In this document: piece by piece, positions 1 through 64,000 of the stretch
How positions within the stretch are numbered: position 1 is the stretch's first letter
How the letters are laid out: each line of letters starts with the position of its first letter
From: Actinomycetota bacterium
Lineage (GTDB): Bacteria; Actinomycetota; Actinomycetes; Actinomycetales; Microbacteriaceae
Direction of reading: 5' to 3'
DNA: 64,000 nt
Assembly: GCA_037033305.1 (NCBI GenBank)
Contig: JAZBLP010000009.1
Span: 187-64,186 of the forward strand
The notes under the pieces: model-generated
What the model was told of the DNA's origin: nothing
The model's database searches: none
Seen by the model: only the letters and a program-made list of their open reading frames with translations
Made by a program: the position numbers and the translations under genes

Positions 1-1125
1 CGCCGGCAGGTCCGCCGGCGGGTTGTCGACCACGAATCCCGAGACCACACCGCTCTCGGCGAGCGCGGTGTCGCCGTATCCCTCAGCGATGCACTTCAAC
101 CACGCGGCGGACTCTTCGTCGTAGTTCTTCTCGGCGAACATCACCGGGATGCCGACGTTCGCCGGGACCTGATCGATGCTGCCCTTTCCGCCATCCACCG
201 CGGGGAACCGGGCGAAGCCGATGTTGTCGGCCCCGATCTGGTTCTGCTCCTCGTCGTTGAAGTTCGCGAGTGCCCAGCTGCCCATGTAGAAGAACGCCGC
301 CTTGCCGCTGAGGAACAGGTTCATCGAGGCGTTGTAGTCGATCGAGCCGACTGCGTCGCCGAAGTACCCGGCGGTCCCCAGTTCCGCCACCGCGTCAGCG
401 GCGGCCACGTATTCGGAGTCGGTGAGCTTCGCATCGCCATCCGCGACCTTCTGCAGCGCATCCGGGCCGAGCGTGCGGAAGATGTAGTCGCCGACGAGGC
501 GAGTGACGGGCCAGCCGTCCTTTCCGGCGGTGGCGAACGGCTGGACCCCGGCATCGTTGAGCGTCGATGCCGCATCGACCAGATCGTCCCAGGTCTCGGG
601 CTCCTCGATCCCGTTCTGCTCGAGGATGTCCTTGTTGTACCAGAATCCTTCGATGTTGAATTCGGTCGGCAGGGCGTACAGCGCACCGTCGCCGTAGAGG
701 GCCTTCACGGTCGACTCGGCGGCGGGCAGCAATCGGTCGGAGACTCCCTGCTCGTCGAGCGCCTTCGAGAGGTCGAGCACCTTGCCGCCCTCGATGAACT
801 CCGACATGAGCGCAGGGGTGCCGGCGGCCATCTGCATGTCCGACAGACCGTCCTGGCTCGCGAGCAGCTGGAGCTGCTGGTCCCACTGGGTGCCCGAGAT
901 GTCGTCCGACTCCAGAGGTGCGGCGTCGGCGGCGGCCTTGCACTGGTCGCCGGCGAGGGCCTGGAGCGTGTCGATGATCGTGGTGTTCTCGGTCTGGCCG
1001 AGGTATGTGAACTTTCCGGATTCCGAACCCCCACCGCCCGAGCCTCCGCCCGAGCAGGCCGAGAGGGCGAGAGCGCCCACGCCGATGAGCGCGATCGCGG
1101 GGGCCAGGCGACGGGCGCGCCTCAT
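1..1125 (-). CDS. ABC-type carbohydrate/solute-binding lipoprotein (C-terminus cut by window edge)
   Basis: Absent from the supplied track. My translation of the minus strand from ATG 1125 (alternative in-frame GTG 1137, 4 nt after AGGAGG) gives MRRARRLAPAIALIGVGALALSACSGGGSGGGG.. (signal peptide + LSAC lipobox) and stays open to nt 1. Internal FWYNKDILEQNGIEEPETWDDL and FFYMGSWA are typical of family-1 sugar-binding proteins. Track ORFs 321..686, 395..1213 and 705..1034 are Arg/Pro-rich off-frame artefacts. Confidence 0.8.
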   Translation of the reverse strand, partial: MRRARRLAPAIALIGVGALALSACSGGGSGGGGSESGKFTYLGQTENTTIIDTLQALAGDQCKAAADAAPLESDDISGTQWDQQLQLLASQDGLSDMQMAAGTPALMSEFIEGGKVLDLSKALDEQGVSDRLLPAAESTVKALYGDGALYALPTEFNIEGFWYNKDILEQNGIEEPETWDDLVDAASTLNDAGVQPFATAGKDGWPVTRLVGDYIFRTLGPDALQKVADGDAKLTDSEYVAAADAVAELGTAGYFGDAVGSIDYNASMNLFLSGKAAFFYMGSWALANFNDEEQNQIGADNIGFARFPAVDGGKGSIDQVPANVGIPVMFAEKNYDEESAAWLKCIAEGYGDTALAESGVVSGFVVDNPPADLPA

Positions 1126-1166
1126 TGCTGTAGTCACTGTTCCTCCTTGAAGAGCGACGCCTCTTT

Positions 1167-1178
1167 TGAAGCGCTTCA
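1167..1178. promoter_or_regulatory. Candidate LacI-family operator, perfect palindrome TGAAGCGCTTCA (copy 1)
   Basis: Read directly in the divergent spacer between the binding-protein gene and the LacI gene. The palindrome has a central CG-rich core and resembles LacI/GalR/cre-type operators (TGnAAGCGCTTnCA). Confidence 0.6.
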
Positions 1179-1232
1179 TTTAAACCATCCCATACGAAAA
1201 AAGGGCATGTCAAGAGAGTGACGCATCAGAAA

Positions 1233-1244
1233 TGAAGCGCTTCA
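1233..1244. promoter_or_regulatory. Candidate LacI-family operator, perfect palindrome TGAAGCGCTTCA (copy 2)
   Basis: Identical 12-mer 66 bp from copy 1 (start to start), in the same spacer. Confidence 0.6.
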
Positions 1245-1305
1245 CGAGTAGCGATGCTCTAGAGTTGAAGGGCCAGGTCATGGCGACGATGCCGAGGAGG
1301 ATGAC

Positions 1306-2352
1306 GTGACCGACACTCCCCCGCACGGGCGCACGAAGCCCAGCATGGCCGACGTCGCCGCGCACGCGGGAGTGGCCCTGGGCACAGTGTCCAACACCCT
1401 CAACAATCCTGAGAAGGTGCGGGAGGCGACCCGTCGCAAGGTGCTGTCATCGATCGCCGAGCTCGGATTCGTGCGCAACGACGCGGCGCGCTCGCTCGCC
1501 GCGGGGAACAGCACCTCGGTCGGACTCGTGCTCGCCGACCTCGGGAACTCCTTCTTCGTCGACATCGCACGCGGCGCGGAACGCGCGCTGCGTCGCCACA
1601 AGATGGACGTCCTCATCGTCAACTCCGACGTCGACCCCGACCGCGAGGTTCACAACCTCGAGCTCCTCGACCGCTCCCGCGTGGCCGGCATCATCCTCGC
1701 GCCCCTCGACACGGCGCTGGCGAAGTCGCCGCATCCGGAGAATCGCGCCACACCGACCGTCCTGGTGAACTTCGAATCGCCCTCGCTGGCGTACCCGGGC
1801 GTCACCGTCGACGAACGTCACGGGGGAGCACTCGCCGCCTCGCACCTGATCGCGCTCGGCCGCCGACGTCTGCTCTTCGTCGGCGGACCACGGTTCCTCA
1901 CCGCAGTGAATCAACGATGGGAGGGTGCCGAGCAGGCCACCGCCGCCCACCCGGGCGCAAGCATCGAGATCCTCGAGACACGCGGGGTGAACATCCGGCA
2001 CGGACGGGATGCCGGCAGGCAGATTCTCGCACGCGGACCGGGCACCTACGACGCCATCGTGGCGGCATCCGACCTGGTGGCCATCGGTCTCATCCAGATC
2101 CTCAACGAGGTGCCGGGATTCTCCGTGCCGAGCGACATCGCCATCACCGGCTACGACAACAATCACTTCGCCTCCGAGAGTGCCATCCCGATCAGCACGG
2201 TGAGTCAGCCGGGCGAAGAGATGGGGGCCGTCGCGGCAGATCTCCTGCTGGAGCGCATCGCCGATCCGGCCGCGGCGGCACGCAGCGTGACCCTCGAGCC
2301 TCGTCTGCTCCCCCGCACTTCCACCCTCGGCGAGATGTGGCGCAGGGACTGA
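1306..2352 (+). CDS. LacI family transcriptional regulator
   Basis: Track ORF, GTG start. N-terminal HTH MADVAAHAGVALGTVSNTLNNPEKVREATRRKVLSSIAELGFVRNDAARSL, followed by a periplasmic-binding-protein-like core. Confidence 0.9.
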   Translation: MTDTPPHGRTKPSMADVAAHAGVALGTVSNTLNNPEKVREATRRKVLSSIAELGFVRNDAARSLAAGNSTSVGLVLADLGNSFFVDIARGAERALRRHKMDVLIVNSDVDPDREVHNLELLDRSRVAGIILAPLDTALAKSPHPENRATPTVLVNFESPSLAYPGVTVDERHGGALAASHLIALGRRRLLFVGGPRFLTAVNQRWEGAEQATAAHPGASIEILETRGVNIRHGRDAGRQILARGPGTYDAIVAASDLVAIGLIQILNEVPGFSVPSDIAITGYDNNHFASESAIPISTVSQPGEEMGAVAADLLLERIADPAAAARSVTLEPRLLPRTSTLGEMWRRD

Positions 2353-2387
2353 TCCGCGAGTCCGATACCGCTGGCCTGGACAACGCA

Positions 2388-2417
2388 AAACCCCCGCCGC
2401 TTTCGCGACGGGGGTTT
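2388..2417 (+). terminator. Intrinsic terminator-like hairpin after the LacI gene
   Basis: AAACCCCCG (2388-2396) pairs with CGGGGGTTT (2409-2417) across a 12-nt loop and ends in a T run. Confidence 0.55.
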
Positions 2418-2424
2418 CAGCTGA

Positions 2425-2463
2425 TGTGCGCCCGAAGGGACTCGAACCCCTAACCCTCTGATC
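2425..2463. repeat. att direct repeat, distal copy (orphan 3' fragment of tRNA-Arg)
   Basis: tgtgcgcccgaagggactcgaacccctaaccCtctgatc matches 8611-8649 at 38 of 39 positions. Only the 3' part of the tRNA is present here. Confidence 0.9.
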
Positions 2464-2736
2464 GCTTAGGCCTGAAATCGGCCGGAATTGTGCGTGAAGG
2501 TCCGTAGCCGAGACGGTCAGTAATCCCTGGTCAGAAGCCTGATTCTAGAAAATGGGCGCTACGTCCAGTTCCGCACCCTCTCGAAATCATCCTGACTGAA
2601 TCCTGACTGGAGCGGATGCGGCTACCCATGCCGCGAGACGCCTAGATGGTGCACCTGTGCACGAAATCATGTGCCGTTCAGAGCAAGTCTCGATGGCGCA
2701 GAGCCGCCCATTTAGGCCCACCCAGTTCGCTCGATA

Positions 2737-3411
2737 GTGATGAGCATGATGACTCACCGCGAAGCAGTAGCCGAACTCGAAGACCTCCGATTGTCGCAAG
2801 AGGACCGAGAGCGGATCAGGGGCGTGCTGACCCGCTGTGCTCGTCGCAGAGATGACCTGACCCGCCGACCGGCTATCGAGGAGGCCCGCGAGTTGGATGC
2901 CATCTACCGCGCCGGTCTCAGGGCGAAGTACGGAACCCTCATCGAGCGCGCCAGGTCCGCGATGCTGACCGATACCGCCTACGCCGTGGCGCTCGCTGAA
3001 TCAGCGGCGGCGAATGAGCGCCGCATCGAGTTCCGCGCCGATCCCGCACAGCAGGAAGCCGACGCCCTCCGCCTACACGCACAAGGCGCAGGACTGGATG
3101 AGATTCGGCGCGCTACTCGCATGGGCAAGGCCAGGATCAGCGAACTACTCAAGACCATCCCTGAGAAGCCGCAGAAGGCCCCTCAGAGCGTCGAGCGGGT
3201 GCGAGCCGACAGCCACACGCCCCGACCGGTGACGGTGCGCTACGTCGAGCCAACCAAGGCGCTCGACGGCGAGCAGGTCGCGCCCGGTCAGCACGGCACT
3301 CTACCGATGTACACCAACAAGAAATGTCGCTGTGACCTTTGTCGAGCCGCCGCCACCGAGTACGCGCGCCAGCGCCGCGAGCGCAAGCGTTCTGCGAATT
3401 CACCCAAGTAA
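2737..3411 (+). CDS. Hypothetical protein with internal HTH-like segment and C-terminal CxCxxC motif
   Basis: Track ORF. Contains GLDEIRRATRMGKARISELLK (HTH-like) and C-terminal HGTLPMYTNKKCRCDLCRAAATEYARQRRERKR. Confidence 0.65.
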   Translation: MMSMMTHREAVAELEDLRLSQEDRERIRGVLTRCARRRDDLTRRPAIEEARELDAIYRAGLRAKYGTLIERARSAMLTDTAYAVALAESAAANERRIEFRADPAQQEADALRLHAQGAGLDEIRRATRMGKARISELLKTIPEKPQKAPQSVERVRADSHTPRPVTVRYVEPTKALDGEQVAPGQHGTLPMYTNKKCRCDLCRAAATEYARQRRERKRSANSPK

Positions 3412-3426
3412 CACGTAAACATAAAT

Positions 3427-3460
3427 GACCCCCGCCATGCCGGGAAGCTCAGCGGGGGTC
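3427..3460 (+). terminator. Hairpin after ORF 2737..3411
   Basis: GACCCCCGC (3427-3435) pairs with GCGGGGGTC (3452-3460) across a 16-nt loop. Confidence 0.5.
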
Positions 3461-3475
3461 GAATGGAGATGAAGC

Positions 3476-4231
3476 ATGACCAGTCTACCTGGCAATAACA
3501 ACTCGATGGCCCATAAGGGTGATCAGCTAACCTATGGGGAAGAAAAAGAATTCCCTGGTCAGAATGCAATTCACCCTGCTCGTATAAGCTACCCCTTGGG
3601 GGGAGAACAAGAGGTAGAGAGAGAATACAGGAAACCTAAGAGAATCCCCGCCGTCAGGCGGCTAGTGCTCCGTGATGAATCCAGCTTCCGGAACTCGAAG
3701 AACTCTTCTCGTGTGACGAACTCCGACAGGATCAACACGTATGCAATCAAGCTTGCCTACGACTACCTGAACCGTAGCTATCACTATGAGAACAAGAAAA
3801 TGCGATCTGTCGATGATGTGACCTCGCATCTGTTCTCAATCTTGGTAGACCGGCTCAAGCCCGACTACGAGACAGAGCGCGGCATGAAGGGCGTGATGAC
3901 CTACCCGATGGTTGAGCGCTACGCACAGCGCGCCGCAGAGTACGCCGTCGATGCATGGCGACCTGACTACTACGAACTGCAAGACCGGAAGGGTGCCAAG
4001 GGTGGACGCAAGAGCAAGCGTAAGCCTGAGTACACCTACCGTGACTTCCTGGCCGTCGAAGGCCTGACCCACGCCGAAGCCGCCGCCGTGCTGGGGGTTG
4101 CACCGATCACTGTTCGCAGGATGAGGGAGCGTTACAAGAAGGCTTCGCCGGTAACGGGTGACTTCCTCCCACCAGCAATCGAGCCGACGACGACGGGGCC
4201 GACCGTGGAAGAACTCATGAATTGCCTCTGA
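3476..4231 (+). CDS. Hypothetical protein with C-terminal HTH (possible replication/regulatory protein of the element)
   Basis: Track ORF in a lower-GC stretch, with GGAGA upstream of the ATG. The C-terminus LTHAEAAAVLGVAPITVRRMRERYKK resembles sigma70-region-4/HTH. There is a basic patch KGAKGGRKSKRK. Confidence 0.6.
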   Translation: MTSLPGNNNSMAHKGDQLTYGEEKEFPGQNAIHPARISYPLGGEQEVEREYRKPKRIPAVRRLVLRDESSFRNSKNSSRVTNSDRINTYAIKLAYDYLNRSYHYENKKMRSVDDVTSHLFSILVDRLKPDYETERGMKGVMTYPMVERYAQRAAEYAVDAWRPDYYELQDRKGAKGGRKSKRKPEYTYRDFLAVEGLTHAEAAAVLGVAPITVRRMRERYKKASPVTGDFLPPAIEPTTTGPTVEELMNCL

Positions 4232-4387
4232 TAAGCGCTGTGCGCCATTCTGAGCGCCTAACGCGCATTGTCAGGTATCCGTGGACCTGGAGAGAATTGC
4301 ACGCCCGCGCAGATCGCTTACAAAAGAATCTCAGAAAAAGGTGAGAATTGGTGCACTTCTCGCTTGCTCCGCGCGATAGTAGTGATT

Positions 4388-4473
4388 GAGGAAGTGCAGA
4401 GCGGTAACGGCATTCGGCTCGTCTAACCTTCACCGAATGCCGCACGAAAGCTTAAGATTCTCTGCACTTCCTC
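4388..4473. repeat. Nested perfect inverted repeats (14-bp outer stem, 10-bp inner stem); ori-like or structured-RNA element
   Basis: Outer stem: GAGGAAGTGCAGAG (4388-4401) / CTCTGCACTTCCTC (4460-4473). Inner stem: CGGCATTCGG (4408-4417) / CCGAATGCCG (4433-4442). A third partial copy GTGCACTTCTC lies at 4351-4361. Confidence 0.7.
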
Positions 4474-4492
4474 CCAGATTTCAAGGATATTC

Positions 4493-5005
4493 ATGGGAAG
4501 AACGAGTTCGGTGGCCACTCATCCGCAAGTGGCGCGCATCAATTCGATGCTGGATGACGGCGTGACCTATGCGGAAATTGCTCGCACCGTAGGTGGCACG
4601 AGCACGGCAGGAGTCGGGCGCTACGCACTTTCTCGAAAAGGCGAGCTTGCGCGCGTGCTCGACGGTGAGCCGACGACGGCGAACGTGCTCACGCGACTGA
4701 TCGAAGCCGCTGACCACGCCCGAGATTCCCGCCGACTGGCCAAGGCGACCGGTAGCCCCGTCCACCAAGCTCGAATGATCAAGGCCGAATCCGATGTCCT
4801 CACCAAGCTCATTGACGAGCTAGGCATCACGGATACATCCGTGGCCGAGTACGTGGCCGAGGCCGAGTTGTTCACCAAAGCCGTGCAAGTCATGATCCGC
4901 CGCGATCACCAAGCCGGACTTGCTCTGCTCAACGCCGTAGATAGCTTTCCCGAACTAGAGCCGTTCGCCCGAACGCTCGCTAAGTACCTAGGAATCAAAC
5001 GATGA
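4493..5005 (+). CDS. Hypothetical protein with N-terminal HTH-like segment
   Basis: Track ORF. Contains DDGVTYAEIARTVGGTSTAGVGRYAL. It is the first of four translationally coupled genes. Confidence 0.6.
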   Translation: MGRTSSVATHPQVARINSMLDDGVTYAEIARTVGGTSTAGVGRYALSRKGELARVLDGEPTTANVLTRLIEAADHARDSRRLAKATGSPVHQARMIKAESDVLTKLIDELGITDTSVAEYVAEAELFTKAVQVMIRRDHQAGLALLNAVDSFPELEPFARTLAKYLGIKR

Positions 5006-5409
5006 CCGACAAGAGCATCACCATTCACGCCAGGAGCACGGGGCTAACCGTGCCGCAGGTCACAGAAGCGGGAGACGCCGCTCCCGGCATCGTCCTCTAT
5101 CAGGGCCAGACGATCACCCTGACCCCTGCACAGGTGGACGCTACCCGCGACCGCCTAGGCAGAACATGGCTGGAGTACGACGACGCGACCCAGTGCCAGA
5201 AGTGGGGCATGGTCAAGTTCGGGATCGGACCGGCACCCGAGGGAATGGGTATCGGGGAGGACGATGACCACCTGTGGTTCAAGCGCGCGATCACCGCGCT
5301 CGACGCCGCGAAGAAGATCACGAACCCCGTTGAGCGCAAGGCCGCACTTCAGGCCGTGAACGCTGAGTTCGGCAAGTACCTCGTAGACCTGCATCAGGAC
5401 TCCCGATGA
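5002..5409 (+). CDS. Hypothetical protein
   Basis: Track ORF. Its start overlaps the previous stop (ATGA at 5002-5005). Confidence 0.55.
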   Translation: MTDKSITIHARSTGLTVPQVTEAGDAAPGIVLYQGQTITLTPAQVDATRDRLGRTWLEYDDATQCQKWGMVKFGIGPAPEGMGIGEDDDHLWFKRAITALDAAKKITNPVERKAALQAVNAEFGKYLVDLHQDSR

Positions 5410-5555
5410 ATCCGACGGACGCCGCATTCCTCGCCACACTCGACGCCCTCCTCGCACACATGCAGGGCGAGATTCAACTAACAGAGGCCGAAGTCGAAGA
5501 CCTCGATGTGACGGTGCGCACACTCGCACAGATCGGAACGACCAATGGCAATTGA
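5406..5555 (+). CDS. Small hypothetical protein (49 aa, below the track cut-off)
   Basis: My translation: MNPTDAAFLATLDALLAHMQGEIQLTEAEVEDLDVTVRTLAQIGTTNGN*. There is an ATGA overlap with the upstream gene, and its stop overlaps the next ATG (ATGGCAATTGA). Confidence 0.45.
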   Translation: MNPTDAAFLATLDALLAHMQGEIQLTEAEVEDLDVTVRTLAQIGTTNGN

Positions 5556-5769
5556 CGACGCATGGCTGAGGGCCATCATCGCGGACAACAAGGAAGCTGA
5601 GCGCGCCGCTGAGGCTGACAAGAAGAACTTCTATCAGTGGACTGAGGCGGACATCGCCAAGGCGCTGGACCCGAACAATCGCGAAGTGCGCCGCCTGACT
5701 TCCGCTCCGGCACAGAATCCCGAGGTCGAACGCCTGGCAGGGTTGCTAGGCGACCTCCTCGACAAGTAG
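5545..5769 (+). CDS. Hypothetical protein
   Basis: Track ORF (74 aa), last gene of the coupled quartet, followed by a strong hairpin. Confidence 0.5.
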   Translation: MAIDDAWLRAIIADNKEAERAAEADKKNFYQWTEADIAKALDPNNREVRRLTSAPAQNPEVERLAGLLGDLLDK

Positions 5770-5833
5770 AACTCTGCGCGCTCTTGTCGGGGCCGCGCAG
5801 ATCATCGCCCCGTGTCAGGCCGGGGCGACCTCC

Positions 5834-5877
5834 ACAGCCCTCCCGGCTTTTCGTCTAGGTCCAGCCGGGAGGGCTGT
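5834..5877 (+). terminator. Strong hairpin terminator (15-bp perfect stem)
   Basis: ACAGCCCTCCCGGCT (5834-5848) pairs with AGCCGGGAGGGCTGT (5863-5877) across a 14-nt loop. Confidence 0.65.
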
Positions 5878-5904
5878 CCTATGCCCATCTCAAAACCATG
5901 ACTT

Positions 5905-6015
5905 TGAGACATCCGTTACACCCGATGGCTAGTTGTACGGATAGCGGCTATTCTCCGTCTCGAAAGCTGTATCTGTGACTTGTCTCAGAAGTGTGTAACG
6001 GATACAGTGTGAGAC
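5905..6015. promoter_or_regulatory. Inverted/direct repeat cluster directly upstream of the serine recombinase gene (candidate res/recombination or operator site)
   Basis: ATCCGTTACAC (5911-5921) is the reverse complement of GTGTAACGGAT (5993-6003). TGAGACA (5905-5911) is the reverse complement of TGTCTCA (5981-5987). TGAGAC recurs at 6010-6015. Confidence 0.5.
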
Positions 6016-6597
6016 ATGACCACTCAGAAGACGTTCGGCTACATCCGAGTCTCGACCGCCGCGCAGAACCTCGACCGTCAGACGGATGCTCTCGTGGCGG
6101 CTGGCATCGACCCCGCCGACATCTACGCCGACAAGATCAGCGGCGTGAAGACCACTCGCCCCGGTCTCGATGACCTCCTCAGCAGAGTTCGCGACGGGGA
6201 CCGTATACAGGTGACCTCGCTTGACCGTCTGGGACGCTCTGCCCTGCACGTGCTCAGCACGATTGCCGAGCTTGAGGAACGCGGCGTCACCGTGCTCAGC
6301 CTCAAGGATGGCGAGAACATGACCGGCGCGACGGGCAAGCTCATGCGCGGCCTCATGACCCTTATGGCTGAGTGGGAGCGCGAGATGAACGCCGAGCGCG
6401 TTGCAGAGGCTAGGGCCGCTCGTGCCGCTCGTGCTCAGGCGGGTGAGCAGGTAGCAGGACGGCCACGTACGGCCCTCTCCCCGTCGAAGGTGGCAGAGGT
6501 ACACAAGCTCAAGGCCAAGGGCCGCACGCCCTCTGAAATCGCCAAGCTGGCAGGCATGAGCCGCGCGAGCGTATACCGCGCTCTGAGCGCCACCTGA
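6016..6597 (+). CDS. Small serine recombinase (resolvase/invertase family) with C-terminal HTH
   Basis: Track ORF. Contains FGYIRVSTAAQNLDRQ (catalytic Ser motif), LDRLGRS, and C-terminal GRTPSEIAKLAGMSRASVYRAL. Confidence 0.9.
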   Translation: MTTQKTFGYIRVSTAAQNLDRQTDALVAAGIDPADIYADKISGVKTTRPGLDDLLSRVRDGDRIQVTSLDRLGRSALHVLSTIAELEERGVTVLSLKDGENMTGATGKLMRGLMTLMAEWEREMNAERVAEARAARAARAQAGEQVAGRPRTALSPSKVAEVHKLKAKGRTPSEIAKLAGMSRASVYRALSAT

Positions 6598-6600
6598 GGC

Positions 6601-6993
6601 CTATGGAAGGGTGATTCGCTCCGTGGGGCCGTCAGTCTCCGTAGCCGTTGCTGAACCCTTCGACTGTGACGGCTCTGGCCACTCATCGAGCAGTGCAGAG
6701 AGCCGATCCCGCTCGCGCTCCAAGAGCTTCCGGTGATCCTGCCCGTGCACCCTAGCCCAAGCGGGGAACTTTGGCTTATCCATGAGCCTGCCCAGCCGTT
6801 CGCTCGTCGTCAGGTACTCGATACGGAAGCTGGCCAGTTCCCGCGCCCATTGCGTCCGCTGGCGAGCTTCCCACTGCTCGATGCTGTCGCCCCTATGCGC
6901 CGCCGTCCTGCACTTGGATGAGCAGAACCTGGCATCACTCCGCCGCGCCTTGAACTCGCGTCCACATCTGTTACACGTCACGTTGTGTGTCAC
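6601..6993 (-). CDS. Hypothetical zinc-ribbon protein
   Basis: Track ORF, GTG start. N-terminal CNRCGREFKARRSDARFCSSKCR carries four Cys arranged as CxxC..CxxxC. Confidence 0.55.
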   Translation of the reverse strand: MTHNVTCNRCGREFKARRSDARFCSSKCRTAAHRGDSIEQWEARQRTQWARELASFRIEYLTTSERLGRLMDKPKFPAWARVHGQDHRKLLERERDRLSALLDEWPEPSQSKGSATATETDGPTERITLP

Positions 6994-7036
6994 AGTTAGG
7001 CCTCATCTCGGTTAATCTCATCGTATGGTGCAGTGC

Positions 7037-7231
7037 TCACGTCGCGTCACGCTCCCCGGCCTCAAGCCAAGCGTTCACATCGCTACGGCGGTAACGGATA
7101 CGCCCACCAGCGCGGATGAAGCGGGGACCCGTCCCGCGATAGCGCATCTGCGCAAGAGCAGGGACGGAGCGCCCGAGCAACGCGGCGAGCGTGGCAGGGG
7201 TCATGAGTTGTTCGTCTGTGTTCGTCGTCAT
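7037..7231 (-). CDS. xis: Excisionase / MerR-AlpA-type HTH DNA-binding protein
   Basis: Track ORF (64 aa). LMTPATLAALLGRSVPALAQMRYRGTGPRFIRAGGRIRYRRSDVNAWLE is the classic excisionase-family HTH. Divergent from the integrase gene. Confidence 0.8.
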   Translation of the reverse strand: MTTNTDEQLMTPATLAALLGRSVPALAQMRYRGTGPRFIRAGGRIRYRRSDVNAWLEAGERDAT

Positions 7232-7314
7232 GGTGCATCTATACGCACGACCTCGACCGTTTCCAAAAGGTCACCCAACTTAACGAATCGACCACTGAGC
7301 CGTAGGGATAGAGC

Positions 7315-8505
7315 ATGAGCAAATCAGCATGGATCGCGGACAGGTGGAGGGGCGAGAAGACGGGCACCGGCCTCAGGTGGCGCGTCGTATGGATCGATCC
7401 CGATACCAAGCGCGAGAAGAGCAAGAGCTTTCGGAAGAAGACTGACGCCGACGCCTTCCGCACCAAGACGGAAGACAGCTTGCGGGGTGACACGTACGTG
7501 TCGCCGCAGATCGCGGCGCTCACTGTCGCAGACGCCGCCGAGGCATGGATGAACTCGAAGAAGAGGATCAAGGCCGCCGCTCGTCGTAAGTACCGTGACG
7601 ACCTCGACAACTACGCTCTGCCACGCTGGGGCCATCTACCCCTGAGCGCCGTCAAGCGTCCCGACATCGAGAAGTGGATCAGTGACCTTGCAGACGGCAC
7701 CGCGCCCCGCAGAGCCGACGCTAAGGCCTTCTCAGGCGTACTCTCCCCCGCGAGCATCGATGGTGTCTTCACCGTCCTGAACGCTTCCCTCCGGTACGCA
7801 GTGCGAGAGGGCTGGATCAGGCAGAACCCGGCGACCGGCGTGGAGACTCCGAAGGCGAAGACGGAACCCGTCATCTTCCTGACTCATCCTGAACTCGAAG
7901 CACTCATCGACGGCACCCGGCAGGCGGGCAACCTGAGCGATGCTGTCATGGTCGCAGTGATGGGGAACATCGGCCTGAGGCCCGGTGAGGCCGTCGCGCT
8001 CGACGTGGCCGACGTGGACATCCCCGCTAAGCGTATTTACGTCTCGAAGACGGTAACGCTTGACGATGACCGCCGTCACGTGATCGGGGACTCTCCGAAG
8101 ACGGCGGCGGGCATCCGCGCAGTACCGATCCCGCCGCATCTGCTCGATGACCTCGACGCGCTCACCAAGGGCCGCGACGACGGCGAACCCCTCTTCACGT
8201 CACCACGGGGCGACCGGCTCAACCTGTACAACTGGCGCGCGCGGAACTGGACCAAGGCCAAGCAAGCGGCAGGGGCACCGGCAGGCCTGACCCCGAAGGG
8301 ACTGAGGCACACTGCCGCATCGCTCGCCATCGCGGCAGGGGCTGACGTGCTCGTGGTTCAACGGATGCTGGGTCACGCCAGCGCGACCGAAACACTCAAC
8401 ACGTACGCGAAGCTGTGGCCGGATCGGTTGGACGAAGTGACAGCGGCGATGTCGAAGGCCAGGACCGAAGCCCTGACTAAGCCTGACCGCTCCCGCTCAT
8501 CCTGA
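7315..8505 (+). CDS. int: Tyrosine-type site-specific integrase
   Basis: Track ORF. Has an N-terminal SAM-like/arm-binding region. The C-terminal catalytic box LRHTAASLAIAAGADVLVVQRMLGHASATETLNTYAKLW shows the R..H-x-x-R..Y pattern. Adjacent to the tRNA attachment site. Confidence 0.92.
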   Translation: MSKSAWIADRWRGEKTGTGLRWRVVWIDPDTKREKSKSFRKKTDADAFRTKTEDSLRGDTYVSPQIAALTVADAAEAWMNSKKRIKAAARRKYRDDLDNYALPRWGHLPLSAVKRPDIEKWISDLADGTAPRRADAKAFSGVLSPASIDGVFTVLNASLRYAVREGWIRQNPATGVETPKAKTEPVIFLTHPELEALIDGTRQAGNLSDAVMVAVMGNIGLRPGEAVALDVADVDIPAKRIYVSKTVTLDDDRRHVIGDSPKTAAGIRAVPIPPHLLDDLDALTKGRDDGEPLFTSPRGDRLNLYNWRARNWTKAKQAAGAPAGLTPKGLRHTAASLAIAAGADVLVVQRMLGHASATETLNTYAKLWPDRLDEVTAAMSKARTEALTKPDRSRSS

Positions 8506-8560
8506 CTACATCCTGAACGGCCTCTGAGGAGCTAGCCGGGATCGCTGGAGCCGGATACAC

Positions 8561-8588
8561 GAAAACCCCCGGATAACCAGGGGTTTTC
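8561..8588. terminator. Hairpin between the integrase gene and tRNA-Arg
   Basis: GAAAACCCC (8561-8569) pairs with GGGGTTTTC (8580-8588) across a 10-nt loop. A/T runs flank it on both sides, so it could act bidirectionally. Confidence 0.55.
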
Positions 8589-8610
8589 TATGCTTACTGT
8601 CTCAACACAG

Positions 8611-8649
8611 TGTGCGCCCGAAGGGACTCGAACCCCTAACCTTCTGATC
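8611..8649. repeat. att direct repeat, tRNA-proximal copy
   Basis: 38 of 39 positions identical to 2425-2463. Overlaps the 3' half of tRNA-Arg. Confidence 0.9.
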
Positions 8650-8685
8650 CGTAGTCAGATGCTCTATCCATTGAGCTACGGGCGC
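8613..8685 (-). tRNA. tRNA-Arg (anticodon ACG)
   Basis: The reverse complement GCGCCCGTAGCTCAATGGATAGAGCATCTGACTACGGATCAGAAGGTTAGGGGTTCGAGTCCCTTCGGGCGCA folds as a cloverleaf. Acceptor is GCGCCCG/CGGGCGC, anticodon loop is CTACGGA, T-loop is TTCGAGT. CCA is not encoded. Confidence 0.93.
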
Positions 8686-8751
8686 TCCTGGACCGCTCAG
8701 CGGGCCGTAGAACAGCCTACAACAGACGCGACGCGAAAGCGAAACGAGCGC

Positions 8752-9333
8752 TCACTCGTCACTGTCGGGCGTGTTCTGCTTCTTCTTCCGCTTCGCCTTC
8801 GCGCGCTGCAGAGACGACAGCGCCTGCAGGTCGACGAGTCGCAGCGCCTGCATCCGCGCCTCGCGCATCCGGTCGTAGTCGGGGTCCTGATCGGGTCGCA
8901 TGCCCTCGACACGCAGACGACGATCGAGGTTGTGCCGCACGTCGGCCCAGGCGCCTTCTCGCGCCTCTTCGACGATGACGCGCAGGGCGGCCTCGTCCTC
9001 CATCATGTCGCGCAGCTTGGTCGCGACCCCGTGCGACTGCTTGGCCCGCCGACGCAGGTTGCGCACGTCGCGGTCTCGGTAGTCGTGGGTGCCGGAGGGA
9101 TCGGAATGGCGACCGCGAGCGCGTTTGCGCAGCTCGGTCAGGTTGCGCTCGACCTCTTCGGATTCCTCGGCCATCGCCCGCAGCGCTTCGCGCGCATCGG
9201 CCACGTACTTGTCAGTGTCGAAGACGCCGTTCTCGGCGATCGTGCCGATGAGGATGTGATTCTTCACGGCGAGGCGCGCCGCAGCGGTCGCGATCGCAAC
9301 GCCTTCGGCGATGGCATCCGCTGTTCGTCCCAC
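8752..9333 (-). CDS. Conserved hypothetical protein (Arg/Glu-rich helical)
   Basis: Track ORF 8752..9423. I prefer the GTG start at 9333, which is preceded by GGAAGGAGG. The product begins VGRTADAIAEGVAIATAAARLAVKNHILIGTIAENGVF. Confidence 0.6.
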   Translation of the reverse strand: MGRTADAIAEGVAIATAAARLAVKNHILIGTIAENGVFDTDKYVADAREALRAMAEESEEVERNLTELRKRARGRHSDPSGTHDYRDRDVRNLRRRAKQSHGVATKLRDMMEDEAALRVIVEEAREGAWADVRHNLDRRLRVEGMRPDQDPDYDRMREARMQALRLVDLQALSSLQRAKAKRKKKQNTPDSDE

Positions 9334-9461
9334 CCCTACCTCCTTCCTTCGAGAGTACCGGTATCGCTCGGGGATGCAGTGGGCCAGAATGGATCGGAAT
9401 CGGGTCGCTCCGACCCGCTCCACGACCGGCCGCGCTCCCGATCGCCGCCAGGAGGGATGCG

Positions 9462-10301
9462 ATGAAGCGTCTCACGCTCACCGGAAGCACGACGGTCATC
9501 ACCGGCGCTGCGAGCGGGATGGGGGCCGACATCGCCCGGCTGCTGGCTGCCCAACGCGTGCATCTGGCGCTCATCGACCACAACGCCGACGGTCTCGCAG
9601 CCATCGCCGCCGAGCTCACCGACGCCACCGTCACCACCCACGTGGTCGACCTGCGAGACGACGACGCCGTCTTCGCCACAGCCGAGGAGATCACCGCCGC
9701 GCACCCGAGGGTGAATGCGCTGATCACGTGCGCGGGCTCGTCGATGCTCGGCGACATCGATCAGCTGACCATGGAGGAGATGCGCTGGCTGACAGATGTG
9801 AATCTCTGGGGCACGGTGTCGATCACGAAGGCGCTGCTCCCCGCCCTGCGAGCGGCGCCCACGGCCCACATCACGCACCTTGCGAGCGTCTACGCGCTGG
9901 CCGCGCCCGCGGGACGCATCCCCTACTCCCTGAGCAAGTTCGCGGTACGCGGGTTCTCCGAAGCACTGCGCCACGAACTCGACGGCACTTCGGTGACGGT
10001 GGGCGCGGTGTATCCGGCCGGCGTGCGCACGGGCATCATCCTGCACGGACGGTATGCCGCGGCGCTCGATCCGGCCGTCGCCGCGAGGGCCGCGGCGGCA
10101 CAGGCAGCGATGTACCACACCGAGCCCGCGGATGCCGCGGCGCTGATCGTGCGGGCGACCGAACGTCGCCGCCCACGGACGATGGTCGGACGGGAGGCGC
10201 GACTGATCGATGTGCTCACGCGCCTCGCACCGTCGAGCTACTGGCGCGTCATGCGGCGCCCCCTGCGAGAGGCCGTCGACACGACCACGCCGGTCGCCTG
10301 A
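9462..10301 (+). CDS. SDR family oxidoreductase
   Basis: Track ORF. Contains ITGAASGMGADIA (TGxxxGxG) and YSLSKFAV (YxxxK), with AGGAGGG upstream. Confidence 0.88.
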   Translation: MKRLTLTGSTTVITGAASGMGADIARLLAAQRVHLALIDHNADGLAAIAAELTDATVTTHVVDLRDDDAVFATAEEITAAHPRVNALITCAGSSMLGDIDQLTMEEMRWLTDVNLWGTVSITKALLPALRAAPTAHITHLASVYALAAPAGRIPYSLSKFAVRGFSEALRHELDGTSVTVGAVYPAGVRTGIILHGRYAAALDPAVAARAAAAQAAMYHTEPADAAALIVRATERRRPRTMVGREARLIDVLTRLAPSSYWRVMRRPLREAVDTTTPVA

Positions 10302-10302
10302 G

Positions 10303-11166
10303 TCAGCCGACCGCGCCGACCCAGATCCCCGACGCCCACGCCTGCTGATCGGCATCGCATCCGACGGATCCCGGATAACCCCGCACGACCGCCATGCAGT
10401 TCGCGAGGAACTCGGGGTCACCGCCGAACGCCGAGTAGTAGGCATCCGAGGATGTCAGGGCGCTCCACACCCGGAACTGGTAGATGTGCGCCAGCTCGTG
10501 CGCCATCGCCCAGTTCAGTCGGTCGGCGCTCCAGTCGACGATGTCGGCCCGGTATTTGATGAAGCCACCGCTGTTCGCGCATGCGGGCGCGGTTCCCCCT
10601 GCACACGAGGCCGACTCGTAGAGCCCGACTCCCCCGCCGCCCACCTGGTCGAGAGCCGCGCGCACTCGTGCGAACCCGTCCGGACCGCTCGACGACCACG
10701 CGGGGCCCGAGGGAGCCGCATACTGCGCCGCCTCCCAGCTGCCGATGTCCTGCCCCACCTTGTCGATGAGGGCATGCACGGTGGCGGTGGCAGCGACCAC
10801 GGTGGCCGGGTTCTTCCGCTCGTCGAGCACGGCCTGCTGGGCCGACTGCGCGGATGCCCGGTGCGCCGAGGTGTCGACCTTGCCGGTCGCTCCTTCGATC
10901 GCCGCAGTCAGTGCGTGGATCTCGTCGACGAAGGCCGGCCGCACCTCGAGCACGGCGGCGCGCGCCGCCGCATCCTTCTCGGCGATGGCGATCGATCCTT
11001 CGAGGTGATCGGTGCGCATCTCCGCGGCCCGAGCAGACTGCGTCAGCGACTGCAGCTCGGCGATCGCGGCCGCCCTGTCTTCGTCCAGGGCCGCGGCGCG
11101 ACCGACGACGCCCGCAGCCAGCAACACGGCGGCGACGATCGTGACGGAGAGGAACCGCCGGATCAC
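10303..11166 (-). CDS. Secreted protein with N-terminal coiled-coil region and C-terminal HExxH (putative zinc metallopeptidase)
   Basis: Track ORF. Signal/anchor MIRRFLSVTIVAAVLLAAGVV, an Ala/Glu-rich helical segment, and WAMAHELAHIYQF (HExxH). Confidence 0.65.
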   Translation of the reverse strand: MIRRFLSVTIVAAVLLAAGVVGRAAALDEDRAAAIAELQSLTQSARAAEMRTDHLEGSIAIAEKDAAARAAVLEVRPAFVDEIHALTAAIEGATGKVDTSAHRASAQSAQQAVLDERKNPATVVAATATVHALIDKVGQDIGSWEAAQYAAPSGPAWSSSGPDGFARVRAALDQVGGGGVGLYESASCAGGTAPACANSGGFIKYRADIVDWSADRLNWAMAHELAHIYQFRVWSALTSSDAYYSAFGGDPEFLANCMAVVRGYPGSVGCDADQQAWASGIWVGAVG

Positions 11167-11176
11167 AGAGTTCGCC

Positions 11177-11422
11177 TCATGGCAGGAAACCCGAGGTGTC
11201 CGAGAGCAGCGTCTCCTGCTCGGCGATCGTCGTGCGCAATGCGGTCAGCTGCTCGGCGAGATGGAGATTCGCCTCGCGCGCATGGTCGAGCCGTTCCTCC
11301 GCCTGGACGACAGCCGCTCTCGCCTCGGCGAGGGCATCCACACGCTGCTGGTCCGCGACCGCGAGGAGCACCGTCCCGCCGAGGAGCAGCAGGCCTCCGG
11401 TCACGACAGCGACAGCTCTCAT
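11177..11422 (-). CDS. Small membrane-anchored coiled-coil protein
   Basis: Track ORF 11177..11470 starts at a TTG. I prefer ATG 11422, preceded by GGGAG: MRAVAVVTGGLLLLGGTVLLAVADQQRVDALAEARAAVVQAEERL.. Confidence 0.55.
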   Translation of the reverse strand: MRAVAVVTGGLLLLGGTVLLAVADQQRVDALAEARAAVVQAEERLDHAREANLHLAEQLTALRTTIAEQETLLSDTSGFLP

Positions 11423-11587
11423 ATCGCTCCCCAGGACACGACGAAATTCGGAACCGTTCCGTATGGCCAATATATCCCCGCGGGAGACCGCTCTCCAGGC
11501 CGCTTGCGGCAGCGGCAGCGCGAAAGAAGATTACGAAGAGCAGCAGGATCAGGAACATGGGCGGTCTGCACGGCGCGAACGCACCTT

Positions 11588-11901
11588 CGTGGATTTCGTG
11601 ATCTACACCCGCATCAGCCTTGACCGCACGGGCGAGGGTTGCGGGCGGCTCGCCAAGAGCAGGAGTGCCGCGTCCTGGCTGAGCGCCTGGCATGACAGCT
11701 ATCCACGTATTTAGCGACAACGACACCACCGCCATGAGCGGAAAGGTGCGCGCCCCAGCTTTGAAGCCAGGTGTGTGGGGCGGCCTATCGATGGACGCCA
11801 AGCGCGCCGTGCTGGATGCCCTCGTGACGGTGACCATCCTGGCCAGCGGCAGCGGCAAGGCGTTCGATCTGGAGACCGAACGCGTCACCTGGAAAGCCTA
11901 G
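11588..11901 (+). pseudogene. Remnant of a large serine recombinase (frameshifted N-terminus fused to the extreme C-terminus)
   Basis: Three frames together read (V)DFVIYTRISLDRTGEG / GLRAARQEQECRVLAERL / MTAIHVFSDNDTTAMSGKVRAPALKPG.., matching the resolvase-domain N-terminus of large serine recombinases but with at least 2 frameshifts. It then jumps directly to a C-terminal-type tail ..KRAVLDALVTVTILASGSGKAFDLETERVTWKA*. Confidence 0.7.
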
Positions 11902-11960
11902 ATTCGCATGAAAGGGCTGTTGACGTCATGTCTGACGCTGACGCACCGCACGTGGCCGGG

Positions 11961-13031
11961 CTACTCCCGTGGCAGCCGGTGTGCAGTGTCGAGTCGGAAT
12001 GCGTTCGCTCGTGCGAGCGCTCTACCGATCGGGGTGATGTAATACCCGCTGTCGGCGTGCCGATCCCACCATTCAGCGACGGCACCAAAGCTCGGCAACT
12101 CGTGAATCTTGTTCATCAGTTCGGTCCGGGCCAAGTCGTCCTGTTGGCCCAGACCAAACTCTGACGCCGCCTGGCTCATCACCGTCTGCACATATGTCTC
12201 AGATTTGCCAGCGTGGCGGAGCATCTTCTCAAGTGCAGCACCGTTCGGTACTCCGATGCGGACGTGCCCGTTCTTGAGCTCGTGAGGAAGGACGAGCACC
12301 GGCCAGGGTTCCTCAGCGAGGTCAGCGCCGACGAACTGAGGCGCTGCGTCGAAAGCGGCACCCGGAGCGATATATCCATTGAGTTGCTCCCCGTAGTACT
12401 GCTCCATTTTTTTCATTCCACTCAGAGGGTTGCGGCGGAGGGCGTTGAGGGCATCGAGATGGTCAAGCCAGTCTGTCCCCTCGGGCAGAGGCCCGTCTAG
12501 CAGGGAAGAATAAATTGATTCGAACAGGTCAAGGCCCAAAGCAATCACGGGCGATGTCGCCGTCCACTGCGCTACCGCGTTGGACACGGTTAACGCCCGT
12601 AGTGCCTCCGAATCGATACGATCCACGATGTCGATCGCACCGTCGATGCCCACGATACGTGGACGCTCGCGTGGATTCTTTGCTCGATCGATGAGCAACG
12701 CTGCCAGCATGTCGTAGTCAGCGGGACGCTCACTGGACGCCGCACCCTCTTGGGCCTTCTTGTAGGAGCGGATGAACGCAGGATCTGCGAATGAATCGAG
12801 CGCGTCAACGTTGGACAAGTTCTTGATGACCCGTTGGTCGAGCTCTTCGACCCGCGCCTGGAGTATCTGGTGCGACTCGACCGCGAACTCTTCAACGACA
12901 CGTCGAGCGTTGGCGAGCGATATCTCCTGGGCGCGCTCCTCGGTGATGCCAACGTTGACGATATAGTCGCCTGCGATCTGCACCTGCTTAGAGCCCTGGC
13001 CACCCTTCTGGCTCTGCTCGCTGCCCGTCAT
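11961..13031 (-). CDS. Hypothetical 356-aa protein (from memory resembles the uncharacterised LPO_1073/Vpar_1526-type family)
   Basis: Track ORF in lower-GC DNA. The N-terminus is SEQSQKGGQGSKQVQIAGDYIVNVGITEERAQEISL.., followed by a helical body. Its ATG overlaps the stop of the upstream small ORF (TAATG). Confidence 0.7.
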   Translation of the reverse strand: MTGSEQSQKGGQGSKQVQIAGDYIVNVGITEERAQEISLANARRVVEEFAVESHQILQARVEELDQRVIKNLSNVDALDSFADPAFIRSYKKAQEGAASSERPADYDMLAALLIDRAKNPRERPRIVGIDGAIDIVDRIDSEALRALTVSNAVAQWTATSPVIALGLDLFESIYSSLLDGPLPEGTDWLDHLDALNALRRNPLSGMKKMEQYYGEQLNGYIAPGAAFDAAPQFVGADLAEEPWPVLVLPHELKNGHVRIGVPNGAALEKMLRHAGKSETYVQTVMSQAASEFGLGQQDDLARTELMNKIHELPSFGAVAEWWDRHADSGYYITPIGRALARANAFRLDTAHRLPRE

Positions 13032-13210
13032 TACTTGTTGCCTTTCGCGTCGCGGCCAATCTGCATCTGCGTTGCGTTATCGCCAGCGCGCTGTCTCTGC
13101 TTCACCGATGAACGTTTCGACATGATGCGCCATGTGACCGTGCTACCTGCAGTACCCCCAAGGATCAAGCCGATAAGCATGGTGCCCAGCCCGTCCAAGA
13201 ACCAGTCCAC
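13031..13210 (-). CDS. Small membrane peptide (59 aa, below the track cut-off)
   Basis: My translation from GTG 13210 (GGAGGATCC immediately upstream): VDWFLDGLGTMLIGLILGGTAGSTVTWRIMSKRSSVKQRQRAGDNATQMQIGRDAKGNK*. It has one TM helix and a basic tail. The stop overlaps the ATG of the 356-aa gene. Confidence 0.5.
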   Translation of the reverse strand: MDWFLDGLGTMLIGLILGGTAGSTVTWRIMSKRSSVKQRQRAGDNATQMQIGRDAKGNK

Positions 13211-13582
13211 GGATCCTCCGCTCTCGGGTGCCGTTCACCCGTCAGTCACGATACCAACCACCGCCGATTTGTCGCCCCTCAGCTGGCGGATAGGTATGAC
13301 GGGAAATACCGGCGTCCGCAGTTGATCATCATCGAGGGCCAACGTTAGGAAGCTTCGAGTACGGTCACGCATTTGCCTGAAAGGCCCCCTTCAGGAAAAC
13401 CTTGAGACGATCGGCAATGACCCTCGGGAGCGACCATCCGCCTACGCAGCGCTGTCACTCTGCGTTCAAGCACGGCGCGAGTTGGGGCCGGAAATGACTA
13501 CGGCGCGGCATGCGTCTTCGCTTGGGCGACGCATCAGCCCGGGCTCTGGCATGATTACCAGCACATCCACCGGGAGGTTCAC

Positions 13583-15172
13583 GTGGCAATGCTCGGCCTA
13601 GATATCGTAGCGGGCGCGAAGATCGTCAAGACCGAGCAGTTTGGCGATTGGTACCGCGATCCATGGGGTTGGCCCGAGACAACCCACGAGTTCGCCGAAA
13701 CCCTTACCTTCGAAGACCTAGGCGTGTCGAAGCGGGGAAATCGATATGTCTACGAAGCTACGCCAGACTTCCATCTGTTCGACGTTCCTAAGTCATTCAT
13801 AGGCGTGCGACCCGCGGTCATCCAGGACGTGCGGAGCCGGCTGGCCTACACGGCAGCTGCAGACGGCTTGGCGGCCCGGCTGCACGCCGACCTGCCCGAG
13901 TGGGTTTACGGCTGGCGCTACCGAGATGGAATCTACGGGAGGACCAACGAATGGAAGCTGTATCAGGAAAACCAAGCTGACGTCCATCGTCAGGACTTCG
14001 CGGCTCAGACCGATATCACTTCGTTCTTTGCGTCGATAGATGTCGACAGATTGATCGACAGGATTACCGACAACGTCGGCGCGGCCAACGTTTCGACTGA
14101 CATCGTGCGGAAAGTGCTGGCTACGCATAACCTGCTTCACGGGCGAAGCGGAATACCGCAGCGCAGTTCCGCCTCCGCGTTTCTCGCTCACACCGCCTTG
14201 CGGCAGGTTGATGACCTGCTCGGGTCCCTCATGCAATCCGGGGAACTGACGGCGGCTCGGAGGTGGATGGACGACATCAGTTTTGAAGGCCCCGAGTCGG
14301 CGATGTACGGAGCGCTCTTGCAGCTTCAACAGTCTTGCCGCCAGGAGGGTCTAGAGATCAATGCCCTCAAGACAATGCTCATCTCTGGTGAACAGAGCGC
14401 TCAGCGCTTGCATGAGGAAGCGCAAGGCTTAATCAGGCTGCCCGTCACAACGACGCGCGTTACCAACGACTACGAAGACTTCGAGATGACATTCGTAGAC
14501 CGAGGGGCGTTGCAGGAGGCGGAGGAGGATGTGCTGTCGTCACCGAGCCGAGCGCCGCGATCTAAAGTTGGCATCGTCCTGAAAAGCCTCGTCCGCTACG
14601 ACGAGTACTCTCGCATCACCGATTGGATGTCAGCAGCCAAATACCTTCCGCACGCGGCGGACAAACTGAGTCGCTACTTGGCCGCTGGTAATCGCTCCCT
14701 GTGGGGGTTCGGCTTGAACCTCGCCGAATGGTTCACGGAGTTGCAGCTATCCGGATGGCCCCACGTGGAATGGGTTCAGGCACAGCACGCGCTCGCAGTT
14801 CCGTCCGAGGACGTCGATGAGGCGATGCGCGCGATTCTGGAGAGCTGGCTCAGCGAGAGCTCGAACCTCCAAAAGGTGGCGGTGGCAGTCCAACGGATCG
14901 CGGCCGCACATCCGGTTCGGTACCGAGCTTTGGTGGCCGCTCGCATGGACTCAGTACACGATCCTCTGCTGACGCGGCTCCTCGCGCTAGGCCTTCTCAT
15001 GGCCGCCCAGCCAAAGGATGGCGTGCGTCAGGCTCTTCGACGTCACCCAAGTAACGCACTGACGCTCAAGTACTTGGAGGCGAGAGATTGGCGTCTGCCC
15101 AACGTTCCAGACGACTTTGATCCGATCCATGACAACGAAGACGGCGCCGATGAATCAGAAGCGGCGCCGTAA
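13583..15172 (+). CDS. Reverse transcriptase, stand-alone, UG/Abi/DRT-like (RT core + C-terminal helical domain)
   Basis: Track ORF, GTG start after GGGAGG. RT motifs read in the translation: FDVPKSFIGVRPAVIQDVRSRL (1/2), QTDITSFFASIDVDRL (A), GIPQRSSASAFLAHTAL (B), RRWMDDISF (C), LEINALKT (D/E). About 230 aa of Leu/Ala-rich helical sequence follows. Confidence 0.88.
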   Translation: MAMLGLDIVAGAKIVKTEQFGDWYRDPWGWPETTHEFAETLTFEDLGVSKRGNRYVYEATPDFHLFDVPKSFIGVRPAVIQDVRSRLAYTAAADGLAARLHADLPEWVYGWRYRDGIYGRTNEWKLYQENQADVHRQDFAAQTDITSFFASIDVDRLIDRITDNVGAANVSTDIVRKVLATHNLLHGRSGIPQRSSASAFLAHTALRQVDDLLGSLMQSGELTAARRWMDDISFEGPESAMYGALLQLQQSCRQEGLEINALKTMLISGEQSAQRLHEEAQGLIRLPVTTTRVTNDYEDFEMTFVDRGALQEAEEDVLSSPSRAPRSKVGIVLKSLVRYDEYSRITDWMSAAKYLPHAADKLSRYLAAGNRSLWGFGLNLAEWFTELQLSGWPHVEWVQAQHALAVPSEDVDEAMRAILESWLSESSNLQKVAVAVQRIAAAHPVRYRALVAARMDSVHDPLLTRLLALGLLMAAQPKDGVRQALRRHPSNALTLKYLEARDWRLPNVPDDFDPIHDNEDGADESEAAP

Positions 15173-15604
15173 GCAAGCGCTCCTGCGCCCCCTCGAGCTC
15201 CTCTTGGCGCGCACGCACGCACACGCTCGCCGTGCCCTTCGTTCGATTCTGGGCAGCCTTCCGCGGACGCCCCTGACGGCTTTCTCTGAGATAGCCCAAC
15301 CGAAACTTCGTCCCCGCCATGCTCTGGCCATGAGCTTGCCCACGGTCCCTCGGCGCGTGGTGTCGACAACAGCTCGCATGGGCACGACTACACACTTCCG
15401 CGTCCAGCGCGGCGGGGCACGAAGGAAAACCCAGTTCAAAAGGCATGTTACCGAACTGCGCCCACCAGCGCCACGCTGCCGCATTTGGCCTACCTGGCCG
15501 GCACGTCGGGACTGCCGGTAGCTGCGGGGCCGCTCAGAGAACCCTCAGAGCCGCTCACACCGATCCCGCGCGTCGGGCCTCACCAGTCCCCGGCACAGAC
15601 CCAA

Positions 15605-15814
15605 AGGTGCGTTTACGCGATTGTTGAGAACCTCCTAGATGAGAAAAACCTCTTTGACCGCGATTTCGGCCTTGCGCACTTGTCGATGGTGAGCCTAACG
15701 GAAGCCTCGGTTCTCCACCACGAGTTCAATAAGACCGAGCAGAATCGCCTCGTGGACCGTGATCCCGATCGGTGGAGGTATGCGAACGACGACGGTGTTA
15801 TCTACCCGGAGTAA
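15605..15814 (+). other. Protein-like ORF tail (possible gene remnant or 42-aa small ORF from ATG 15686)
   Basis: Only the last ~70 codons of track ORF 15485..15814 look protein-like (VYAIVENLLDEKNLFDRDFGLAHLSMVSLTEASVLHHEFNKTEQNRLVDRDPDRWRYANDDGVIYPE). The upstream part is Pro/Gly/Ala noise with no convincing start. Confidence 0.3.
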
Positions 15815-15842
15815 TTGAAGACCGGAGTCCTAGCCGCTCGAC

Positions 15843-15881
15843 GTACCCTTGCGTGTCGTTTGATACGCAAGGGTACCTTTT
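15843..15881 (+). terminator. Strong intrinsic terminator
   Basis: GTACCCTTGCGT (15843-15854) pairs with ACGCAAGGGTAC (15865-15876) across a 10-nt loop, followed by CTTTT. Confidence 0.8.
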
Positions 15882-15945
15882 CGTAATTGTGTTGGGCATA
15901 AGTATCAGGATCTCTCTTTGCCACCAGCCTGTTCCGACCGGCTGC

Positions 15946-16605
15946 TCAGATCGAGAAGGCCTGGTCGGTGAGGCGTCGCTCGGCAGCCTGCTGGCCGCTG
16001 GCCAGATGGCGAGGGACCATCACGCGGAGGGCGTCGGTGTCACGTGCGGCGACGGCCTCGAGGATCAGCCGATGCTCTTCGGCCATCGCGAGCAGATCGT
16101 CGTGCTGGCCGAAGAGCCAGCGCAGCCGGGTGACGAACACCGCGATGAGCTCGCCCAGCATCTCGTTGCCCGCGAGCTCGGCGGAGATCTCGTGGAACTC
16201 GCCCGCAGCGATCCGTGCTGCATCGGTCTCGCCGGCGGATGCTGCGGCGAATTCGCGCTCGTAGGCGGCCCGAAGCCGCGCGATCCCCTCATCGGTGTGA
16301 CGTTCGGCGGCGAAGACGAAGATCAGGGTCTCGATCGCCTCGCGCACCTCACCGAAATCCTGGATGTCGCGATGCGTGAACTCGCGCACGACGGCCCAGG
16401 TCCGCGGGCGGGCGACAACCACTCCCTCGCCGACGAGAGTGCGGATCGCCTCGCGCACCGGAAGCCGCGAGACGTTGAGCTCGGCCGCGATATCGCGTTC
16501 GATGAGCCGGGAACCCGGGGCGCGCCGACCGAGCACGATGTCGTCGCGAAGAACGCGCGTCACCCGCACCGACTCGAGTTCGCCGGTAGTCCCCACCCCC
16601 GCCAT
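15946..16605 (-). CDS. GntR family transcriptional regulator (FadR/FCD type)
   Basis: Track ORF. Contains LIERDIAAELNVSRLPVREAIRTLVGEGVVV followed by a helical FCD-like C-terminus. Confidence 0.88.
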   Translation of the reverse strand: MAGVGTTGELESVRVTRVLRDDIVLGRRAPGSRLIERDIAAELNVSRLPVREAIRTLVGEGVVVARPRTWAVVREFTHRDIQDFGEVREAIETLIFVFAAERHTDEGIARLRAAYEREFAAASAGETDAARIAAGEFHEISAELAGNEMLGELIAVFVTRLRWLFGQHDDLLAMAEEHRLILEAVAARDTDALRVMVPRHLASGQQAAERRLTDQAFSI

Positions 16606-16741
16606 AACCGAATTGTCTCACTCGGAGAACCGCCCGACAAGTTTGGTATCCCAGGGCGGCGCGGATGTTACGGGCGCGTGGTCGCGGTCGGACGCGAGAG
16701 AGGGAGCGGATGCCTCGGCATCCGCTCCCTCGTCTGAGTCG

Positions 16742-17383
16742 TCAGGGCCGACGGTTGGCGATCGCGAGGTTCGCCTTCAGCTCGTCGGCGTTCTGCCGCA
16801 CGACGTATGCCGGGCGGTCGCGCTCGACCCTCCAGGACTCGCTGAGGGGTCCGACGTTGACCGTGTCGAAGCCGGCTTCGTCATAGAAGCGGGTGACGAA
16901 GGCGACGGCCTCTGCATCGTCGCCCGCCGTGGCGAGCGCACGCCGATCGGCCGTGCCCGCCGGCGAGCCATCGGTCGTGATGTCGGCCGCGAAGATGTGG
17001 TTGAACGCCTTCGCGATCCGAGACGTCGGCAGCTGGGCCTGCAGAAGCTCAGAGGTGGTGGTCTCGCCGCGGTCGAGGGCGTCGATGCGCCCGTCGCGTT
17101 CGAAGTAGTAGTTGTTCGTGTCGAGCACGATCTTGCCGGCGAGCTGCTCGACCGGCAGCTCGTCGATCTTGCCCAGGGGCACCGTGACGACGACGGCGTC
17201 GCCGGCCGCAGCGGCATCTGCGGCTGTCGCAGCCGATGCTCGATCGCCGAGCTCCGCGACGAGGTCTGCGAGTGTCTCCGGACCGCGTGAGTTCGCGATC
17301 ACCACGTCATAGCCGTTGGCCACCGCGACGCGAGCGACCTGGCTGCCGATGTGTCCTGCACCGATGATTCCGAGAGTAGTCAT
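16742..17383 (-). CDS. NAD(P)-binding oxidoreductase (NADPH-dependent F420 reductase-like)
   Basis: Track ORF. MTTLGIIGAGHIGSQVARVAVANGYDVVIANSRGPE is a Rossmann N-terminus. Confidence 0.75.
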   Translation of the reverse strand: MTTLGIIGAGHIGSQVARVAVANGYDVVIANSRGPETLADLVAELGDRASAATAADAAAAGDAVVVTVPLGKIDELPVEQLAGKIVLDTNNYYFERDGRIDALDRGETTTSELLQAQLPTSRIAKAFNHIFAADITTDGSPAGTADRRALATAGDDAEAVAFVTRFYDEAGFDTVNVGPLSESWRVERDRPAYVVRQNADELKANLAIANRRP

Positions 17384-17439
17384 GCTGGGCCCAACGCGCG
17401 CCCCGCGCCGCTATTCCCGGGTGACTCCGTGTGTCGCGA

Positions 17440-18387
17440 TCACACCGTGAGCAGGAAGCGCTCCTCGACCCGGCGATAGCCAAGGCTCTCGTAGAGCCGG
17501 ATCGCCGAGGCGTTGAAGCCGAAGACATGCAGCCCCATCGAGTCGGCGCCGAGTCGAGCCGCCTCGCGCTCGGCCGCGAGCATGAGATCCCGGCCGTAGC
17601 CCTTGCGACGCTGGTCCTCGGCGACCTCGATGTCGAGGATGAACCCGTGCGGCCGCCCGCCACGGCGACGGATGCCGATCCACAGCACCCCGACCTCGAC
17701 ACCGTCGACACGGGCGGTGAACAGCTCCTGCCCCTCCGAATCGATGCCGTCCGGCAGCTCGAGCTCCATCTGCCGGTGCGACTCGACCGCAGCATCGGCG
17801 GGGGAATATCGTCCGGATGCCACCAGATCGTCCGCGAAGGCCGCCTCGGATGCGGCGGCGAAGCTCGTGAAGCGCTCCGGGGTCATCGTCGCCACGACGA
17901 ACCCGTCGTCTGTCGGCTGCACCGCCCGGGACGGGAGGGGTTCGAGAAGCATCTGGATCGACGCGACCTCGAATCCCCGCCCCTCGACGAAATCGCGGCC
18001 GGCGGTGTCGGAGGCATGCAGGGCGACACTCAGACGACCGACCCGCTGCCGGCGCGCGAGCGCCGTCAGCTCGTCGAGCAGATCATCGAGCTGACGGGCG
18101 CTGGGCTCGGTCGCGAACGCGAGATCGACGATGAACAGCACGCCGTTGTTCGCGGCGAGCCAGCCGGTGCCGATCCGGGTGTCGCCGTCGTCGATCGTCA
18201 GGATGAGCGAGGTCTCGGTGTCATGCCCGGCCGGGAGCAGCTCGTCGAGCACGGCGTCGACGTGCGCGACGGCATCGACGCCGACGTACATCCCCGATTC
18301 CTGTCGCAGCGTCACCAGGCGGGCCCTGGTGGCCTCACGCCAGTCGTCGAAGCCTTCGGCGGTGAGAGGTGTCAGTGCAACAGGCAT
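17440..18387 (-). CDS. GNAT family N-acetyltransferase (two-domain)
   Basis: Track ORF 17440..18402 (GTG start). ATG 18387 is an equally plausible start. C-terminal domain: ILDIEVAEDQRRKGYGRDLMLAAEREAARLGADSMGLHVFGFNASAIRLYESLGY. Confidence 0.85.
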   Translation of the reverse strand: MPVALTPLTAEGFDDWREATRARLVTLRQESGMYVGVDAVAHVDAVLDELLPAGHDTETSLILTIDDGDTRIGTGWLAANNGVLFIVDLAFATEPSARQLDDLLDELTALARRQRVGRLSVALHASDTAGRDFVEGRGFEVASIQMLLEPLPSRAVQPTDDGFVVATMTPERFTSFAAASEAAFADDLVASGRYSPADAAVESHRQMELELPDGIDSEGQELFTARVDGVEVGVLWIGIRRRGGRPHGFILDIEVAEDQRRKGYGRDLMLAAEREAARLGADSMGLHVFGFNASAIRLYESLGYRRVEERFLLTV

Positions 18388-18418
18388 GGATCCATCCTGC
18401 ACCGCATCGCCTCGACGC

Positions 18419-18853
18419 TCACGACTTGTGCAGCGCGTCCTCCGCGGCCACCCACGCGAGCATCGCGCACTTCACCCGTGCCACGTAGCGCGAGACGCCC
18501 CCGAGAGCCGCGGCATCGCCGAGCAGCTCTTCGTCGGGCTCGATCTTGCCCCGCGAGCGCATCGCCTCGCGGAACGCCGCGATGCGGATCTCCAGCTCAT
18601 CGACCGTGAGGCCCTCGGCCAGCTCGGCGAGCAGAGACGCGGATGCCTGCGAGATCGCGCAGCCGTGCCCCTCCCACGCGATCGCCTCGATGCTGCCGTC
18701 GGCGTCGCGGTGCACCTGCAGCGTCACCTCGTCACCGCAGGTCGGGTTGACCTGATGCGACTGCGCGGCGATCTCATCGCGCAACCCGAACCCGTGCGGG
18801 GTGCGGGAGTGATCGAGGATGAGCTCTTGGTACAGGTTCTGCAGGTCGCTCAT
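18419..18853 (-). CDS. sufU: SufU-type Fe-S cluster assembly sulfur-transfer protein
   Basis: Track ORF. Three conserved Cys in NPTCGDEV, GHGCAIS and RVKCAML. ATGA overlap with sufS. Confidence 0.9.
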   Translation of the reverse strand: MSDLQNLYQELILDHSRTPHGFGLRDEIAAQSHQVNPTCGDEVTLQVHRDADGSIEAIAWEGHGCAISQASASLLAELAEGLTVDELEIRIAAFREAMRSRGKIEPDEELLGDAAALGGVSRYVARVKCAMLAWVAAEDALHKS

Positions 18854-20172
18854 GCGCCCCTCCGGAAGAAGTCGATCGCGCCCTGGACGCCGTCGATCAC
18901 AGCGTCGATCTCGTCATCGGTCGTGTACAGGTAGGTGCTGGCCCTCGTCGAGGAGGTGACGCCGAGGCGGCGATGCAGCGGCTGCGCGCAGTGGTGTCCG
19001 ACACGCACCGCGATGCCTCGATCATCGAGGAACTGCCCGACATCGTGCGAATGGATGCCCTCGACGTCGAAGCTCGCGAGCCCCACGCGCGGCAGATCGA
19101 TGCCGGCGCCGAGCACGCGCACGCCCTCGATGGCCGTGAGTCCTTCGACGAGTCGCGCGCCGAAGGCGGCCTCGTGCGCCGCGATGCTCGGCATCCCGAC
19201 CGCGGTCAGGTAGTCGATCGCCGCGGCGAGCGCGACCGCCTGGGAGACCCTCTGGGTGCCGGCCTCGAACCGTTGCGGCGGCGGCAGGTACGCCGCCTCG
19301 GTCGTGGTGACCGTGGTGATCATCGACCCGCCCGTCAGGAACGGGGGCATGGCCTCGAGCAGCTCGCGTCGCCCGTACAGTGCGCCGATTCCCGTGGGTC
19401 CGAGCATCTTGTGCCCGGACACCACGGCGAAATCCACGTCGAGTGCGCGCACGTCGAGCGGCAGATGGGGTGCTGACTGGCACGCGTCGAGCACGAGGAG
19501 CGCGCCGACGCCTCGCGCGAGCGCCACGAGCTGCGCGACCGGATTGATGACCCCGAGCACATTCGACACATGCGTGACGGCGACGAGCTTGGTGCGCTCG
19601 GTGATGAGCTCTGCGGCGGCGTCGAGCCGGAGGCCGCCGTCATCGTCGAGCGGAATGACACGCAGCGTCGCTCCTGTACGAGCCGCCAGCTCCTGCCACG
19701 GGATGAGATTGGCGTGGTGCTCCATCTCTGTGGTGACGATCTCGTCGCCCTCACGCAGACGCAGGCGCTCGGCGCCCGCGCCACCGCGACCGAGCGAGGC
19801 GTTCGAGATCGAGTACGCGATGAGGTTGAGCGCTTCGGTCGCGTTCGACGTCCATACGATCTCGCCCTCGTCAGCGCCCACGAACCGCGCGACGGTGGCG
19901 CGAGCGTCCTCGAACACCTCGGTGGCCTCGGCCGCGAGAGTGTGCGCACCCCGGTGAACCGCGGCGTTGAGGGTGGTGGCGAACTCGCGTTCGGCGTCGA
20001 GGACGGCGAGCGGACGCTGCGACGTCGCACCCGAGTCCAGATACACGAGCGGGTGGCCGTTGACCTCGGAACGCAGGAGCGGGAAGTCCTCGCGGAGTCG
20101 CCGCACCTCGACATCGGTCAGCGGGCCGCCCCCGGGAGGGGCGATCACGTCGGATTCGCGGGAGATGCTCAT
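18850..20172 (-). CDS. sufS: Cysteine desulfurase, SufS family
   Basis: Track ORF. Contains SGHKMLGPTGIG (PLP lysine) and RVGHHCAQPL (catalytic Cys). Confidence 0.92.
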   Translation of the reverse strand: MSISRESDVIAPPGGGPLTDVEVRRLREDFPLLRSEVNGHPLVYLDSGATSQRPLAVLDAEREFATTLNAAVHRGAHTLAAEATEVFEDARATVARFVGADEGEIVWTSNATEALNLIAYSISNASLGRGGAGAERLRLREGDEIVTTEMEHHANLIPWQELAARTGATLRVIPLDDDGGLRLDAAAELITERTKLVAVTHVSNVLGVINPVAQLVALARGVGALLVLDACQSAPHLPLDVRALDVDFAVVSGHKMLGPTGIGALYGRRELLEAMPPFLTGGSMITTVTTTEAAYLPPPQRFEAGTQRVSQAVALAAAIDYLTAVGMPSIAAHEAAFGARLVEGLTAIEGVRVLGAGIDLPRVGLASFDVEGIHSHDVGQFLDDRGIAVRVGHHCAQPLHRRLGVTSSTRASTYLYTTDDEIDAVIDGVQGAIDFFRRGA

Positions 20173-20227
20173 CCTTCTAGCTTCTCATCTGACGCACCCC
20201 GTGGGGCCTCCCGCCGAGGTGGCGCGA

Positions 20228-22102
20228 TCAGGGTCGGACGAGAATGTTGTCCGTGTCCGCGAACCCGACGGCACCCGTCACCGGGTCGACATAGCGCAGA
20301 GTGATCCGGTGGAGCCCGGGCCGGACATCGACGAACGACACGATGGTCGACGAATCGCCGAGCACCACGAACGACGCGGGATCACCGTCCACGGACACGG
20401 ATGCCGTCGCACCGGAGACGCCGCGGACGTCCAGCGAGAGGTCATCGCGTCGCCCGTCACCATCGGAATCGACGCGAGCGACGACGCCGTCCGAGTCCTC
20501 CCCGAGACCCGGAACGGGGAAGTAGCGGCGACCGGTCTGATCGCTCACCGTCTGCGCACCGGTGGTCGGGGATGTGTGGCGCATCGAGATCGACATCCCC
20601 TGGTGAAGCATGTCGACGTCGGGGCGCACCGAGAAGCCCCCGGCGGAATCGACGATGGTGGTGGCGATGACGAGGCCGGTCTCGTCGATGATCTGCACCG
20701 CCGCGCCCGGAGTTCCCGTGCCGGTGATGGTCGGCGCGAAACCCGTCGACGGGTCGATGCTCCAGTCCATCGTGACCGGGGGCTCGACCACCGGGGGCTC
20801 GACCACCGGGGGCTCGACCACCGGGGGCTTCTGCGGAACCGGAACCGTCGGGACCCCCACCGGAAGCTGAACGACCGGAGCCGACGATGGTCCCGCCGGG
20901 GGCCGGGTTCCCTCCTCCCCCGTGGTCAGCGGCTGCGTCTCGTCCGCCGGTGTCCGCGGAGCGACAGGATCGACGACGAGATCCGGCGCCGGCTGCATCT
21001 CGGGGGTCGCTGCAGGGGGTTGCGCGTCGACCTGCGCATCAGGCTCGGTGGGAGGCGACACGGGCGCGACCGTTTCGGGCGCGCCGATCGGAGCCGGGGA
21101 AGCGATGACGAGCGCAGATGGCGGAGTGGATGACGCGTCGGCATCCGGCGCTCCTGCGGGCGCCAGCTGAGCGGCGACCGCGACGACCGCGACGACCGCG
21201 GTCGCCGCGGCGGCGCTGCCGCTGACGACCAGCCACCGTGCATTGCCCCTCGGCATCCAGGCCGGCCCAGAGGCAGCCATGGCAGGTGCGGGAGACCCGG
21301 CCGAATAGGCCGCCGCCGCCGAACCGCCGAGAATCGCCGGCAGGAGCACAGCCCGCAGCTTCAACGAGGCCCGTTCGATCTCAGCGCTCGCCATCGTGCA
21401 TCGGCGACAGTGTTCCAGGTGCGCATCGAATCGTGGGCGGTCCGCGCGCGCCACATGGCGCTTTCTGCCCTGCGCCACGATGCGCTCGCAGACCCAACGG
21501 CATTCGGGTTCGCGTCCGGGTTCCTTGATGTGGGCCTGCAGCCAGGCGAGCTTGAAGCCCTCGCGCGCCCGGGCCGCCAGCACGGAGACGGCGTTCGGGG
21601 TCATCCCCATGAGAGGAGCGATCTCACGCGGCTTCATGCCCTCGACCTCGAGATACCAGAGCAGGGTGCGCCATCGCTCGGGAAGGTCCTTGAATGCGGC
21701 CGTGAGCAGCGCCTTGTCGGACAGCAGGTCGAGCGAGTCCTCGGTATGCTCGGCAGGAACCTCTTCGATGTACTCCAGGGCGATGACGTCCTTCTGCTTG
21801 CCTCCCCAGGTGGCGGCCGCGCTGCGCACGGCCGCGAAGATGTACGGACGGAACGCCTCCGTCGGACCGCCGCCGTTGCGGATGGCGCTGAAGGTCTTGG
21901 CGAACGCCTCGCTGACGAGGTCCTCCGGATCGATCGAGCTCGTGATCGAACGCGCAGCGCGGAGGGCTGCCGGCGAGTGGCGATCCCAGAGCACGCCGAA
22001 CGCACCGCTGTCGCCTGCTCGGGTCGCGAGGACGAGTTCGTCGTCGCTCGTCTCGGAGTCGATCCGCGTGCGGGCCATGGTGCTCGAGGCCTCCGACATC
22101 AT
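20228..22102 (-). CDS. ECF sigma factor fused to zinc-finger anti-sigma motif, TM segment, Pro-rich linker and extracellular Ig-like domains
   Basis: Track ORF 20228..22588 trimmed to ATG 22102, which overlaps the stop of the upstream gene (ATGA). Sigma region 2: DPEDLVSEAFAKTF. Region 4: MKPREIAPLMGMTPNAVSVLAARAREGF. ZAS-like motif: HLEHCRRC. Hydrophobic segments (LRAVLLPAILGG; ATAVVAVVAVAAQL), then Pro-rich sequence with 4 PPVVE repeat units, then a beta-rich C-terminus. Confidence 0.85.
   Translation of the reverse strand: MMSEASSTMARTRIDSETSDDELVLATRAGDSGAFGVLWDRHSPAALRAARSITSSIDPEDLVSEAFAKTFSAIRNGGGPTEAFRPYIFAAVRSAAATWGGKQKDVIALEYIEEVPAEHTEDSLDLLSDKALLTAAFKDLPERWRTLLWYLEVEGMKPREIAPLMGMTPNAVSVLAARAREGFKLAWLQAHIKEPGREPECRWVCERIVAQGRKRHVARADRPRFDAHLEHCRRCTMASAEIERASLKLRAVLLPAILGGSAAAAYSAGSPAPAMAASGPAWMPRGNARWLVVSGSAAAATAVVAVVAVAAQLAPAGAPDADASSTPPSALVIASPAPIGAPETVAPVSPPTEPDAQVDAQPPAATPEMQPAPDLVVDPVAPRTPADETQPLTTGEEGTRPPAGPSSAPVVQLPVGVPTVPVPQKPPVVEPPVVEPPVVEPPVTMDWSIDPSTGFAPTITGTGTPGAAVQIIDETGLVIATTIVDSAGGFSVRPDVDMLHQGMSISMRHTSPTTGAQTVSDQTGRRYFPVPGLGEDSDGVVARVDSDGDGRRDDLSLDVRGVSGATASVSVDGDPASFVVLGDSSTIVSFVDVRPGLHRITLRYVDPVTGAVGFADTDNILVRP
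20776..20829. repeat. 15-bp tandem repeat (3.6 copies) inside the sigma-fusion gene
   Basis: CCGGGGGCTCGACCA occurs three times plus a partial copy. It encodes the 4 in-frame PPVVE units on the minus strand. Confidence 0.9.
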
Positions 22103-23286
22103 CGTCCTCTCGGTTCGGAGATCGCGCGCGCCGCGTCGAGGCGCACACTCGAAGACGTGTCGACGAGCGTGCAGGGGATGTCGTCGACGCGGCTCACACC
22201 GAGAAAGCCCATCGCCGTGAGGAGCTCGTCGTGAAGCACCTCGAAAGCACGTTCCACCCCGGCCTGCGCTCCTGCGGCCAGCCCCAGGGCGAACGGACGG
22301 CCCGCAGCGGCTGCATCGGCACCGAGGGCGAGCGCCTTCGCGATGTCCGAGCCGCGCCGCATCCCACCGTCGATGATCACCGCTGCACGGTCGTCCACGG
22401 CGTCGATGACCCCGGGGAGGGCCTCGATGGTCGCCTGCTGGCTGTCGAACTGACGGCCGCCGTGGTTCGACACGAAGACCCCGTCTGCACCGTGTTCGAC
22501 GGCCAGGCGCGCATCCTCGGGCGTCATGATGCCCTTCACCACGATGTTCCCCGTCCAGGCGCTGCGCAGTCGGGCGATGTCGTCCCACGTCGCCGTCTGG
22601 TTCTCATTGCGCGCCATCCAACCCTCCATCTCACGCATGCGGATCGCTCGTCCCTCGATGCGGTAGTTGCCCCAGGTCATCGCGCGTCCGAGCAGCCACC
22701 GCGTGACCCAGGCGGGGTGCAGCGCGGTGTTCACGATGTCGCGCAGCGGCGGTCGCGGCGGCATGCCGGTTCCGTGTCTGAGGTCCCGGTCGCGCTTGCT
22801 CGACACTGCGACATCGCCGGCGACGACGAGCGTGTCCACGCCGAGGGCACGGGCGCGATCGATATGGCGACGCGTCTCGGCGGCGTCGTTCCAGAAGGCG
22901 ATCTGCGCCCATACTCGCCCGGGAGCGGCATCCGCGACCTCATCGAGCGAGCAGCCCGACCAGGGGCTGTGCACGAAGACACTGCCCGAGGTCGCGGCTG
23001 CCCGCGCGATGGCCACGTCAGCGTCGGGGTGGCACACGGTCAGAAGGCCCATGGGAGAGACGACCAGGGGAAGGTCGAGTCGGGTTCCGAGGATGCTGGT
23101 CGCCGCGTGGCGCTGGGAGGTGTCGACGAGAACCCGTTGGGAAAGCAGATGCGCGTCGAGCGCCTCACGGTTGCGTCGAAGGGTGAGCTCGTCGAGCGCC
23201 CCTCCCTCGATGAAGTCGAAGACCATGGCCGGCAGGCGGCGCCGGGCACGGCTCCTGAGGTCGTCGATGCTGTGGATGTGTCGCAC
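22099..23286 (-). CDS. FMN-dependent alpha-hydroxy acid dehydrogenase/oxidase (L-lactate dehydrogenase/glycolate oxidase family)
   Basis: Track ORF. Contains DDLRSRARRRLPAMVFDFIEGGA, VSNHGGRQFD and GADAAAAGRPF. Confidence 0.88.
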   Translation of the reverse strand: MRHIHSIDDLRSRARRRLPAMVFDFIEGGALDELTLRRNREALDAHLLSQRVLVDTSQRHAATSILGTRLDLPLVVSPMGLLTVCHPDADVAIARAAATSGSVFVHSPWSGCSLDEVADAAPGRVWAQIAFWNDAAETRRHIDRARALGVDTLVVAGDVAVSSKRDRDLRHGTGMPPRPPLRDIVNTALHPAWVTRWLLGRAMTWGNYRIEGRAIRMREMEGWMARNENQTATWDDIARLRSAWTGNIVVKGIMTPEDARLAVEHGADGVFVSNHGGRQFDSQQATIEALPGVIDAVDDRAAVIIDGGMRRGSDIAKALALGADAAAAGRPFALGLAAGAQAGVERAFEVLHDELLTAMGFLGVSRVDDIPCTLVDTSSSVRLDAARAISEPRGR

Positions 23287-23311
23287 GTCGTGCTCCTGTG
23301 GGAAATGGCTG

Positions 23312-24079
23312 TCAGTGCAGGATTCGGGAGAGGAAGGTCTGGGTGCGCTCGTGTTGCGGACGCACGAGCACGTCGTCGGGCGAGCCGCTCTCGACGACGA
23401 CCCCGTCGGCCATGAACACGACCTGATCGCTGACCTCTCTGGCGAAGCCGAGCTCGTGCGTGACGACCATCATGGTCATCCCCTCTGCGGCGAGGTCCCG
23501 CATGACCGCGAGGACCTCGCCGACGAGCTCGGGGTCGAGCGCCGAGGTCGGCTCGTCGAACAGCATGAGCTTCGGCTTCATGGCCAATGCCCGGGCGATC
23601 GCGATGCGCTGCTGCTGACCACCCGAGAGCTCTTGCGGATACGACGACGCCTTCTCGCCGAGGCCGACCCGCGCGAGCAGCATCTTCGCTTCGCCCACGA
23701 CCTCCGCCCGCGGACGTCCCAGCACCTGAATCGGTCCCTCGATCACGTTCTCCAGGACCGTTCGGTGCGGAAAGAGGTTGAAGCGCTGGAAGACCATGCC
23801 GGTGTGGCGACGGGTCTTCGCGATCGCCGACTCCCTCGCCTCGACCAGGCGCCCCCGGTGGCGGGTCGCGCCGACCAGCTCGCGATCCACGAGGATGATC
23901 CCCGCATCGACCGTCTCGAGGCGGTTGACGCAGCGCAGCAGCGTCGTCTTGCCTGATCCACTCGGGCCTATCAGACACGTCACCGAACCGGCGGGGATCT
24001 GAAGCGAGACGTCCGTGAGCACCGTGTTGTGCCCGAAGGCCTTGCGGACTCCGCGGATCTCGACCATGTTGCGAGTCAT
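23312..24079 (-). CDS. Polar amino-acid ABC transporter ATP-binding protein
   Basis: Track ORF. Walker [10 protein letters not shown], signature [15 protein letters not shown], Walker [13 protein letters not shown]. Confidence 0.93.
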
Positions 24080-25017
24080 GCGACCTGCTCCTTCGACTTC
24101 TTGACCCGCACGACCCGACGCGGGGTGAAGCCGCGCCCGTACCGCTCTTCGAGTCGCGACTGCACGACACTGAGCACCGTGGTCAGCACCAGGTACCAGA
24201 TGCAGGCGACGAGCAGCAACGGGATGACCTCGTAGTTGAGCGAGTAGATCGACTGCACGGCATACAGCAGGTCGGAGATCGCGAGCACGCTGACGAGCGA
24301 TGTCCCCTTCAGCATCGAGATGACCTGGTTCCCCGTGGGCGGGATGACGACGCGCATCGCCTGGGGCAGCACGACGCGACGCAGCAGCGTCGACCGCGTC
24401 ATGCCCAGGGCTCTTCCGGCATCCAGCTGCCCCTCATCGACCGACGAGATGCCGCTACGGATGATCTCGGCCATATAGGCCGCCTCGTTCAACGACAGAC
24501 CGAGCAGAGCGGCGCCGAGCGGGGTGATCAGGACGTTGGCGGAGCCGATGACGATGCTCGGGCCGCCGAACGGGAGACCCACGGCGATGACCGGATACAG
24601 CGCTGCGATGTTGTACCAGAAGATCAGCTGCACGAGCAGCGGAGTGCCCCGGAAGAACCACACGTAGACGCCGCTCACGCCTGCGAACACGGCGTTTCCG
24701 GAGACACGCATGATCGCGAGCACCACCCCGAGGATGATGCCCGAGGTCATCGAGGTGACCGTCAGCACGAGTGTCAGCAGCATGCCCTGGAGCACCTGCG
24801 GGTCGAACAGGTAGGCCCCGACCACAGGCCATCCGAAACGCGGATTGGTGGCGACGTCGATCAGGAAGAACGCGACGAAGAGGCAGAGCAGCACGCCGCC
24901 GATGAGGATGCCGAAGCGCCGGCGCTTGTGCACCTCGAGCGACGTGAGGGTGCGCTGCATACCTGTCACACCGGCGGGCTCTCCCGTCACGCGGGCGCCC
25001 TCATCGTTCAGGGTCAT
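24076..25017 (-). CDS. Amino-acid ABC transporter permease
   Basis: Track ORF. EAA loop [30 protein letters not shown] and multiple TM segments. Confidence 0.9.
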
Positions 25018-25022
25018 GCTCG

Positions 25023-25928
25023 TCAGCCCTGCGCCGCGTTCACGCGCGCTTCGGTGATCGCCATCGACTCGAGCCCGTAGTCGGCGAGCAGCCGCGCGTA
25101 CTCGGGCGAGGCGATGATGGCGTCGAGCGCGGCGGCGATCGCCTCGAGGGTCCCCGAGTCGTGAGGGATGCCGACGGCGACCGGCGCGAAGTCGTTCTCG
25201 TCTCCGACCTCGAGCTTCGGGTCCTGCGCGACCGCGTATCCCAGAATCGGGGAGTCGGCGTAGACGACGTCCGCACGGTCGCTGAGCAGTGCGGAGATGG
25301 CCTGACGGGTGTCCTGGAACTGGAGGATCTCGAGTGGCTTCCGCCCCGCATCCTCACACGCCTGATCGAGCCCTGGCACGTTGACGGTGAGCTGATACGA
25401 GCCCTTCAGCACCGCCACCCGCTTGCCGCACATCCCGTCGAAGTCGAGCTTCTGGGGATTTCCGGCCGGCACCGCCAGAGCACTTCCCATCTGCACGTAG
25501 TCGACGAAGTCGAGCTGCTCCATGCGCTCCTGCGTCGGGGTCATCGACGAGACCGTGAGGTCATATCGCCCCGCGCTCATGCCCGGAATGATCGTGTCGA
25601 AGGTCGTCACCTCGATCTTCAGGTCGAGACCCAATGCCCCTGCGAGCAGCCGCGCGATATCGGGGTTGATGCCCGTCATCTCCTGGGTGCCCTCGCGGTA
25701 GAACTGGGTCGGCGGCTCGTTCGTGGGGATCGCGACCCGCAGCGTCCCGCCGTCCTGCAGCTCATCCGGGAGCAGGGCGATGGCGTTCGCCACCGGCTCC
25801 ATCGTCACCTCATCGGCAGCGGACTCCGGAGGTTCCTCCTGCGCGGCACAGCCGCCGAGGGCCGCGACCAGACCGAGTGCCGCGATGATCGCCATCGATC
25901 CGCGGCGCGAGAGGGGAATGCGGGTCAT
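25023..25928 (-). CDS. Amino-acid ABC transporter substrate-binding lipoprotein
   Basis: Only the last 301 codons of the 975-aa track ORF 25023..27950 are credible. They start at ATG 25928: MTRIPLSRRGSMAIIAALGLVAALGGCAAQ (lipobox), followed by type-3 SBP-like sequence. Confidence 0.85.
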   Translation of the reverse strand: MTRIPLSRRGSMAIIAALGLVAALGGCAAQEEPPESAADEVTMEPVANAIALLPDELQDGGTLRVAIPTNEPPTQFYREGTQEMTGINPDIARLLAGALGLDLKIEVTTFDTIIPGMSAGRYDLTVSSMTPTQERMEQLDFVDYVQMGSALAVPAGNPQKLDFDGMCGKRVAVLKGSYQLTVNVPGLDQACEDAGRKPLEILQFQDTRQAISALLSDRADVVYADSPILGYAVAQDPKLEVGDENDFAPVAVGIPHDSGTLEAIAAALDAIIASPEYARLLADYGLESMAITEARVNAAQG

Positions 25929-26099
25929 GTGAGCGTCCTGACTGGGCGAAGACGCCCTGAATCCATCGGGAAAGGGAAATTGATGGTCGGAATTCTCACG
26001 AGGTCCTCGTCGACCTCGTACTCTCAGTCTTGCGGCCCACCCGTCCGACCGATATGTAGATTCCTCCCCTCCTGGACGACGATGAATGGAGAAGGCTCC

Positions 26100-27701
26100 A
26101 TGACCGAAATATCGGAGCGATCCCTGTCGAGCGAGCCCACGCTGAACGAGGCGCTGTTCGTCAGCGACGGCATGCTCTCGCTGGTCGGAGACCGACGGGC
26201 GAAGGCCACGGCCTTCACAGGCGTGGTGTTCTTCGATCCGACCGCCGACGCCGCGGAGTACCGTGACCGCATCGTCCTCGCCGCGGGCACGGCGTCGTCG
26301 GACGTCGACCTCGCAGATCTGGCAGAGCTGCTCGCTGCGGCAGGGGCGGCTGCCCTGGTGGTGAGGCGTGACGAACGCGGCATCGTGGCCACCGAGGACA
26401 GGGGCGGCGGAGCCGTCGAGCTGCCCGTCCTCCACCTCGTCGGCGGTGACTGGGCCCATCTCGCCACCGTGCTGCGATCGCTGCTCGGCTCGCACTCGGT
26501 CGGACGTGTCACCGGCGTGCGGCCGGGTGACCTCTTCGGTCTCGCGAACGCGCTGGCGACGCTCGCCGAAGGAGCCGTCAGCATCGTGGACGCCACCGGC
26601 CAGGTCGTCGGGTACTCCACCCACAGCGAGCAGCCGATCGACGACATCCGTCGACGGACCACGCTGCTCCTGGAAGAGGAGGTCCCGGTCTCCTCGGACA
26701 CGGACTATCAGTCCCTCCTCCGCGCCGCCGGTGCGCGACACTTCCCTTCCGAGACCGACCAGTTCGGCAGGGTCGGCATCGCGGTGCGCGCGTCGGGTGA
26801 GCTTCTCGGGTCGATCTGGGTGATACAGATCGACCCCGCCCACGCTGCTCGCACTCAGACGCTCCTGGACGAGATGGAGCCGATCGCGGCACAGCACCTC
26901 CTGCGGGTGCGCGAGGATGCGGCAGATCGAGATCAGCGGACGTCCGGCCTGCTGCGCACCCTGCTCGAAGACGGACGACATGCCCGCACCGCGGCGTCGC
27001 ACCTGCTGATCCGTCCAGAGGCGGGCTGCACGATCGTCTGCTTCCGCGTGAACACGTTCGACGCCGTCGAGGCCATGCGCGGATTGCACCGACTCCTGCA
27101 TCTGGCGATCAGCGCGTCGAGTGCGGCGTTTCCCGGTTCGCACAGCGCCGTCATCGGCTCGCAGGTCGTGACGCTCATCCCCGGCACGATCGCCGCACGG
27201 GTGCAGACGTTCGCCCAATCGGTCGTCCGCACCGATGCAGCGCTGCTCGCGGGAATCGGCACACGCGCGTATGACATCAACGGGATCGCCCGCTCCCACC
27301 GCGAGGCCGGGGCGACGGCAGGCGTCCTGCTGACTTCGGCGGTCTCCGACGAGCGTCACCGGATGACCCGAGTGGCGACGTTCGACGAGATGCGGGATCG
27401 CCTCGCGATCCTGCAGGTCACCGACCTGATCGAGGACCTCGACGCGGCGGTGGGCGACTCGGCGAGCATCCTGGCCGACCACGACGCCGCACAGGGCACG
27501 GATCTGACGCGCACCATGCGCGTCTACCTCGACCAGCTCGGCAGCGTGCGCGAAACGGCGACGGCGCTGCACGTTCACCAGAACACCGTCCGATATCGGC
27601 TCGAGGTCGTGCGCAACGAGCTCGGGATCGACCTCGACTCTCCGGACACGCGGCTCTGGCTCTGGCTTCGGCTGTCGGCGCCCGCGCGCACGGCGATGTG
27701 A
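26100..27701 (+). CDS. PucR/CdaR family transcriptional regulator
   Basis: The credible part of track ORF 25161..27701 starts at ATG 26100 (GGAGAAGG upstream; alternative ATG 26082). C-terminal HTH: RETATALHVHQNTVRYRLEVVRNELG. Confidence 0.82.
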   Translation: MTEISERSLSSEPTLNEALFVSDGMLSLVGDRRAKATAFTGVVFFDPTADAAEYRDRIVLAAGTASSDVDLADLAELLAAAGAAALVVRRDERGIVATEDRGGGAVELPVLHLVGGDWAHLATVLRSLLGSHSVGRVTGVRPGDLFGLANALATLAEGAVSIVDATGQVVGYSTHSEQPIDDIRRRTTLLLEEEVPVSSDTDYQSLLRAAGARHFPSETDQFGRVGIAVRASGELLGSIWVIQIDPAHAARTQTLLDEMEPIAAQHLLRVREDAADRDQRTSGLLRTLLEDGRHARTAASHLLIRPEAGCTIVCFRVNTFDAVEAMRGLHRLLHLAISASSAAFPGSHSAVIGSQVVTLIPGTIAARVQTFAQSVVRTDAALLAGIGTRAYDINGIARSHREAGATAGVLLTSAVSDERHRMTRVATFDEMRDRLAILQVTDLIEDLDAAVGDSASILADHDAAQGTDLTRTMRVYLDQLGSVRETATALHVHQNTVRYRLEVVRNELGIDLDSPDTRLWLWLRLSAPARTAM

Positions 27702-27705
27702 GCGA

Positions 27706-29652
27706 TCATTCGATCGCCGCCGGCAACAGCACCGACAGTCCCGCGCGACCCGTGGACCGATCGATGTACCGGGCGGCGACGAACGGCTGATCGACGCCGA
27801 AGCGGACGACGATGCCGTCGTCGTCGTCGTCGGTCGCGAGCCGCACCGTGCGCGACCGCCCCTGCTCATCGAGCAGCTCGACCCACGCATCCGGTGCGGC
27901 ACGCAGATGCAGACAGCTGACCGCGACGAGCGATGCCTCAGGACAGGCATCGTGGTCTGCGGCGGCGATCGTCGGCGTCGCGAAGGTCAGCGGCCCCATC
28001 ACCTCCGCCGACTCGGTGACTCCGGTCGCCGCGTCGTACTGCCTCACGCTGAGCGTCATGCCCTGACGCAGGGCTTCACCCGAGACGTCGAGCACGAATG
28101 CGCCATCCTCGTCGATCGCCCCGGTGTCGAGCATGACGCCTGCCTCGTCGGTCACCGTGACGACCGCGCCTGCAGCGCCGACCCCCTCGATCAGTTCCGG
28201 CACGAGAGAGTCCTGGACGATCGGCTGAGTGATGCGGAACTCCACCGGATCGACGGGCGGCGGTGGTGTCTCAGGCGGTCGATCGGTCGGGGCCGGTGTG
28301 GGGGTGTGAACCACTGTGGACGGGTCCGGTACGAGACTGACCGGCGCCTGCGGGAGCTGGCTCGCGGCGACGGGCGCGGGACTCTCCGGTGCACGACTCG
28401 CGTCCGAACGGGGCTCCGGTTCCGGATAGAGCTCGGGCTCCGGCGACGGCAGGGGCGTCGGTGCGGGCGTCGGCTGGGGCGTCGGCTCCGATGCGGGCGG
28501 CTGAGCCGGGGTGCGCGGCAGAGCTTCGAGAACAGGGCCTGCCTCACCGGAGACCGACGCCTCGGAGATCGATCGGGTCAAATCGGAATCGTTCGACTCC
28601 TCGGCTGACAGGCTCAGGATGCTGCCCGCCAGCATGATGGCTCCTACCGCGACGACGGCGGTCGCCACCACAGCCGCCATGCCGCCCGCTGGCACCACCG
28701 CCGCTGCTCCGTGCGCGGCGACTGGCGCCCCCACGCCGATCGAAGAGGGTGCCGCATCGGCCCAGCCGGACGACCCGGTAGACCCGGTAGACCCCACCAT
28801 CGGGGCTGCCGCCAACGGGATTACTCCCGTGACCTCGGCCTCGGCGGAGGCGTCGCCGGTGTAGATCGCGGCCGCCACACCGCCCAGCAGCGCCGCGGGC
28901 AGGATCGACCGCAGCCGCTGCGAGACGCTGTCGATCTCAGCCGCGACGATACGGCAGCCGCCGCATACGCTCATGTGCTCTCTGAGTCGATCGGCATCGC
29001 CGGCCACGACCGACCGACCGCGTCTGTCGACGACTCGCTCGCAGAACCACCTGCAGTCCTCAGATCGAGAAGGATCGTGGATGTGCGCCTCGAGCCAGGC
29101 CCGTCTGAAGCTGTCGCGTGCGCGCGCGGCCAGGGCGGAGACCGCATTGGCCGTCATCCCCATCAGTGGCGCGAGCTCTCGAGGCTTCATGCCCTCGACC
29201 TCGAGGTACCAGAGCAGGGTGCGATGACGAGCCGACAGTGTGCCGAACACGGCCGCGATGCTGGACCGTTCGGCGATGCGCTCGAACGCATCGCTCCCGT
29301 CCGATGAGAGATCCCCCTCCGAGATCAGGTCGATCGACAAGTCGGTCCCGTTGCGAGACCATCGCGCTGCCGTGTTGCGCAGCGTGGCGAGGAGGTACGG
29401 CCGGAACGCATCGTTCGGCCCACCGCCCGCCTTGGTCACTCTGAGTATCGACGCGAACGCCTCGCTCACGAGGTCATCGGGATCCGACGCGGGCGAGATC
29501 GCTCGCGCAGCTCGGCGGGCGGATTCGACATGACGCCGCCACAGCAGGGCGAAGTCACCGAGGTCTCCACCCCGCACGGCCTCGATGATCTGAGCATCGG
29601 ACGGTTCCCCCGAGATGTCATCATCGCCGTCGAGATGCGGGCGCAGGATCAT
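27706..29652 (-). CDS. ECF sigma factor fused to zinc-finger anti-sigma motif, TM segment, Pro-rich linker and extracellular Ig-like domain (paralog of 20228..22102)
   Basis: Track ORF. Contains DPDDLVSEAFASILR, TLLWYLEVEGMKPRELAPLMGMTANAVSALAARARDSF and HMSVCGGC. Hydrophobic segments, then a Pro-rich stretch (PTPQPTPAPTPLPSPEPELYPEPEP), then a beta-rich C-terminus. Confidence 0.85.
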   Translation of the reverse strand: MILRPHLDGDDDISGEPSDAQIIEAVRGGDLGDFALLWRRHVESARRAARAISPASDPDDLVSEAFASILRVTKAGGGPNDAFRPYLLATLRNTAARWSRNGTDLSIDLISEGDLSSDGSDAFERIAERSSIAAVFGTLSARHRTLLWYLEVEGMKPRELAPLMGMTANAVSALAARARDSFRRAWLEAHIHDPSRSEDCRWFCERVVDRRGRSVVAGDADRLREHMSVCGGCRIVAAEIDSVSQRLRSILPAALLGGVAAAIYTGDASAEAEVTGVIPLAAAPMVGSTGSTGSSGWADAAPSSIGVGAPVAAHGAAAVVPAGGMAAVVATAVVAVGAIMLAGSILSLSAEESNDSDLTRSISEASVSGEAGPVLEALPRTPAQPPASEPTPQPTPAPTPLPSPEPELYPEPEPRSDASRAPESPAPVAASQLPQAPVSLVPDPSTVVHTPTPAPTDRPPETPPPPVDPVEFRITQPIVQDSLVPELIEGVGAAGAVVTVTDEAGVMLDTGAIDEDGAFVLDVSGEALRQGMTLSVRQYDAATGVTESAEVMGPLTFATPTIAAADHDACPEASLVAVSCLHLRAAPDAWVELLDEQGRSRTVRLATDDDDDGIVVRFGVDQPFVAARYIDRSTGRAGLSVLLPAAIE

Positions 29653-29706
29653 GCTGCTCCGGATGCTGTCGAGTCCCGCATCGCGGGTGGAGCGCCGAAG
29701 ACGGAT

Positions 29707-29739
29707 GAGAGACGAGGCAGTGGGGATGCCTCGTCTCTC
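29707..29739. terminator. 13-bp perfect-stem hairpin between the sortase genes and the sigma-fusion gene
   Basis: GAGAGACGAGGCA (29707-29719) pairs with TGCCTCGTCTCTC (29727-29739) across a 7-nt loop. No clear U-tract. Confidence 0.5.
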
Positions 29740-29911
29740 CGACTCTCGTAAGGGTCGATTCCGCTCTGAGAAGGTTCGGCCGGGGAGTGGTCGACCTCTG
29801 CTGCGCGGGCGTCGGCCGGGAACCCGACGCGAGGCCGATGGCCATACCTACAAGACCGGTATGACCGGAAAACATGACGGGCGGACTCGGAGATTCTCGC
29901 CGTGCACGACA

Positions 29912-30505
29912 TCAGCTGCCACCCGCCGCCGGGTCGACGGGCGCGAGCGACAGGAAGCGCATCTTGTTCTCGCCGTAGAAGCACGTCTGCACCATGAACT
30001 CCCCCGTCATGCCGGCGAGTTCTTCGACGTCCGACCATTTGGGTGTGTGCCGTTCCTCGACCACCTCATAGACCACGTCGGAGCCTTCGACGGAGACCCG
30101 CTGCCCGAGCTCCCAGCCGAGGATCACGTCGCCCCCGCAGTTGTTGTGCGCGGCGAACAGCGGCAGCACATCGTCGATGCGGTAGCTGACCATCTCGGTG
30201 AAAGTGCCGTCGCACCGGTCGAGCTCGACCATTCCGCCCTCGACTCCGAGTCTGATGACGGGCAGCTCGTCGGGCGAGAAGATCTCATGGAACGTCTTCA
30301 GCACCGAGACTCTGGCGTCACCGGTCACCTTGTCGACGGCATCGGGGGCGAGCACGGATGCAGCGAGGAAGGAGGCGCCCAGCCCGACGAGGAGGATGCT
30401 GGCGGACAGCAGACCGAGCCGTCGCCGCGGCCGGCGACGCGTGCCGGGCTCGTCGGGTTCATCGCCGTTCGAGGCGGCGAGGTCCACTGCGATGTCGACA
30501 GTCAT
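29912..30505 (-). CDS. Sortase-fold protein (possible class E/F-like second sortase)
   Basis: Track ORF 29912..30625 trimmed to ATG 30505 (ATGA overlap with the upstream sortase stop). It has a TM anchor LGLLSASILLVGLGASFLAA, His in LFAAHNN, GDVILGWELGQRVSV, and Cys in FMVQTCFY followed by KMRF. Confidence 0.5.
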   Translation of the reverse strand: MTVDIAVDLAASNGDEPDEPGTRRRPRRRLGLLSASILLVGLGASFLAASVLAPDAVDKVTGDARVSVLKTFHEIFSPDELPVIRLGVEGGMVELDRCDGTFTEMVSYRIDDVLPLFAAHNNCGGDVILGWELGQRVSVEGSDVVYEVVEERHTPKWSDVEELAGMTGEFMVQTCFYGENKMRFLSLAPVDPAAGGS

Positions 30506-31464
30506 GAGTCGGATGCCGCGGCGACGTGCGTCGATCGCCGGCCACTGCGGTTCTTCCGGGTGCGGCGAGGCTTGACGATGATGAAGGTGAGTGCAGGCAC
30601 CCCCACGACGAGCAGCGCCCACCACGGGAAACCTGCCGGGTCGGTGGTGTCCGAGATGGTCGTCACGGAGGAGTCATCGGCCGGAGCGGCGATGCGCTCC
30701 GCGCGCACGAGCAGCCGGTGCGTGTTGACGCCCGTGGGCGTGCATGTGACGAGCGTGAGGTAGTCCTTGCCTGCGACCTGACGCAGCTCTTCCGCGTCGT
30801 CGGGAAGAACGGTCTTGGTCTGATCGACCTCGTAGTAGAGGTCTTCGCCCACAGCGCTGACGATGATGACGTCGCCCTTGACGAGTTCGTCGATGTCGTC
30901 GAAGAGTGTGGCCTGCACGAAGCCGTTGTGGCCGGTGAGCACCGAGTGCGTCCCTGGGCCTCCGACCGGAAGCGATGAGCCGTAGAGGTGTCCGATGCCG
31001 CGGGACAGCGTGTCTTCGTCGGTGCCGTGGAAGACCGGCAGGTCGACGTGGATGCGCGGAATGCGAATCCGCGCCATGGTGTCGGTCCCCTCGGTGGTCA
31101 GAGTGTCGAAGTACGCCGCAGCTCCCTCACCGATCGCTGTCTGCTGGCCGTCTGCGCCGAGGGCGTACGGGTCGCGCAGCGGCCCGGTCGGAAGATTCTC
31201 GTTGTACTTCTCAGCGGCGGCGAGCATCTCGTCGACCGCCTCATCCGGGATCTGCTCGACCGACTGGACGTATCCGTCGACGTCGGTGTCGTGGCTCCAG
31301 GCGGAGAACCACGAGGCCGCGGTCGGGTAGACGAGGACCACGATGCCGATGGTCGCGATGAGCATGACGATCGACTGGCTCCATCCCCACCGCGCCTTCT
31401 GGGCGGTGGCACCCATACCGGGTCGCACGGGGGCATCCGGCATGGACGCGTCGATGAGGGTCAT
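30502..31464 (-). CDS. Class C (pilin-polymerising) sortase
   Basis: Track ORF. Contains THSVLTGHNG, YLTLVTCTPTGVNTHRLLVRAERI and a C-terminal TM anchor. Confidence 0.9.
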   Translation of the reverse strand: MTLIDASMPDAPVRPGMGATAQKARWGWSQSIVMLIATIGIVVLVYPTAASWFSAWSHDTDVDGYVQSVEQIPDEAVDEMLAAAEKYNENLPTGPLRDPYALGADGQQTAIGEGAAAYFDTLTTEGTDTMARIRIPRIHVDLPVFHGTDEDTLSRGIGHLYGSSLPVGGPGTHSVLTGHNGFVQATLFDDIDELVKGDVIIVSAVGEDLYYEVDQTKTVLPDDAEELRQVAGKDYLTLVTCTPTGVNTHRLLVRAERIAAPADDSSVTTISDTTDPAGFPWWALLVVGVPALTFIIVKPRRTRKNRSGRRSTHVAAASDS

Positions 31465-31566
31465 GCTGCGCTTTCTGATCGGAGCGGCGGGAAGAACACG
31501 GTGGATAGGAATGGGCCGTGCGGGGGAAGGGACCTCTTCACCTCCCCCGCACGGCCGGTCTTCGCG

Positions 31567-33048
31567 TTACGCCTGGGCTGCGGCCTTGCGGCGGCTGCGG
31601 ATGGCGAGCAGGACCGCTCCTCCGAGCAGCATGACGCCGCCGGCGAGGAACAGGGTCGTGCCGGTGCCACCGGTCAGCGGCAGGGTGAAGCCCGCGTTCG
31701 ACGGAACGTTGACGACCTCGAGGTCTAAGCCCACCGCCGAAGTGGCGGCGGTGACGGTGAACTCGATCGGAGCTGCGAGCAGCTCGAACCCGTCGGGAGC
31801 GACGGTCTCGGCGAGCCAGTACGACTGGTAGCCGTCTTCACCCACGGCGACAGTGGCGTTGTCCGCCCAGTCGGAGTACCGCAGACCCGAGATGGTCACG
31901 GTGCCGTCAGCGGCGACCGCGAACTCCGTCGAACCGGCGAGCGCGATGGCGTTGGTGCCGTCGATCGCGTCCTGCTCGGTCGGGTACACGGAGAACACAG
32001 CACCGGTGAGCGGTGCGCCGGCCTTGTCGGTCTTCTCGACCGTGATGTCGCCCCACTTGGTGATGACCTCGGGGGTGACGGTCGGTCCGCCGTGCTGTCC
32101 GGGTGCGACGGTGTACGAACCGGCGTTCGGGTAGAGCACTGCCGTGTTGGCGATCTCGCCGACCGTGTTGACCTCGGCGGTGATGACGACCTGGACCTCG
32201 GTGGCGGGGTGAGCCGCGAGCACGGCGCGACCAGCGGCGGTGAACTCGACCGTGACCGCGTTGGTCGCGGCGTCGTGCACGACCGTGTAGTCACCCGCAG
32301 CGAGCGGGGTTCCGTCGACGAGCGTCACAGCGGCGCTCACGTAGTCGAGCTTGGCATCGAGCGCGTCGACGATCTTGTAGCCGTCGATGACCGCGACGTT
32401 CGGGATGTCACCGGTGATCGTGAAGTCGATCTCATCGCCGAGCTTGATGTCGGCCGAGTCCTCGACGGTCTTGGTCGCCTCGGTGAGGGCGTTCTTCGGG
32501 TAGACGTGCACGTCGTACAGCCAGGTGCTGTCATCGGCGGGGTCGGTGAGGGGGACCGTCACGAGGAAGGGAGCCACGCCGGTCGAACCGGCCAGCGGCG
32601 CCGTCTCGACCACGAAGTACAGGCCGAGGTCGAGGTTCGCCAGAGCGACCTCGCCGTTCGCGTCGGTCAGCGTCTGCCCGCCGACGGCGCTGGCAGTGTA
32701 TCCGGCAGCCGTGATGTCGGCCACGCTGTCGGGGCCGAGGTCGGCGAGATCGTTCGCGTCGACCCAGCCCTGGTTGCTGGTCAGGTCGATCGCGTCGACC
32801 TTGTAGACCGTGAAGCCCACGCCGGGCAGCGGTGTCAGCGCGACGTTCTGCTCGGTGCCGTCGTTCGGCAGGCCGGTGGGCGTCTCGGGCGCCTCGAACT
32901 TGTGGATCGTCAGCGAACCGACGGCGTCCGGGTCTACGAGGTTGGGCGTCGCGGCGCTTGCAGGCGCTGCGAGGGTCAGCGCGGCAACGCCTGCGACGAG
33001 CAGACCTGCCGCGACGCGGGATCCGCGTCCGTTGTTGGGAGTGTTCAC
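31567..33048 (-). CDS. Major (backbone) pilin, LPXTG-anchored, isopeptide-forming
   Basis: Track ORF 31567..33144 trimmed to GTG 33048 (signal peptide VNTPNNGRGSRVAAGLLVAGVAALTLAAPASA). Pilin motif VHVYPKN, E-box YWLAETVAPDGFEL, sorting signal LPLTGG + TM + RSRRK. Confidence 0.88.
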   Translation of the reverse strand: MNTPNNGRGSRVAAGLLVAGVAALTLAAPASAATPNLVDPDAVGSLTIHKFEAPETPTGLPNDGTEQNVALTPLPGVGFTVYKVDAIDLTSNQGWVDANDLADLGPDSVADITAAGYTASAVGGQTLTDANGEVALANLDLGLYFVVETAPLAGSTGVAPFLVTVPLTDPADDSTWLYDVHVYPKNALTEATKTVEDSADIKLGDEIDFTITGDIPNVAVIDGYKIVDALDAKLDYVSAAVTLVDGTPLAAGDYTVVHDAATNAVTVEFTAAGRAVLAAHPATEVQVVITAEVNTVGEIANTAVLYPNAGSYTVAPGQHGGPTVTPEVITKWGDITVEKTDKAGAPLTGAVFSVYPTEQDAIDGTNAIALAGSTEFAVAADGTVTISGLRYSDWADNATVAVGEDGYQSYWLAETVAPDGFELLAAPIEFTVTAATSAVGLDLEVVNVPSNAGFTLPLTGGTGTTLFLAGGVMLLGGAVLLAIRSRRKAAAQA

Positions 33049-33115
33049 TGTGTCTCTCTCTAGGTGGCCAGGTCGCCCTGGTGGGTTACAGGTGGTGGAT
33101 CGTGAGAACTGCAGA

Positions 33116-35638
33116 TCAGTTCTGCGGGTCTGTGGCGTCGGCACGCGCGGTGCGCCGGCGGACCCAGAGGGCCAGCCCGCCCGCGCCGAGCACGGTCAGG
33201 GAACCGGCGAGGATGTAGGGCAGTGGGCCCGTTCCCCCGGTGGTCGGGAGCGACATCGCGGGGACATCGTGCACCGTGATGATCTGCCCGGAGGCGGTCA
33301 CCGCCTGATCCCCGCCCGCCGCGATGCTCACGGTGCGGTCGGGGTTGATCACGAACTTCACCGGAGCCGCAAGCAGGCTGAAGCCGTCAGGCGCTGTCAG
33401 CTCACTCAGCCAGTACGTGCCGGCCGGGATGCTGTCGATCTGGAAGAGACCGGTCTCAATGCCGTCGAGGGTGAGAGGCAGTGCCGTGCCGGGCTCGCCG
33501 TTCGCGTCGGCGAGGACCGCGAAGGCGGATCCGTCCATACGCACCCAGGAGTTCGCGGCGGACTCGCCGACCTTCTCGACCTGCAGCGGGATCCGGAACG
33601 GCTCGACCGGGGTCTCGGTGCTGTCGTTGTTCGAGCGGACCGGGCCACCCTTCGGGCCGGTTCCCGTGGAGTAGGCCGTGTTGACGACCTTCTTCGCGTC
33701 GACGTCTGCCTGGTCGATGACGTACGGCGCATTCGCTGCGCACGTCGAGACCTGGGTCGGCGCGATCGTCGTGGGCGTGCACGTGACGGTGATGGCGCGC
33801 TGCGTCAGTCGGTCATCGACCACCGTGATGTTCGCGACCGTGACGTTCCCGGTGTTGGTGACGGTGAACGCGTACATGATGTGGTCGCCGAGCCCGGTCA
33901 CGCCGTCCTGGTCGACGTCGACGACCGAGGCCGTCTTGTCGAGCACGAGCGCGGGCGTCCAGGTCGCGGGGATGGTCTCGTCATCGGTGTCTGTGACGTT
34001 CGGTCCGGCCGTCGGCGTTCCGGTGGCCCGTGCGACGTTCGTCAGCGGAGCGTTGTCGAGGTCCGCCTGCTGCACCACGTAGGTGGCCGTGCAGGTCATC
34101 TTGGCGCCGCTGGCGAGCGTCGATCCCTGAACCGGTGCGCAGGACAGCGTCGTCATGTCACCCGCACCCGAGAACGTGTCCTCGGTGATCCGCACGTTCG
34201 CGAGGTTCGTGTTGAGCGTCGTGTTCGTCGCAGCCTGGGGAGTCGTGTTCGTCGCCACGAAGCTGTAGGTGATGACGTCGCCGACCTTCGAATACACCTT
34301 GTCCGGGTCGGTGTCGCTGGTCACGGCTGCTCCGTTGACGGCGGTGATGCTCTTGACGATGTCGATCGACGGCTGGATGACCTCGAGCGACGCGTTCGCC
34401 GGCGGGTTCAGGTTCGTCGTGATGTTGGCAGGACCGTTGATGTAGGTGCCGTTGACCGTGGAGGTGACATCGACGGTGATGGTGCACGATGCCTGGCCGA
34501 GGGCGAGGTCACCGCCCGTGACCGACACCGAGTTCCCGCCGGCGGGCGCTGTGACCACGTAGGCCGCCCCGGTGCGCTGGATGCAGGTGCCGCCGACGTT
34601 CGGCGCCGCCGCGATCTTGAGGTTCGTCGGCAGCGCGTCGGTGATGGTCCAGTCGGTCTTGGCCATGAGGTCGCTCGTGTTCGTGACGGTCAGCGTCATC
34701 TTCGAGGTGGAGCCGTTGGTGATCACGGCCGGGCTGAACGCCTTGTCGAGCTGCGGCGTCACGTCGACGATCTGCGGAAGGTCGAAGGCAGCGTCGTTGC
34801 CGGCACCGCTCGCAGTCGCGTTGAACAACGACAGCCCCAGGTTCGCGGTCGTGCCGACGGGGATCTGGTAGGCCGCCGACTGCAGCTTGGCGACCTGTGC
34901 CGCGAAGGAGGCTGTGGTGCACGGGTCGAGGCCGGTGCTGAGCACGACCGGAGAGCCGTTCACGATCAGCGAGAATGTCTCCTTCGGCTGGTTCGCTCCG
35001 CCCGCTGCAGGGCAGTTGATGGCAGCGAAGTATGCGGACACCGCGTAGTAGTGACCGGCGACCGCAGGGATCGTGTTCACCGTGCGGAACTGGGTGCCCG
35101 CAGCGATGGCGCCGTTCGTCGCGTTCGTGTACGACGTCAGAACCTGGTTGGTGGCGGCCTGCGCGGCGGTCTGGCCCTGCGCGACACCGAGGGCACGGGC
35201 CATCTCCTGGAGAGCGGGCCACGTGGTCGTGACGTTGTTCGCGCAGCCCAGATCGGTGACCGGTGCAGCCGGTGTCACGCCGCTCATGACCCAGCCGTTG
35301 CATTGATTGCCGGCAGGCGTGTACTGCGTCGAGGCTGTGTAGGTCGAGTTGGCCGCGGCCGCGCCACCTGTGTAGTTCAGGATGCTGATCGGCAACAACG
35401 CCGCACTCTGGTTCGAGAAGTTCTCGGTGTACACCGGCGTACCCGGCTGGGTGGTCCCCGGCGTGCCGGGCACCGTCGCCGCGGCGGTGATGCCGCTGCT
35501 GGGGGCGAGTGTCGCTCCGGCGACGAGCACGCCGGCGATGGCGAGTCCGCCGAGCAGCCGCGTGATCGCCCGTCGGCGAGGCGCGACCGCAGAGCGCGAT
35601 GACCGCTCGGTCGCGCGGTGGTGCGAGCGAATGCTCAT
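33116..35638 (-). CDS. Large LPXTG surface protein, putative pilus tip adhesin
   Basis: Track ORF. Signal peptide, repeated beta-rich Thr/Val/Asn domains, E-box YWLSELTAPDGFSL, sorting signal LPTTGG + TM + RRRTAR. Confidence 0.85.
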   Translation of the reverse strand: MSIRSHHRATERSSRSAVAPRRRAITRLLGGLAIAGVLVAGATLAPSSGITAAATVPGTPGTTQPGTPVYTENFSNQSAALLPISILNYTGGAAAANSTYTASTQYTPAGNQCNGWVMSGVTPAAPVTDLGCANNVTTTWPALQEMARALGVAQGQTAAQAATNQVLTSYTNATNGAIAAGTQFRTVNTIPAVAGHYYAVSAYFAAINCPAAGGANQPKETFSLIVNGSPVVLSTGLDPCTTASFAAQVAKLQSAAYQIPVGTTANLGLSLFNATASGAGNDAAFDLPQIVDVTPQLDKAFSPAVITNGSTSKMTLTVTNTSDLMAKTDWTITDALPTNLKIAAAPNVGGTCIQRTGAAYVVTAPAGGNSVSVTGGDLALGQASCTITVDVTSTVNGTYINGPANITTNLNPPANASLEVIQPSIDIVKSITAVNGAAVTSDTDPDKVYSKVGDVITYSFVATNTTPQAATNTTLNTNLANVRITEDTFSGAGDMTTLSCAPVQGSTLASGAKMTCTATYVVQQADLDNAPLTNVARATGTPTAGPNVTDTDDETIPATWTPALVLDKTASVVDVDQDGVTGLGDHIMYAFTVTNTGNVTVANITVVDDRLTQRAITVTCTPTTIAPTQVSTCAANAPYVIDQADVDAKKVVNTAYSTGTGPKGGPVRSNNDSTETPVEPFRIPLQVEKVGESAANSWVRMDGSAFAVLADANGEPGTALPLTLDGIETGLFQIDSIPAGTYWLSELTAPDGFSLLAAPVKFVINPDRTVSIAAGGDQAVTASGQIITVHDVPAMSLPTTGGTGPLPYILAGSLTVLGAGGLALWVRRRTARADATDPQN

Positions 35639-35846
35639 GAATGTCCCAATCCCGGCATGCCGTCGCTTCGCCGTCTCCGGCGATGCGAGAGAGGCGGTTG
35701 CCTGTCCCCGAAAGTCGTGTGTGTCCCCCAGTGCGAGACAGGAGCGGGAGCTCCTGTCACATACCCAGACCCCGACTCGGGCGTTTTATGACGGGCCGGG
35801 GAAAAAACTTCGAGAGCGGTCTTCCGGGCTGCCCTAAGCTCGCACC

Positions 35847-36494
35847 ATGTTCAGTGCCCAGACCCTCGCGACCTTCGTCGTGGCGGCGTTCGTCATGGTC
35901 GTGATCCCCGGACCGACGGTGCTGTTCACGATCGGCCGTGCGATGGCGCTGGGACGATGGGGCGGTTTCCTCAGCATTTTGGGCACGGCGATCGGCTCGA
36001 TCCTGCTCGTCGTCGCCGTCGCCCTGGGCGTCGGCGCCGTGGTGGCGCAGTCGATCGTGCTGTTCACGACGGTGAAGGTGCTGGGCGCCGGCTACCTCGT
36101 CTTCCTCGGGATCCAGGCGATCAGGCACCGAAAGGATGCCGCCGTCGCCGTGACAGGACCCGTGGCGAGGCGGTCAGGCGCGCGTCTGCTCGGCGAGGGA
36201 TTCGTGGTCGGGGTCACCAACCCCAAGTCGATCGCCTTCTTCCTGGCGATCCTTCCTCAGTTCGTCGACCTGCACGCAGGGTCGGTGCCGATGCAGCTCT
36301 TCGTGCTCGGCACGATCGTCGTGGCGATCGGAATCAGCTGCGACGCGATCTGGGTGCTGCTCGCGAGCGCTGCGCGCGAATGGTTCGGACGCTCGCCGCG
36401 TCGCATCGAGGCGATGGGCGCCACCGGCGGCGTGCTCATGATCGGGCTCGGCGCGTTCCTCCTGTTGTGGAACGACAGACCTGCGACCGCCTGA
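35847..36494 (+). CDS. LysE/RhtB family amino-acid exporter
   Basis: Track ORF. Contains FVVAAFVMVVIPGPTVLFTIGRAMALG and FVVGVTNPKSIAFFLAILPQF. Confidence 0.88.
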   Translation: MFSAQTLATFVVAAFVMVVIPGPTVLFTIGRAMALGRWGGFLSILGTAIGSILLVVAVALGVGAVVAQSIVLFTTVKVLGAGYLVFLGIQAIRHRKDAAVAVTGPVARRSGARLLGEGFVVGVTNPKSIAFFLAILPQFVDLHAGSVPMQLFVLGTIVVAIGISCDAIWVLLASAAREWFGRSPRRIEAMGATGGVLMIGLGAFLLLWNDRPATA

Positions 36495-36503
36495 GGCCGA
36501 TAC

Positions 36504-37301
36504 TCACATCCGCGCGAACCGGGCCCGGACCATCGAGAACACGCCGTAGATCGCGAGTCCGACGCCGACGAGCCAGAGAATCGCTCGTCCCCACGGCAGG
36601 TCGATGAGGCTGCGCAGAGCCCCATCGAGGCCGGCGGCCTTCTCCGGGTCCTGCGTCCACGCGGCCACCACGAAGAGCAGCCCTGTCGTCGTGATCGCGA
36701 TGCCCTTGGCGATGTAGCCCGCGATACCCAGGGCGATGATCCCGGGCCTCGAGGGCCCGTCGGGGACATCCATCGTCTTCTCGAAGCCTCTGGTGAATCC
36801 GATGACGACGAACCCGACGCCGACACCCGCCACGGTGAGACCGAGGAGGATGAGCAGCACGATTCCGCCGGGCGCGCCGAGGACCACTGCGCTGAGGGTG
36901 CGCAGCGTCGTCTCCGACTCGACATGCCCTCCGAAGGCGAAGATCAGCGCCAGGCCTGCGATCACGAGATACGCCCCCGCGATGCCGATCAGCTTCACCC
37001 TCATCCCCCACTTGCGCGGCTCTTTGCCGCCGGCGAGGAGACCGCTCGCGATCTGCCACACGGCCAGCGCGATCAGCGCCACTGCGACCACTCCGAGAAC
37101 CAGCCCGCCGACAGGCGTGGAGCGGATCTGCTCCATCGCACCGTCCTGGTCGGCATCCCCTCCACCGCCGGTGGCGATCGAGACTGCGATCGCCCCGATG
37201 ATGATGTGCACGAGGCCGACGACGACGAAACCCGCCCGCGCCACCCTCCGGAATGCATCGGATCGCTGCGCCGTGCGCGCGGCTCCCTTCGCTGAGGTCA
37301 T
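36504..37301 (-). CDS. DUF1206-like membrane protein
   Basis: Track ORF. It has repeated TM pairs with an ARAGFVVVGLVHIIIGAIAV-type pattern. Confidence 0.65.
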   Translation of the reverse strand: MTSAKGAARTAQRSDAFRRVARAGFVVVGLVHIIIGAIAVSIATGGGGDADQDGAMEQIRSTPVGGLVLGVVAVALIALAVWQIASGLLAGGKEPRKWGMRVKLIGIAGAYLVIAGLALIFAFGGHVESETTLRTLSAVVLGAPGGIVLLILLGLTVAGVGVGFVVIGFTRGFEKTMDVPDGPSRPGIIALGIAGYIAKGIAITTTGLLFVVAAWTQDPEKAAGLDGALRSLIDLPWGRAILWLVGVGLAIYGVFSMVRARFARM

Positions 37302-37367
37302 CCGAGCAGGATATCGCCGAGCGCCGAGAACCTCAGAGGGGCTTGCACTGCCCGGGCTCGGTACTCG

Positions 37368-38000
37368 TCAGGCGCGTCGCTCGACGGGTTGACGCAGGAT
37401 CGTTCGAAGCTTCGACGGTTCGACCCGTCTGACATCGCTGAGGTAGATCTCGTGGTGCAGGCCCGTCATCGACAGGCCGTTCCGGGGGATGAACCGATGG
37501 TGCAGCTCGTCGAGCACCGGGGCCTCGTCGTCGTAGGAGCCGACATGGAGCGTCTGCACGCAGAGGCCTTCGTCGAGGGTCGCGAGACGCACCGAGCCGA
37601 GGGCGGGCGCTGGCTGCTTCTTCTTCGCCAGCTTCGCCTCGACCCTGCCGACCGCGTGGTCGAACATCTCCCGGGTGATGTGGTCGGGCACCATGATCAT
37701 GAGAGTCCAGTGCCACATCGACTTGTCGCGGCGCGATGTGAAGGACTCCATGTCGGGCGCGTGCCACTGCCCCTCGAGCGGCATCACGACCGTGTCGATC
37801 CCGAGCTGCTCCCTGCTCGCGAACTTGAGCGCGTAGGCGAGCGGGAAGAGTGCGGACACCGCGTGCTGATATTCCTGCGCGGTGTTGGGATCGCCCGCCC
37901 CGTCGACCATCAGGTACTGCATCGAAGGGACATCGAGGATGCGGAACTCCCCGCGCTTCGCTGCGTAGGCGTCGAGGGTCTTCTTCGGGTCGAGCGCCAT
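37368..38000 (-). CDS. GyrI-like small-molecule-binding domain protein
   Basis: Track ORF. Contains YLMVDGAGDPNTAQEYQHAVSALFPLAYALKF and HHEIYLSDVRRVEPSKLRTILRQPV. Confidence 0.7.
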   Translation of the reverse strand: MALDPKKTLDAYAAKRGEFRILDVPSMQYLMVDGAGDPNTAQEYQHAVSALFPLAYALKFASREQLGIDTVVMPLEGQWHAPDMESFTSRRDKSMWHWTLMIMVPDHITREMFDHAVGRVEAKLAKKKQPAPALGSVRLATLDEGLCVQTLHVGSYDDEAPVLDELHHRFIPRNGLSMTGLHHEIYLSDVRRVEPSKLRTILRQPVERRA

Positions 38001-38002
38001 CG

Positions 38003-39172
38003 TCAGCTGCGCTCTCCCGGATCGGCGAGCAGGTCGGCGAACGCCAGCTCGGCCGCGCCGATCAGCAGCCGGTCGGCACCGAGAGCGGCCGGGCGGATCT
38101 CGAGCGCCTCGGCGCTCTCAGCCATCGCGAGTGCCCTCACGTCGTCGGCGAGCCGATCGGCGCGCAGGTCGGCGATCGTGGCGAGGAATCCGCCCAGCAC
38201 CACGAGAGCAGGGTTGAGCACGTTGACGGCGTTGGCCAGCGCGCTCGCGAGAACGTGCGCCTGACGCGTGATCTCGTCGGCCACCACCGCCGATTCGGAC
38301 TCGGAGAGTTCGGCGGCGAGCGTCTCGTCGTCGGCGGCATCGAGCCCGACGGCGTCGAGCAGCAGCCGGCGACTCACCTCGGCTTCGAGTACGCCGTCGG
38401 GAGTGCGACGGTCGGCGTCTGCCGAGATCCCGGGTCTGTTCTGACCGAACTCCCCCGCGTACCCGCCCGCGCCCGCGACCGGCTTGCCGTTGACGATCAG
38501 GCCGCCGCCGATGCCGGACGCGCCGCCGTTCAGGTACACGACGTCGTCGATCCCCCGGCCGGCGCCGTAGCGGTGCTCGGCGATGGCTCCGAGTGTGGCG
38601 TCGTTGTCGACGAAGGCCGTGGACGCCGTCGCCGCGCCGACGAGGTCGGCGAGCGGCACGTCGGTCCAATCGAGATGGGGCGCGTTGCGCACGACTCCGT
38701 CGGAGGTGCGGACGAGACCGGGCACGGCGACTCCGATGGCCGCGATACGCACGTCCGCGAGAGCACCCTCGCGCCATGCGGCGATGCGCTCGGCGATCGT
38801 CGAGACGACTGCCCCTGGCGTCGGAACGGTCTCGTTCGGCAGGCGTTCGCGCAGGACGACACTGCGGTCGAGGCCGATCGCAGCGATCTCGATCGCGTCG
38901 ACCTCGGGGTTCACGGCGATGGCGACGACGCGAGCCGATGCGGTCACGACCGGCGAGGGTCGTCCCACGCGACCGGGCACGTCGGGCACGCGCTCTTCGA
39001 CGAGACCACGTCTGACGAGCTCCGCGACGAGGTCGGCGATCGTCGACCGGTTGAGCCCGGTCTGCTCGGTCAGGGCGGCTCTCGACTGCGCGCCGTTCTC
39101 GTGCACGAGGCGCAGGATACGGGCGAGGTTGTGCGCGCGCGTTCCCGATGCGGGACTCGGCTGTGACGGCAT
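38003..39172 (-). CDS. xylR: ROK family transcriptional repressor, divergent from xylAB
   Basis: Track ORF 38003..39223 trimmed to ATG 39172. wHTH: NLARILRLVHENGAQSRAALTEQTGLNRSTIADLVAELVRRGLV. ROK core: GGASGIGGGLIVNG. Confidence 0.8.
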   Translation of the reverse strand: MPSQPSPASGTRAHNLARILRLVHENGAQSRAALTEQTGLNRSTIADLVAELVRRGLVEERVPDVPGRVGRPSPVVTASARVVAIAVNPEVDAIEIAAIGLDRSVVLRERLPNETVPTPGAVVSTIAERIAAWREGALADVRIAAIGVAVPGLVRTSDGVVRNAPHLDWTDVPLADLVGAATASTAFVDNDATLGAIAEHRYGAGRGIDDVVYLNGGASGIGGGLIVNGKPVAGAGGYAGEFGQNRPGISADADRRTPDGVLEAEVSRRLLLDAVGLDAADDETLAAELSESESAVVADEITRQAHVLASALANAVNVLNPALVVLGGFLATIADLRADRLADDVRALAMAESAEALEIRPAALGADRLLIGAAELAFADLLADPGERS

Positions 39173-39258
39173 CCCTTCACTGTAGGGGGTGGACGCGGCT
39201 CGCGTCCTGATATATGTTGTCAATCACAACTTATTCGATGACCTGCACAGGAGCAGCC

Positions 39259-40446
39259 ATGACCACCCCCACCCGTGACGACAAGTTCTCCTTCGGCCTG
39301 TGGACCGTCGGCTACAACGGAGCGGACCCGTTCGGCGGCCCGACCCGTCCCGCACTCGACGTCGTGCACGCCGTCGAGAAGCTCGCCGAACTCGGCGCCT
39401 ATGGTCTGACGTTCCACGACGACGACCTGTTCGCGTTCGGGTCGACCGATGCCGAGCGTCAGAACCAGATCGACCGCCTGAAGGGCGCTCTGGCCGACAC
39501 CGGGCTCGTCGTGCCGATGGTGACGACCAACCTGTTCAGCGCACCGATCTTCAAGGACGGCGGCTTCACCTCGAACGACCGCGACGTGCGCCGCTACGCG
39601 CTGCGCAAGGTGTTCCGTCAGCTCGACCTGGGTGCCGAGCTCGGAGCAAAGACCTTCGTCATGTGGGGTGGCCGCGAGGGGGCGGAGTACGACTCCGCCA
39701 AGGACATCCGCCAGGCTCTCGAGCGCTACCGCGAGGCCGTCAACCTGCTCGGCGACTACGTCACCGACAAGGGCTACGACATCCGCTTCGCGATCGAGCC
39801 GAAGCCCAACGAGCCCCGCGGCGACATCCTGCTGCCGACCCTCGGTCATGCGATCGCCTTCATCGATTCGCTCGAGCGTCCCGAGCTCGTCGGTGTGAAC
39901 CCCGAGGTCGGCCACGAGCAGATGGCGGGCCTCAACTTCACCGCCGGCATCGCTCAGGCGCTGTTCCACGGCAAGCTCTTCCACATCGACCTCAACGGCC
40001 AGCGCGGCATCAAGTACGACCAGGACCTCGTCTTCGGACACGGCGACCTGCACAACGCCTTCTCGCTGGTCGACCTGCTCGAGAACGGCGGCCCCGGTGG
40101 AGTGCCCGCCTACGACGGCCCACGTCACTTCGACTACAAGCCGAGCCGCACGGAGGACGAGAACGGCGTCTGGGACTCGGCTGCCGCGAACATGCGCACC
40201 TATCTGCTGCTCAAGGAGCGCGCGGCGGCGTTCCGTGCCGACCCCGAAGTGCAGGAGGCGCTCGCCGCCGCCCGCGTCGACGAGCTCTCGGCGCCCACCC
40301 TCAACCCCGGAGAGAGCTACGACGACTTCCTCGCCGATCGCTCGGCATACGAGGACTTCGACGCGAACTCGTACTTCGGCGGCAAGGGCTTCGGCTTCGT
40401 CCGCCTGCAGCAGCTCGCGACCGAGCACCTGCTCGGCGCTCGCTGA
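39259..40446 (+). CDS. xylA: Xylose isomerase (class I, actinobacterial type)
   Basis: Track ORF 39214..40446 trimmed to ATG 39259 (AGGAG upstream). Contains [37 protein letters not shown] and [15 protein letters not shown]. Confidence 0.95.
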
Positions 40447-40451
40447 TCGAC

Positions 40452-41735
40452 ATGCCACTGGTTCTCGGGGTCGACTCGTCGACCCAGTCGTGCAAGGCCG
40501 TCGTCGTCGACACGTCGACCGGAGCGGTCGTGCGCTCCGGTCGCGCGTCGCACCCGGACGGGACGTCGGTCGACCCCGAAGCCTGGTGGCAGGCGCTGAA
40601 CGCCGCGATCACGCAGGGGTCGCTCGACGACATCGCCGCATGGTCGATAGGCGGACAGCAGCACGGCCTGGTCGCTCTCGACGAGTCGGGCGTGGTGATT
40701 CGCGATGCGCTGCTGTGGAACGACACGCGTTCGGCGGGCGCGGCGCATGATCTGATCTCCGAATTCGGGGCGGCCGAACTCGCATCGCGCACCGGGCTCG
40801 TTCCCGTCGCCTCGTTCACGATCACGAAGCTGCGCTGGCTGCGCGATCACGAACCCGAGAACGCCGCACGGGTCGCCGCTGTCGCGCTGCCGCACGACTG
40901 GCTGACCTGGCGCCTTCGCGGGTTCGGCCCGGACAACCCCGTGCTCGACGAGCTGGTGACCGACCGATCCGACGCCTCCGGCACCGGATACTGGAATCCG
41001 TCGACGGGCGACTACGACCGTGAGCTGCTGGTGGCGGCGCTGGGCCACGACGCGATCCTGCCCCGCGTGCTCGCGCACGACGAGGGAGTGACGGATGCCG
41101 AGGGACGGCGCGTCGGCGCGGGGGCGGGAGACAACGCGGCCGCCGCGCTCGGACTCGGCGCAGTGCCGGGTGATGTGGTCGTGTCGATCGGCACCTCGGG
41201 TACGGTCTGCGCGATCAGCACCACTCCTCTGAGCGATCAGAGCGGGACCGTGGCCGGGTTCGCCGACGCGACGGGCAACTTCCTGCCTCTCGTCGCCACC
41301 CTCAACGCGGCTCGGGTGGTCGATGTGACCGCTGCACTGCTCGGCGTCACGCACAGCGAGTTCAGCGACCTCGCACTGCGGGCTGCACCCGGCGCGGGCG
41401 GCCTCGCGCTGCTCCCCTACTTCGAGGGCGAGCGCACCCCCAATCTGCCGGATGCCACGGCATCCCTCTCGGGAATGACCCTCGCGTCGACGACCAGGGA
41501 GAATCTCGCCCGCGCAGCCGTCGAGGGGATGCTCCGAGGACTCGGCGCCGGGCTCGATGCACTGCGCGATCTCGGCATCCCGCTCGAACGCGCCCTGCTG
41601 ATCGGCGGCGGAGCGCAGTCGGAAGCGGTGCGTCGCATCGCCCCGGAGATCTTCGGACTGCCGGTCGAGGTGCCGGAGCCCGGAGAGTACGTGGCCCTCG
41701 GTGCGGCTCGCCAGGCATCCCACCTGGTCGGCTGA
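40452..41735 (+). CDS. xylB: Xylulokinase (FGGY family)
   Basis: The in-frame part of track ORF 39300..41735 starts at ATG 40452: [20 protein letters not shown].., [30 protein letters not shown]. Confidence 0.92.
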
Positions 41736-41859
41736 GGCAGCCGAGGCAGCCCCCGTCCGGAGGAGATCTCCTCGTCGGGAGGACGACTTCGCCGCATCCC
41801 TCCTCCCGAAGCGCAGTTCTCCTCCCGAACGGATGCCGGATGCCGGATACGGGATGCCG

Positions 41860-42921
41860 TCAGCCGGCGAGCACCCTGGCGTCCCGCTGAGCGATGATGC
41901 TCAGCTCCGCCGCAGCGAAGGCGTGCGCCTGGGTCATCGCGTTCTCGGTGCGGTCGAGGCAGTCGCGGATCAGCTGACCGAAGAACGGGAACCCCGTCTT
42001 TCCGGTGGCGTCGAAGCGGAACTGTCCGTCCTGGTTGACGAGCAGCACCTGTCCCCCTCCGTTGTCGGTCGTGATGTCGGTGTACTTGCGCAGCTCGATG
42101 TATCCGTCGGTGCCGAGCAGCACCGTGCGCCCGTCGCCGAAGACGTCGAGCCCCGCGGGGGTGAACCAGTCCACCCGCACGTATCCCGTGGTGCCGTTGT
42201 CGAGCACGACATGCGCGTCGCCGAAGTCCTGCAGCCCCGGGGTCTCGCGATGCGCGTAGTTCGCAACGGTCGAGCTCACGATCTCACCGGTCGTCGCGCC
42301 GGTGTAATAGAGCATCTGCTCGAAGTTGTGGCTGCCGATGTCGCAGATGATGCCGCCATACTGCGCAGGGTCATAGAACCAGTCGGGCCGCCCCGTGCCG
42401 ATGCGATGGGGGCCGAAGGACGCGACCTGCAGCACCGTTCCGATCGCTCCCTGATCGATCAGCTGACCCGCGAAGATCGCCGCCTCGGAGTGCACGCGCT
42501 CGCCGTAGTAGACCGCGAACTTGCGACCAGTGCGCGCCACGGCCTCTCGAGCGGCGGCGAGATCATGCATGGTCGTGATCGCGGGCTTGTCGGCGAAGAA
42601 GTCCTTCCCGGCGTCGAGCACGCGCACGCCGAGGGCAGCCCGCCGATTGGCGATCGATGCACTGGCGACGAGTCGCACCTCCGGATCGTCGAGCACCTCC
42701 TGCTCACTCAGCGCGGCACGCGCCTGCGGGAAGCGTTCGATGAAGTCGGTGATCTTCGCCGGGTCGTCATCGAAGACGAGAGACAGGGTCGCGCCCGCCT
42801 CGATCAGCTGCTCGACCATGCCGATGATGTGGCCGTGATCCAGACCCACCGCGGCGAACACGAACTCGCCGGGTGCCACGACAGGTTCGGGCAGTGGATC
42901 GAAGGTGTACGTGCGGGTCAT
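41860..42921 (-). CDS. Gfo/Idh/MocA family oxidoreductase
   Basis: Track ORF. Rossmann N-terminus and the FFADKP motif. Confidence 0.85.
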   Translation of the reverse strand: MTRTYTFDPLPEPVVAPGEFVFAAVGLDHGHIIGMVEQLIEAGATLSLVFDDDPAKITDFIERFPQARAALSEQEVLDDPEVRLVASASIANRRAALGVRVLDAGKDFFADKPAITTMHDLAAAREAVARTGRKFAVYYGERVHSEAAIFAGQLIDQGAIGTVLQVASFGPHRIGTGRPDWFYDPAQYGGIICDIGSHNFEQMLYYTGATTGEIVSSTVANYAHRETPGLQDFGDAHVVLDNGTTGYVRVDWFTPAGLDVFGDGRTVLLGTDGYIELRKYTDITTDNGGGQVLLVNQDGQFRFDATGKTGFPFFGQLIRDCLDRTENAMTQAHAFAAAELSIIAQRDARVLAG

Positions 42922-43649
42922 CGGCGGGTCTCCTCGTCGTTCATGTCATAGGTGCGCAGGCGGCCGCACATGCCGAATCCGCGGTCTCCCACCGAGGGTA
43001 CGGCCTCGTGCACGCGGGCCTCGGCCAGGTGCGCGACCGATCCGGATGCGACAGCGTCGGCCAGCGCCAGCGAGCGCTCAGCCTGGGACAGCGGCCCCTC
43101 GCGCACGAGGTCGCCCCACGCCTGGGAGCGGTCGCGTACGAGCGCGCCGGCTGCGGCATGGAACGCGCGGAGCGCGGTGTGATCGCCGTCGGCGACCGCG
43201 TTCCGCAGCTCCTCGAAACCCGTCACGGCGAGATCGCGTCGTCGTGCCGCTCGCTCGGCGCGACCGGCTGCGTCGGCTCCGAGCGAGGCGGCCGCCGTGT
43301 ACGCGTCGGGATCGGCCACGATCTCGGCCGGGAAGGTCATGACCGCATCACCCGCCTCGGGAAGCCCCGCATTGCTCATCAGCACGACGACCCGCAGGTC
43401 GCCGTGATTCACGGCGCGGTGGATGGTGCCGGGAGTGAACCAGACGACGGACCCCGGCACCATCGGTGTCTCACGGAACCCGCTCGCGTCGATCGTCTGC
43501 AGCGCTCCCGACCCCGAGACCACCACGTAGGCCTCGGTCGAGACGAGGTGCATGTGGGGGCTGCCGCCGCAGATGCCGTCCGGCGCGGCATCCGCGTAGA
43601 CATCGAGGTGCGACAGCGATGTGCCGCCGGGGAACGAGGATGCGGTCAT
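42918..43649 (-). CDS. Cupin domain protein
   Basis: Track ORF. Contains GGSPHMHLVSTEAYVVVSGSG and FTPGTIHRAVN. ATGA-type overlaps with both neighbours. Confidence 0.75.
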   Translation of the reverse strand: MTASSFPGGTSLSHLDVYADAAPDGICGGSPHMHLVSTEAYVVVSGSGALQTIDASGFRETPMVPGSVVWFTPGTIHRAVNHGDLRVVVLMSNAGLPEAGDAVMTFPAEIVADPDAYTAAASLGADAAGRAERAARRRDLAVTGFEELRNAVADGDHTALRAFHAAAGALVRDRSQAWGDLVREGPLSQAERSLALADAVASGSVAHLAEARVHEAVPSVGDRGFGMCGRLRTYDMNDEETRR

Positions 43650-44776
43650 GATGCCGCCTCCACGAGCGACGTGGTCTTCTCGAAGAAGTGCGGAGCGTGC
43701 GCGACTAGTTGTCCCGCACGATAGTAGGGGTCGGAGGCTGTGATCGGCAGCGAGACGAACTGGCGTTCGAAGCCGGACTTGTAGATCGCGGTCACCACCT
43801 CGACCGCATTGCGGCCGTCGCGCCCGCCGACGATCGGGGGTCTGCCGTCACGGACGGCGCTGAGCAGGTCGCCGATCTGCCCCTCATGCCCGAGGTGGGC
43901 GAGCGGCGCGCGAGCGGCGACGAGCTGCTCGATGCGCGCGACGGCATCGCGATCGCCGCCCTCAGCCGGAAACCCGTCGCGTCGGGACGACTCAGCGACG
44001 ACGGTGAACGGCTGGGACACGCGGGCATTCGCGCCCTGGATCACGATCGCCTGCTCCTCCCCGTGGTGAACGACCGAACTGGTCAGCTGGCCGAGCGCTC
44101 GCTCGTAGCGGAAGATCGCGACCGAGAGATCCTCGACCTCGGCGTTGTCATGCTGCGCGTTGGCGAGCATGGCCGTGATCTCGGTCGGGCGCCCGAGCAG
44201 CCACAGCAGCAGGTCGATGTGGTGGATGGCGTGGTTCAGCGTGCAGCCGCCGCCTTCCTTCGCCCAAGTGCCGCGCCACCAGAGGTCGTAGTAGGGCAGC
44301 CCGCGCCACCACGCCGAATCGACTCGAACGTGCGAGATCGATCCGAGCAGACCCGAATCGACGATCTCCTTCAGCGTGGCGAGATCGTCTCGGAAGCGGT
44401 TCTGTGCCACCACCGACAGCACGCGGCCGGATCGCTCCTGGGCGGCGAGCATCGCGTCGCACTCCTCGAGAGACGGCGCCATGGGCTTCTCGACGAGCAC
44501 GTGGATGCCGGCATCGAGGGCGGCGATCGCGAGAGAGGCGTGCGTCGACGGCGGAGTCGCGATGCTCACGAGGTCGACCAGCCCCGAGGCGATCATCTCG
44601 AGCGGATCATCGAACGTCGCGGCGCGAGTGAGCCCGAATGCCTCGGCCTTCTGCGCGGCCCGCTCGGGGATCACGTCAGCCAGCGCCGCGATCTCGCACT
44701 CACCCGCGAACGCGAGGTATCCGCTGATGTGCGCATCGGCGATCCCGCCGGTGCCGATGATGCCGATCCTGAGCAT
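43646..44776 (-). CDS. Gfo/Idh/MocA family oxidoreductase
   Basis: Track ORF 43646..45907 trimmed to ATG 44776 (GAGGAGG upstream). Contains MLRIGIIGTGGIADAH and VLVEKPMA. Confidence 0.87.
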   Translation of the reverse strand: MLRIGIIGTGGIADAHISGYLAFAGECEIAALADVIPERAAQKAEAFGLTRAATFDDPLEMIASGLVDLVSIATPPSTHASLAIAALDAGIHVLVEKPMAPSLEECDAMLAAQERSGRVLSVVAQNRFRDDLATLKEIVDSGLLGSISHVRVDSAWWRGLPYYDLWWRGTWAKEGGGCTLNHAIHHIDLLLWLLGRPTEITAMLANAQHDNAEVEDLSVAIFRYERALGQLTSSVVHHGEEQAIVIQGANARVSQPFTVVAESSRRDGFPAEGGDRDAVARIEQLVAARAPLAHLGHEGQIGDLLSAVRDGRPPIVGGRDGRNAVEVVTAIYKSGFERQFVSLPITASDPYYRAGQLVAHAPHFFEKTTSLVEAAS

Positions 44777-44799
44777 TCGCTGCCTCCTCGATGAGGTGT

Positions 44800-44824
44800 T
44801 ACTACGTATTACTAAGACGTAGTA
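44800..44824. promoter_or_regulatory. Inverted repeat TACTACGT-N9-ACGTAGTA in an AT-rich divergent promoter region (candidate LacI operator)
   Basis: Read directly. 8-bp perfect arms lie between the oxidoreductase operon and the LacI gene. Confidence 0.45.
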
Positions 44825-44875
44825 GATACTATCGAGACAGACACCCGTCGCGTCAAGCCCAGGAAGGAGGATGCC

Positions 44876-45859
44876 GTGGAGAAACGACCCACCAGCCACG
44901 ATGTCGCCCACCTCGCCGGGGTCTCGCAGTCGACCGTCTCGTTCGTCTTCACCGGGCGGCCCGGGATCTCGGAGGCGACGCGCGAGCGCGTGATCCGCGC
45001 AGCATCCGAGTTGAACTACCGCCCGAACCTGGCCGCCCGGTCCATGCGCACCCGGCGCACCGGCCGACTCGCGGTCGTCGTGCCGATCGCCACGATGAAT
45101 CCGCTCACACTGCTCTCCGGCGCGATCTCGGCCGCACGCGAGGCCGGATACGTCGTCGAAGTGGTGAGCCTTCCTGAGGAGGCGGCCGCGCGCGATGAGC
45201 GCCTCGCCGAGCTCATCGAATCGGGGCAGTACGAGGGCGTGCTCGCGTTCACCCCGCTCCCCGCCACCGACTCCCCCCTCGACGGCCCCGTCGTGCTCTC
45301 GGTCGGCGAGTTCGACGATGCGATGCACATGACCGGGGCGTTCACCGACTCGCGACCCATCACCGAGATGATCGAACGCCTCGCGGCACAGGGCCATCGC
45401 AGATTCGTGCATCTGGCCGGCCCCGACGACTTCCCCTCGGCACGAGCCCGCCGCGCGGCCTACCTCGATGCGATCGCACGTCTGGGACTCGAATCGCTCG
45501 GCGTGTTCGGCGCGGAATGGAGCGGCAGCGCGGGCGAGGCCGCCATCGACGGGCTGCCCGCAGACGCACCGCCGCTCGCCGTGATCGCCGCGAACGACGT
45601 GATCGCCACCGGAGCCATCCGGGCCGCGACCCGACGCGGATGGAGTCTTCCCGACGAGGTGGCCGTCACCGGGTGGGACGACCACCCCCAGAGCGCCTTC
45701 CTGGTGCCCTCGCTGACGAGCGTGTCGCAGGACCGCGAGAGACTGGGAGCCTACTCGATGCACCGACTCATCGCGGCCGTCCGCGGTGGCGATGAACCGA
45801 CGAAACCCGACGGCCTGCTCAGCGTCATCTGGCGCGAGTCGACCGAGTCCCCGCACTGA
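44876..45859 (+). CDS. LacI family transcriptional regulator
   Basis: Track ORF, GTG start after GGAAGGAGG. HTH: HDVAHLAGVSQSTVSFVFTGRPGISEATRERVIRAASELNYRPN. Confidence 0.9.
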   Translation: MEKRPTSHDVAHLAGVSQSTVSFVFTGRPGISEATRERVIRAASELNYRPNLAARSMRTRRTGRLAVVVPIATMNPLTLLSGAISAAREAGYVVEVVSLPEEAAARDERLAELIESGQYEGVLAFTPLPATDSPLDGPVVLSVGEFDDAMHMTGAFTDSRPITEMIERLAAQGHRRFVHLAGPDDFPSARARRAAYLDAIARLGLESLGVFGAEWSGSAGEAAIDGLPADAPPLAVIAANDVIATGAIRAATRRGWSLPDEVAVTGWDDHPQSAFLVPSLTSVSQDRERLGAYSMHRLIAAVRGGDEPTKPDGLLSVIWRESTESPH

Positions 45860-45881
45860 CCACCGACACCTGGAGGCGCAC

Positions 45882-46817
45882 ATGAAGGTCCTGATCCCGA
45901 ACACCATCGAGCTGCCGGTGACCGCAGACGTCGAGAGCGTCGTCTACGACATCGACACGGAGATCCCTGAGGAGCACCGCGACGCCGAGGCGCTCGTCGT
46001 CTGGCACAACTCCTCGTCGTGGCTCCGGCAAGCCGCGCGCGAACTGCCCCGACTGCGCCTCGTTCAGGCTCTCGCCTCGGGCGCCGATGCGGTGCTCAAC
46101 GCCGGTTTCGCCGACGATGTGCGCATCTGCTCCGGTCGATCACTGCACGACGGGCCCGTCGCCGAGCATGCGCTGGCCCTGATCCTGAGCGCCGTTCGGC
46201 GTCTCGACCGGTTGCGCGACGCGCAGCGCGAGCACCTCTGGGACGAGGCGTTCAACGACGAGCAGAGTGCCGCGGCCACGCGTGCGCAGTACACGCTCGC
46301 CGGCGCGCACGTCACCCTCTGGGGATTCGGATCGATCGCCTCGACGCTCGCGCCCTACCTCACCGCGCTCGGGGCGGAGGTGCAGGGCATCGCACGCACG
46401 GCCGGAGAGCGGTCGGGGTACCAGGTGCACGCGGATGCCGATGCGGCCGCCGTGCTCGCAGACACCGATGTTCTCGTCTCGATCCTGCCCGCCACCGACG
46501 ACACCGCCGACCTGTTCGACGCCGAGCTCTTCCACACGCTCAAGCAGGGCGCGGTGTTCGTGAACGTCGGGCGTGGTGCGACCGTCGACGAGGCGGCACT
46601 GGTCGCGGCGCTGACATCCGGGCAGCTGCGGGCCGCGGCGATCGATGTCGCGAAGTCCGAGCCGCTTCCGGCATCCGACGCGCTGTGGGACGCGCCGAAC
46701 CTGCTCATCACCCCGCACATCGCCGGCAACCGTCCGGTCGGCGCGGCGGGCCTGGTCGATCAGAACGTGACCCGTCTGCTCGCGGGCGACGAACTCATCA
46801 ACCAGGTGCGCCCGTAG
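45882..46817 (+). CDS. D-isomer-specific 2-hydroxyacid dehydrogenase family protein
   Basis: Track ORF 45786..46817 trimmed to ATG 45882 (GGAGG upstream). Contains LWGFGSIAS, VNVGRGATVDEAALVAAL and ITPHIAG. Confidence 0.85.
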   Translation: MKVLIPNTIELPVTADVESVVYDIDTEIPEEHRDAEALVVWHNSSSWLRQAARELPRLRLVQALASGADAVLNAGFADDVRICSGRSLHDGPVAEHALALILSAVRRLDRLRDAQREHLWDEAFNDEQSAAATRAQYTLAGAHVTLWGFGSIASTLAPYLTALGAEVQGIARTAGERSGYQVHADADAAAVLADTDVLVSILPATDDTADLFDAELFHTLKQGAVFVNVGRGATVDEAALVAALTSGQLRAAAIDVAKSEPLPASDALWDAPNLLITPHIAGNRPVGAAGLVDQNVTRLLAGDELINQVRP

Positions 46818-46856
46818 GGTCTGGACACCTCGGGGCGAGCGGCGCATGCTGAGGGC

Positions 46857-47252
46857 ATGACCGCTTTTCAGACAGCACACGCGTTCAGCGGATTCAGCGT
46901 CGACGACATCGACGCCGCCCGCTCCTTCTACGGCGACACCCTGGGTATGGATGTCACCGTCAATGCCATGGGGTTCCTCGACATCAGCCTGCCCGACGGC
47001 GGATCGATCCTCGTCTACGGCAAGCCGAACCACGAGCCCGCGAGCTTCACCATCCTGAACTTCCCGGTGGACGACGTCGAAGCAGCCGTCGATGAGCTCA
47101 ACGGGCGCGGAGTCGTGACCAAGATCTACGACGACTCCGAGTTCGCCACCGACGAGAAGGGCATCCTGAGAGGCGGCCCCGACCGGGGGCCCGACATCGC
47201 CTGGTTCAAGGACCCGGCCGGCAACGTCCTCGCTGTGCTCGCCGCAGGCTGA
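46857..47252 (+). CDS. VOC (glyoxalase/bleomycin-resistance) family protein
   Basis: Track ORF. Contains FYGDTLGMDV and AWFKDPAGNVLAVL. Confidence 0.8.
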   Translation: MTAFQTAHAFSGFSVDDIDAARSFYGDTLGMDVTVNAMGFLDISLPDGGSILVYGKPNHEPASFTILNFPVDDVEAAVDELNGRGVVTKIYDDSEFATDEKGILRGGPDRGPDIAWFKDPAGNVLAVLAAG

Positions 47253-47308
47253 GAGACGGTCTCACGCGATGGCGCCGTTGAGTCGGAACGAGGCCTTCCT
47301 CGCGCGTA

Positions 47309-47458
47309 TCAGGATGCTTGCGCGAGCTTCCGGATCCAGTCGGGCGTCTCGGCCTTCAGGCGCCTGTCTGCCCGCACACGAATCGTAGCGGCGAGCTGCC
47401 GCTCGGCCTCGGAGGGAACCGGTCGTCCCGCTTTCGCTTCAAACTCACTTTTCGTCAT
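47309..47458 (-). CDS. Small hypothetical protein (49 aa)
   Basis: The last 49 codons of track ORF 47309..47683 start at ATG 47458, preceded by GAAGGAGG: MTKSEFEAKAGRPVPSEAERQLAATIRVRADRRLKAETPDWIRKLAQAS. Confidence 0.5.
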   Translation of the reverse strand: MTKSEFEAKAGRPVPSEAERQLAATIRVRADRRLKAETPDWIRKLAQAS

Positions 47459-47741
47459 CGGTCGCCTCCTTCTCTTCCTGATCCGAGTATGACCCATTCT
47501 GGGGCGTATCTCCAGGCTCTGAATTCCTGTTCTCTCCTGCACTGATCGTGCGTAGGTCGTCGTCGTCGTCAGCACCATCGCCGAAGAGATCCAGCGTATT
47601 CGCGTCGACGATCCGCCTGACGAGCTCTTGCTCGCCCTTCCTGGCCAGACGGCGACGCTGTCCCACCATTCGGCGATGTTCATGGACAGATCATGACGAC
47701 GAGCTCCGACATCGCTGTGCTCGCCGCCGGCTGAGCGACGC

Positions 47742-48716
47742 TCAGACGAGCAACGAGTCGAAGAGCGCGTTCACGGCGGGGTCGACTCGCTGCAGCTCGG
47801 GATGCGCATCGTGCCAGTCGATGATCTCGCGCGCCGCGATGTGCAGCGGAATCAGCGGGTTGAAGTCCGGCACGACGCGGCGGATCTTCGTGTTGTCGAA
47901 GACGACGGAGTGCGCCATATCGCCGGTGAGCTGGCCCGCGCGATCGGGCACGGCATCCTCGATCGCCGCACTCGTGGCGTAGCGGATCTTCGGCTCTGCT
48001 CCCGCCGCGCGACCGAGGATCGAGTAGATCTCGTTCCACGTGTACACGAAGTCACTCGTGATCTGGAAGGTGTCGCCGTAGGCGAGCGGATTGCCGAGCA
48101 GCCCCACGAAGCCGACCGCGAAGTCGTTGGAGTGCGTGAGCGTCCACAACGACGTGCCGTCGCCGTGCACGATGATCTCCTCGCCGCGACGGATGCGGTC
48201 GATCGCCGTCCAGCCCCCGAACGCCGGAATGGTCCACTTGTCGTAGGTGTGCGACGGCCGCAACACCGTGACGGGGAATCCGCGATCCCGGTAAGCGGCG
48301 GTCAGCAGGTCTTCACACGCGATCTTGTCGCGCGAGTACTGCCAATACGGGTTGCGCAGCGGCGTCGACTCGGTGATCGGCAGACGTGAGACCGGCTTCT
48401 GATACGCGGACGCCGAGCTGATGAACACGTACTGTCCCGTGCGACCCTCGAAGCGATCGATGTCTCGCTGCACCTGATCCGGCGTGAAGGCGATCATGTC
48501 GGCGACGACGTCGAACTCGCGGCCTGCGAGGGCGGCGTCGACCGCCGCCGCATCCGACACGTCCGCCGTCAGCACCTCGACGCCGTCAGCCGGCTCGCGT
48601 CGCGACTGCCCACGATTCAGCAGAGTGACCTCCATGCCTCGGGATGCCGCGAGTGCGCTCGCCGCCGAGGAGATGATTCCGGTTCCACCGATGAACAACA
48701 CCGTCGTCGCAGTCAT
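47742..48716 (-). CDS. NAD-dependent epimerase/dehydratase (extended SDR)
   Basis: Track ORF. Contains FIGGTGIISSA and YSRDK (YxxxK). Confidence 0.85.
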   Translation of the reverse strand: MTATTVLFIGGTGIISSAASALAASRGMEVTLLNRGQSRREPADGVEVLTADVSDAAAVDAALAGREFDVVADMIAFTPDQVQRDIDRFEGRTGQYVFISSASAYQKPVSRLPITESTPLRNPYWQYSRDKIACEDLLTAAYRDRGFPVTVLRPSHTYDKWTIPAFGGWTAIDRIRRGEEIIVHGDGTSLWTLTHSNDFAVGFVGLLGNPLAYGDTFQITSDFVYTWNEIYSILGRAAGAEPKIRYATSAAIEDAVPDRAGQLTGDMAHSVVFDNTKIRRVVPDFNPLIPLHIAAREIIDWHDAHPELQRVDPAVNALFDSLLV

Positions 48717-49411
48717 GCCTCCGACTCTAGCCGCGGGTCAGGCGAAGGGTCTGCCCCCGCGAGCTGCTCGAAGAGGGCGCGAACGGCCTCGTCGACGGTG
48801 TTCGGATCTCCCGCGCGTATCGCATCGGCGACGGCGTCGGTCCCGGCGCTCAGCCCCGGAGCCGCGTCGTCTCGGGGCGCGGTCTCGGAGAACTGCAGCG
48901 CGCACTGAGCGAGGATCGTGGCCTCCACCAGGTGCATGGCCTGTCGCGGATGCCGTACGAGGTCGTCGACCGCGGTGAGGAACGCGATGGCCGCAGCGTC
49001 GCGGTCGCCTGCCGCCTGCGCCCGACCGATCTCCTCGGCATACGACACGAGATCAGCGCGGATGCCGTCCGCAGCCGTGGGCAGCGCCGTGCGGAGCGCC
49101 GTCCCCGCGAGCACCCCGGCGTAGCTGATGGCGGCCCGGGACTCGAGTGTGGTGAGGTCCGCGACCTTGGTGTAGCGCGCGGGAGTGACCTCCACCAGGC
49201 CGATGTCACGCAGCCGGATGATCGCTTCCCGGATCGGGTTGAGCGACATATCGAGCTCCCTGGCGAAGCGCGTCGTGTTGAGCGTGTCGCCCGACCGATA
49301 GTCCCCCCGCAGGATCGCCCCGAGGACGTGCTGGAACGCCAGTTCCGGCAGCGGCACGGCTCCGCGATGGATCCATCGGCGCGTCCATGGATCCGCGTAG
49401 GCGATGGTCAT
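48713..49411 (-). CDS. GntR family transcriptional regulator (FCD type)
   Basis: Track ORF. Contains TTRFARELDMSLNPIREAIIRLRDIGLVEV. Confidence 0.85.
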   Translation of the reverse strand: MTIAYADPWTRRWIHRGAVPLPELAFQHVLGAILRGDYRSGDTLNTTRFARELDMSLNPIREAIIRLRDIGLVEVTPARYTKVADLTTLESRAAISYAGVLAGTALRTALPTAADGIRADLVSYAEEIGRAQAAGDRDAAAIAFLTAVDDLVRHPRQAMHLVEATILAQCALQFSETAPRDDAAPGLSAGTDAVADAIRAGDPNTVDEAVRALFEQLAGADPSPDPRLESEA

Positions 49412-49509
49412 CGGTGCTCCCCCGGTCCGTTGTGAAGGCCGCCCTGTGACGGGGGCCCACTAGACAGACTCTCTGCAGCCCGGAATATTACGCAGAGCCG
49501 GGGGAAAAG

Positions 49510-50550
49510 TCAGACCACGCTGGCACCGGGTGCTGCAGCGAACTCCTCGAGAGCGCTGACGACGTCATCGGAGAGCTCGACCTTGCTGGCCGCCACGGCG
49601 TCGTCGATCTGGCCCGTGCGCGAGGCGCCGATGATCGCGGTGGTCACGACGGCGTCCCGCAGCACCCAGGCGACGGCGAGCTGCGGGATCGAGAGCCCCG
49701 CATCCTTCGCGACCCTGTCGATGCCACGGATGCGCTCGAAGTAGCCGTCGGTGAGCGCGGACCCGTTCAGGAAACGGCTGTTCGCCGCGCGGGAGTCGGC
49801 CGGAACGTCGCCGTCGATGTACTTGCCGGTGAGCAGGCCCTGCGCGAGCGGCGAGAACACGGCGCTGCCCACATGCAGCTCGCGCAGCGCCGGGAACAGC
49901 TCGGCCTCGGGAGTGCGGTCGAACAGCGAGTACCGCGGCTGGTGCAGCAGCAGCCTCACCCCCTGATCCGCGAGCAGCTGATGCGCACGGCGCGCCAGCT
50001 CTGCCGGATAGTTCGAGATGCCCACATACAGCGCCTTGCCGCTGCGCACGATGTCGACGAGCGCGGTGACCGTCTCCTCCAGCGGGGTCTCGGGATCGGG
50101 GCGGTGCGAATAGAACACGTCGACGTAGTCGGTGTTCATGCGCTGCAGACTCTGCTCGAGCGACCGCATGAGGTACTTGCGCGATCCTCCGTCGCCGAAC
50201 GGCCCTGGCCACATGTCGTAGCCGGCCTTCGTCGTGACGAACAGTTCGTCGCGGTAGCGTGCGAGTCCGCTGTCGAGCACGGCGCCGAACGTCGACTCGG
50301 CGGATCCGTAGGGCGGGCCGTAGTTGTTGGCGAGGTCGATGTGCACGACACCACGGTCGAACGCGTGCAGCACGATCTCGCGCTGGCCGTCGAAGGTGCG
50401 ATCACGACCGAAGTTCTGCCAGAGTCCGAGCGAGACCTTCGGCAGCTGCACCCCGCTCGAGCCGGCGCGCTGGAACGGCACGTCGGTGTAGCGGGTGGCC
50501 GCAGCCTCATAGGCGTGCGTCAGGCGGGGGTCATCGGCGGCGATGGGCAT
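49510..50550 (-). CDS. Aldo/keto reductase
   Basis: Track ORF. Contains LGLWQNFG, DLANNYGPPYGSAE and VGISNY. Confidence 0.88.
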   Translation of the reverse strand: MPIAADDPRLTHAYEAAATRYTDVPFQRAGSSGVQLPKVSLGLWQNFGRDRTFDGQREIVLHAFDRGVVHIDLANNYGPPYGSAESTFGAVLDSGLARYRDELFVTTKAGYDMWPGPFGDGGSRKYLMRSLEQSLQRMNTDYVDVFYSHRPDPETPLEETVTALVDIVRSGKALYVGISNYPAELARRAHQLLADQGVRLLLHQPRYSLFDRTPEAELFPALRELHVGSAVFSPLAQGLLTGKYIDGDVPADSRAANSRFLNGSALTDGYFERIRGIDRVAKDAGLSIPQLAVAWVLRDAVVTTAIIGASRTGQIDDAVAASKVELSDDVVSALEEFAAAPGASVV

Positions 50551-50662
50551 GGGAGACGCTCCAGGGTGCGAGGCGGGAAGAGCTTCAGGATAGCGCTTTC
50601 ACTCAGCGTGACGAGCCCGGACCGGCGCGGAGGTCCGGGCTCGTCACGCGGGGCGCCGCCGA

Positions 50663-51589
50663 CTACTTGATCGACCCTCGCATCACACCGGAGATGACCC
50701 AGCGCTGAGAGAAGATGTACACGATGAGCAACGGCGCCATCGCCATCAGGTACGACGCGAAAGCCACGGTGTAGTCGGTGTTGTACTGCCCCTGGAACAC
50801 GTACTGCGCGAGCGACAGCGTACGATCCGACGGCGACGTCAGCACCACGAGCGGCATGATGAAGTCGTTCCACGCCCACACGCACGTCAGGATGCCGACC
50901 GTGGCGTTCATCGGCATGAGCAGCGGGAAGATGATCTGCCGGAACACCCGGAACGTCGAGGCCCCGTCCATCCGCGCCGCCTCTTCGAGCTCGATCGGGA
51001 TCGAACGGATGAAGGCCGTGTAGATGAAGATGTTGAGGCTCAGTCCGTAGATCGTGTAGAGGATGATCATGCCCGCCGGGGTGTCGAGTCCGAGGAGCGC
51101 CGTCTGCTTGACGAGCGGAAGCATGATGATCGGGAACGGGATGAACAGGGCGGCCAACAGGTAGTAGAACACGCCCTTGAAGAACGGCCGGTGCAGGTTC
51201 CGCGCCAGCGCGTAGGCCACGAGCGAGCTGGTCAGCAGTGTGAAGATCACCGAGCCCACCGTGATGATCGCCGTGTTGAGCAGCGCCTGCGGGAAGTCGG
51301 TGCGCTCCCATGCGACGGCGAAGTTGCCCCAGTTGATCGGCCAGGGGAGCTCGAATCCTGTTCCGGACGCGAGCTGGTCAGGTGTCTTCAGCGCGACGGC
51401 GACCGCGAGGTAGAGCGGCACGATCACGGTGAGCGAGCACACCGCGATGAGCGCAGTGGCCCACCAGTTGGTGCGTCGCGTGTCGGAGTCATCGCCGCTC
51501 TTGCGTGCGCCGAGGCGACGCGTGCGGGGAACGACGAGCGCGCGGGTGGCCGGAGCCTCTTCGATCGGTGTGGTGACGGAACTGGACAT
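50663..51589 (-). CDS. Carbohydrate ABC transporter permease (MalG-like)
   Basis: Track ORF 50663..52009 trimmed to ATG 51589. EAA loop: ELEEAARMDGASTFRVFRQIIFPL. Confidence 0.88.
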   Translation of the reverse strand: MSSSVTTPIEEAPATRALVVPRTRRLGARKSGDDSDTRRTNWWATALIAVCSLTVIVPLYLAVAVALKTPDQLASGTGFELPWPINWGNFAVAWERTDFPQALLNTAIITVGSVIFTLLTSSLVAYALARNLHRPFFKGVFYYLLAALFIPFPIIMLPLVKQTALLGLDTPAGMIILYTIYGLSLNIFIYTAFIRSIPIELEEAARMDGASTFRVFRQIIFPLLMPMNATVGILTCVWAWNDFIMPLVVLTSPSDRTLSLAQYVFQGQYNTDYTVAFASYLMAMAPLLIVYIFSQRWVISGVMRGSIK

Positions 51590-52518
51590 CAGAAGTCGGC
51601 CTCTCTGCGCTGAAGGACCCGGAATTGGAGGAGTGAGACGATCGTGATCACGATGAAGAAGATCACCGCGTTGGCCGTCTGGTAGGCGAACTCGCCACCC
51701 GAGAACCCACCACGGAAGATCAGCATCGTCACCGATTCGGTGCTGGTGCCTGGCCCTCCGTTGGTGAGGGCGATGATGGGGTCGAACACCTGCAGGAACC
51801 CCTTCAGGCTCAGCACGACGTTGATCGTGAAGAAGGCGCTGATGAGCGGGAAGGTGATGGAGCGGAACTGCCGGGCAGCGGTGGCTCCGTCGATCGACGC
51901 GGCCTCGTAGATGTCTGCGGGGATGGTCTGGAGCCCCGCGAGATAGATGATGATCGAGAACGCGCAGGCCTGCCAGACCGCCAGGGCGACCACCGCGGTC
52001 CACGCCCACTCGGGGCTGGTGAGGATGTTGTCTCGGAACAGCGGGATGCCGGAGAGGATCTTCGGCAGCGAGTTCGAGAACAGGAACTGGAAGACGTATC
52101 CGACCACCAGCACCGCGAGGATGTACGGCACGAAGTACACGCCGCGCCAGAAGTTCCGGGCCTTGATCTTGGCGTTGAGTCCCATCGCGATCGCCAGCGA
52201 GATCGCGTTGGTGATGACCGTGGCGACGATCGCGAACAGGAACGAGAATCCGTAGGCGCGGAGCACCCGGTCATCGCGGAAGATGTTGACGTAGTTCGCG
52301 ATGCCCACGAAGTCCCACGTGCCGTATCCGGCGTAGTTCGTGAAGCTGAAGAAGATGCCGATGATGACCGGCAGGGTGTGGAACAGCGCGAAGGCGATGA
52401 CCGCCGGCCACACGAACCAGTAGAACGCGCGGGGTGCGAGCTTCCTGCGCTGACGCGACGGCGCCGCTTCGCCCGCCGCCTGTTCCGTCTTCACGGTGGA
52501 TGTCGTGAGAATGGCCAT
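51589..52518 (-). CDS. Carbohydrate ABC transporter permease (MalF-like)
   Basis: Track ORF 51589..52593 trimmed to ATG 52518. Contains IYEAASIDGATAARQFRSITFPL. Confidence 0.88.
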   Translation of the reverse strand: MAILTTSTVKTEQAAGEAAPSRQRRKLAPRAFYWFVWPAVIAFALFHTLPVIIGIFFSFTNYAGYGTWDFVGIANYVNIFRDDRVLRAYGFSFLFAIVATVITNAISLAIAMGLNAKIKARNFWRGVYFVPYILAVLVVGYVFQFLFSNSLPKILSGIPLFRDNILTSPEWAWTAVVALAVWQACAFSIIIYLAGLQTIPADIYEAASIDGATAARQFRSITFPLISAFFTINVVLSLKGFLQVFDPIIALTNGGPGTSTESVTMLIFRGGFSGGEFAYQTANAVIFFIVITIVSLLQFRVLQRREADF

Positions 52519-52519
52519 C

Positions 52520-53806
52520 TCAGTCCTCCTCGGGGGTGATCGTGCGGGCGGCGACCTTGCGCCACTCGTTGTCGAGGGTGCGAAGCGCGGCATCCGCGTC
52601 TTCGTCGTAGAGGAACTGCTGCACGACGCCGACGAGCGGGATCGCGGCGGGCACCTGGTGATCGATGAATCCGGTGATCTGTCCGTCGTCGAAGTACGGG
52701 GCGATCGACTGCAGTGCCGGGTCGTCGCTCAGCTCGGCGTCGACGACCGAGGGGACCATGGTCTGGGAGGCTGCGAAGCGCTCGATGATCTCGGGCTGGA
52801 AGAGGAACTCGATGAAGCGCAGGGCCTCCTCGCGGTGTGGGGTGTCGCGGGCCATGGTCACCGCGACGTCGACTCCGGACACCAGCATCCGATCAGCGGG
52901 ATCCTCGGGCACCGGGTACGGGAAGATCGCCGCGTCGATGTCGGGGTTGACGGCCTTCACCGGGCTGAGCGCCCAGATGCCCTGGAGCATCATCGCCGCA
53001 CCGCCCTGCGCGAACAGCGAGGTGCTGTCGTCGTACGAGGCTCCGCGGTATCCGTCCTGCGAGTACTGGAACAGCTGCGCCTGACGCTCCATCGCCTCGG
53101 GGAAGTCGCTCTCGAACGACACGGGTGAATCCGGTCCGACCGAGTCCCCCTCAGCGCGCATCTCATCGAAGAATCCGTCCTGGCTGTAGTACGCGCCGAT
53201 GCCGTTCCACGACGGCATCGCGGTCCAGTTCTCCGCGAGCGATGTCGAGAACGGGGTGATGCCCCGTTCGACGAGCGTGTCGCAGAGGGCGATCAGCTCA
53301 TCCCACGTCTCAGGCACCTCGAGCCCCTGCTCCTCGAAGATCGCCCGGTTGTAGATGATGCCGTTGGCGTTGTTCACGTAGCCGAGGCTGTTCACCTCTC
53401 CGTCGGCGTTGCCCAGCTGCGCGAGGATCTCCTGCACGCCGGGATTGATCGTGTCGAGCACCGGCTCGTCCGAGAAGTCGTAGAAGACCCCGGCTTCGGC
53501 GAGGTCGCCGAAGTTGCCGTTGCCGTTCAGGGTGATCACGTCAGGGGTGCGGTCCTTCACGAGCAGTGTGCGGATCAGCGTCTCCGAGTCGGCGACCTGG
53601 TTCTGCACCACCCGGATGTCGGGGTTCTCCGCCTCGAACTCGCCGATGATCTCGTCGAAGTCCTCGAGCGCTTCCCCCTTGAACTGGAAGAAGTCCAAGG
53701 TCGTGACCTCGGAGTCCGCGCTCGACGCGCACCCTCCCAGTGCTCCGGCGAGAGCGACCACGGCGACAGCCGCGGCGACCCCTCGGAGCGGATGGATGAT
53801 CTTCAT
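52520..53806 (-). CDS. Carbohydrate ABC transporter substrate-binding lipoprotein
   Basis: Track ORF. MKIIHPLRGVAAAVAVVALAGALGGCASS contains a lipobox. Confidence 0.9.
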   Translation of the reverse strand: MKIIHPLRGVAAAVAVVALAGALGGCASSADSEVTTLDFFQFKGEALEDFDEIIGEFEAENPDIRVVQNQVADSETLIRTLLVKDRTPDVITLNGNGNFGDLAEAGVFYDFSDEPVLDTINPGVQEILAQLGNADGEVNSLGYVNNANGIIYNRAIFEEQGLEVPETWDELIALCDTLVERGITPFSTSLAENWTAMPSWNGIGAYYSQDGFFDEMRAEGDSVGPDSPVSFESDFPEAMERQAQLFQYSQDGYRGASYDDSTSLFAQGGAAMMLQGIWALSPVKAVNPDIDAAIFPYPVPEDPADRMLVSGVDVAVTMARDTPHREEALRFIEFLFQPEIIERFAASQTMVPSVVDAELSDDPALQSIAPYFDDGQITGFIDHQVPAAIPLVGVVQQFLYDEDADAALRTLDNEWRKVAARTITPEED

Positions 53807-53854
53807 GTGCTGCGCCTCCTTGCGCGAGAGTGAACCGGTCGAGACCGGCCAGGG

Positions 53855-56023
53855 TCAGTTGTCGGTGGTGATCTCGACCACGGTCGCTCGACCGGGGTAC
53901 TGGACGGGGGGACGCATGCCGGCCACGGCGAGCTGGCGCCCGGTGAGCGCGACGCCCTGCTGCGCCCACAGCAGCTCGGACTGTCCTGCGTCGGGGCGCG
54001 CTCCGGCGGGAGCGACGACCGAGACGCGGTAAATGCGGTCAGGGTCGAGGCCCGGGAACCGCACACGGCCGGCAGGATAGGCGACCGAGGTGGCCTCCTG
54101 CGTGATCGTGAAGACGGCGGCGGAGGCATCGGCGCTGACGACCCCGCGCACGTCGATGCCGTCATCCGTGCCGTCGACATGCACGACGTGCCCCGTGGCC
54201 AGGAGCGGGCGGATGCGCTTGGCGTAGTCGACCCAGGCGGCGATGCGCGCCCGGTCGTCGGCGTCGGCGACCGAGATGTCGCGTTCGATGCCGAAGTGTC
54301 CGAGCAGGGCGATCGAGGCACTGAGGTCGAGATCGGTGACGCGACCGGTGGAATGCACGGTCTCGCTCGTGATGTGCGCCCCCATGAGCTCTGGTGGCAG
54401 CAGCAGACCGGTGTAGCGCTGGATCGAGAGGCGCTCGAGCGGGTCGAGGCAGTCGCTCGTCCAGATGCGGTCCGTGCGCTCGAGGATGCCGAGGTCGACG
54501 CGGGCGCCCCCGGATGCGCAGCTCTCGATCTCGAGACCGGGGTGCTGCGCCTTGAGCTCGTCCAGAAGGCGGTAGGCCGCGAGCGTGTGCTCGTGGACGA
54601 GCGCGCCAGCGCCCGGTCCGCGTCCGGCGTCGACGAGGTCGCGGTTGTGATCCCACTTGAGGTACGCGATCGGGTACTCGTCGAGCAGCGCGTGCAGGCG
54701 TGCGGCGATGTACGCGTAGGCGTCGGGGTGGGCGAGGTTGAGCACCTGCTGCTGTCGAGCCGACGGCGGCAGTTCGACCCGTGTGCGCAGGATCCACTCC
54801 GGATGCTGTCGCGCGATGTCGCTGTCGGGATTCACCATCTCGGGCTCGACCCAGAGGCCGAACTCCATGCCGCGCGCCCGCACGTGGTCGACGAGCGGGT
54901 GCAGACCCTCGGGCCATACGGTCTCGTCGACATGCCAGTCGCCGAGACCCGAGGTGTCGTCGCGGCGCCCGCGGAACCAGCCGTCGTCGAGCACGAAGCG
55001 CTCGATCCCGACCTCGGACGCGGCGTCCGCGAGGTCGGTCAGGCGGGTGAGGTCGTGGTCGAAGTACACCGCCTCCCACGTGTTCAGCGTGACGGGACGT
55101 GGCCGTTGCGGATGCTGCGGGCGGGCCCGCAGCTCGTCGTGAAACCGCCAGGAGAGCTGATTGAGGCCGTCGCCCCAGGAGCCGATGATCCACGGTGTGG
55201 TCAGAGCCGACCCGGGCTCGATCGTGATCTCCCCCGAGCCGTAGAGCTCACCGCCGGCGAGGAAAGCCTCCCCGGTGACCATGCGCTCCGCCAGCAGGGT
55301 GTGGTTGCCGCTCCAGGCGACGTGGATGCCGTGCACGCGCCCGGTCTCGAACCCGAAGCCCGGGCGTCCTGCGCACAGCAGCAGGGTGGCATCGGCGCCG
55401 GGTCGCCCGCGCCGGCTGTCGCGAGTGTAGCTGCCGAACGTGAAGTCGTGGCGCTGCGGCGAGCGCTCGCGCAGGTGACGCCCGGTGGTGTCGAGGATCT
55501 CGGTGGCGTCCCACGGGAGCGGGAAGGCCGCGGTGAGCCGCTGCACCGTGTACGGGCTCGTGCCGCTGTTGCGCAGGGTGATGCGCTGGTGGAACAGGCC
55601 ACCCTTGCCGACGCGCAGCTCGAGGGTGGCGGCGAGCCGCCCCTCGTCGTCGGTCAGCGAGATGCGCGCGGAATCGGTCGTGGCATCGACGCCGGACACG
55701 GCCCACCGGATGCTCACGCCGTTGCCGTCTCGGTGTCCCTCGATGCCGGGGGTTCCGAGCCATCCGTGCGCCGGTGTGGGAAGCACGGAGAGGACGGGCG
55801 TGATGTCGAGACCGCCGGAGACCCGCTGAGGCGTGGCCGCCAACGCGAGGGCGCGCAGGGTCTGCGGGTCGGCGTCGCCCAGGTCTTCACCCCAGTGCAC
55901 GATCGACGGCGGCGAGACCATCGACACCACCACGCTGGTTCCCCCAGCGCGCAGGTGCAGGACGCCGGCGTCGCGAGCGTCCAGCGGGGCCGACGGTTCG
56001 AGGATCACGTCATTGGAATGCAT
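53855..56023 (-). CDS. Alpha-galactosidase (GH36)
   Basis: Track ORF. Contains FVLDDGWF, LWVEPEMVNPDSD, YLKWDHNRDL and CASGGARVD. Confidence 0.92.
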   Translation of the reverse strand: MHSNDVILEPSAPLDARDAGVLHLRAGGTSVVVSMVSPPSIVHWGEDLGDADPQTLRALALAATPQRVSGGLDITPVLSVLPTPAHGWLGTPGIEGHRDGNGVSIRWAVSGVDATTDSARISLTDDEGRLAATLELRVGKGGLFHQRITLRNSGTSPYTVQRLTAAFPLPWDATEILDTTGRHLRERSPQRHDFTFGSYTRDSRRGRPGADATLLLCAGRPGFGFETGRVHGIHVAWSGNHTLLAERMVTGEAFLAGGELYGSGEITIEPGSALTTPWIIGSWGDGLNQLSWRFHDELRARPQHPQRPRPVTLNTWEAVYFDHDLTRLTDLADAASEVGIERFVLDDGWFRGRRDDTSGLGDWHVDETVWPEGLHPLVDHVRARGMEFGLWVEPEMVNPDSDIARQHPEWILRTRVELPPSARQQQVLNLAHPDAYAYIAARLHALLDEYPIAYLKWDHNRDLVDAGRGPGAGALVHEHTLAAYRLLDELKAQHPGLEIESCASGGARVDLGILERTDRIWTSDCLDPLERLSIQRYTGLLLPPELMGAHITSETVHSTGRVTDLDLSASIALLGHFGIERDISVADADDRARIAAWVDYAKRIRPLLATGHVVHVDGTDDGIDVRGVVSADASAAVFTITQEATSVAYPAGRVRFPGLDPDRIYRVSVVAPAGARPDAGQSELLWAQQGVALTGRQLAVAGMRPPVQYPGRATVVEITTDN

Positions 56024-56123
56024 GGATTGTTTCTATCACGGAACTAATTAGGCAGTCAAGAGGAAATGGAGGCGGTCGAGACGCCCACATATATGCCATG
56101 ATGAAAGAAACGAGGAGGGTCCC

Positions 56124-57236
56124 GTGCTATCCGAAAGCGAGGCAGCGGTCGCGAAGACTGTGCTGATCCACGGCCCCATCTCTCGCACGGCCCTGGCCAC
56201 CCGCCTCGGGCTCTCACCGGCGAGTCTCACCCGCCTGACCCGCCCCTTCGTCGACCGCGGGATCCTGATCGAACTCGACGACGTGGCCGAGGGCGTCGGC
56301 CGACCGTCGCGGCCGCTGGAGATCTCCTCCGATCTCGGCAGCTTCGTCGGCGTGAAGATCACCGGCGAGCATGTCTACGCCGTGCTGACCGACGTCCGCG
56401 CCCGTCTGATCGGAGAGCACGTCGTCGCACTCGACTCTCACGAGCCCGCAGATGTGCTCGACGCGGTGGAGACCGCCGTCGAGCGGGTCTCGGGCTCGAC
56501 CCCTTCCCCGGCGGGCATCGGCGTGAGCCTCGGCGGCATCACCGACGGCACCACCGTGGAGTGGGCGTCCTTCCTCGAGTGGACCGACGTGCCGTTCGGC
56601 ACCATGCTCGAGCGGGCGACGGGCCTCCCCGTGCGCGTCGAGAACGACCTGATCGCACTCACCGAAGCAGAGCGCTGGTTCGGAGCGGGCAGAGGTCTCG
56701 ACGGGTTCGCCGTGATCACGATCGGCGCCGGCGTGGGCTACGGACTGGTCGCCGGCGGCGCCGTCGTGCGCACGCCCGACGCGGGAATCGGCCTCGGCGG
56801 ACACATCCCGCTCGACCCGCACGGCCCCATCTGCCAGGAGGGACACCGCGGATGCTCTCAGGCGATGCTGACCTCGGGGTCCATCGCCGCCCAGGCCACC
56901 ATGGCGCTCGGCCGGCCGCTCACCTATGACGAGACTCTCGATCTCGCTGAGGCGGGCGACCCCGCGGCATCCGCCATCGTGCACGACAGCGCCCGCGCGC
57001 TCGGTCGACTCATCGCCCTGTCGGCGAACCTCACGTTGTACTCCGACGTCGTGCTCGCAGGTGAGGGGATGCGGCTCTTCGATGTCGCCGAGGAGACCGT
57101 GCGCGCGACTGTGCAGGAGTCGCGCGACCCCCGCGCCTCAGAGGTTCGTCTGCACATCGACGACAGCGGATTCACGGGCTGGGCACGGGGCGCAGCGGCG
57201 GTCGCCATTCAGGATGCGTTCGTCAGACTCGACTGA
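56124..57236 (+). CDS. ROK family transcriptional regulator
   Basis: Track ORF, GTG start after AGGAGGG. wHTH: GPISRTALATRLGLSPASLTRLTRPFVDRGIL. ROK zinc motif: CQEGHRGC. Confidence 0.87.
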   Translation: MLSESEAAVAKTVLIHGPISRTALATRLGLSPASLTRLTRPFVDRGILIELDDVAEGVGRPSRPLEISSDLGSFVGVKITGEHVYAVLTDVRARLIGEHVVALDSHEPADVLDAVETAVERVSGSTPSPAGIGVSLGGITDGTTVEWASFLEWTDVPFGTMLERATGLPVRVENDLIALTEAERWFGAGRGLDGFAVITIGAGVGYGLVAGGAVVRTPDAGIGLGGHIPLDPHGPICQEGHRGCSQAMLTSGSIAAQATMALGRPLTYDETLDLAEAGDPAASAIVHDSARALGRLIALSANLTLYSDVVLAGEGMRLFDVAEETVRATVQESRDPRASEVRLHIDDSGFTGWARGAAAVAIQDAFVRLD

Positions 57237-57369
57237 TCACCAGGGGTCTCTTGCCGCCCGACCGCCCTCTGTCAAGGTCGCCGGGGAAGTCGGACGGGCC
57301 GGGTAGCGTGGGCGGAGCCGGCCATCGCCGCATTCATCCCCGCTGTGCGGGGGAAACGAGAAGAGGTCC

Positions 57370-59976
57370 ATGATGGGCGGGACCCCACCGTCGAAGCTCT
57401 CCGGCACGTCGAACTCCGTCGTCGTGACCGGTGCACGTGTGCACAATCTTCGCAACGTGAGCGTCGCGGTCCCCCGCGACTCACTCGTCGCCTTCACGGG
57501 CGTCTCCGGCTCGGGCAAGAGCTCGCTCGCGTTCGGCACCCTCTACGCCGAGGCGCAGCGTCGCTACTTCGAGTCGGTGGCGCCGTACGCCCGGCGCCTG
57601 ATGAGCCAGGTCGACATCCCCGACGTCGACGCCATCGAAGGGCTGCCGCCTGCTGTCGCCCTCCCCCAGCAGCGCACCGCCGGCAGTGCTCGGTCGACGG
57701 TCGGCAGCGCCACGTCGATCGGCAACGTCGTGCGCATGCTCTTCTCTCGCGTCGGGACCTACCCGCCCGGGGCGGAGCCGCTGTACGCGGAGGACTTCTC
57801 CGCCAACACCGTGCAGGGCGCGTGCCCGCGATGCCACGGGATCGGGCAGGTGTACGACGTGCCCCCGCACCTCATGGTGCCCGACGAATCGCTGACGATC
57901 CGCGACCGTGCGCTCGATGCCTGGCCGAGGGCGTGGCACGGCAAGCAGCTCATCGACAGCCTCATCTCCCTCGGCTACGACATCGACATCCCGTGGCGAG
58001 ATGTGCCGGAAGAGCAGCGGCAGTGGGTGCTCTACACCGAGGAGTCCCCGCAGGTTCCGGTCTTCACCGATCGCGGCCCGGCAGCGGTGCGCAAGGCGGT
58101 CGCCGCCGGGATCGAGCCCTCGTACATGAGCACCTTCGTCGGCGTGCGGCAGTACGTGCTCAACACCTTCGCCAATTCGAAGAGCGCGAAGATGCGCGAG
58201 AAGGCGGCGAGCTACATGGTGAGCGTCCGCTGTCCCCTCTGCGACGGTCGCCGCCTCAAGCCCGAGGCGCTCGCCGTGACGTTCGCCGGTCTGGACATCA
58301 CCGAGATGGCCGCATTGCCGCTCGCCGATCTGGCGGCTCTGCTCGAGACCGAACTCGAGCGGCTCGACGGCGAGGGCTCCGACAACTCCGGCGGCGACGC
58401 GCTCGCCCCCGAGAAGCGTCTCGCGGCGCATCGGCTGGTGAACGAGCTGCACGACCGGGTCTCACCCATCATCGAGCTCGGGCTGGGCTACCTCTCACTG
58501 GACCGGTCGACGCCCACCCTCTCGTCGGGCGAGCTGCAGCGCATGCGGCTCGCGACTCAGGTTCTCTCGCAACTGTTCGGCGTCATGTTCGTGCTCGATG
58601 AGCCATCGGCCGGCCTCCACCCCGCCGACGGCGAAGCGCTCGTGCGCATCCTCCGGTCACTCAGAGATTCGGGCAACACGGTGTTCTTCGTCGAGCATTC
58701 GCTCGACGTGATCCGGAACGCGGACTGGATCGTCGACATCGGCCCCGGCGCAGGCTCGACCGGCGGCGAGATCGTCTATTCCGGCCCGATCGACGGGCTC
58801 CGACAGGCGGAGGACTCGCAGACCCGGCGCTACCTGTTCGCCGAAGACCTCCCCGCGACGCCGATTCCCGCCCCGCGCGAGCACGACGCGCTGCTCCGAC
58901 TCGCCGACGTGGCACGCAACAACCTCCGCGGCGTCTCGGTGTCGATCCCCCTCGGTTGCCTCACGGCGGTCACCGGCGTCTCGGGTTCGGGCAAGTCGTC
59001 GCTGGTCACCCAGGCGCTGCCCGACCTGCTGCAGAAGAGCCTCTCCAGCGAGTTGGACAGCGCGACGATCGATGCGTCCGCTGACGAGCAGAGCCGCGCG
59101 ACCGCGGATCCCCTGATGTCCGCCGTGACCACGGAGACGACCGGTCGGGCCTCCGGACCCGCCGGCCGCGTGAAGCGGGTGGTGCAGGTGAGCCAGAAGC
59201 CGATCGGACGCACATCGCGGTCGAACGTGGCGACGTACACCGGGCTCTTCGACCGCGTCCGCGCGCTGTTCGCCGCGACCCCCGAGGCGCGCCGTCGGCG
59301 ATACGCCGCGAGCAGGTTCTCGTTCAACCTGGCGAGCGGGCGCTGCCCGACATGCAAGGGCGAGGGCACGGTCGAGGTGGAGCTGCTCTTCCTCCCCACC
59401 GTGCACGCTCCGTGCGGCACCTGCGGTGGCACGCGCTACAACCCCGAGACCCTCGAGATCGAATTCGAGGGTCACACGATCGCCGACGTCCTCGCGACCA
59501 GCGTGAACGATGCGCGGGACATCTTCGCCGACGATGCCGAGGTCACTCGACACCTCGATGCCCTCGTCGACGTCGGTCTCGGGTACCTGCCACTCGGCCA
59601 GTCGGCGACGGAGCTCTCGGGCGGCGAGGCGCAGCGCGTGAAGCTGGCATCCGAGCTCCGCCGCGCTCAACATGGCGACACGCTCTATCTCCTCGACGAG
59701 CCCACCTCCGGGCTTCATCCCTCCGACGCCGACCGTCTTCTCGTTCATCTGCAGCACCTGGTCGATGCCGGCAACACCGTCGTGATGGTCGAACACGACA
59801 TGCGCGTGGTCGCCCAGGCCGACTGGGTCATCGACATGGGGCCCGGCGCCGGAGACCTCGGCGGGACGGTGGTGGCGGAGGGGACTCCACGGTCCGTGGC
59901 GTCCGCGACCGGCAGCACGACCGCGTCGTACCTTGCCGCCGCCCTCGACGCGCAGGAGCGCAGGGGCGGTGTCTGA
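57370..59976 (+). CDS. UvrA-family ATPase paralog lacking the UvrB-binding insert (class II UvrA-like)
   Basis: Track ORF. Two ABC modules ([12 protein letters not shown]; [11 protein letters not shown]; [15 protein letters not shown]; [11 protein letters not shown]). At 868 aa it is shorter than canonical UvrA (about 940+ aa from memory). Only ~25 aa separate RMLFSRVG from the CPRCHG zinc motif. Confidence 0.85.
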
Positions 59977-60001
59977 CACCGGGTTCGCTAGCCTCGTGTG
60001 T

Positions 60002-60442
60002 ATGCGTCGCTCCGTATCGGTCGTGCCCCTCGCCCTGCTCGCCCTCGCGCTCTCGGCCTGCAGCCCGCCGATGGACGACGAGACGAAGTCCGCTCTGAAC
60101 AGTTCGGCGTGCATGTGGGTCGACACCGTGGCGACCCAGGCCAACATGAGCATGGTCTCGGCGGATCCGACGGCACTGGTGACGGCCGGAGATCACCTCC
60201 GCGAAGGGATCTCACTGCCCGAGGGCGACCTCGAGAACGCGATCGCGGCCGCGGGAGACGACGCGCCCGAACTCGAGGCGAAGACGGTCATCCTCCCCGA
60301 AGACCTCGACTCGTTCAACGAGCATCTCGACACGATCGCGTCGATCTGCGCCGATCTCGGTCATGACGACGTGGACACCCGCGTGAAGTATCCCGATTCC
60401 GAGACCACCGTCGAGGTTCTCGACGGGTCGTACGGCGGATAG
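60002..60442 (+). CDS. Hypothetical lipoprotein
   Basis: Track ORF 59933..60442 trimmed to ATG 60002. MRRSVSVVPLALLALALSACSPP contains a lipobox. Confidence 0.65.
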   Translation: MRRSVSVVPLALLALALSACSPPMDDETKSALNSSACMWVDTVATQANMSMVSADPTALVTAGDHLREGISLPEGDLENAIAAAGDDAPELEAKTVILPEDLDSFNEHLDTIASICADLGHDDVDTRVKYPDSETTVEVLDGSYGG

Positions 60443-60483
60443 ACACAGACCCGAGAAAGTCACTCTCATCGGGGGTTCATACT

Positions 60484-60572
60484 GCGGAGACGAGGGGATT
60501 TGAACCCCTGGTCCCCTTGCGGGGACTCCACCTTAGCAGGGTGGTGCACTCGGCCGGACTATGCGACGTCTC
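60484..60572 (-). tRNA. tRNA-Ser (anticodon GCU)
   Basis: The reverse complement is GGAGACGTCGCATAGTCCGGCCGAGTGCACCACCCTGCTAAGGTGGAGTCCCCGCAAGGGGACCAGGGGTTCAAATCCCCTCGTCTCCG. Anticodon loop is CTGCTAA, with a long variable arm and T-loop TTCAAAT. Confidence 0.92.
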
Positions 60573-60647
60573 CAGGCATCCGCTCCGTGAAGACCGGATG
60601 CACCTTGCAAGCATAACGGGTTCCGCGGGCAGCCACGAATCGAGAAG

Positions 60648-61655
60648 TCAGGCCCCGGGGCCGCTCGACTCCCGCACGACGAGTTCGGGCTGGAATCGCA
60701 CACGACGGTCGTGCTCTACCCCGTCCAGCTCCTTCAGCAGCAGATCCACTCCGGTCCAGCCGAGCAGCCTGGCGGGCTGGCGCACCGAGCTCAGGGGCAC
60801 CACGGTCGCCGAGGCGAAGTCGATGTCGTCGTAGCCGACCATGGCGATGTCCTGAGGCACACGGATGCCGGAACCGAAGCTGAAGGCCTGCAGCAGCCCG
60901 ACCGCGAGGAGGTCGTTGGCGGCGAAGACGGCATCCGGGCGGGAGTCGCCGGAGCGCGCCGCGATGGTCTCGCCTGCGGCCCTTCCCTGGAGCACGGTGA
61001 GCGCGGACTGCTCGAAGATCTCGAGAGTGACATCGGGGTGGGCGGCGACCGCCTCCTGCACGCCCCGCAGACGGTCGGAGACCTGCTGCACCGACTGCGG
61101 TCCGCCGACGAAAGCCAGACGGCGACGGCCCGACGCCAGCAGATGATCGGCGGCCAGGCGCCCGCCTTCGACGTCGTCGACCGAGACCGAGGGCAGCACC
61201 CCCTCCTCCACCTCGCGGTCGACGAGGATCACCGGCATCCCGCCCGTGGCGAAGCGATGAACGGCTGAGAGATCGTCGGAGGCGGGGGTCAGCAGCACGC
61301 CGTTGACCCGCTGCTCCTGGAAGAGTTCGAGGTGCGCGACCTGGCGCTCGTCGCGCTCGTCGCTGTTGCCGAGCAGCACGGTCATGCCGGCATCCGCTGC
61401 TCTGTCTTCCGCTCCGCGCACGACCTCGGCGAAGAACGGGTTGCCGATGTCGGGCACCACGAGTCCGATGCTGCGGCTGCGACCGGCGCGCAGCTGTCTG
61501 GCCGCGTCGTTGCGCACGAAGCCGAGCTCCTGGATGACCCGCTGCACGCGTTCCACCGTCTTGGCCGACACGCGCTCCGGCTGATTCAGGACGTTCGAGA
61601 CGGTGCCCACAGACACCCCTGCTGCAGCGGCGACGTCTTTGACCCCTACTGCCAT
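60648..61655 (-). CDS. LacI family transcriptional regulator
   Basis: Track ORF. Contains VKDVAAAAGVSVGTVSNVLNQPERVSAKTVERVQRVIQELGFVRNDAARQL. Confidence 0.9.
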   Translation of the reverse strand: MAVGVKDVAAAAGVSVGTVSNVLNQPERVSAKTVERVQRVIQELGFVRNDAARQLRAGRSRSIGLVVPDIGNPFFAEVVRGAEDRAADAGMTVLLGNSDERDERQVAHLELFQEQRVNGVLLTPASDDLSAVHRFATGGMPVILVDREVEEGVLPSVSVDDVEGGRLAADHLLASGRRRLAFVGGPQSVQQVSDRLRGVQEAVAAHPDVTLEIFEQSALTVLQGRAAGETIAARSGDSRPDAVFAANDLLAVGLLQAFSFGSGIRVPQDIAMVGYDDIDFASATVVPLSSVRQPARLLGWTGVDLLLKELDGVEHDRRVRFQPELVVRESSGPGA

Positions 61656-61695
61656 CGTGTTCCCCTGTTCTTCCGATACGTCAGGGACTACCTTC

Positions 61696-62373
61696 TCATC
61701 CCGGACGGCGCTCTCCGCGCCTGCGACGCCCCGGCACCGCGACGACGGCGAGAGCCGCGCATCCGATGCCGGCTATGAACAGCGGTGCGAGCGCCCAGGT
61801 GACGACTCCTGTGAAGATCGCCGCTGCGGCCAGATAAGCGGCGCCGGCGGCATCCGCCCGCACCACCGACGGGATGGCACGGACAGCGCCCGCCCAGCCG
61901 AGTGACGGCGACCACGCGCCGGCGGCCACCAGCAGCGCGATCGCGAGGGCCAGCAGCCCCGCCCAGCCGATGACCGCGATGATCTCACCACCCGGCAATG
62001 CGCCGGATCCGGCGAGCACGACGTCGATCGTCAGCACAGCGGCGATCAGTGCGGCAGGCACACCCACGCGGAGGGAGGGCAGGATGCCGGCGCGCACGTC
62101 GTCCCAGAACAGCGCGGTGCGCGAGTCCTCGGCAGCGACGAACCGCCGCAGGTGACGGATGCCGGCGGCCAGAGCGATCGGAACGGTCACGACACCGAGG
62201 GCGATGATCGTCATCAGCAGTCCGACCGTGAGCACCTCGCCGAACAGGCCGAACTTCGCGGTGGCACCGGGGTTGACCCCCGGCTCGACGCCCGCGACCG
62301 TGGGACCCGCTCCCGAGCGGGCCTCGCGCTTCGCCGCTCGGAGCGCCCGACGCTCTGCGTTGATGACCGACAT
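61696..62373 (-). CDS. DUF624 (YesL)-like integral membrane protein
   Basis: Track ORF 61696..62619 trimmed to ATG 62373. It has several TM segments, including VVTVPIALAAGIRHLRRFVAAEDSRTALFWDDV. It lies at the tail of a sugar ABC operon, as YesL-type genes commonly do. Confidence 0.55.
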   Translation of the reverse strand: MSVINAERRALRAAKREARSGAGPTVAGVEPGVNPGATAKFGLFGEVLTVGLLMTIIALGVVTVPIALAAGIRHLRRFVAAEDSRTALFWDDVRAGILPSLRVGVPAALIAAVLTIDVVLAGSGALPGGEIIAVIGWAGLLALAIALLVAAGAWSPSLGWAGAVRAIPSVVRADAAGAAYLAAAAIFTGVVTWALAPLFIAGIGCAALAVVAVPGRRRRGERRPG

Positions 62374-62375
62374 GA

Positions 62376-63281
62376 CTAGCCCTTCAGCCCCTGTGTGGCG
62401 ACGCCGTCGACGAGGAAGCGCTGGAAGACCACGAAGAACAGCAGCACCGGCACGAGGGCGACGAACGAGGCCGTGACCGTCGCACCGTAGTCGGACGAGG
62501 AGGTCTGGTCGTTGTAGAGGCGCAGTGCGATCGGCAGCGGGTAGTTTTCGGGGCTGGTCAGGTAGAGCAGCGGCCCGAGGAAGTCGTTCCACGCCCAGAT
62601 GAACGAGAAGATCGCGCACGTGATGAGGGCGGGCTTGATGAGCGGCAGGATGATCGACCAGAAGATCCGCAGGTGGCCTGCGCCGTCGATGCGTGCCGCC
62701 TCATCCATGTCGCGGGGCATCTGGCGGATGAACTGCACGAGCAGGAACACGAAGAACGCCTCGGTGGCGAGGAACTTCGGCAGGATCAGCGGGATGAAGG
62801 TGTCGACCCACCCGAGCTGGTTGAAGATGATGTACTGCGGGATGATCACGACGTGGAACGGCAGCAGCAGCGTGCCGATCATCGCCGCGAACAGCACGCC
62901 GAGTCCCTTGAACTGCACTCGGGCGAACGCATATGCCGCGAGCGCCGACGAGAGCACCGTGCCGACGACGGCGGAGACGGCGAGGATCAGCGAGTTCAGG
63001 AAGAAGCGCCACATGGGCACCCCGGCGATGCCCTCCATGACCTTGGCGTAGTTGTCGAGCGTCGGCGCCTGGGGCAGCAGACCGGGATTCTGGCCGAACT
63101 CGGAGTTCGGCTTGAACGTCGACAGGAACAGCCACAGCAGGGGGTAGAGCACGACCGCGGTGAGGACGAGCAGACCGATGAACCAGATGACGGTCTGCCA
63201 GGTCTTGCGCTTCACCCTGCGACGCGGGGCGGAGGCGGATGCCGTGACGACAGCCTCGGTGGTGGGCGTGGTGATGGTCAT
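62376..63281 (-). CDS. Carbohydrate ABC transporter permease
   Basis: Track ORF 62376..63308 trimmed to ATG 63281 (ATGA overlap with the upstream stop). Contains MDEAARIDGAGHLRIFWSIILPL. Confidence 0.88.
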   Translation of the reverse strand: MTITTPTTEAVVTASASAPRRRVKRKTWQTVIWFIGLLVLTAVVLYPLLWLFLSTFKPNSEFGQNPGLLPQAPTLDNYAKVMEGIAGVPMWRFFLNSLILAVSAVVGTVLSSALAAYAFARVQFKGLGVLFAAMIGTLLLPFHVVIIPQYIIFNQLGWVDTFIPLILPKFLATEAFFVFLLVQFIRQMPRDMDEAARIDGAGHLRIFWSIILPLIKPALITCAIFSFIWAWNDFLGPLLYLTSPENYPLPIALRLYNDQTSSSDYGATVTASFVALVPVLLFFVVFQRFLVDGVATQGLKG

Positions 63282-64000
63282 TTGTCGTCTCCCGAGTAGT
63301 GCACCCACGACCTCTGGGTGCGGAAGAGGATGAAGGCGATGATCGCGACGACGACGAGCAGGACCCAGGCGATCGCGGCCGCGTAGCCCATCTGTCCGTC
63401 GGAGAATCCTCGCTTGTACAGGTACACGGTGATGAAGTTGGTCATGCCCGCCGGGCCGCCGGTGCCGTTCGAGATGATGTACGCCGAGGCGAAGACCTGG
63501 AAGGCGCCGATCAGACCGAGCAGCAGGTTGAAGAACATCACCGGGGAGAGCATCGGGATCGTCACCGCGCGGAACCGGCGGTAGGCGTTCGCGCCGTCCA
63601 TCTCGGCGGCCTCGTAGAGCTCCTTCGGGATCTGCTTGAGCCCCGCGAGGAAGATCACCATGGTGGCGCCGAACTGCCAGACGGCGAGCAGGATCATCAT
63701 CGGGAGCACGAGGCTGGGGTTACCGATCCATCCGCCGAGATCGATGCCGAAGACCTGCAGCCCGCTGTCGACGGGACCGTCGGAGGAGAACATCGCCCGC
63801 CATACGATGGCGACCGACACCGAGCCGCCGATGAGGGACGGGGCGTAGAAGGCGGAGCGGAAGAAGCCGGCACCCTTGTCGCGGTAGTTCAGGAGCATCG
63901 CGACGGCGAGAGCGGCCGCGAGGGTGATTGGAGTGCCGATGAAGACGTAGACGAGAGTGATCTGCGCCGATTGGATGAAGTTCGGGTCGCTCGTGAAGAG
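63278..64000 (-). CDS. Carbohydrate ABC transporter permease (N-terminus beyond window edge)
   Basis: The frame of track ORF 63278..63898 stays open to the window end. Contains LYEAAEMDGANAYRRFRAVTIPM. Confidence 0.85.
   Translation of the reverse strand, partial: LFTSDPNFIQSAQITLVYVFIGTPITLAAALAVAMLLNYRDKGAGFFRSAFYAPSLIGGSVSVAIVWRAMFSSDGPVDSGLQVFGIDLGGWIGNPSLVLPMMILLAVWQFGATMVIFLAGLKQIPKELYEAAEMDGANAYRRFRAVTIPMLSPVMFFNLLLGLIGAFQVFASAYIISNGTGGPAGMTNFITVYLYKRGFSDGQMGYAAAIAWVLLVVVAIIAFILFRTQRSWVHYSGDDK

Follow-up and report, generated by a model that had tools for sequence, protein, structure and literature searches.

The closest described counterparts of the gene considered here are the Class 1 reverse transcriptases (RTs) of the UG/Abi type, among them AbiK, Abi-P2, AbiA, DRT4 (UG15) and DRT6. 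Class 1 enzymes carry out protein-primed, untemplated synthesis (PMC9508834; PMC12783706), as the abstract of PMC13174585 also describes, and the tyrosines used for priming lie in different places in AbiK, Abi-P2, AbiA and DRT4 (PMC12783706). UG33 is a Class 1 group named by Mestre et al. (2022, NAR; PMC9226505); in the text of that article it is separated from UG23, is given no named partner gene and has its association with defence graded as "inconclusive". For a second part of the locus the nearest comparison is Bab/Agp, an amyloid-signalling Abi system of E. coli (bioRxiv 10.1101/2024.11.07.622273).

The DNA analysed is a 64,000-nucleotide stretch from a member of the Microbacteriaceae, referred to below as the window, and the island of interest occupies positions 11588-15945 (Table 1). 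A preliminary description had read this island as a single undescribed RT system, with a membrane peptide, a 356-aa protein and long non-coding flanks as the partners of the RT. The results presented below favor another reading, to which we assign a probability of about 0.7: the island is a patchwork in which at least three pieces, acquired independently, have come together at a variable site resembling a defence island, and the RT is a single-gene UG33 system. The pieces belong to identifiable families, the modules occur independently of one another and the RT lacks conserved flanks.

Table 1. Features of the island, in window coordinates.
Feature	Positions	Strand	Remarks
Large serine recombinase remnant	11588-11901	+	Frameshifted; ~330 internal codons lost
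356-aa LPO_1073/Vpar_1526-family protein (NF045477 / PF28206)	11961-13031	-	NCBIfam
59-aa peptide	13031-13210	-	One base shared with the 356-aa gene (TAATG); translationally coupled
Junction spacer, 372 nt	13211-13582		blastn; not a conserved element
Stand-alone UG33 RT, UG/Abi Class 1, 529 aa	13583-15172	+	PADLOC RT_UG33
~420 nt, GC 0.67, no coding periodicity, no homology found	15173-15595
5'-truncated dCTP-deaminase-domain (PF22769 DCD) remnant, last 72 codons	15596-15814	+
Terminator-like hairpin, 15-pair stem, 4-nt loop, T-rich tail	15843-15876	+

The lower GC content noted earlier is real: the island has a value of 0.603 compared with 0.674 in the rest of the window, the mean for windows of equal size being 0.670 with a standard deviation of 0.025. 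The RT and the 356-aa gene have a GC content of 0.70 at third codon positions, the flanking genes one of 0.84-0.86. Nor is the dip the only one in the window: another island, at about 2.5-7.3 kb, has an equally low GC content. The possibility that the island next to tRNA-Arg (2.5-8.5 kb) and the RT island form a single element was rejected, because they are separated by core genes of high GC that span about 3 kb and because the integrase abuts the tRNA on its far side. The arrangement of reading frames first reported, with a 529-aa RT, a minus-strand bicistron for 59 and 356 aa overlapping at TAATG and a 372-nt spacer, is correct in its coordinates. Searches of the island DNA against plasmid and phage collections returned no match, a scan for sigma-70 promoters performed no better than on shuffled sequence, and an Rfam scan of 11300-16100 found no family at E <= 1.

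The RT matches the PADLOC profile RT_UG33 from end to end (547 bits, E 1.1e-164; residues 3-513 against profile positions 3-489 of 490), the second-best profile being RT_UG23 with 101 bits and E 1.5e-29. A start at the ATG at 13589 is also possible. The profile comparison that the preliminary description had proposed, with PADLOC and the UG/Abi set, thus places the protein in UG33; it is an RT of the UG/Abi, defence-island type, as had been supposed, but it cannot be called undescribed. Judged by its sequence, it is a full-length member of this catalogued group, which it resembles in its full-length profile match, its length (UG33 RTs have about 510-550 aa and are mostly actinobacterial), its helical C-terminal domain and its lack of a conserved partner, and nothing sets it apart from the group. 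The catalytic motifs are intact, in agreement with the first inspection of the sequence: D144 (in QTDITSFF), the WMDD box at 228-231 with D230 and D231, and K263 are present in the window protein and invariant in 47 homologues. Even at 29% identity these homologues retain every catalytic and family-invariant residue, which indicates purifying selection. Pfam reports an RVT_1 match below threshold, and the profiles of Drt3a, Drt2 and retron RTs match weakly, in the catalytic core only. The other classes of RT that had been set aside can indeed be set aside. There is no Rfam intron match, and TIGR04416 scores 42.7 bits, in the core only, against a cut-off of 300, so that this is not a group II intron RT; Rfam detects no retron RNA in 11300-16100; the repeats in 11000-16500 are chance repeats of at most 35 nt, with none of the TR/VR type expected of a DGR; and the RT is not a CRISPR-associated one either.

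The AF2 model of the RT (pLDDT 90.9) has two lobes, an RT domain with fingers and palm at about residues 1-305 and an alpha-helical repeat domain at about 308-500. This second domain consists of helices only, is of the alphaRep type and is without a canonical thumb. In full-length Foldseek comparisons the model matches AbiK (TM 0.58) and DRT6 (0.56/0.60), as well as AbiA, DRT4/UG15 and Abi-P2, with values for Class 1 Abi/DRT polymerases of 0.45-0.58; RTs that possess a thumb give about 0.35 and match in the RT domain only. The predicted fold is therefore that of Class 1 UG/Abi enzymes. Like AbiK, Abi-P2, AbiA, DRT4 and DRT6, the window RT combines fingers and palm with an alpha-helical repeat and no thumb, and it resembles the protein-primed, template-independent polymerases of Class 1 in being a single-gene system. 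Identity to these polymerases is only 8-14%, with sequence-profile matches confined to the catalytic core, and, unlike them, the RT carries an N-terminal GDWYRDPWGWPE motif that is specific to its lineage. With the Class 2 DRTs (DRT2, DRT9, DRT10, Drt3a) and the retrons it shares the catalytic core and, by analogy, a role in phage defence, but it differs from them in having no conserved adjacent ncRNA and in its Class 1-type helical C-terminal domain.

By analogy with AbiK, Abi-P2, AbiA and DRT4, the RT would most likely make protein-primed, untemplated single-stranded DNA, with priming most likely on one of its own tyrosines. Two tyrosines are nearly invariant and would be candidates, Y24, which is part of the GDWYRDPWGWPE motif, and Y127, each conserved in at least 90% of the sequences in the alignment of RT homologues. 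Because the priming tyrosines differ in place among Class 1 enzymes, position is no guide to the priming residue of UG33. A phage factor would then make this activity toxic, leading to abortive infection. Both the biochemical activity and the anti-phage role that we infer are modelled on these relatives.

To what extent do the neighbours of the RT belong to it? We considered 36 RT loci in 30 distinct places: 31 were searched by tblastn, and the other five are near-identical 32-kb plasmids, represented by the annotation of one relative. When the 356-aa protein and the 59-aa peptide were compared by tblastn with the 31 loci no match was obtained (best E 0.6-1.7), and neither gene was found in the 36 loci. 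On a Mycobacterium plasmid the RT is a lone gene, and among the annotated genes near the plasmid-borne RT (one of the five near-identical plasmids) none is named as belonging to the Vpar_1526 family. Two clustering runs revealed no neighbour gene common to the RT loci apart from sporadic tyrosine integrases. The closest locus, with an RT of 86% protein identity, has DNA homology to the window at 13539-15133 only, with 82% nucleotide identity across the gene; it begins 44 nt before the start codon and runs out inside the 3' end of the gene. Inspection of the spacer gives a similar picture. Positions 13211-13240 go with the bicistron (the blastn match to a bicistron locus, L032, ends at 13240), positions 13539-13582, including GGGAGG at 13572-13577, go with the RT (the match to an RT locus, L028, starts at 13539), and the approximately 300 nt between them are conserved with neither. 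Across these loci the RT is thus a clean single-gene unit, comprising the gene and about 44 nt upstream, without a conserved partner gene or ncRNA. The co-occurrence of bicistron and flanks with the RT, on which the idea of a partner set had depended, is not seen in relatives: the bicistron has no tblastn match in the 31 loci, and the long non-coding flanks, neither conserved beyond the 44 nt nor matched in Rfam, are not parts of the RT system. Since the neighbours do not accompany the RT, the reading of the island as one system fails. None of the relatives compared exceeds 86% identity to the RT of the window, and the RT may have become coupled to the divergent bicistron recently, in this lineage only.

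The setting of the RT in other genomes is nonetheless one of defence genes and mobile DNA. Its distribution is patchy, on integrase-bearing islands and plasmids, and the 119 neighbours within 3 kb of 29 RT loci include, by PADLOC, LmuA, MADS mad3/mad8, AriA and PtuA as well as GajA, Old, AbiLi and SspH. No single defence gene accounts for more than 5 of these 119 neighbours, which is a plain count and not an enrichment statistic. UG33 RTs were not found on IMG/VR viral contigs.

The bicistron has a distribution of its own. The 356-aa protein scores 65.9 bits against NCBIfam NF045477 (cut-off 45), and all 39 of its homologues carry a precomputed PF28206 assignment; a Pfam scan of the protein itself gave no match, and PADLOC recognized neither bicistron protein. 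The Vpar_1526 family comprises 2149 clusters among 1.84 billion representatives and extends across phyla and viral contigs. In the AF2 model (pLDDT 88.6, pTM 0.80) residues 1-27, which contain a Q-rich motif, are disordered, and the remainder is confidently predicted and mostly helical; Foldseek finds no significant match for it (best E 0.18 in the PDB and 0.019 in BFVD). The 59-aa peptide has a hydrophobic helix at its N-terminus and a Q-rich motif at its C-terminus and is the conserved partner of Vpar_1526: it is 81% identical to its counterpart in Subtercola and 71% to that in Microbacterium, analogous peptides occur in Aliivibrio and three viral contigs, and in five cases (L039, L040, P0249, P0271, P0217) the peptide and the Vpar body form one in-frame fusion. 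Its Kyte-Doolittle hydrophobicity (19-residue window) reaches 1.43 in the window and 1.9-2.0 in relatives. The pair or the fusion was found in 11 loci, six of them genomic (Subtercola, Microbacterium and Aliivibrio) and five on viral contigs. No RT gene was seen at these 11 loci: the genes called at the six genomic ones include no RVT-family product, and IMG/VR yielded no UG33 RT. On this distribution the bicistron is a module of its own, separate from the RT and widely conserved, whose two products would form a two-part membrane-tethered assembly.

In Subtercola the bicistron adjoins an intact serine recombinase, which is convergent to it and placed like the remnant in the window. The earlier identification of this remnant as a frameshifted and internally deleted large serine recombinase holds, since 11779-11895 matches residues 396-435 of 436 of the Subtercola enzyme (E 1e-8). 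This match was seen in a local search only and was missed when the Subtercola protein was compared by tblastn with the whole window. The frame-repaired N-terminal piece aligns with positions 2-49 of Pfam Resolvase weakly and below the cut-off (E 0.014). About 55 N-terminal and 40 C-terminal codons are kept, in different frames, so that no intact recombinase reading frame exists and the remnant is a non-functional pseudogene. It resembles the large serine recombinase elements of Actinomycetota in its resolvase N-terminus, its extreme C-terminus and its Subtercola-like convergent position, and differs from them in its frameshift, the loss of some 330 internal codons and its lack of function. To judge from the order of genes in Subtercola, it is what is left of the vehicle of the bicistron and not of the RT: an element of this kind would have brought in the bicistron and then decayed. 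The remnant is therefore the scar of a mobile vehicle, as had been suggested, but it goes with the bicistron and not with the island as a whole.

The sequence downstream of the RT had been described as 670 nt poor in reading frames and closed by a terminator with a 12-bp stem. The first part of this tail, 15173-15595, is not conserved downstream of RT relatives. The second, 15596-15814, is not devoid of genes but is the 3' third of a dcd-like gene: in a local search it corresponds to residues 121-191 of a 191-aa Salinibacterium protein (P0160) with 63% identity (E 2e-30), DNA homology extends over 15627-15813, and GC varies with codon position as in coding DNA. As only residues 121-191 are encoded, the gene is a 5'-truncated remnant. 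It was considered as a partner of the RT and rejected, being absent from all RT loci; in Salinibacterium it adjoins an unrelated R-M island. PADLOC did not match the intact homologue. The hairpin itself is present, with 12 perfect pairs followed by a G-T wobble and two more pairs, CTTTTCG after the stem and, for 15831-15895, a fold energy of -28.4 kcal/mol. The stop codon of the dcd-like remnant is 29 nt before it and that of the RT 670 nt before it, and from its position the hairpin would be the terminator of the truncated gene rather than an RT-linked RNA or the closure of an ORF-poor tail. The tail would thus hold a dead dCTP-deaminase-like gene and its terminator.

These results may be set against other explanations of the RT. 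A single new multi-gene DRT-type system, made up of the RT, both products of the bicistron (TM peptide and 356-aa protein) and the long non-coding flanks, would explain why the pieces are adjacent, with bicistron and RT divergent across the spacer and sharing low GC and a GC3 of about 0.70, but we give it scarcely any credence, because neither module was seen in the loci of the other (31 for the RT, 11 for Vpar_1526), because the middle of the spacer is conserved with neither and because UG33, in the text of Mestre et al., is treated as a group without a partner gene. It is very unlikely that the RT copies a structured ncRNA from the upstream spacer or the downstream tail, as Class 2 DRTs or retrons do. 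Long stretches without an intact gene do lie on both sides of the RT, and the weak core matches to Drt3a, Drt2 and retron RTs point in this direction; the absence of any Rfam match at E <= 1, flank conservation of at most 44 nt even at 82% nucleotide identity, the dead dcd-like gene in the tail and a Class 1 helical C-terminal domain, in a class whose published enzymes are untemplated, all argue against it. For a few of the UG groups a non-defence role, or the status of an inert passenger, has been proposed; for the RT this would accord with the inconclusive grading of UG33 in the text of that study and with its not being found on IMG/VR viral contigs. We regard this as improbable in view of the purifying selection indicated by residues invariant across 47 homologues and of the patchy occurrence of the RT on integrase-bearing islands and plasmids, with assorted known defence genes around it.

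For the bicistron, and for it only, a matched-motif cell-death switch of the Bab/Agp type may be considered, in which infection is sensed, the N-terminal Q-rich motif of the Vpar_1526 protein templates the motif of the peptide and the membrane is damaged. The layout invites the comparison: as proven for Bab/Agp, the genes are adjacent (here overlapping), and the small, membrane-targeting protein has an N-terminal hydrophobic helix and ends in a motif found again at the start of its larger neighbour; in the model this N-terminus of the Vpar_1526 protein is disordered. The shared motif gives z values of 2.8-7.1 relative to shuffled sequence in six of seven non-redundant pairs, fused "all-in-one" forms exist, and the pair, like Bab/Agp, is found in mobile or defence-island settings, including viral contigs. 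On the other hand, the small partner, of 59 aa, is a bare peptide that lacks a Bell-like domain, and the large one has no known fold or sensor domain and no NLR, TPR, PIN or other nuclease domain. Pair-specific matching of the motif, as opposed to its presence, is not significant: a comparison of similarity within pairs with that between pairs gave 321 of 5040 permutations (p about 0.06), and co-variation within pairs was accordingly dropped as a candidate signal. In the fused proteins, moreover, the linker contains one to three tandem copies of the motif, which may therefore be a plain juxtamembrane repeat that was split between copies. It is thus a tentative and rather doubtful suggestion that the bicistron would act at the membrane as an abortive-infection or exclusion module, its halves communicating through the shared Q-rich motif as in Bab/Agp but with a different sensor; any function we infer for it is of this conditional kind.

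As a whole, these results serve as a caution that genes which adjoin in an island of low GC need not form a system. UG33 emerges as a group with a predicted Class 1 fold, consisting of a single gene and located among assorted defence genes in many Actinomycetota, and such a single-gene unit is easy to clone and test. We consider the bicistron the more interesting lead. The peptide and Vpar_1526 represent a large family, so far unstudied, whose members are split or fused and share a motif, and if the pair were a true defence module it would provide a new sensor fold for motif-mediated cell-death signalling in bacteria.

We consider, with a probability of about 0.85, that the island at 11588-15945 is a mosaic in which a stand-alone RT lies beside unrelated modules, and not the single multi-part RT system proposed in the preliminary description. 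The outline given there largely holds, including the RT, the 356-aa and 59-aa ORFs and the spacer (see table), and its interpretation is about half correct. The GC content of the island is 0.603 as compared with 0.674 in the remaining window, about 2.7 standard deviations under the mean of equal-sized windows, and GC3 is about 0.70 in the RT and 356-aa genes, while the GntR and membrane genes on either side have 0.84-0.86. The dip is not unique within the window: GC falls as low in another island, at about 2.5-7.3 kb. This second low-GC stretch (2500-8700, GC 0.55-0.62), which also carries several ORFs without a family, looks like a separate tRNA-integrated element.

Features of the RT island and of the second low-GC island
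Feature	Position	Strand	Remark
RT	13583-15172	+	529-aa ORF
356-aa ORF	11961-13031	-	
59-aa ORF	13031-13210	-	one-base overlap with 356-aa ORF (TAATG)
Spacer between 59-aa ORF and RT			372 nt
Tyrosine integrase, second island	7315-8505	+	abuts tRNA-Arg
tRNA-Arg, second island	8612-8685	-	
Small serine resolvase, second island	6016-6597		
HTH protein, second island	3476-4231		

When compared with PADLOC-DB, the RT gave a whole-length match to RT_UG33 (E 1.1e-164), with UG23 as the runner-up profile (1.5e-29); NCBIfam and Pfam returned sub-threshold matches to its core only. Residues D144, W-M-D-D 228-231 and K263 are kept and are invariant across 47 homologues. The protein is therefore a defence-type UG/Abi RT, as had been supposed, and is a new member of the known, uncharacterised group UG33; as this group had already been catalogued by Mestre et al. 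(2022; PMC9226505), the RT cannot be called undescribed. That paper sets up UG33 from sequences earlier assigned to UG23, names no partner gene for it and rates the prediction of a defence role as inconclusive. From 47 homologues, AlphaFold2 gave a confident model (pLDDT 90.9, pTM 0.90) that places an all-helical domain, residues 308-500, after the RT domain. In Foldseek searches of the PDB this model aligned along its full length with AbiK (TM 0.58), DRT6 (0.56/0.60), AbiA (0.50), DRT4/UG15 (0.47) and Abi-P2 (0.45), whereas RTs with a thumb, among them those of group II introns and retrons as well as DRT9, aligned in the RT core only, with TM about 0.35 or less. As modelled, the architecture is that of Class 1. 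Outside the catalytic core the most conserved UG33 feature is DWYRDPWGWPE, which contains a candidate priming residue, Y24. The 36 nt that encode it (13643-13678) are 85-97% DNA-identical even to RT genes less than 30% identical in protein (97% at locus L024, for example), probably as a result of the Trp and Pro codons together with GC bias.

The Class 1 enzymes AbiK, Abi-P2, AbiA and DRT4 carry out tyrosine-primed, untemplated synthesis of ssDNA, with the position of the priming tyrosine differing among them (PMC9508834; PMC12783706), and a 2026 preprint (PMC13174585) sums up synthesis as untemplated in Class 1 and templated by ncRNA in Class 2. Because published Class 1 enzymes work in this way, we propose that the RT would synthesize ssDNA in a protein-primed, untemplated reaction, and that this synthesis would lead to abortive infection. 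The candidate priming residues are Y24 and Y127, each at least 90% conserved. By this analogy the odds lean slightly toward the proposed chemistry.

The surroundings of the RT were compared among 27 genome loci with relatives 27-55% identical, mostly from Actinomycetota, one locus with an 86%-identical protein, three loci that carry copies of a 69%-identical protein, and one plasmid inspected from a set of five near-identical 32-kb Mycobacterium plasmids. Neither the 356-aa protein nor the 59-aa peptide had a tblastn match in the 31 genome and metagenome RT loci (best E 0.6-1.7), which argues against a multi-part RT system, and no gene near the RT of the inspected plasmid is annotated as Vpar_1526 family. 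Apart from tyrosine integrases, whose position varies, two all-against-all clusterings revealed no neighbouring ORF common to the RT loci. DNA of the locus with the 86%-identical protein, itself 82% identical in nucleotides, aligns to the window over 13539-15133 only, a more permissive search adding nothing; the stretch that accompanies the gene therefore includes no more than 44 nt upstream of the RT start, among them GGGAGG at 13572-13577. An Rfam scan of 11300-16100 gave no family at E <= 1, and no TR/VR-type repeats were found around the RT. In the 119 ORFs lying no more than 3 kb from the RT at 29 loci, PADLOC detected LmuA, MADS mad3/mad8, AriA, PtuA, GajA, Old, AbiLi, SspH and type I methylases, each family in at most 5 of the 119. 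This distribution indicates a defence-island setting without a fixed partner.

Some RT loci have features of their own. At the 86%-identical locus (L028), the RT belongs to a block of unknown genes, about 6.5 kb long, that is flanked by two DUF7882 genes (5928-6224 and 12768-13196) and placed within a Tad/T2SS pilus cluster, suggesting a further insertion hotspot that holds other cargo. At L029, and also at L030 and L031, a gene for a 486-aa protein (5348-6808 in L029) lies on the same strand 66 nt upstream of the 69%-identical RT; the protein has weak AAA_16 ATPase matches and a divergent AAA_25 gene is nearby. The 486-aa gene is not common to other RT loci and may be a lineage-specific neighbour of this RT.

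At the 3' end of the recombinase remnant, the final 40 codons (stop at 11901) match residues 396-435 in the intact 436-aa large serine recombinase of Subtercola frigoramans (E 1e-8, local search), and the frame-repaired N-terminal piece (VDFVIYTRISLDRTGEG / LRAARQEQECRVLAERL / MTAIHVFSDNDTTAMSGK) weakly matches Pfam Resolvase at profile positions 2-49 (E 0.014, below cut-off). These two matches show a frameshifted gene from which about 330 internal codons are missing, in agreement with the preliminary description, which was also right to see in it the scar of a vehicle. Downstream of the RT, codon-position GC has coding periodicity at 15590-15770, and the ORF at 15485-15814 shows 63% identity to part of a Salinibacterium DCD-domain protein of 191 aa; since only residues 121-191 are present, this ORF is a 5'-truncated remnant. 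Its family is absent from all RT loci, and the intact Salinibacterium gene borders a restriction-modification island. The hairpin at 15843-15876, 29 nt past the remnant's stop codon, is not conserved in Salinibacterium and is therefore assigned to the DCD gene by position only. Immediately downstream of the RT gene, about 420 nt (15173-15595) have a GC of 0.67, above the rest of the island, and neither coding periodicity nor detectable homology.

The bicistron is a separate module, unrelated to the RT. Its 356-aa protein is a member of the LPO_1073/Vpar_1526 family (NF045477, 65.9 bits versus a cut-off of 45; PF28206), for which a profile search of 1.84 billion representatives yielded 2149 clusters, 458 of them at E <= 1e-30. 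The Subtercola locus has a Vpar_1526 gene overlapped by the gene of a 60-aa peptide with 81% identity to that of the window, and an intact 436-aa serine recombinase is convergent to this bicistron exactly at the position of the window remnant; DNA homology with the window spans 11960-13240 only, and no gene product at the locus has an RT domain. The pair adjoins a 1222-aa NTPase in Microbacterium sp. LBN7, lies among HNH, SLATT, GmrSD and HEPN genes in Aliivibrio, and is also found on five IMG/VR contigs (GC 0.32 to 0.58), in two of which peptide and Vpar body form a single ORF, as they do in the fusions P0249, P0271 and P0217. The Vpar_1526 model (pLDDT 88.6) is confident except for a disordered N-terminus, residues 1-27, and has no significant structural match in PDB or BFVD. 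In the literature we found a single mention: Vpar_1526 was detected in membrane fractions of Veillonella (PMC5491611). An in-frame stop (MNWIIENKE*LFSG...) interrupts the small peptide gene that precedes Vpar_1526 in one Aliivibrio strain (L037, about 5150-5362) and may inactivate the peptide half; the gene is intact in the sister strain (L036).

The peptide C-terminus and the Vpar N-terminus have in common a Q-rich motif, approximately Q-x-Q-K-[AG]-G-x-x-[SA]-x-Q-x-Q, as in QRQRAGDNATQMQI (peptide tail) and QSQKGGQGSKQVQI (Vpar N-terminus). In the window it lies at about residues 36-53 of the peptide and about residues 5-22 of the 356-aa protein. It was noted in the window (11961-13210, minus strand) and in L032, L034, L036, L039-L043, P0185, P0217, P0249 and P0271, with one to three tandem copies in fused proteins. 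Relative to shuffled tails, z was 2.8-7.1 in 6 of 7 non-redundant pairs; similarity within pairs was not significantly above that between pairs (321 of 5040 permutations). For the bicistron our proposal goes no further than a two-part protein tethered to the membrane, the two halves of which would associate. A switch of the amyloid type, like Bab/Agp, is unlikely, and we mention it as a lead. As a whole, the peptide/Vpar_1526 pair is a more original lead than the RT.

Follow-up and report, generated by a model that had tools for sequence, protein, structure and literature searches.

The UG33 gene, its family, and other RT classes

The window, i.e., the whole stretch of 64,000 nucleotides analyzed here, carries a gene encoding a reverse transcriptase (RT)-like protein with an intact RT core, the features of which are listed in Table 1. 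The open reading frame and all the peptides quoted in the initial annotation were found at the expected places. Translation probably starts at GTG 13583, since GGGAGG occurs 5 nt upstream of this codon and the N-terminus M-A-x-L-G-L-D is common to the relatives; the database copy of the protein (P0001) has 527 aa, with ATG 13589 as its start. The GGGAGG Shine-Dalgarno sequence is conserved in 4/4 close relatives, and no other upstream element is so conserved. DNA homology with the 86%-identical relative L047 is confined to positions 13539-15133, from 44 nt upstream to inside the ORF. The palindrome CTGGCATGATTACCAG is perfect in L047 and missing from L048 and L050, and may act as an operator or form part of a promoter. 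Strong purifying selection acts on the gene, the dN/dS ratio versus L047, its closest relative, being 0.078 with a dS of about 1.

Table 1. Features of the UG33 gene and of the DNA immediately upstream (positions are those of the window)
Feature	Position	Strand	Residues	Basis or remark
Imperfect palindrome CTGGCATGATTACCAG	13546..13561	+		Inside the 44 nt of upstream DNA common to the window and L047
Shine-Dalgarno GGGAGG	13572..13577	+		5 nt upstream of GTG 13583
UG33 RT-like gene	13583..15172	+	529 aa including the GTG start	ORF, PADLOC RT_UG33, dN/dS
N-terminal signature GDWYRDPWGWPE	13643..13678	+	21-32	Non-helical loop; W23, R25, D26, P27, and W28 invariant
RT-like fingers and palm	13724..14422	+	About 48-280	RVT_1, invariant columns, model
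Motif A, QTDITSFFAS	14006..14035	+	142-151	Catalytic D144; F148/F149 at the steric-gate position
Motif B, P-Q-R	14156..14164	+	192-194	R194 instead of the Gly of PQG
Motif C, R-W-M-D-D	14261..14275	+	227-231	W228 for Tyr/Phe; D230 and D231 catalytic
Motif D/E region, LEINALKT	14351..14374	+	257-264	N260, K263
Beta-hairpin linker with Y297	14423..14497	+	281-305	Strands 288-294 and 299-305; pLDDT 66-80
AlphaRep domain, 11 helices, in the thumb's place	14498..15082	+	306-500	Model, Foldseek
C-terminal tail	15083..15172	+	501-529	D-[F/Y]-D motif with invariant D511

The window protein is a member of the UG/Abi group UG33, which belongs to Class 1. The PADLOC model RT_UG33 (PDLC03772) matched it with an E-value of 1.1e-164 and 547 bits, residues 3-513 of the protein being aligned with positions 3-489 of the 490-position profile. 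The second-best model, UG23 (E = 1.5e-29, 101 bits), covered only residues 64-398 and was followed by UG9, UG32, UG21, UG22, UG19, and Drt8; all these groups, including UG23, are Class 1 (PMC9226505). RT_UG33 was also the top match for 36/36 aligned homologs and 9/9 distant or extended relatives. One database contained 150 homologous clusters at E <= 1e-5, and a second one 232 (clustered at 50% identity) at E <= 1e-30, numbers far beyond chance; the best 150 matches of an exhaustive search were all UG33. The Pfam model RVT_1 matched residues 74-268 with 27 bits, just under the cut-off of 29.6. The sub-clade to which the window protein belongs is 29-33% identical to the members scoring highest on the PADLOC model. 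UG33 proteins are mostly actinobacterial and occur in Microbacteriaceae, Micrococcaceae, Streptomyces, Micromonospora, Mycobacterium, and Actinomyces.

The group was defined by Mestre et al. (2022; PMC9226505), who split it off UG23. In their census it was among 16 UG/Abi groups without a settled function, and its role in defense was termed "inconclusive," enrichment in defense islands having failed to be shown (PMC9226505). No experimental work on UG33 was found in the literature, and DRT1-11 are other groups; the protein lies inside no characterized clade, UG33 being catalogued only. Nor is it a novel type of RT, since its family already has a name and a search model, and the finding is the correct recognition of a catalogued system.

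Several other RT classes were considered and rejected. The curated NCBIfam cut-offs were not reached by any of the named DRT/Abi/RT equivalogs tried (Drt2, Drt3a, Drt5, AbiA, retron St85, and TIR-RT), the scores being 52 versus 200 for Drt3a, 33.5 versus 250 for AbiA, 24 versus 390 for Drt2, 21 versus 550 for Drt5, and 27 versus 235 for retron St85. The protein is also unlike a retron RT, having 529 aa and an alphaRep domain as against about 300 aa, and neither an msr/msd-like Rfam match nor a suitable inverted repeat was detected near the gene. In the case of group II intron RTs and maturases, TIGR04416 gave a score of 42.7 versus a cut-off of 300 and no intron RNA was found by Rfam. A diversity-generating element (DGR) was rejected because no pair of template and variable repeats of about 100 bp or more is present near the RT: the longest direct repeat in the interval 9000-19000 measures 35 nt with 71% identity, which is the chance level. 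A 35-nt similarity between the 5' coding region of the RT and a small downstream ORF is no greater than chance would produce. No conserved structured ncRNA of the type used as template by the Class 2 UG RTs (DRT2, DRT9, and DRT10) was detected beside the gene.

Signature residues and predicted structure

The W-M-D-D and P-Q-R boxes, described as unusual in the initial annotation, were rightly assigned, as pairwise HMMER alignments with solved RTs showed: the F/Y of RFCDD, RYADD, and RYVDD falls opposite W228, and the Gly of LPLG, LPQG, and IPRG opposite R194. The RWMDD motif was present in 205 of the 224 UG33 family proteins and RW[LV]DD in 8 further ones, [P/A/T]-Q-R in 220/224, and an N-terminal motif of the GDWYRDPWGWPE type was matched by pattern in 197. 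Over about 230 UG33 clusters, W-x-D-D, PQR, and the N-terminal motif show practically no variation, and the Trp and Arg are hallmarks of the whole family rather than an oddity of the window's gene. A literature search on "WMDD" returned nothing relevant. As regards the other residues of the core, K70, R76, D144, F149, D230, D231, and K263 are invariant, and N260 is conserved in at least 90% of the sequences. R194 precedes D230 by 36 residues. A palm Arg located 34-37 residues ahead of the catalytic Asp touches the 3' nucleotide in DRT3b (R241-D278) and in UG10S (R597-D631), and R194 might be likened to this residue, judging by the spacing only.

No strictly invariant Tyr, Ser, or Thr was found outside the standard RT motifs among the UG33 sequences. 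The candidate priming Tyr residues are Y24, Y127, and Y297, which are conserved in 105/109, 101/109, and 86/109 sequences, respectively. Since each of them varies, the idea of a single invariant priming Tyr was rejected. Some extended relatives have L or V in place of Y24, and Y297 is a Tyr in 85 of the 96 sequences from the window's clade, being lacking in the other clade. Because no invariant hydroxyl residue of this kind is present, priming may differ among UG33 clades.

The AlphaFold model of the window protein has a pLDDT of 93.1 and a pTM of 0.91. Beta-hairpins are predicted at residues 63-81 and 224-236, and the GDWYRDPWGWPE loop is devoid of secondary structure, with a pLDDT of 93-97; confidence is lowest in the beta-hairpin linker. 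The helical C-terminal domain of ~230 aa announced in the initial annotation corresponds, in the model, to about 195 aa forming 11 helices, with no other secondary structure, and a tail of 29 aa. The tail is predicted to be non-helical, its pLDDT decreasing from 97 at residues 501-510 to 41 at the end, and contains the D-[F/Y]-D motif and, after it, a disordered acidic end reaching the stop codon. The claim that no nuclease, nitrilase, primase, or protease is fused to the RT also held good, none having been detected either in the domain searches or in the model.

The full-length matches retrieved with Foldseek were AbiK (7r06, TM 0.59), DRT4 (9vdv, TM 0.57), DRT6 (9wy8, TM 0.56), AbiA (8oz7) and UG15 (9l9s), both with a TM of 0.50, and Abi-P2 (7r08, TM 0.46), which, together with the PADLOC assignment, bears out the view that the protein is an RT of the UG/Abi type. 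The RNA-templated RTs (group II intron, DRT9, DRT2, and retrons) were superposed over the core only, with TM values of 0.30-0.35, the group II intron RT reaching 0.35 over the core alone, and the viral structure library likewise yielded only core matches (TM <= 0.38). Going by the predicted model, full-length superposition is limited to the Class 1 UG/Abi enzymes. In PDB searches based on the sequence only, the best core matches were the Cas6-RT-Cas1, group II intron, and DGR RTs, which are templated.

Flanking DNA and neighboring genes

No flanks common to the UG33 family were detected in an all-against-all BLAST comparison of 36 loci. Rfam gave no match at the gathering thresholds, nor any match at E <= 1 in the interval 12900-16000, and the flanks folded no better than shuffled sequences (z = +0.29 and +0.64). 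Since the flank BLAST, Rfam, and folding analyses were all negative, the presence of an adjacent ncRNA was rejected.

In the search for partners, all the ORFs located within 6 kb of the RT were clustered for 46 genome loci and the window. No neighboring gene was conserved across 50 loci, about 25 loci belonging to the window's clade lacked any conserved partner within 6 kb, and the neighbors of the four closest relatives showed no mutual similarity even at E = 10. Apart from the RT itself, the only recurring ORF clusters were scattered integrases and two partner families restricted to a distant clade, and a conserved partner gene was therefore rejected. The UG33 sub-clade of the window is always solitary; other members of the group have neighbors or N-terminal fusions. 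Three of these neighbor proteins match RTasNUDIX and Sa_NUDIX (2TM-NUDIX), 2TM-NUDIX neighbors were recognized by motif at loci L027, L034, and L030, and another conserved neighbor, with a C-terminal TM helix, occurs at L021, L022, and L029. Some relatives carry an N-terminal CHAT or GmrSD_N fusion. Other UG33 loci adjoin type I and type IIG R-M, MADS, AbiEii, Mrr, and STAND genes.

The window copy is located in a 4.5-kb low-GC islet adjoining a decayed mobile module. The islet contains the broken remnant of a putative serine recombinase, the hand-joined translation of which gave only a weak match with Pfam Resolvase (E = 0.061); this identity is suggested mainly by its position in comparison with the intact gene of locus L052 and by terminal motifs recognized by eye. 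A divergent LPO_1073/Vpar_1526 gene was considered as a possible effector and rejected because it pairs with a small upstream TM gene as an independent module. Subtercola and a metagenome contig both have this two-gene module but no RT with it, and the confident model of the LPO_1073/Vpar_1526 protein (pLDDT 89) had no match in the PDB. Elsewhere in the family, a 32-kb mobilizable Mycobacterium plasmid carries one UG33 member by itself, near a recombinase and ParA. Carriage by phages was rejected, searches of 50,697 phage records and of the viral structure library having yielded no full-length match.

Comparison with Class 1 systems and possible mode of action

The Class 1 enzymes studied to date are template-independent, and several of them are protein-primed. 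The priming Tyr is Y682 in DRT7, Y44 in AbiK and Y61 in Abi-P2 (PMC9508834), Y125 in DRT4, which is a single-gene system (PMC12783706), and Y666 in DRT3b (PMC13174585). In AbiK (Y245; PMC9508834) and DRT4 (Y238; PMC12783706), the product is contacted by the Tyr of the YxDD box through stacking. The products differ from one enzyme to another: random ssDNA, poly(dT) in the case of DRT7, and poly(dC-dA) in that of DRT3b.

The window protein shares RWMDD, PQR, the GDWYRDPWGWPE motif, and the alphaRep domain with all the UG33 members examined. Among the characterized systems, DRT4 (UG15; 9vdv, 9vdo, 9l9s) is of similar size and has two lobes, the superpositions giving TM values of 0.50-0.57 over about 510-530 columns; it likewise consists of one gene with no ncRNA. 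The residues R75, D149, Y238-I-D-D, and N271/K274 of DRT4 correspond to R76, D144, W228-M-D-D, and N260/K263 of UG33, the N-x-x-K pair N271/K274 being known to position the dNTP (PMC12783706). The priming Tyr125 of DRT4 is located in the palm ahead of motif A, where UG33 has Y127. However, the two proteins show only about 10% identity, with no match at the sequence level; DRT4 has a canonical YIDD and an absolutely conserved priming Tyr, whereas UG33 has a Trp and no invariant Tyr, and DRT4 is proteobacterial whereas UG33 is mostly actinobacterial.

AbiK (7r06) and Abi-P2 (7r08) resemble UG33 in that they are stand-alone enzymes with a C-shaped combination of RT and helical domain without a thumb (TM 0.59 and 0.46, respectively). 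Their priming residues, Y44 and Y61, belong to an N-terminal loop, and Y24 of UG33 could be used likewise. No sequence similarity is detectable beyond the RT motifs, however, the helical domains have unrelated sequences, and the hosts and carriers of these enzymes (a Lactococcus plasmid and a P2-like prophage) are unlike those of UG33. DRT3b (UG8), a protein-templated poly(dC-dA) synthase, combines a Class 1 RT, an alphaRep domain, and a C-terminal tail, as UG33 does, and the bases are read by the acidic residue E22 in the N-terminal region, R71 in the fingers, and R241 in the palm, 37 residues before the catalytic Asp (PMC13174585). The invariant UG33 residues D22/D26/E32, R76, and R194 are comparably placed, the possible equivalence being based on spacing only. 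Unlike UG33, DRT3b acts jointly with another RT and an ncRNA, has retained YVDD, and uses its penultimate residue, Y666, for priming; in UG33, the tail contains D-F-D and lacks Tyr. The sister group UG23, also Class 1, has a 2TM-NUDIX or SLATT effector (PMC9226505); some UG33 members have 2TM-NUDIX too, whereas the window's clade has neither a NUDIX nor a SLATT partner.

Based on these analogies, we consider it rather probable that the stand-alone UG33 enzyme performs protein-primed, template-free ssDNA synthesis for anti-phage defense, the DNA product being the effector. Like the Class 1 enzymes, which need to be dimers, trimers, or hexamers for their activity, the protein would form a homo-oligomer, in which the RT-like and alphaRep lobes would enclose a channel that fits single-stranded DNA only. 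DNA synthesis would start on a hydroxyl side chain of the enzyme itself, for which Y24, Y127, and Y297 are the candidates, and would proceed by template-free extension, with D144, D230, and D231 responsible for catalysis and K70, R76, N260, and K263 holding the dNTP. From their sequence positions and by analogy, W228 is expected to stack on the 3'-terminal bases, as the YxDD Tyr does in AbiK and DRT4, and R194 and the GDWYRDPWGWPE loop are expected to fill the space usually occupied by the template, where they may bias the choice of nucleotide. Host nucleases would keep the protein-linked ssDNA short until a phage factor permits it to build up, and the accumulated ssDNA would then block phage replication or arrest the cell. 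In DRT4, DRT6, DRT7, and DRT10, the trigger is a DNA-binding, SSB-like, or DNA-mimic protein of the phage. That the DNA product is itself the effector, as in DRT4 and AbiK, is proposed because no effector is fused or adjacent in the window's clade; many relatives have dedicated effectors (NUDIX-2TM, CHAT, or GmrSD_N), however, so that the DNA could instead act as a signal, in which case the solitary window copy would have no known output. A more specific and rather doubtful proposal is that the invariant Trp of the xxDD box, the Arg of the PQG box, and the aromatic/acidic GDWYRDPWGWPE loop constitute a protein "template" writing a defined homopolymer or short repeat instead of random ssDNA. 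If this were true, the product would be distinct from both the poly(dC-dA) of DRT3b and the poly(dT) of DRT7, and UG33 would provide a third independent case of a DNA sequence specified by a protein, in a single-gene system and in Actinobacteria.

Whether the RT might instead be the sensor or signaling half of a two-part system, with an effector elsewhere in the genome and an adjacent one lost or never present, was also considered. Catalysis would be unchanged in this case, but the DNA product, or a change of state of the RT, would act by switching on the effector. The UG33 RT module does occur with the 2TM-NUDIX and C-terminal-TM neighbors and the CHAT or GmrSD_N fusions mentioned above, and the sister group UG23 exchanges NUDIX for SLATT effectors (PMC9226505). 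We regard this explanation as unlikely, given that the gene is under strong purifying selection although about 25 loci of its clade have no conserved partner within 6 kb, and that the structurally closest single-gene systems, DRT4 (PMC12783706) and AbiK (PMC9508834), act alone. An RNA-templated activity resembling that of the Class 2 systems DRT2, DRT9, and DRT10, the template RNA being located in the ORF, in the 44 upstream bases, or elsewhere, seems very unlikely. It would agree with the templated RTs found over the core in the sequence-only PDB searches and with the conservation of the 44 nt in L047, but this stretch is present only in that closest relative, the Shine-Dalgarno sequence alone being conserved elsewhere. 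The alphaRep domain stands in the thumb's place, all the full-length structural matches are template-independent enzymes, and an Arg occupies the site where PQG leaves room for the template; moreover, the 36 loci have no common flanking non-coding DNA, there is no Rfam match, and the flanks fold like shuffled sequences.

A role other than defense is quite improbable, whether in the service of the mobile DNA carrying the gene (e.g., addiction or exclusion by plasmids and islands) or elsewhere in DNA metabolism. Such a role would be consistent with the inconclusive enrichment of UG33 in defense islands (PMC9226505), with the copy on the 32-kb mobilizable Mycobacterium plasmid, and with the decayed serine-recombinase module next to the window copy; defense genes normally ride on mobile DNA, however, all the UG/Abi groups tested to date have been reported in the literature to protect against phages, the neighbors and fusions of UG33 (R-M, MADS, AbiE, Mrr, STAND, NUDIX-2TM, CHAT, and GmrSD_N) are typical of defense, and no copies were present in the phage genomes searched. 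That the gene is a decaying or catalytically dead relic is hardly credible: although RVT_1 gave 27 versus 29.6 bits, the box is non-canonical, and the recombinase gene in the islet is broken, the catalytic and dNTP-binding residues are all invariant across the family, the dN/dS ratio is 0.078, the ORF is full-length with a good Shine-Dalgarno sequence, and the W and R substitutions are fixed throughout the family and not degenerate.

The window provides a compact, single-gene, well-conserved representative of UG33 with a confident structural model, and the family-wide comparison singles out W228, R194, the N-terminal loop, Y24, Y127, and Y297. Since the products of Class 1 enzymes differ from one enzyme to another, UG33, with its fixed Trp and Arg, is a reasonable candidate for a further product specificity. 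RT-based defense has hardly been studied in actinobacterial hosts, in which UG33 mostly occurs.

Identity and hallmarks of the UG33 reverse transcriptase

The reverse transcriptase (RT) encoded in the window matches the PADLOC RT_UG33 model from residues 3 to 513 (E = 1.1e-164, 547 bits), and the next-best models, UG23, UG9, UG32, UG21, UG22, UG19 and Drt8, each score at most 101 bits. Drt2, Drt3a, Drt5, AbiA, retron and group II intron identities were rejected, the corresponding curated NCBIfam models scoring far under their cut-offs. Mestre et al. (2022) introduced UG33, in part with former UG23 sequences, and list it as one of 16 groups whose predicted role in defence was "inconclusive" (PMC9226505). 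No other relevant papers mentioning UG33 were found in a full-text literature search, and the defence RTs that have received names since, through DRT11, belong to other groups. The RT studied here belongs to an already catalogued family and does not represent a new type; it looked odd because the Pfam RVT_1 match is only sub-threshold (27 bits vs. a cut-off of 29.6, residues 74-268).

The five peptides quoted in the initial annotation and the N-terminal FGDWYRDPWGWPE were all found at the expected places in the translation of the ORF, and its assignment of the catalytic box was correct: in pairwise HMMER alignments with solved RTs, W228 falls on the F/Y of RFCDD, RYADD and RYVDD, and R194 on the Gly of LPLG, LPQG and IPRG. 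Since a GGGAGG Shine-Dalgarno sequence lies 5 nt ahead of GTG 13583 and the N-terminus M-A-x-L-G-L-D is common to the window RT and its relatives, this GTG is a more likely start than the ATG 13589 of the database copy. Purifying selection on the gene is strong (dN/dS = 0.078, dS about 1, vs. the copy in the closest relative, L047, which is 86% identical).

Homologs in 150 clusters were recovered by a database search (E <= 1e-5), with nearly all of the clusters belonging to Actinomycetota (Nesterenkonia, Galbitalea, Agromyces, Curtobacterium, Arthrobacter, Streptomyces, Micromonospora, Mycobacterium, and Actinomyces), and 232 clusters (50% identity) passed E <= 1e-30 in an exhaustive profile search. 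Alignments of 36 and 109 UG33 members show these invariant residues: G21, W23, R25, D26, P27, and W28 in the N-terminal part; K70, R76, P77, G110-W-R112, D144, F149, G190, Q193, R194, R227-W-M-D-D231, and K263 in the RT core; and several residues of the helical domain, along with D511 in the tail. Of the 224 family proteins with both boxes identifiable, 205 have RWMDD and eight RW[LV]DD, and 220 carry [P/A/T]-Q-R. Both the Trp and the Arg are thus fixed features that mark UG33 as a whole. At the DNA level, positions 13643-13678, which encode GDWYRDPWGWPE, are 79-97% identical to the RT genes of five loci (L038, L022, L012, L034, and L041) whose proteins are only ~30% identical to the window RT; this probably reflects invariant residues combined with high-GC codon bias.

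Predicted structure

The AlphaFold2 model built with the 109-sequence alignment (pLDDT 93.1, pTM 0.91) shows the usual beta-hairpins of the fingers and palm (63-81 and 224-236), with W-M-D-D at the turn of the latter. The N-terminal signature motif (residues 21-32) is a loop placed with confidence, the beta-hairpin 288-305 is modeled less confidently, and eleven helices span residues 306-500 before a non-helical tail. Full-length superposition in the PDB was obtained with Foldseek only on Class 1 UG/Abi enzymes, in which an alpha-helical repeat domain (alphaRep) replaces the thumb: AbiK 7r06 (TM 0.59), DRT4 9vdv (0.57), DRT6 9wy8 (0.56), AbiA 8oz7 and UG15 9l9s (both 0.50), and Abi-P2 7r08 (0.46), whereas group II intron, DRT9, DRT2, retron and DGR RTs align over the core only (TM 0.30-0.35). 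Sequence-profile matches were likewise restricted to RT cores, and no full-length counterpart was found in the viral structure library. The UG/Abi type proposed from the sequence is supported by this placement, together with the RT_UG33 match.

Genomic context and variation within the family

The features discussed are listed in the table below.

Features of the window and partner genes at UG33 loci of the distant clade
Feature	Sequence	Coordinates	Strand	Remarks
HTH protein	window	3476-4231		lower-GC block 2737-8685
Small resolvase	window	6016-6597		lower-GC block 2737-8685
Tyrosine integrase	window	7315-8505		lower-GC block 2737-8685
tRNA-Arg(ACG)	window	8612-8685	-	
Large serine recombinase remnant	window	about 11600-11901	+	frameshifted; N- and C-terminal parts only
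LPO_1073/Vpar_1526 family gene	window	11961-13031	-	left of RT, divergent
Single-TM membrane-protein gene	window	13031-13210	-	59 aa; stop overlaps Vpar_1526 gene start
UG33 RT ORF	window	13583-15172	+	529 aa
Doubtful ORF	window	15485-15814		109 aa; no family match; sole ORF between RT stop and hairpin
Terminator-like hairpin	window	15843-15876		strong, 15-bp stem; ~700 nt past RT stop (15173-15876)
2TM-Nudix partner gene	L027	5151-5939		
2TM-Nudix partner gene	L034	5161-5949		
2TM-Nudix partner gene	L030	7547-8182		
C-terminal-TM partner gene	L021	7561-8469		
C-terminal-TM partner gene	L022	7704-8876		
C-terminal-TM partner gene	L029	7497-8447		

The RT gene lies within a 4.5-kb stretch of lower GC content (about 11450-15950; GC 0.59 vs. 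0.69, GC3 0.70 vs. 0.85-0.92), beside a two-gene module (11961-13240, minus strand) consisting of the TM and Vpar_1526 genes. This pair shows 79% DNA identity with that of Subtercola frigoramans, where it is followed by an intact large serine recombinase. An intact 436-aa recombinase, convergent with Vpar_1526, occupies the corresponding position in L052. In the window remnant, the N-terminus reads 'IYTRISLDRTGEG / RQEQECRVLAERL / HVFSDNDTTAMSGK' over three frames and is joined directly to the C-terminal '...GKAFDLETERVTWKA' and its stop; Pfam Resolvase matches the hand-joined translation weakly (E = 0.061). A confident model of the Vpar_1526 protein (pLDDT 89) matched no structure in the PDB (best E = 0.41, TM <= 0.21). 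Since the pair also occurs without the RT, beside an ISL3 transposase in a metagenome contig, and the recombinase remnant adjoins it here, the gene arrangement indicates that the RT is a separate cassette set against a decayed mobile module and not in an operon with it. A second, separate lower-GC block (2737-8685), ending at the tRNA-Arg and including several genes without Pfam matches, resembles an integrative element that has inserted at the tRNA. In L047, the RT lies in a ~6.5-kb block (6224-12768) of seven genes without Pfam matches, RT included. A DUF7882 gene stands on either side of this block, which splits a tad/type II secretion-like pilus locus.

Clustering of all the flanking ORFs in 46 fetched genomic loci and the contigs of the three closest metagenomic relatives yielded no constant companion gene of the RT in the window's clade. 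At the DNA level, similarity with the closest relative starts 44 nt before the start codon and stops 39 nt before the stop, and of these 44 nt only the Shine-Dalgarno sequence is common to more distant relatives. All-against-all comparison of 36 loci (530 nt upstream, 630 nt downstream) gave no shared element beyond the synteny of close relatives, Rfam found nothing in the window at the gathering threshold except two tRNAs and no match around the RT gene at E <= 1, and neither flank folds better than shuffled sequence. No DGR-type TR/VR repeat was found by the RT gene. In this clade, the ORF plus a short leader makes up the functional unit. A palindrome, CTGGCATGATTACCAG, at 13546-13561, 22 nt upstream of the start codon, is perfect in L047 (CTGGCATGATTGCCAG) and absent in two further close relatives (L048 and L050); it might serve as an operator or belong to a promoter. 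A scan of 11500-16500 revealed no sigma-70-like promoter. Downstream, 35 nt (15731-15765) are 71% identical to the 5' coding region of the RT (13628-13662), which is about chance level.

The more distant clade (27-33% identity) scores highest on the PADLOC model. At three of its loci (L027, L034, and L030), the product of the adjacent gene has two TM helices at its N-terminus and the Nudix box REFWEELVDEG; three neighbor proteins match PADLOC RTasNUDIX and Pfam Sa_NUDIX, and, from the motif, these are probably the same proteins. A second conserved neighbor, unannotated, of about 300-390 aa and with a C-terminal TM helix, occurs at L021, L022, and L029. Longer UG33 RTs (P0143, P0205, P0188, P0195, P0221, P0236, and P0254) carry N-terminal extensions of 160-230 aa, which are CHAT protease-like (P0143), GmrSD_N/DUF262 (P0205) or unannotated helical, and all of them keep RWMDD and PQR. 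Type I and IIG R-M, MADS, AbiEii, Mrr or STAND genes neighbor the RT in other loci, and a solitary UG33 RT (L051, 4154-6518) is carried by the 32-kb mobilizable Mycobacterium intracellulare plasmid NZ_LT703510.1, where it is divergent from a small "recombinase family protein", near ParA; the same match was found in four further M. intracellulare plasmid records. No UG33 members were found in phage genomes. These neighbors, fusions and carriage show the modular, island-borne pattern of defence systems.

Proposed mechanism

All the Class 1 enzymes so far examined polymerize DNA without a nucleic-acid template, and several have been shown to prime from their own Tyr: Y44 in AbiK and Y61 in Abi-P2, both in N-terminal loops (PMC9508834), Y125 in the palm of DRT4 (PMC12783706), Y666 in the C-terminal tail of DRT3b (PMC13174585), and Y682 in the first alphaRep helix of DRT7. 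The YxDD Tyr of both AbiK and DRT4 stacks against the 3'-terminal product bases (PMC9508834; PMC12783706). The palm Arg R241 of DRT3b, located 37 residues ahead of D278, forms a hydrogen bond with the base at position -1 and, with E22 and R71, dictates an alternating C/A product (PMC13174585); in UG10S a palm Arg, R597, located 34 residues ahead of D631, makes contact with the 3' nucleotide. The invariant R194 of UG33, at the position of the PQG glycine and 36 residues before D230, is comparable in spacing, and the N-terminal loop with the acidic and aromatic invariants D22, W23, R25, D26, W28, and E32 belongs to the part of the chain which supplies E22 in DRT3b and K24/S26 in DRT4.

From this precedent and residue layout, we infer that synthesis by UG33 is protein-primed and template-free, the residue equivalences being drawn from spacing and analogy. 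W228 would stack on the 3'-terminal bases like the Tyr of AbiK and DRT4, with a larger surface. Together with R194 and the N-terminal loop, it would border the space that a template would take up, and these three elements may bias the choice of base. The candidate priming residues Y24, Y127, and Y297 are each 79-96% conserved, none being invariant.

As to the role of the product, a phage DNA-binding protein shields ssDNA from host exonuclease in the case of DRT4 (PMC12783706), and by analogy the solitary UG33 would act through the accumulation of its own DNA product. Given the dedicated effectors present in other UG33 members, a less likely alternative is that this DNA is a signal and not the effector. 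The new findings of this analysis are that W-x-D-D, P-Q-R and GDWYRDPWGWPE are invariant across the family, that the window's clade has a solitary architecture, and that UG33 falls structurally among template-independent enzymes.

Follow-up and report, generated by a model that had tools for sequence, protein, structure and literature searches.

The locus lies in a window of 64,000 nt (the whole stretch of DNA that was analysed) and comprises a reverse transcriptase (RT) gene with a short leader, an ORF-poor tail, the remains of a second gene and a predicted terminator; beyond the tail, the next gene encodes a GntR/FCD regulator in convergent orientation (15946..16605). The GC content of the window is 66.9% overall and 69% in the flanks, and the RT and its tail belong to a lower-GC island extending from about 11400 to 15900. 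The features are given below with coordinates, strand and nature.

13539..13582, plus strand: conserved 44-nt leader of the RT cassette; nucleotide similarity to the related RT loci L039 and L040 starts at 13539
13583..15172, plus strand: RT ORF, with a GTG start and TAA at 15170-15172
15173..15343, no strand assigned: block A, C-rich non-coding DNA, common only to one very close relative (X4)
15344..15622, no strand assigned: block B, orphan non-coding DNA, no relative found in searches
15623..15814, plus strand: truncated 3' third of a dCTP-deaminase-like (DCD, PF22769) gene, residues ~131-193 of 193, from protein and blastn matches
15815..15925, plus strand: 3' flank of the DCD-like gene, holding the terminator (alignments A2 and A3)
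15843..15881, plus strand: predicted intrinsic terminator (terminator scan, inverted repeat I2 and fold)

The RT is an intact, stand-alone UG33 member of the UG/Abi family, matched by the PADLOC profile RT_UG33 with an E-value of 1.1e-164 over profile positions 3-489 of 490; the runner-up is UG23 (1.5e-29), followed by UG9, UG32, UG21 and UG22. Its stop had been placed at 15172 in an earlier note on this DNA, in agreement with the position of the TAA, and its start is preceded at a distance of 6 nt by a Shine-Dalgarno-like GGGAGG within the leader, whose alignment (A4) is nearly invariant from GGGCTCTGGCATGATTnCCAnCACA to CACCGGGAGGTTCAC. The catalytic motifs are intact: D144 of motif A (TDITSFF) and M229-D230-D231 of motif C do not vary among 29 homologs, and the MDD and other motif residues are invariant in a set of 150. 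The AlphaFold2 model of the RT, built with 29 homologs, has a pLDDT of 89.4 and predicts an RT core fused to a C-terminal helical-repeat (alphaRep) domain, all-helical over residues 308-500, with the last 12 residues of the protein disordered. In Foldseek comparisons with the PDB, the best full-length matches are AbiK (TM 0.60), DRT6 (0.56), AbiA (0.50) and DRT4 (0.49), while the ncRNA-dependent DRT9, DRT2 and retron RTs align through the RT core alone, at just 0.30-0.35; in sequence, the RT is no more than 9-15% identical to the solved enzymes. To our knowledge, no UG33 enzyme has been characterised.

According to Mestre et al. 2022 (PMC9226505), UG33 was split from part of UG23, its association with defence is 'inconclusive', and UG33-related groups are discussed among Class 1, whose RTs carry a fused helical-repeat domain. 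DNA synthesis by the Class 1 systems examined to date proceeds without a nucleic-acid template, the ncRNA-templated systems being Class 2, and in AbiK, DRT4 and DRT3b in particular the synthesis is template-independent and protein-primed (PMC13174585). The nearest PADLOC profiles and the predicted fold would place UG33 with Class 1 and, by analogy, a neighbouring RNA would not be expected to be needed by an RT with a fold of this type, which may make DNA without a nucleic-acid template and without such an RNA, like AbiK, DRT4, DRT6 and DRT3b.

The stretch following the RT stop had been described in the earlier note as lacking any credible protein and as GC-richer than the rest of the island, and both descriptions hold. 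The GC content of 15173-15600 is 67.3%, against 59.6% in the RT, 60.6% in the left part of the island and 54% in 15605-15814; over 15173-15622 the GC content by codon position is flat in all six frames (0.64-0.69), against 0.65/0.44/0.70 in the RT. ORFs of more than 100 codons occur in five frames of this segment; they are Arg/Pro/Ala-rich and have no family match, and a six-frame search of 15173-15622 in 5.8 billion proteins gave no homolog among the 8000 candidates scored. The DNA is strongly C-rich, with a GC skew of -0.17 over 15173-15600 and of -0.26 over 15173-15343, where C amounts to 42% and G to 25%. A repeat search of the tail gave nothing notable, the terminator being the only strong inverted repeat. 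The short repeats that had been pointed out are present where they had been placed, but their frequency is at or below chance: the window contains 13 matches to CCGCTCA, where 19 would be expected, and CACGCACGCACACGC, with up to 2 mismatches, has 1 match in the window against 1 expected.

The protein-like sequence without a proper start that had been perceived in 15605-15814 is the C-terminal part (63-79 residues) of a family of 191-193 aa. The open frame 15290-15811 matched nothing in Pfam, PHROGs and PADLOC; in a protein search it retrieved four PF22769 proteins of 191-193 aa (P0121-P0124, E 1e-31 to 2e-19), aligned only to the last 45-57% of the query, P0121 having an E-value of 1e-31 and 80% identity across the 79 residues matched. 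At the nucleotide level, blastn with 15623-15825 (203 nt) gave gapless matches of 89-90% identity to three loci with DCD-like genes (L041, L042 and L043). The similarity to these loci breaks sharply at 15623, where the GC content jumps from 54% to 66% in the upstream direction. The DCD domain corresponds to residues 7-122 of P0121, a region wholly missing from the window; tblastn of the intact DCD proteins against the window gave no match on the 5' side of about 15512-15575, even with E = 10 as the limit, and no remnants of the DCD N-terminus, of the partner gene described below or of other genes of those loci were found elsewhere in the window.

The intact DCD-like copies, whose source is Microbacteriaceae-type actinobacteria such as Salinibacterium sp. 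SWN139, form a divergent pair with a conserved gene for a 170-aa membrane protein in all four loci, without an RT, and no DCD relative occurs in the UG33 loci examined. Compared with these genes, the sequence in the window has in common the stop codon and the 3' flank and is missing the first ~130 codons, the start codon context and the 170-aa partner; 15623-15814 is thus a truncated remnant and not an intact gene. The 18-19 mismatches in its retained coding part are distributed over the three codon positions as 2/1/15-16, with 3 amino acid changes in 63 residues with respect to P0121. This distribution points to purifying selection during nearly all of the divergence, so that the DCD-like gene would have been cut recently, not slowly eroded. 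The suggestion of a decayed partner gene is borne out as regards decay, the last ~190 nt being a truncated DCD-like gene, but not as regards partnership with the RT, next to which intact copies are never found. A read-through fusion of RT and DCD across stop codons was also considered, the two lying in the same frame with the TAA at 15170 and a TGA at 15287 between them, and was rejected, the intervening frame having a flat composition and no homolog. The pair of DCD-like protein and 170-aa membrane protein is outside PADLOC and may merit a look as a nucleotide-depletion-type module.

The terminator, which the earlier note had judged near-ideal, is confirmed by prediction: a 15-bp stem (15843-15876) with 8 GC pairs and a 4-nt loop is followed by the T-run CTTTTCGTAA, and its folding energy of -31.6 kcal/mol corresponds to z = -5.49 with respect to shuffled sequences. 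The hairpin is held in a substituted stretch of ~50 nt, after which the similarity to the DCD loci resumes at TTTTCGTAATTGTGTTGGGCA and continues to about 15925. Since the similarity resumes after the hairpin, the terminator lies inside the 3' flank of the DCD-like gene itself and is no part of the RT cassette. It is plausible that the RT transcript runs on towards 15843-15881: the RT mRNA, without a terminator of its own, would read through to this borrowed one or be ended earlier by Rho. The latter is conceivable because the stretch directly after the stop, untranslated, C-rich, G-poor and unstructured, has the usual features of Rho entry.

Comparison of RT loci covered 38 genome loci, 47 metagenome loci and, for the six closest proteins, their contigs, about 90 in all. 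The closest loci fetched, L039 and L040 (86% amino acid and 82-84% nucleotide identity), have a BLAST match to window positions 13539-15133; in direct alignment, weak similarity goes on to the stop codons, which coincide, with nothing beyond, and on the 5' side ~44 nt including the ribosome-binding site are shared. Four further relatives (L045-L048, 69-73% amino acid identity) have only the RT in common with the window. Of 21 related locus pairs, 19 lose their similarity between -40 and +27 nt relative to the RT stop or already within the RT gene; the exceptions are a 92%-identical Streptomyces pair, where it reaches +233/+243 nt, and the pair L032/L035, with a frameshifted RT. The tail, together with 550 nt upstream of the RT, gave only noise in blastn and tblastx against the 38 genome loci, and the 47 metagenome loci, whose best RT relative has 69% identity, showed no similarity to the tail or to the DCD-like gene. 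No enrichment of k-mers or CA-type motifs was found upstream or downstream of the RT in 36 loci.

Clustering of the ORFs of 41 loci did not reveal a partner gene in common: the clusters found consist of antisense shadow ORFs inside the RT and of scattered members of one unannotated cluster, whose member in the window overlaps the integrase gene 7315..8505. In the nearest relatives, the gene after the RT is a different one each time, encoding a multi-pass membrane protein of 247 aa in L040, a convergent 237-aa protein in L039, a P-loop protein of 528 aa in L045, a convergent 1150-aa protein in L046 and a convergent 90-aa protein in L047. These genes start 83-189 nt after the RT stop, leaving no room for a 400-nt RNA, and roughly 15 loci have their following ORF less than 200 nt from the RT stop. 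By this comparison UG33 is a self-contained single-gene cassette, made of a leader of ~44 nt and the ORF, that is found in many contexts in Actinobacteria with a GC content below that of its surroundings.

Long stretches of non-coding DNA in common occur within some clades of UG33. In the Actinomyces clade, about 650 nt of ORF-poor common DNA lies downstream of the RT, with a 61-codon antisense ORF and a conserved element of 120 nt; these loci are close relatives (91-99% identical) with long common flanks. In the Streptomyces clade, 230-470 nt of common non-coding DNA lies upstream of the RT. Neither the Actinomyces nor the Streptomyces non-coding DNA matches the tail of the window.

Further information on the first part of the tail was obtained by a search of public runs. 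The strain of the window itself was present at a depth of 56 in one run (X1) and at low depth in two others (X2 and X3), and a related strain, X4, was found in a DNA run from a canine metagenome; no RNA-seq run turned up. Contigs of X4 match the RT at ~88-99%, roughly 94% overall, and one of 466 nt matches 15182-15343 with 14 substitutions, at about 89-91% identity, and with a 4-nt deletion at 15212, inside a CACG repeat. After 15343 this contig is unrelated to the window and continues with CGCCTACCTCACGTCATACAAGAACACCGC. The end of the X4 match divides the stretch into the blocks A and B and shows the tail itself to be a mosaic, in which block A is inherited with this RT sub-lineage. Block A is absent from L039, L040 and all the other RT loci examined (~90); it changes no more slowly than the RT and has accepted an indel whose length is not divisible by three. 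Block B was found neither in X4 nor in the ~90 RT loci, in plasmid and phage collections searched in distant mode, or in the six-frame protein search. The fold z-scores with respect to shuffled sequences are -0.11 for block A, +0.78 for block B and +0.25/-0.25 for the whole orphan block on either strand.

Two short motifs of the stretch can be mentioned here. A CACG/CA-rich run occupies 15212-15226, 40 nt 3' of the RT stop. The hexamer ACACAC occurs as a single plus-strand copy in the window, at 15390-15395 within block B, and the minimum free energy fold of the single sequence puts it in the 12-nt loop of a hairpin at ~15380-15410; its chance expectation in the tail is ~0.05-0.12, and the motif is not conserved, lying beyond the point at which X4 diverges.

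The earlier note had put the tail forward as a candidate RT-associated ncRNA or template. As judged from these comparisons, an association of the tail with the RT is not supported: the homologous loci (~90) carry no conserved downstream non-coding block, the similarity stopping at about the RT stop; no excess of structure is found; and an Rfam scan of 11000-17000 at E <= 1 gave only a chance snoRNA match, outside the tail. The head-to-tail test for a stop-free ORF by the logic of DRT2, also suggested in that note, gave longest segments open in all frames of 187 nt (plus strand) and 217 nt (minus strand), the median of other 670-nt segments of this sequence being 213 nt, a test that has little discrimination in DNA this GC-rich. 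From one subgroup to another, the ncRNAs of DRT systems may have very different sequences (PMC9226505), and the missing sequence similarity is for this reason weaker evidence than the missing room. The case against an ncRNA rests mainly on the nearest relatives having no space for one and on the missing structure signal.

Taken as a whole, the tail is very probably a scar left by recombination, in an island that is variable and low in GC, and not a functional companion of the RT, that is, an ordinary mosaic junction containing a truncated gene. The UG33 RT cassette adjoins the leftover of an unrelated DCD-like gene, whose first ~130 codons, and presumably the divergent 170-aa partner too, would have been taken by a deletion or by illegitimate recombination; the surviving parts are the last ~63 codons, the stop codon, the terminator and the 3' flank (15623 to ~15925). 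The remnant is separated from the RT stop by ~450 nt of C-rich, unstructured non-coding DNA, the first 170 nt of which travelled with the RT sub-lineage, the next 280 nt being orphan.

Among the other explanations, the one that survives best, though still quite unlikely, is that block A holds a sub-lineage-specific ncRNA or template, with the CACG repeat, used by this UG33 RT. The block directly follows the RT stop at about 90% identity also in X4, an independent sample, so that a sub-lineage-specific element is conceivable, the co-occurrence being known from two sequences; moreover, in DRT3 a CA-repeat template is provided by an ncRNA located downstream, and the ncRNAs of DRT systems differ widely from subgroup to subgroup. 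Against it, the block is missing from L039, L040 and every other UG33 locus examined, X4 has its 4-nt indel precisely in the CACG repeat and more substitutions in the block than in the RT, the fold z-score of -0.11 and the Rfam scan give no sign of an RNA, and the predicted fold of the RT is that of the template-independent Class 1, the Class 2 DRT3a being absent. A further reading, in which either block A with its run at 15212-15226 or the ACACAC hairpin would be a lineage-specific short repeat template RNA of the UG33 RT, is very improbable; if true, it would make a single-RT system of Class 1 type ncRNA-dependent, as DRT3a, DRT9 or DRT10 are.

It is likewise highly doubtful that the 109-codon ORF 15485-15814, with a TTG start, encodes a small chimeric protein that carries the DCD C-terminal segment and acts with the RT. 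Its frame is open, its last 63 codons are intact and differ almost only at third positions, and its overall GC content by codon position is coding-like (0.67/0.42/0.72); however, this signal is confined to the 3' part with homology, and the first ~46 codons fall within the flat orphan block. No Shine-Dalgarno sequence precedes the TTG or an internal ATG, the Pfam DCD region (residues 7-122) is missing, a DCD neighbour occurs in no UG33 locus examined, and a recent truncation explains the third-position bias equally well. The least probable reading, and one largely refuted, takes the whole tail as a heavily eroded full-length DCD-like gene, once a true downstream partner of the RT: the size would fit, 579 nt before 15814 giving a start near 15236, just past the RT stop, but the empty tblastn search upstream of about 15512-15575, the break at 15623, where an identity of 89-90% gives way to no similarity at all, the GC jump at the same point, the purifying-selection pattern of the retained part and the intact DCD genes that never have an RT as neighbour all speak against it.

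The recombination scar, which remains the preferred reading, has its value mainly as a negative result. It is tempting to take a long ORF-poor stretch that follows a defence-type RT for a template RNA; the comparison of homologous loci shows this tail to be a junction of unrelated pieces.

With respect to the known ncRNA-dependent systems, PMC13174585 and PMC9226505 describe the ncRNAs of DRT3, DRT2, DRT9 and DRT10 as structured, conserved within subgroups and associated with Class 2 RTs (UG3, UG2, UG28 and UG17, respectively), those of DRT2, DRT9 and DRT10 being located upstream of the RT. DRT2 has a UG2 RT with a conserved structured ncRNA beside it, from which rolling-circle cDNA synthesis yields a stop-free ORF; here, in contrast, UG2/Drt2 is not among the best 25 of 55 PADLOC matches, no conservation is seen and the fold z-score is about 0. 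Retron RT profiles match the enzyme weakly (E 1e-8 to 1e-10) and in the core only, with no Rfam match at the locus; the msr/msd of retrons has flanking inverted repeats, whereas the tail shows no strong inverted repeat apart from the terminator. DRT3 consists of two RTs in one operon (UG3 of Class 2 and UG8 of Class 1), of which the Class 2 DRT3a is the ncRNA user, and its downstream ncRNA exposes an ACACAC (CA-repeat) template in a loop (PMC13174585). The likeness of the present locus to DRT3 lies in a non-coding stretch beside a UG/Abi RT, a CACG/CA-rich run and an ACACAC in a predicted loop; the difference lies in the single RT, which matches Drt3a weakly (3.7e-12) and in the RT core only, no second RT being found among the ORFs scanned in window positions 7315-18402.

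With AbiK, DRT4 (UG15) and DRT6 (UG12), the UG33 RT has in common the RT core and the C-terminal helical-repeat domain, and template independence and protein priming would apply to it by analogy only. Since UG33 is a single-gene cassette with a predicted Class 1 fold, work on this group may be better aimed at untemplated DNA products than at an ncRNA.

The UG33 reverse transcriptase (RT) genes of the genome loci L001-L038, which in most loci lie at about 6001-7560 of the locus numbering, are found in unrelated genomic contexts. In 37 of the 38 loci the GC content of the RT gene is below that of its upstream DNA (42-62% versus 53-73%), and in L025 the two values are equal. Low GC and unrelated contexts are as expected for a single-gene cassette that moves horizontally. 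The features to the left of the RT in the window are the following:

7315-8505, + strand: tyrosine integrase (Phage_integrase; phrog_1, E 7e-71)
8612-8685, - strand: tRNA-Arg(ACG) gene, adjoining the integrase
11961-13031, - strand, in the left part of the low-GC island: 356-aa orphan protein with a single, weak match (phrog_19542, unknown function, E 5e-7)
13032-13582: about 550 nt of ORF-poor DNA between the orphan protein gene and the RT

The end of the integrase gene points toward the 3' end of the adjoining tRNA-Arg(ACG), and this arrangement suggests a separate integrated element left of the tRNA; it lies outside the RT island, the lower-GC part of the window. The ORF-poor DNA has nothing in common with the other RT loci except for its last 44 nt.

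In some other clades, loci share DNA next to the RT. In a Streptomyces clade (L014, L016, L017 and L018) the loci remain similar for 226-473 nt ahead of the RT start (6001), and in the pair L024/L038 for about 950 nt; in both groups the shared DNA could represent a clade-specific upstream gene or RNA. In the Actinomyces-type clade, whose RTs have about 40% amino acid identity to that of the window, approximately 650 nt after the RT stop (L058:4055-4730) are common to all 14 loci (L054-L057, L058, L060-L066, L068, L084). This stretch varies more than the RT, with the exception of a 120-nt element (L058:4275-4400) that is conserved to the degree of the coding sequence and whose minus strand forms a predicted long hairpin (z = -2.6); it also contains one ORF:

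L058:4478-4663, antisense: 61-codon ORF with a good RBS

The stretch has no match in Rfam and no homology anywhere to the window tail, which runs from the RT stop to the terminator. Behind two of the closest RT relatives, different protein genes follow in the same orientation as the RT:

L040:2106-2849: 247-aa multi-pass membrane protein
L045:1751-3337: 528-aa P-loop protein (weak AAA_16 match)

PADLOC matched neither protein, and these genes may be variable effector-like neighbours.

The window retains, in its tail, only the truncated 3' end of a gene pair present in four loci that lack an RT:

L041:113-1300: divergent gene pair
L042:2116-3303: divergent gene pair
L043:117-1304: divergent gene pair
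L044:5385-6576: divergent gene pair

The pair is conserved. One gene encodes a 170-aa protein that has a membrane helix at its N-terminus, the other a dCTP-deaminase-like (PF22769) protein of 191-193 aa, and PADLOC matches neither protein. The remaining neighbours differ between the loci and include a DNA methylase, HTH regulators and large proteins of unknown nature. The pair could form a small module for nucleotide metabolism or of a defence type.

In the window, the RT ORF and the deaminase-like remnant lie in one frame, which between the RT stop and 15814 is interrupted only by TAA (15170-15172) and TGA (15287-15289); since codon composition is flat in the frame between them and that frame lacks a homolog, this common frame was judged a coincidence. 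The only + strand copy of ACACAC in the window (15390-15395) sits in the loop (12 nt) of a 7-bp hairpin predicted at 15380-15410, which shows no conservation in the closest relative (from canine-metagenome run X4); its likeness to the downstream ncRNA of the RT system DRT3, which presents an ACACAC template in a loop, is superficial.
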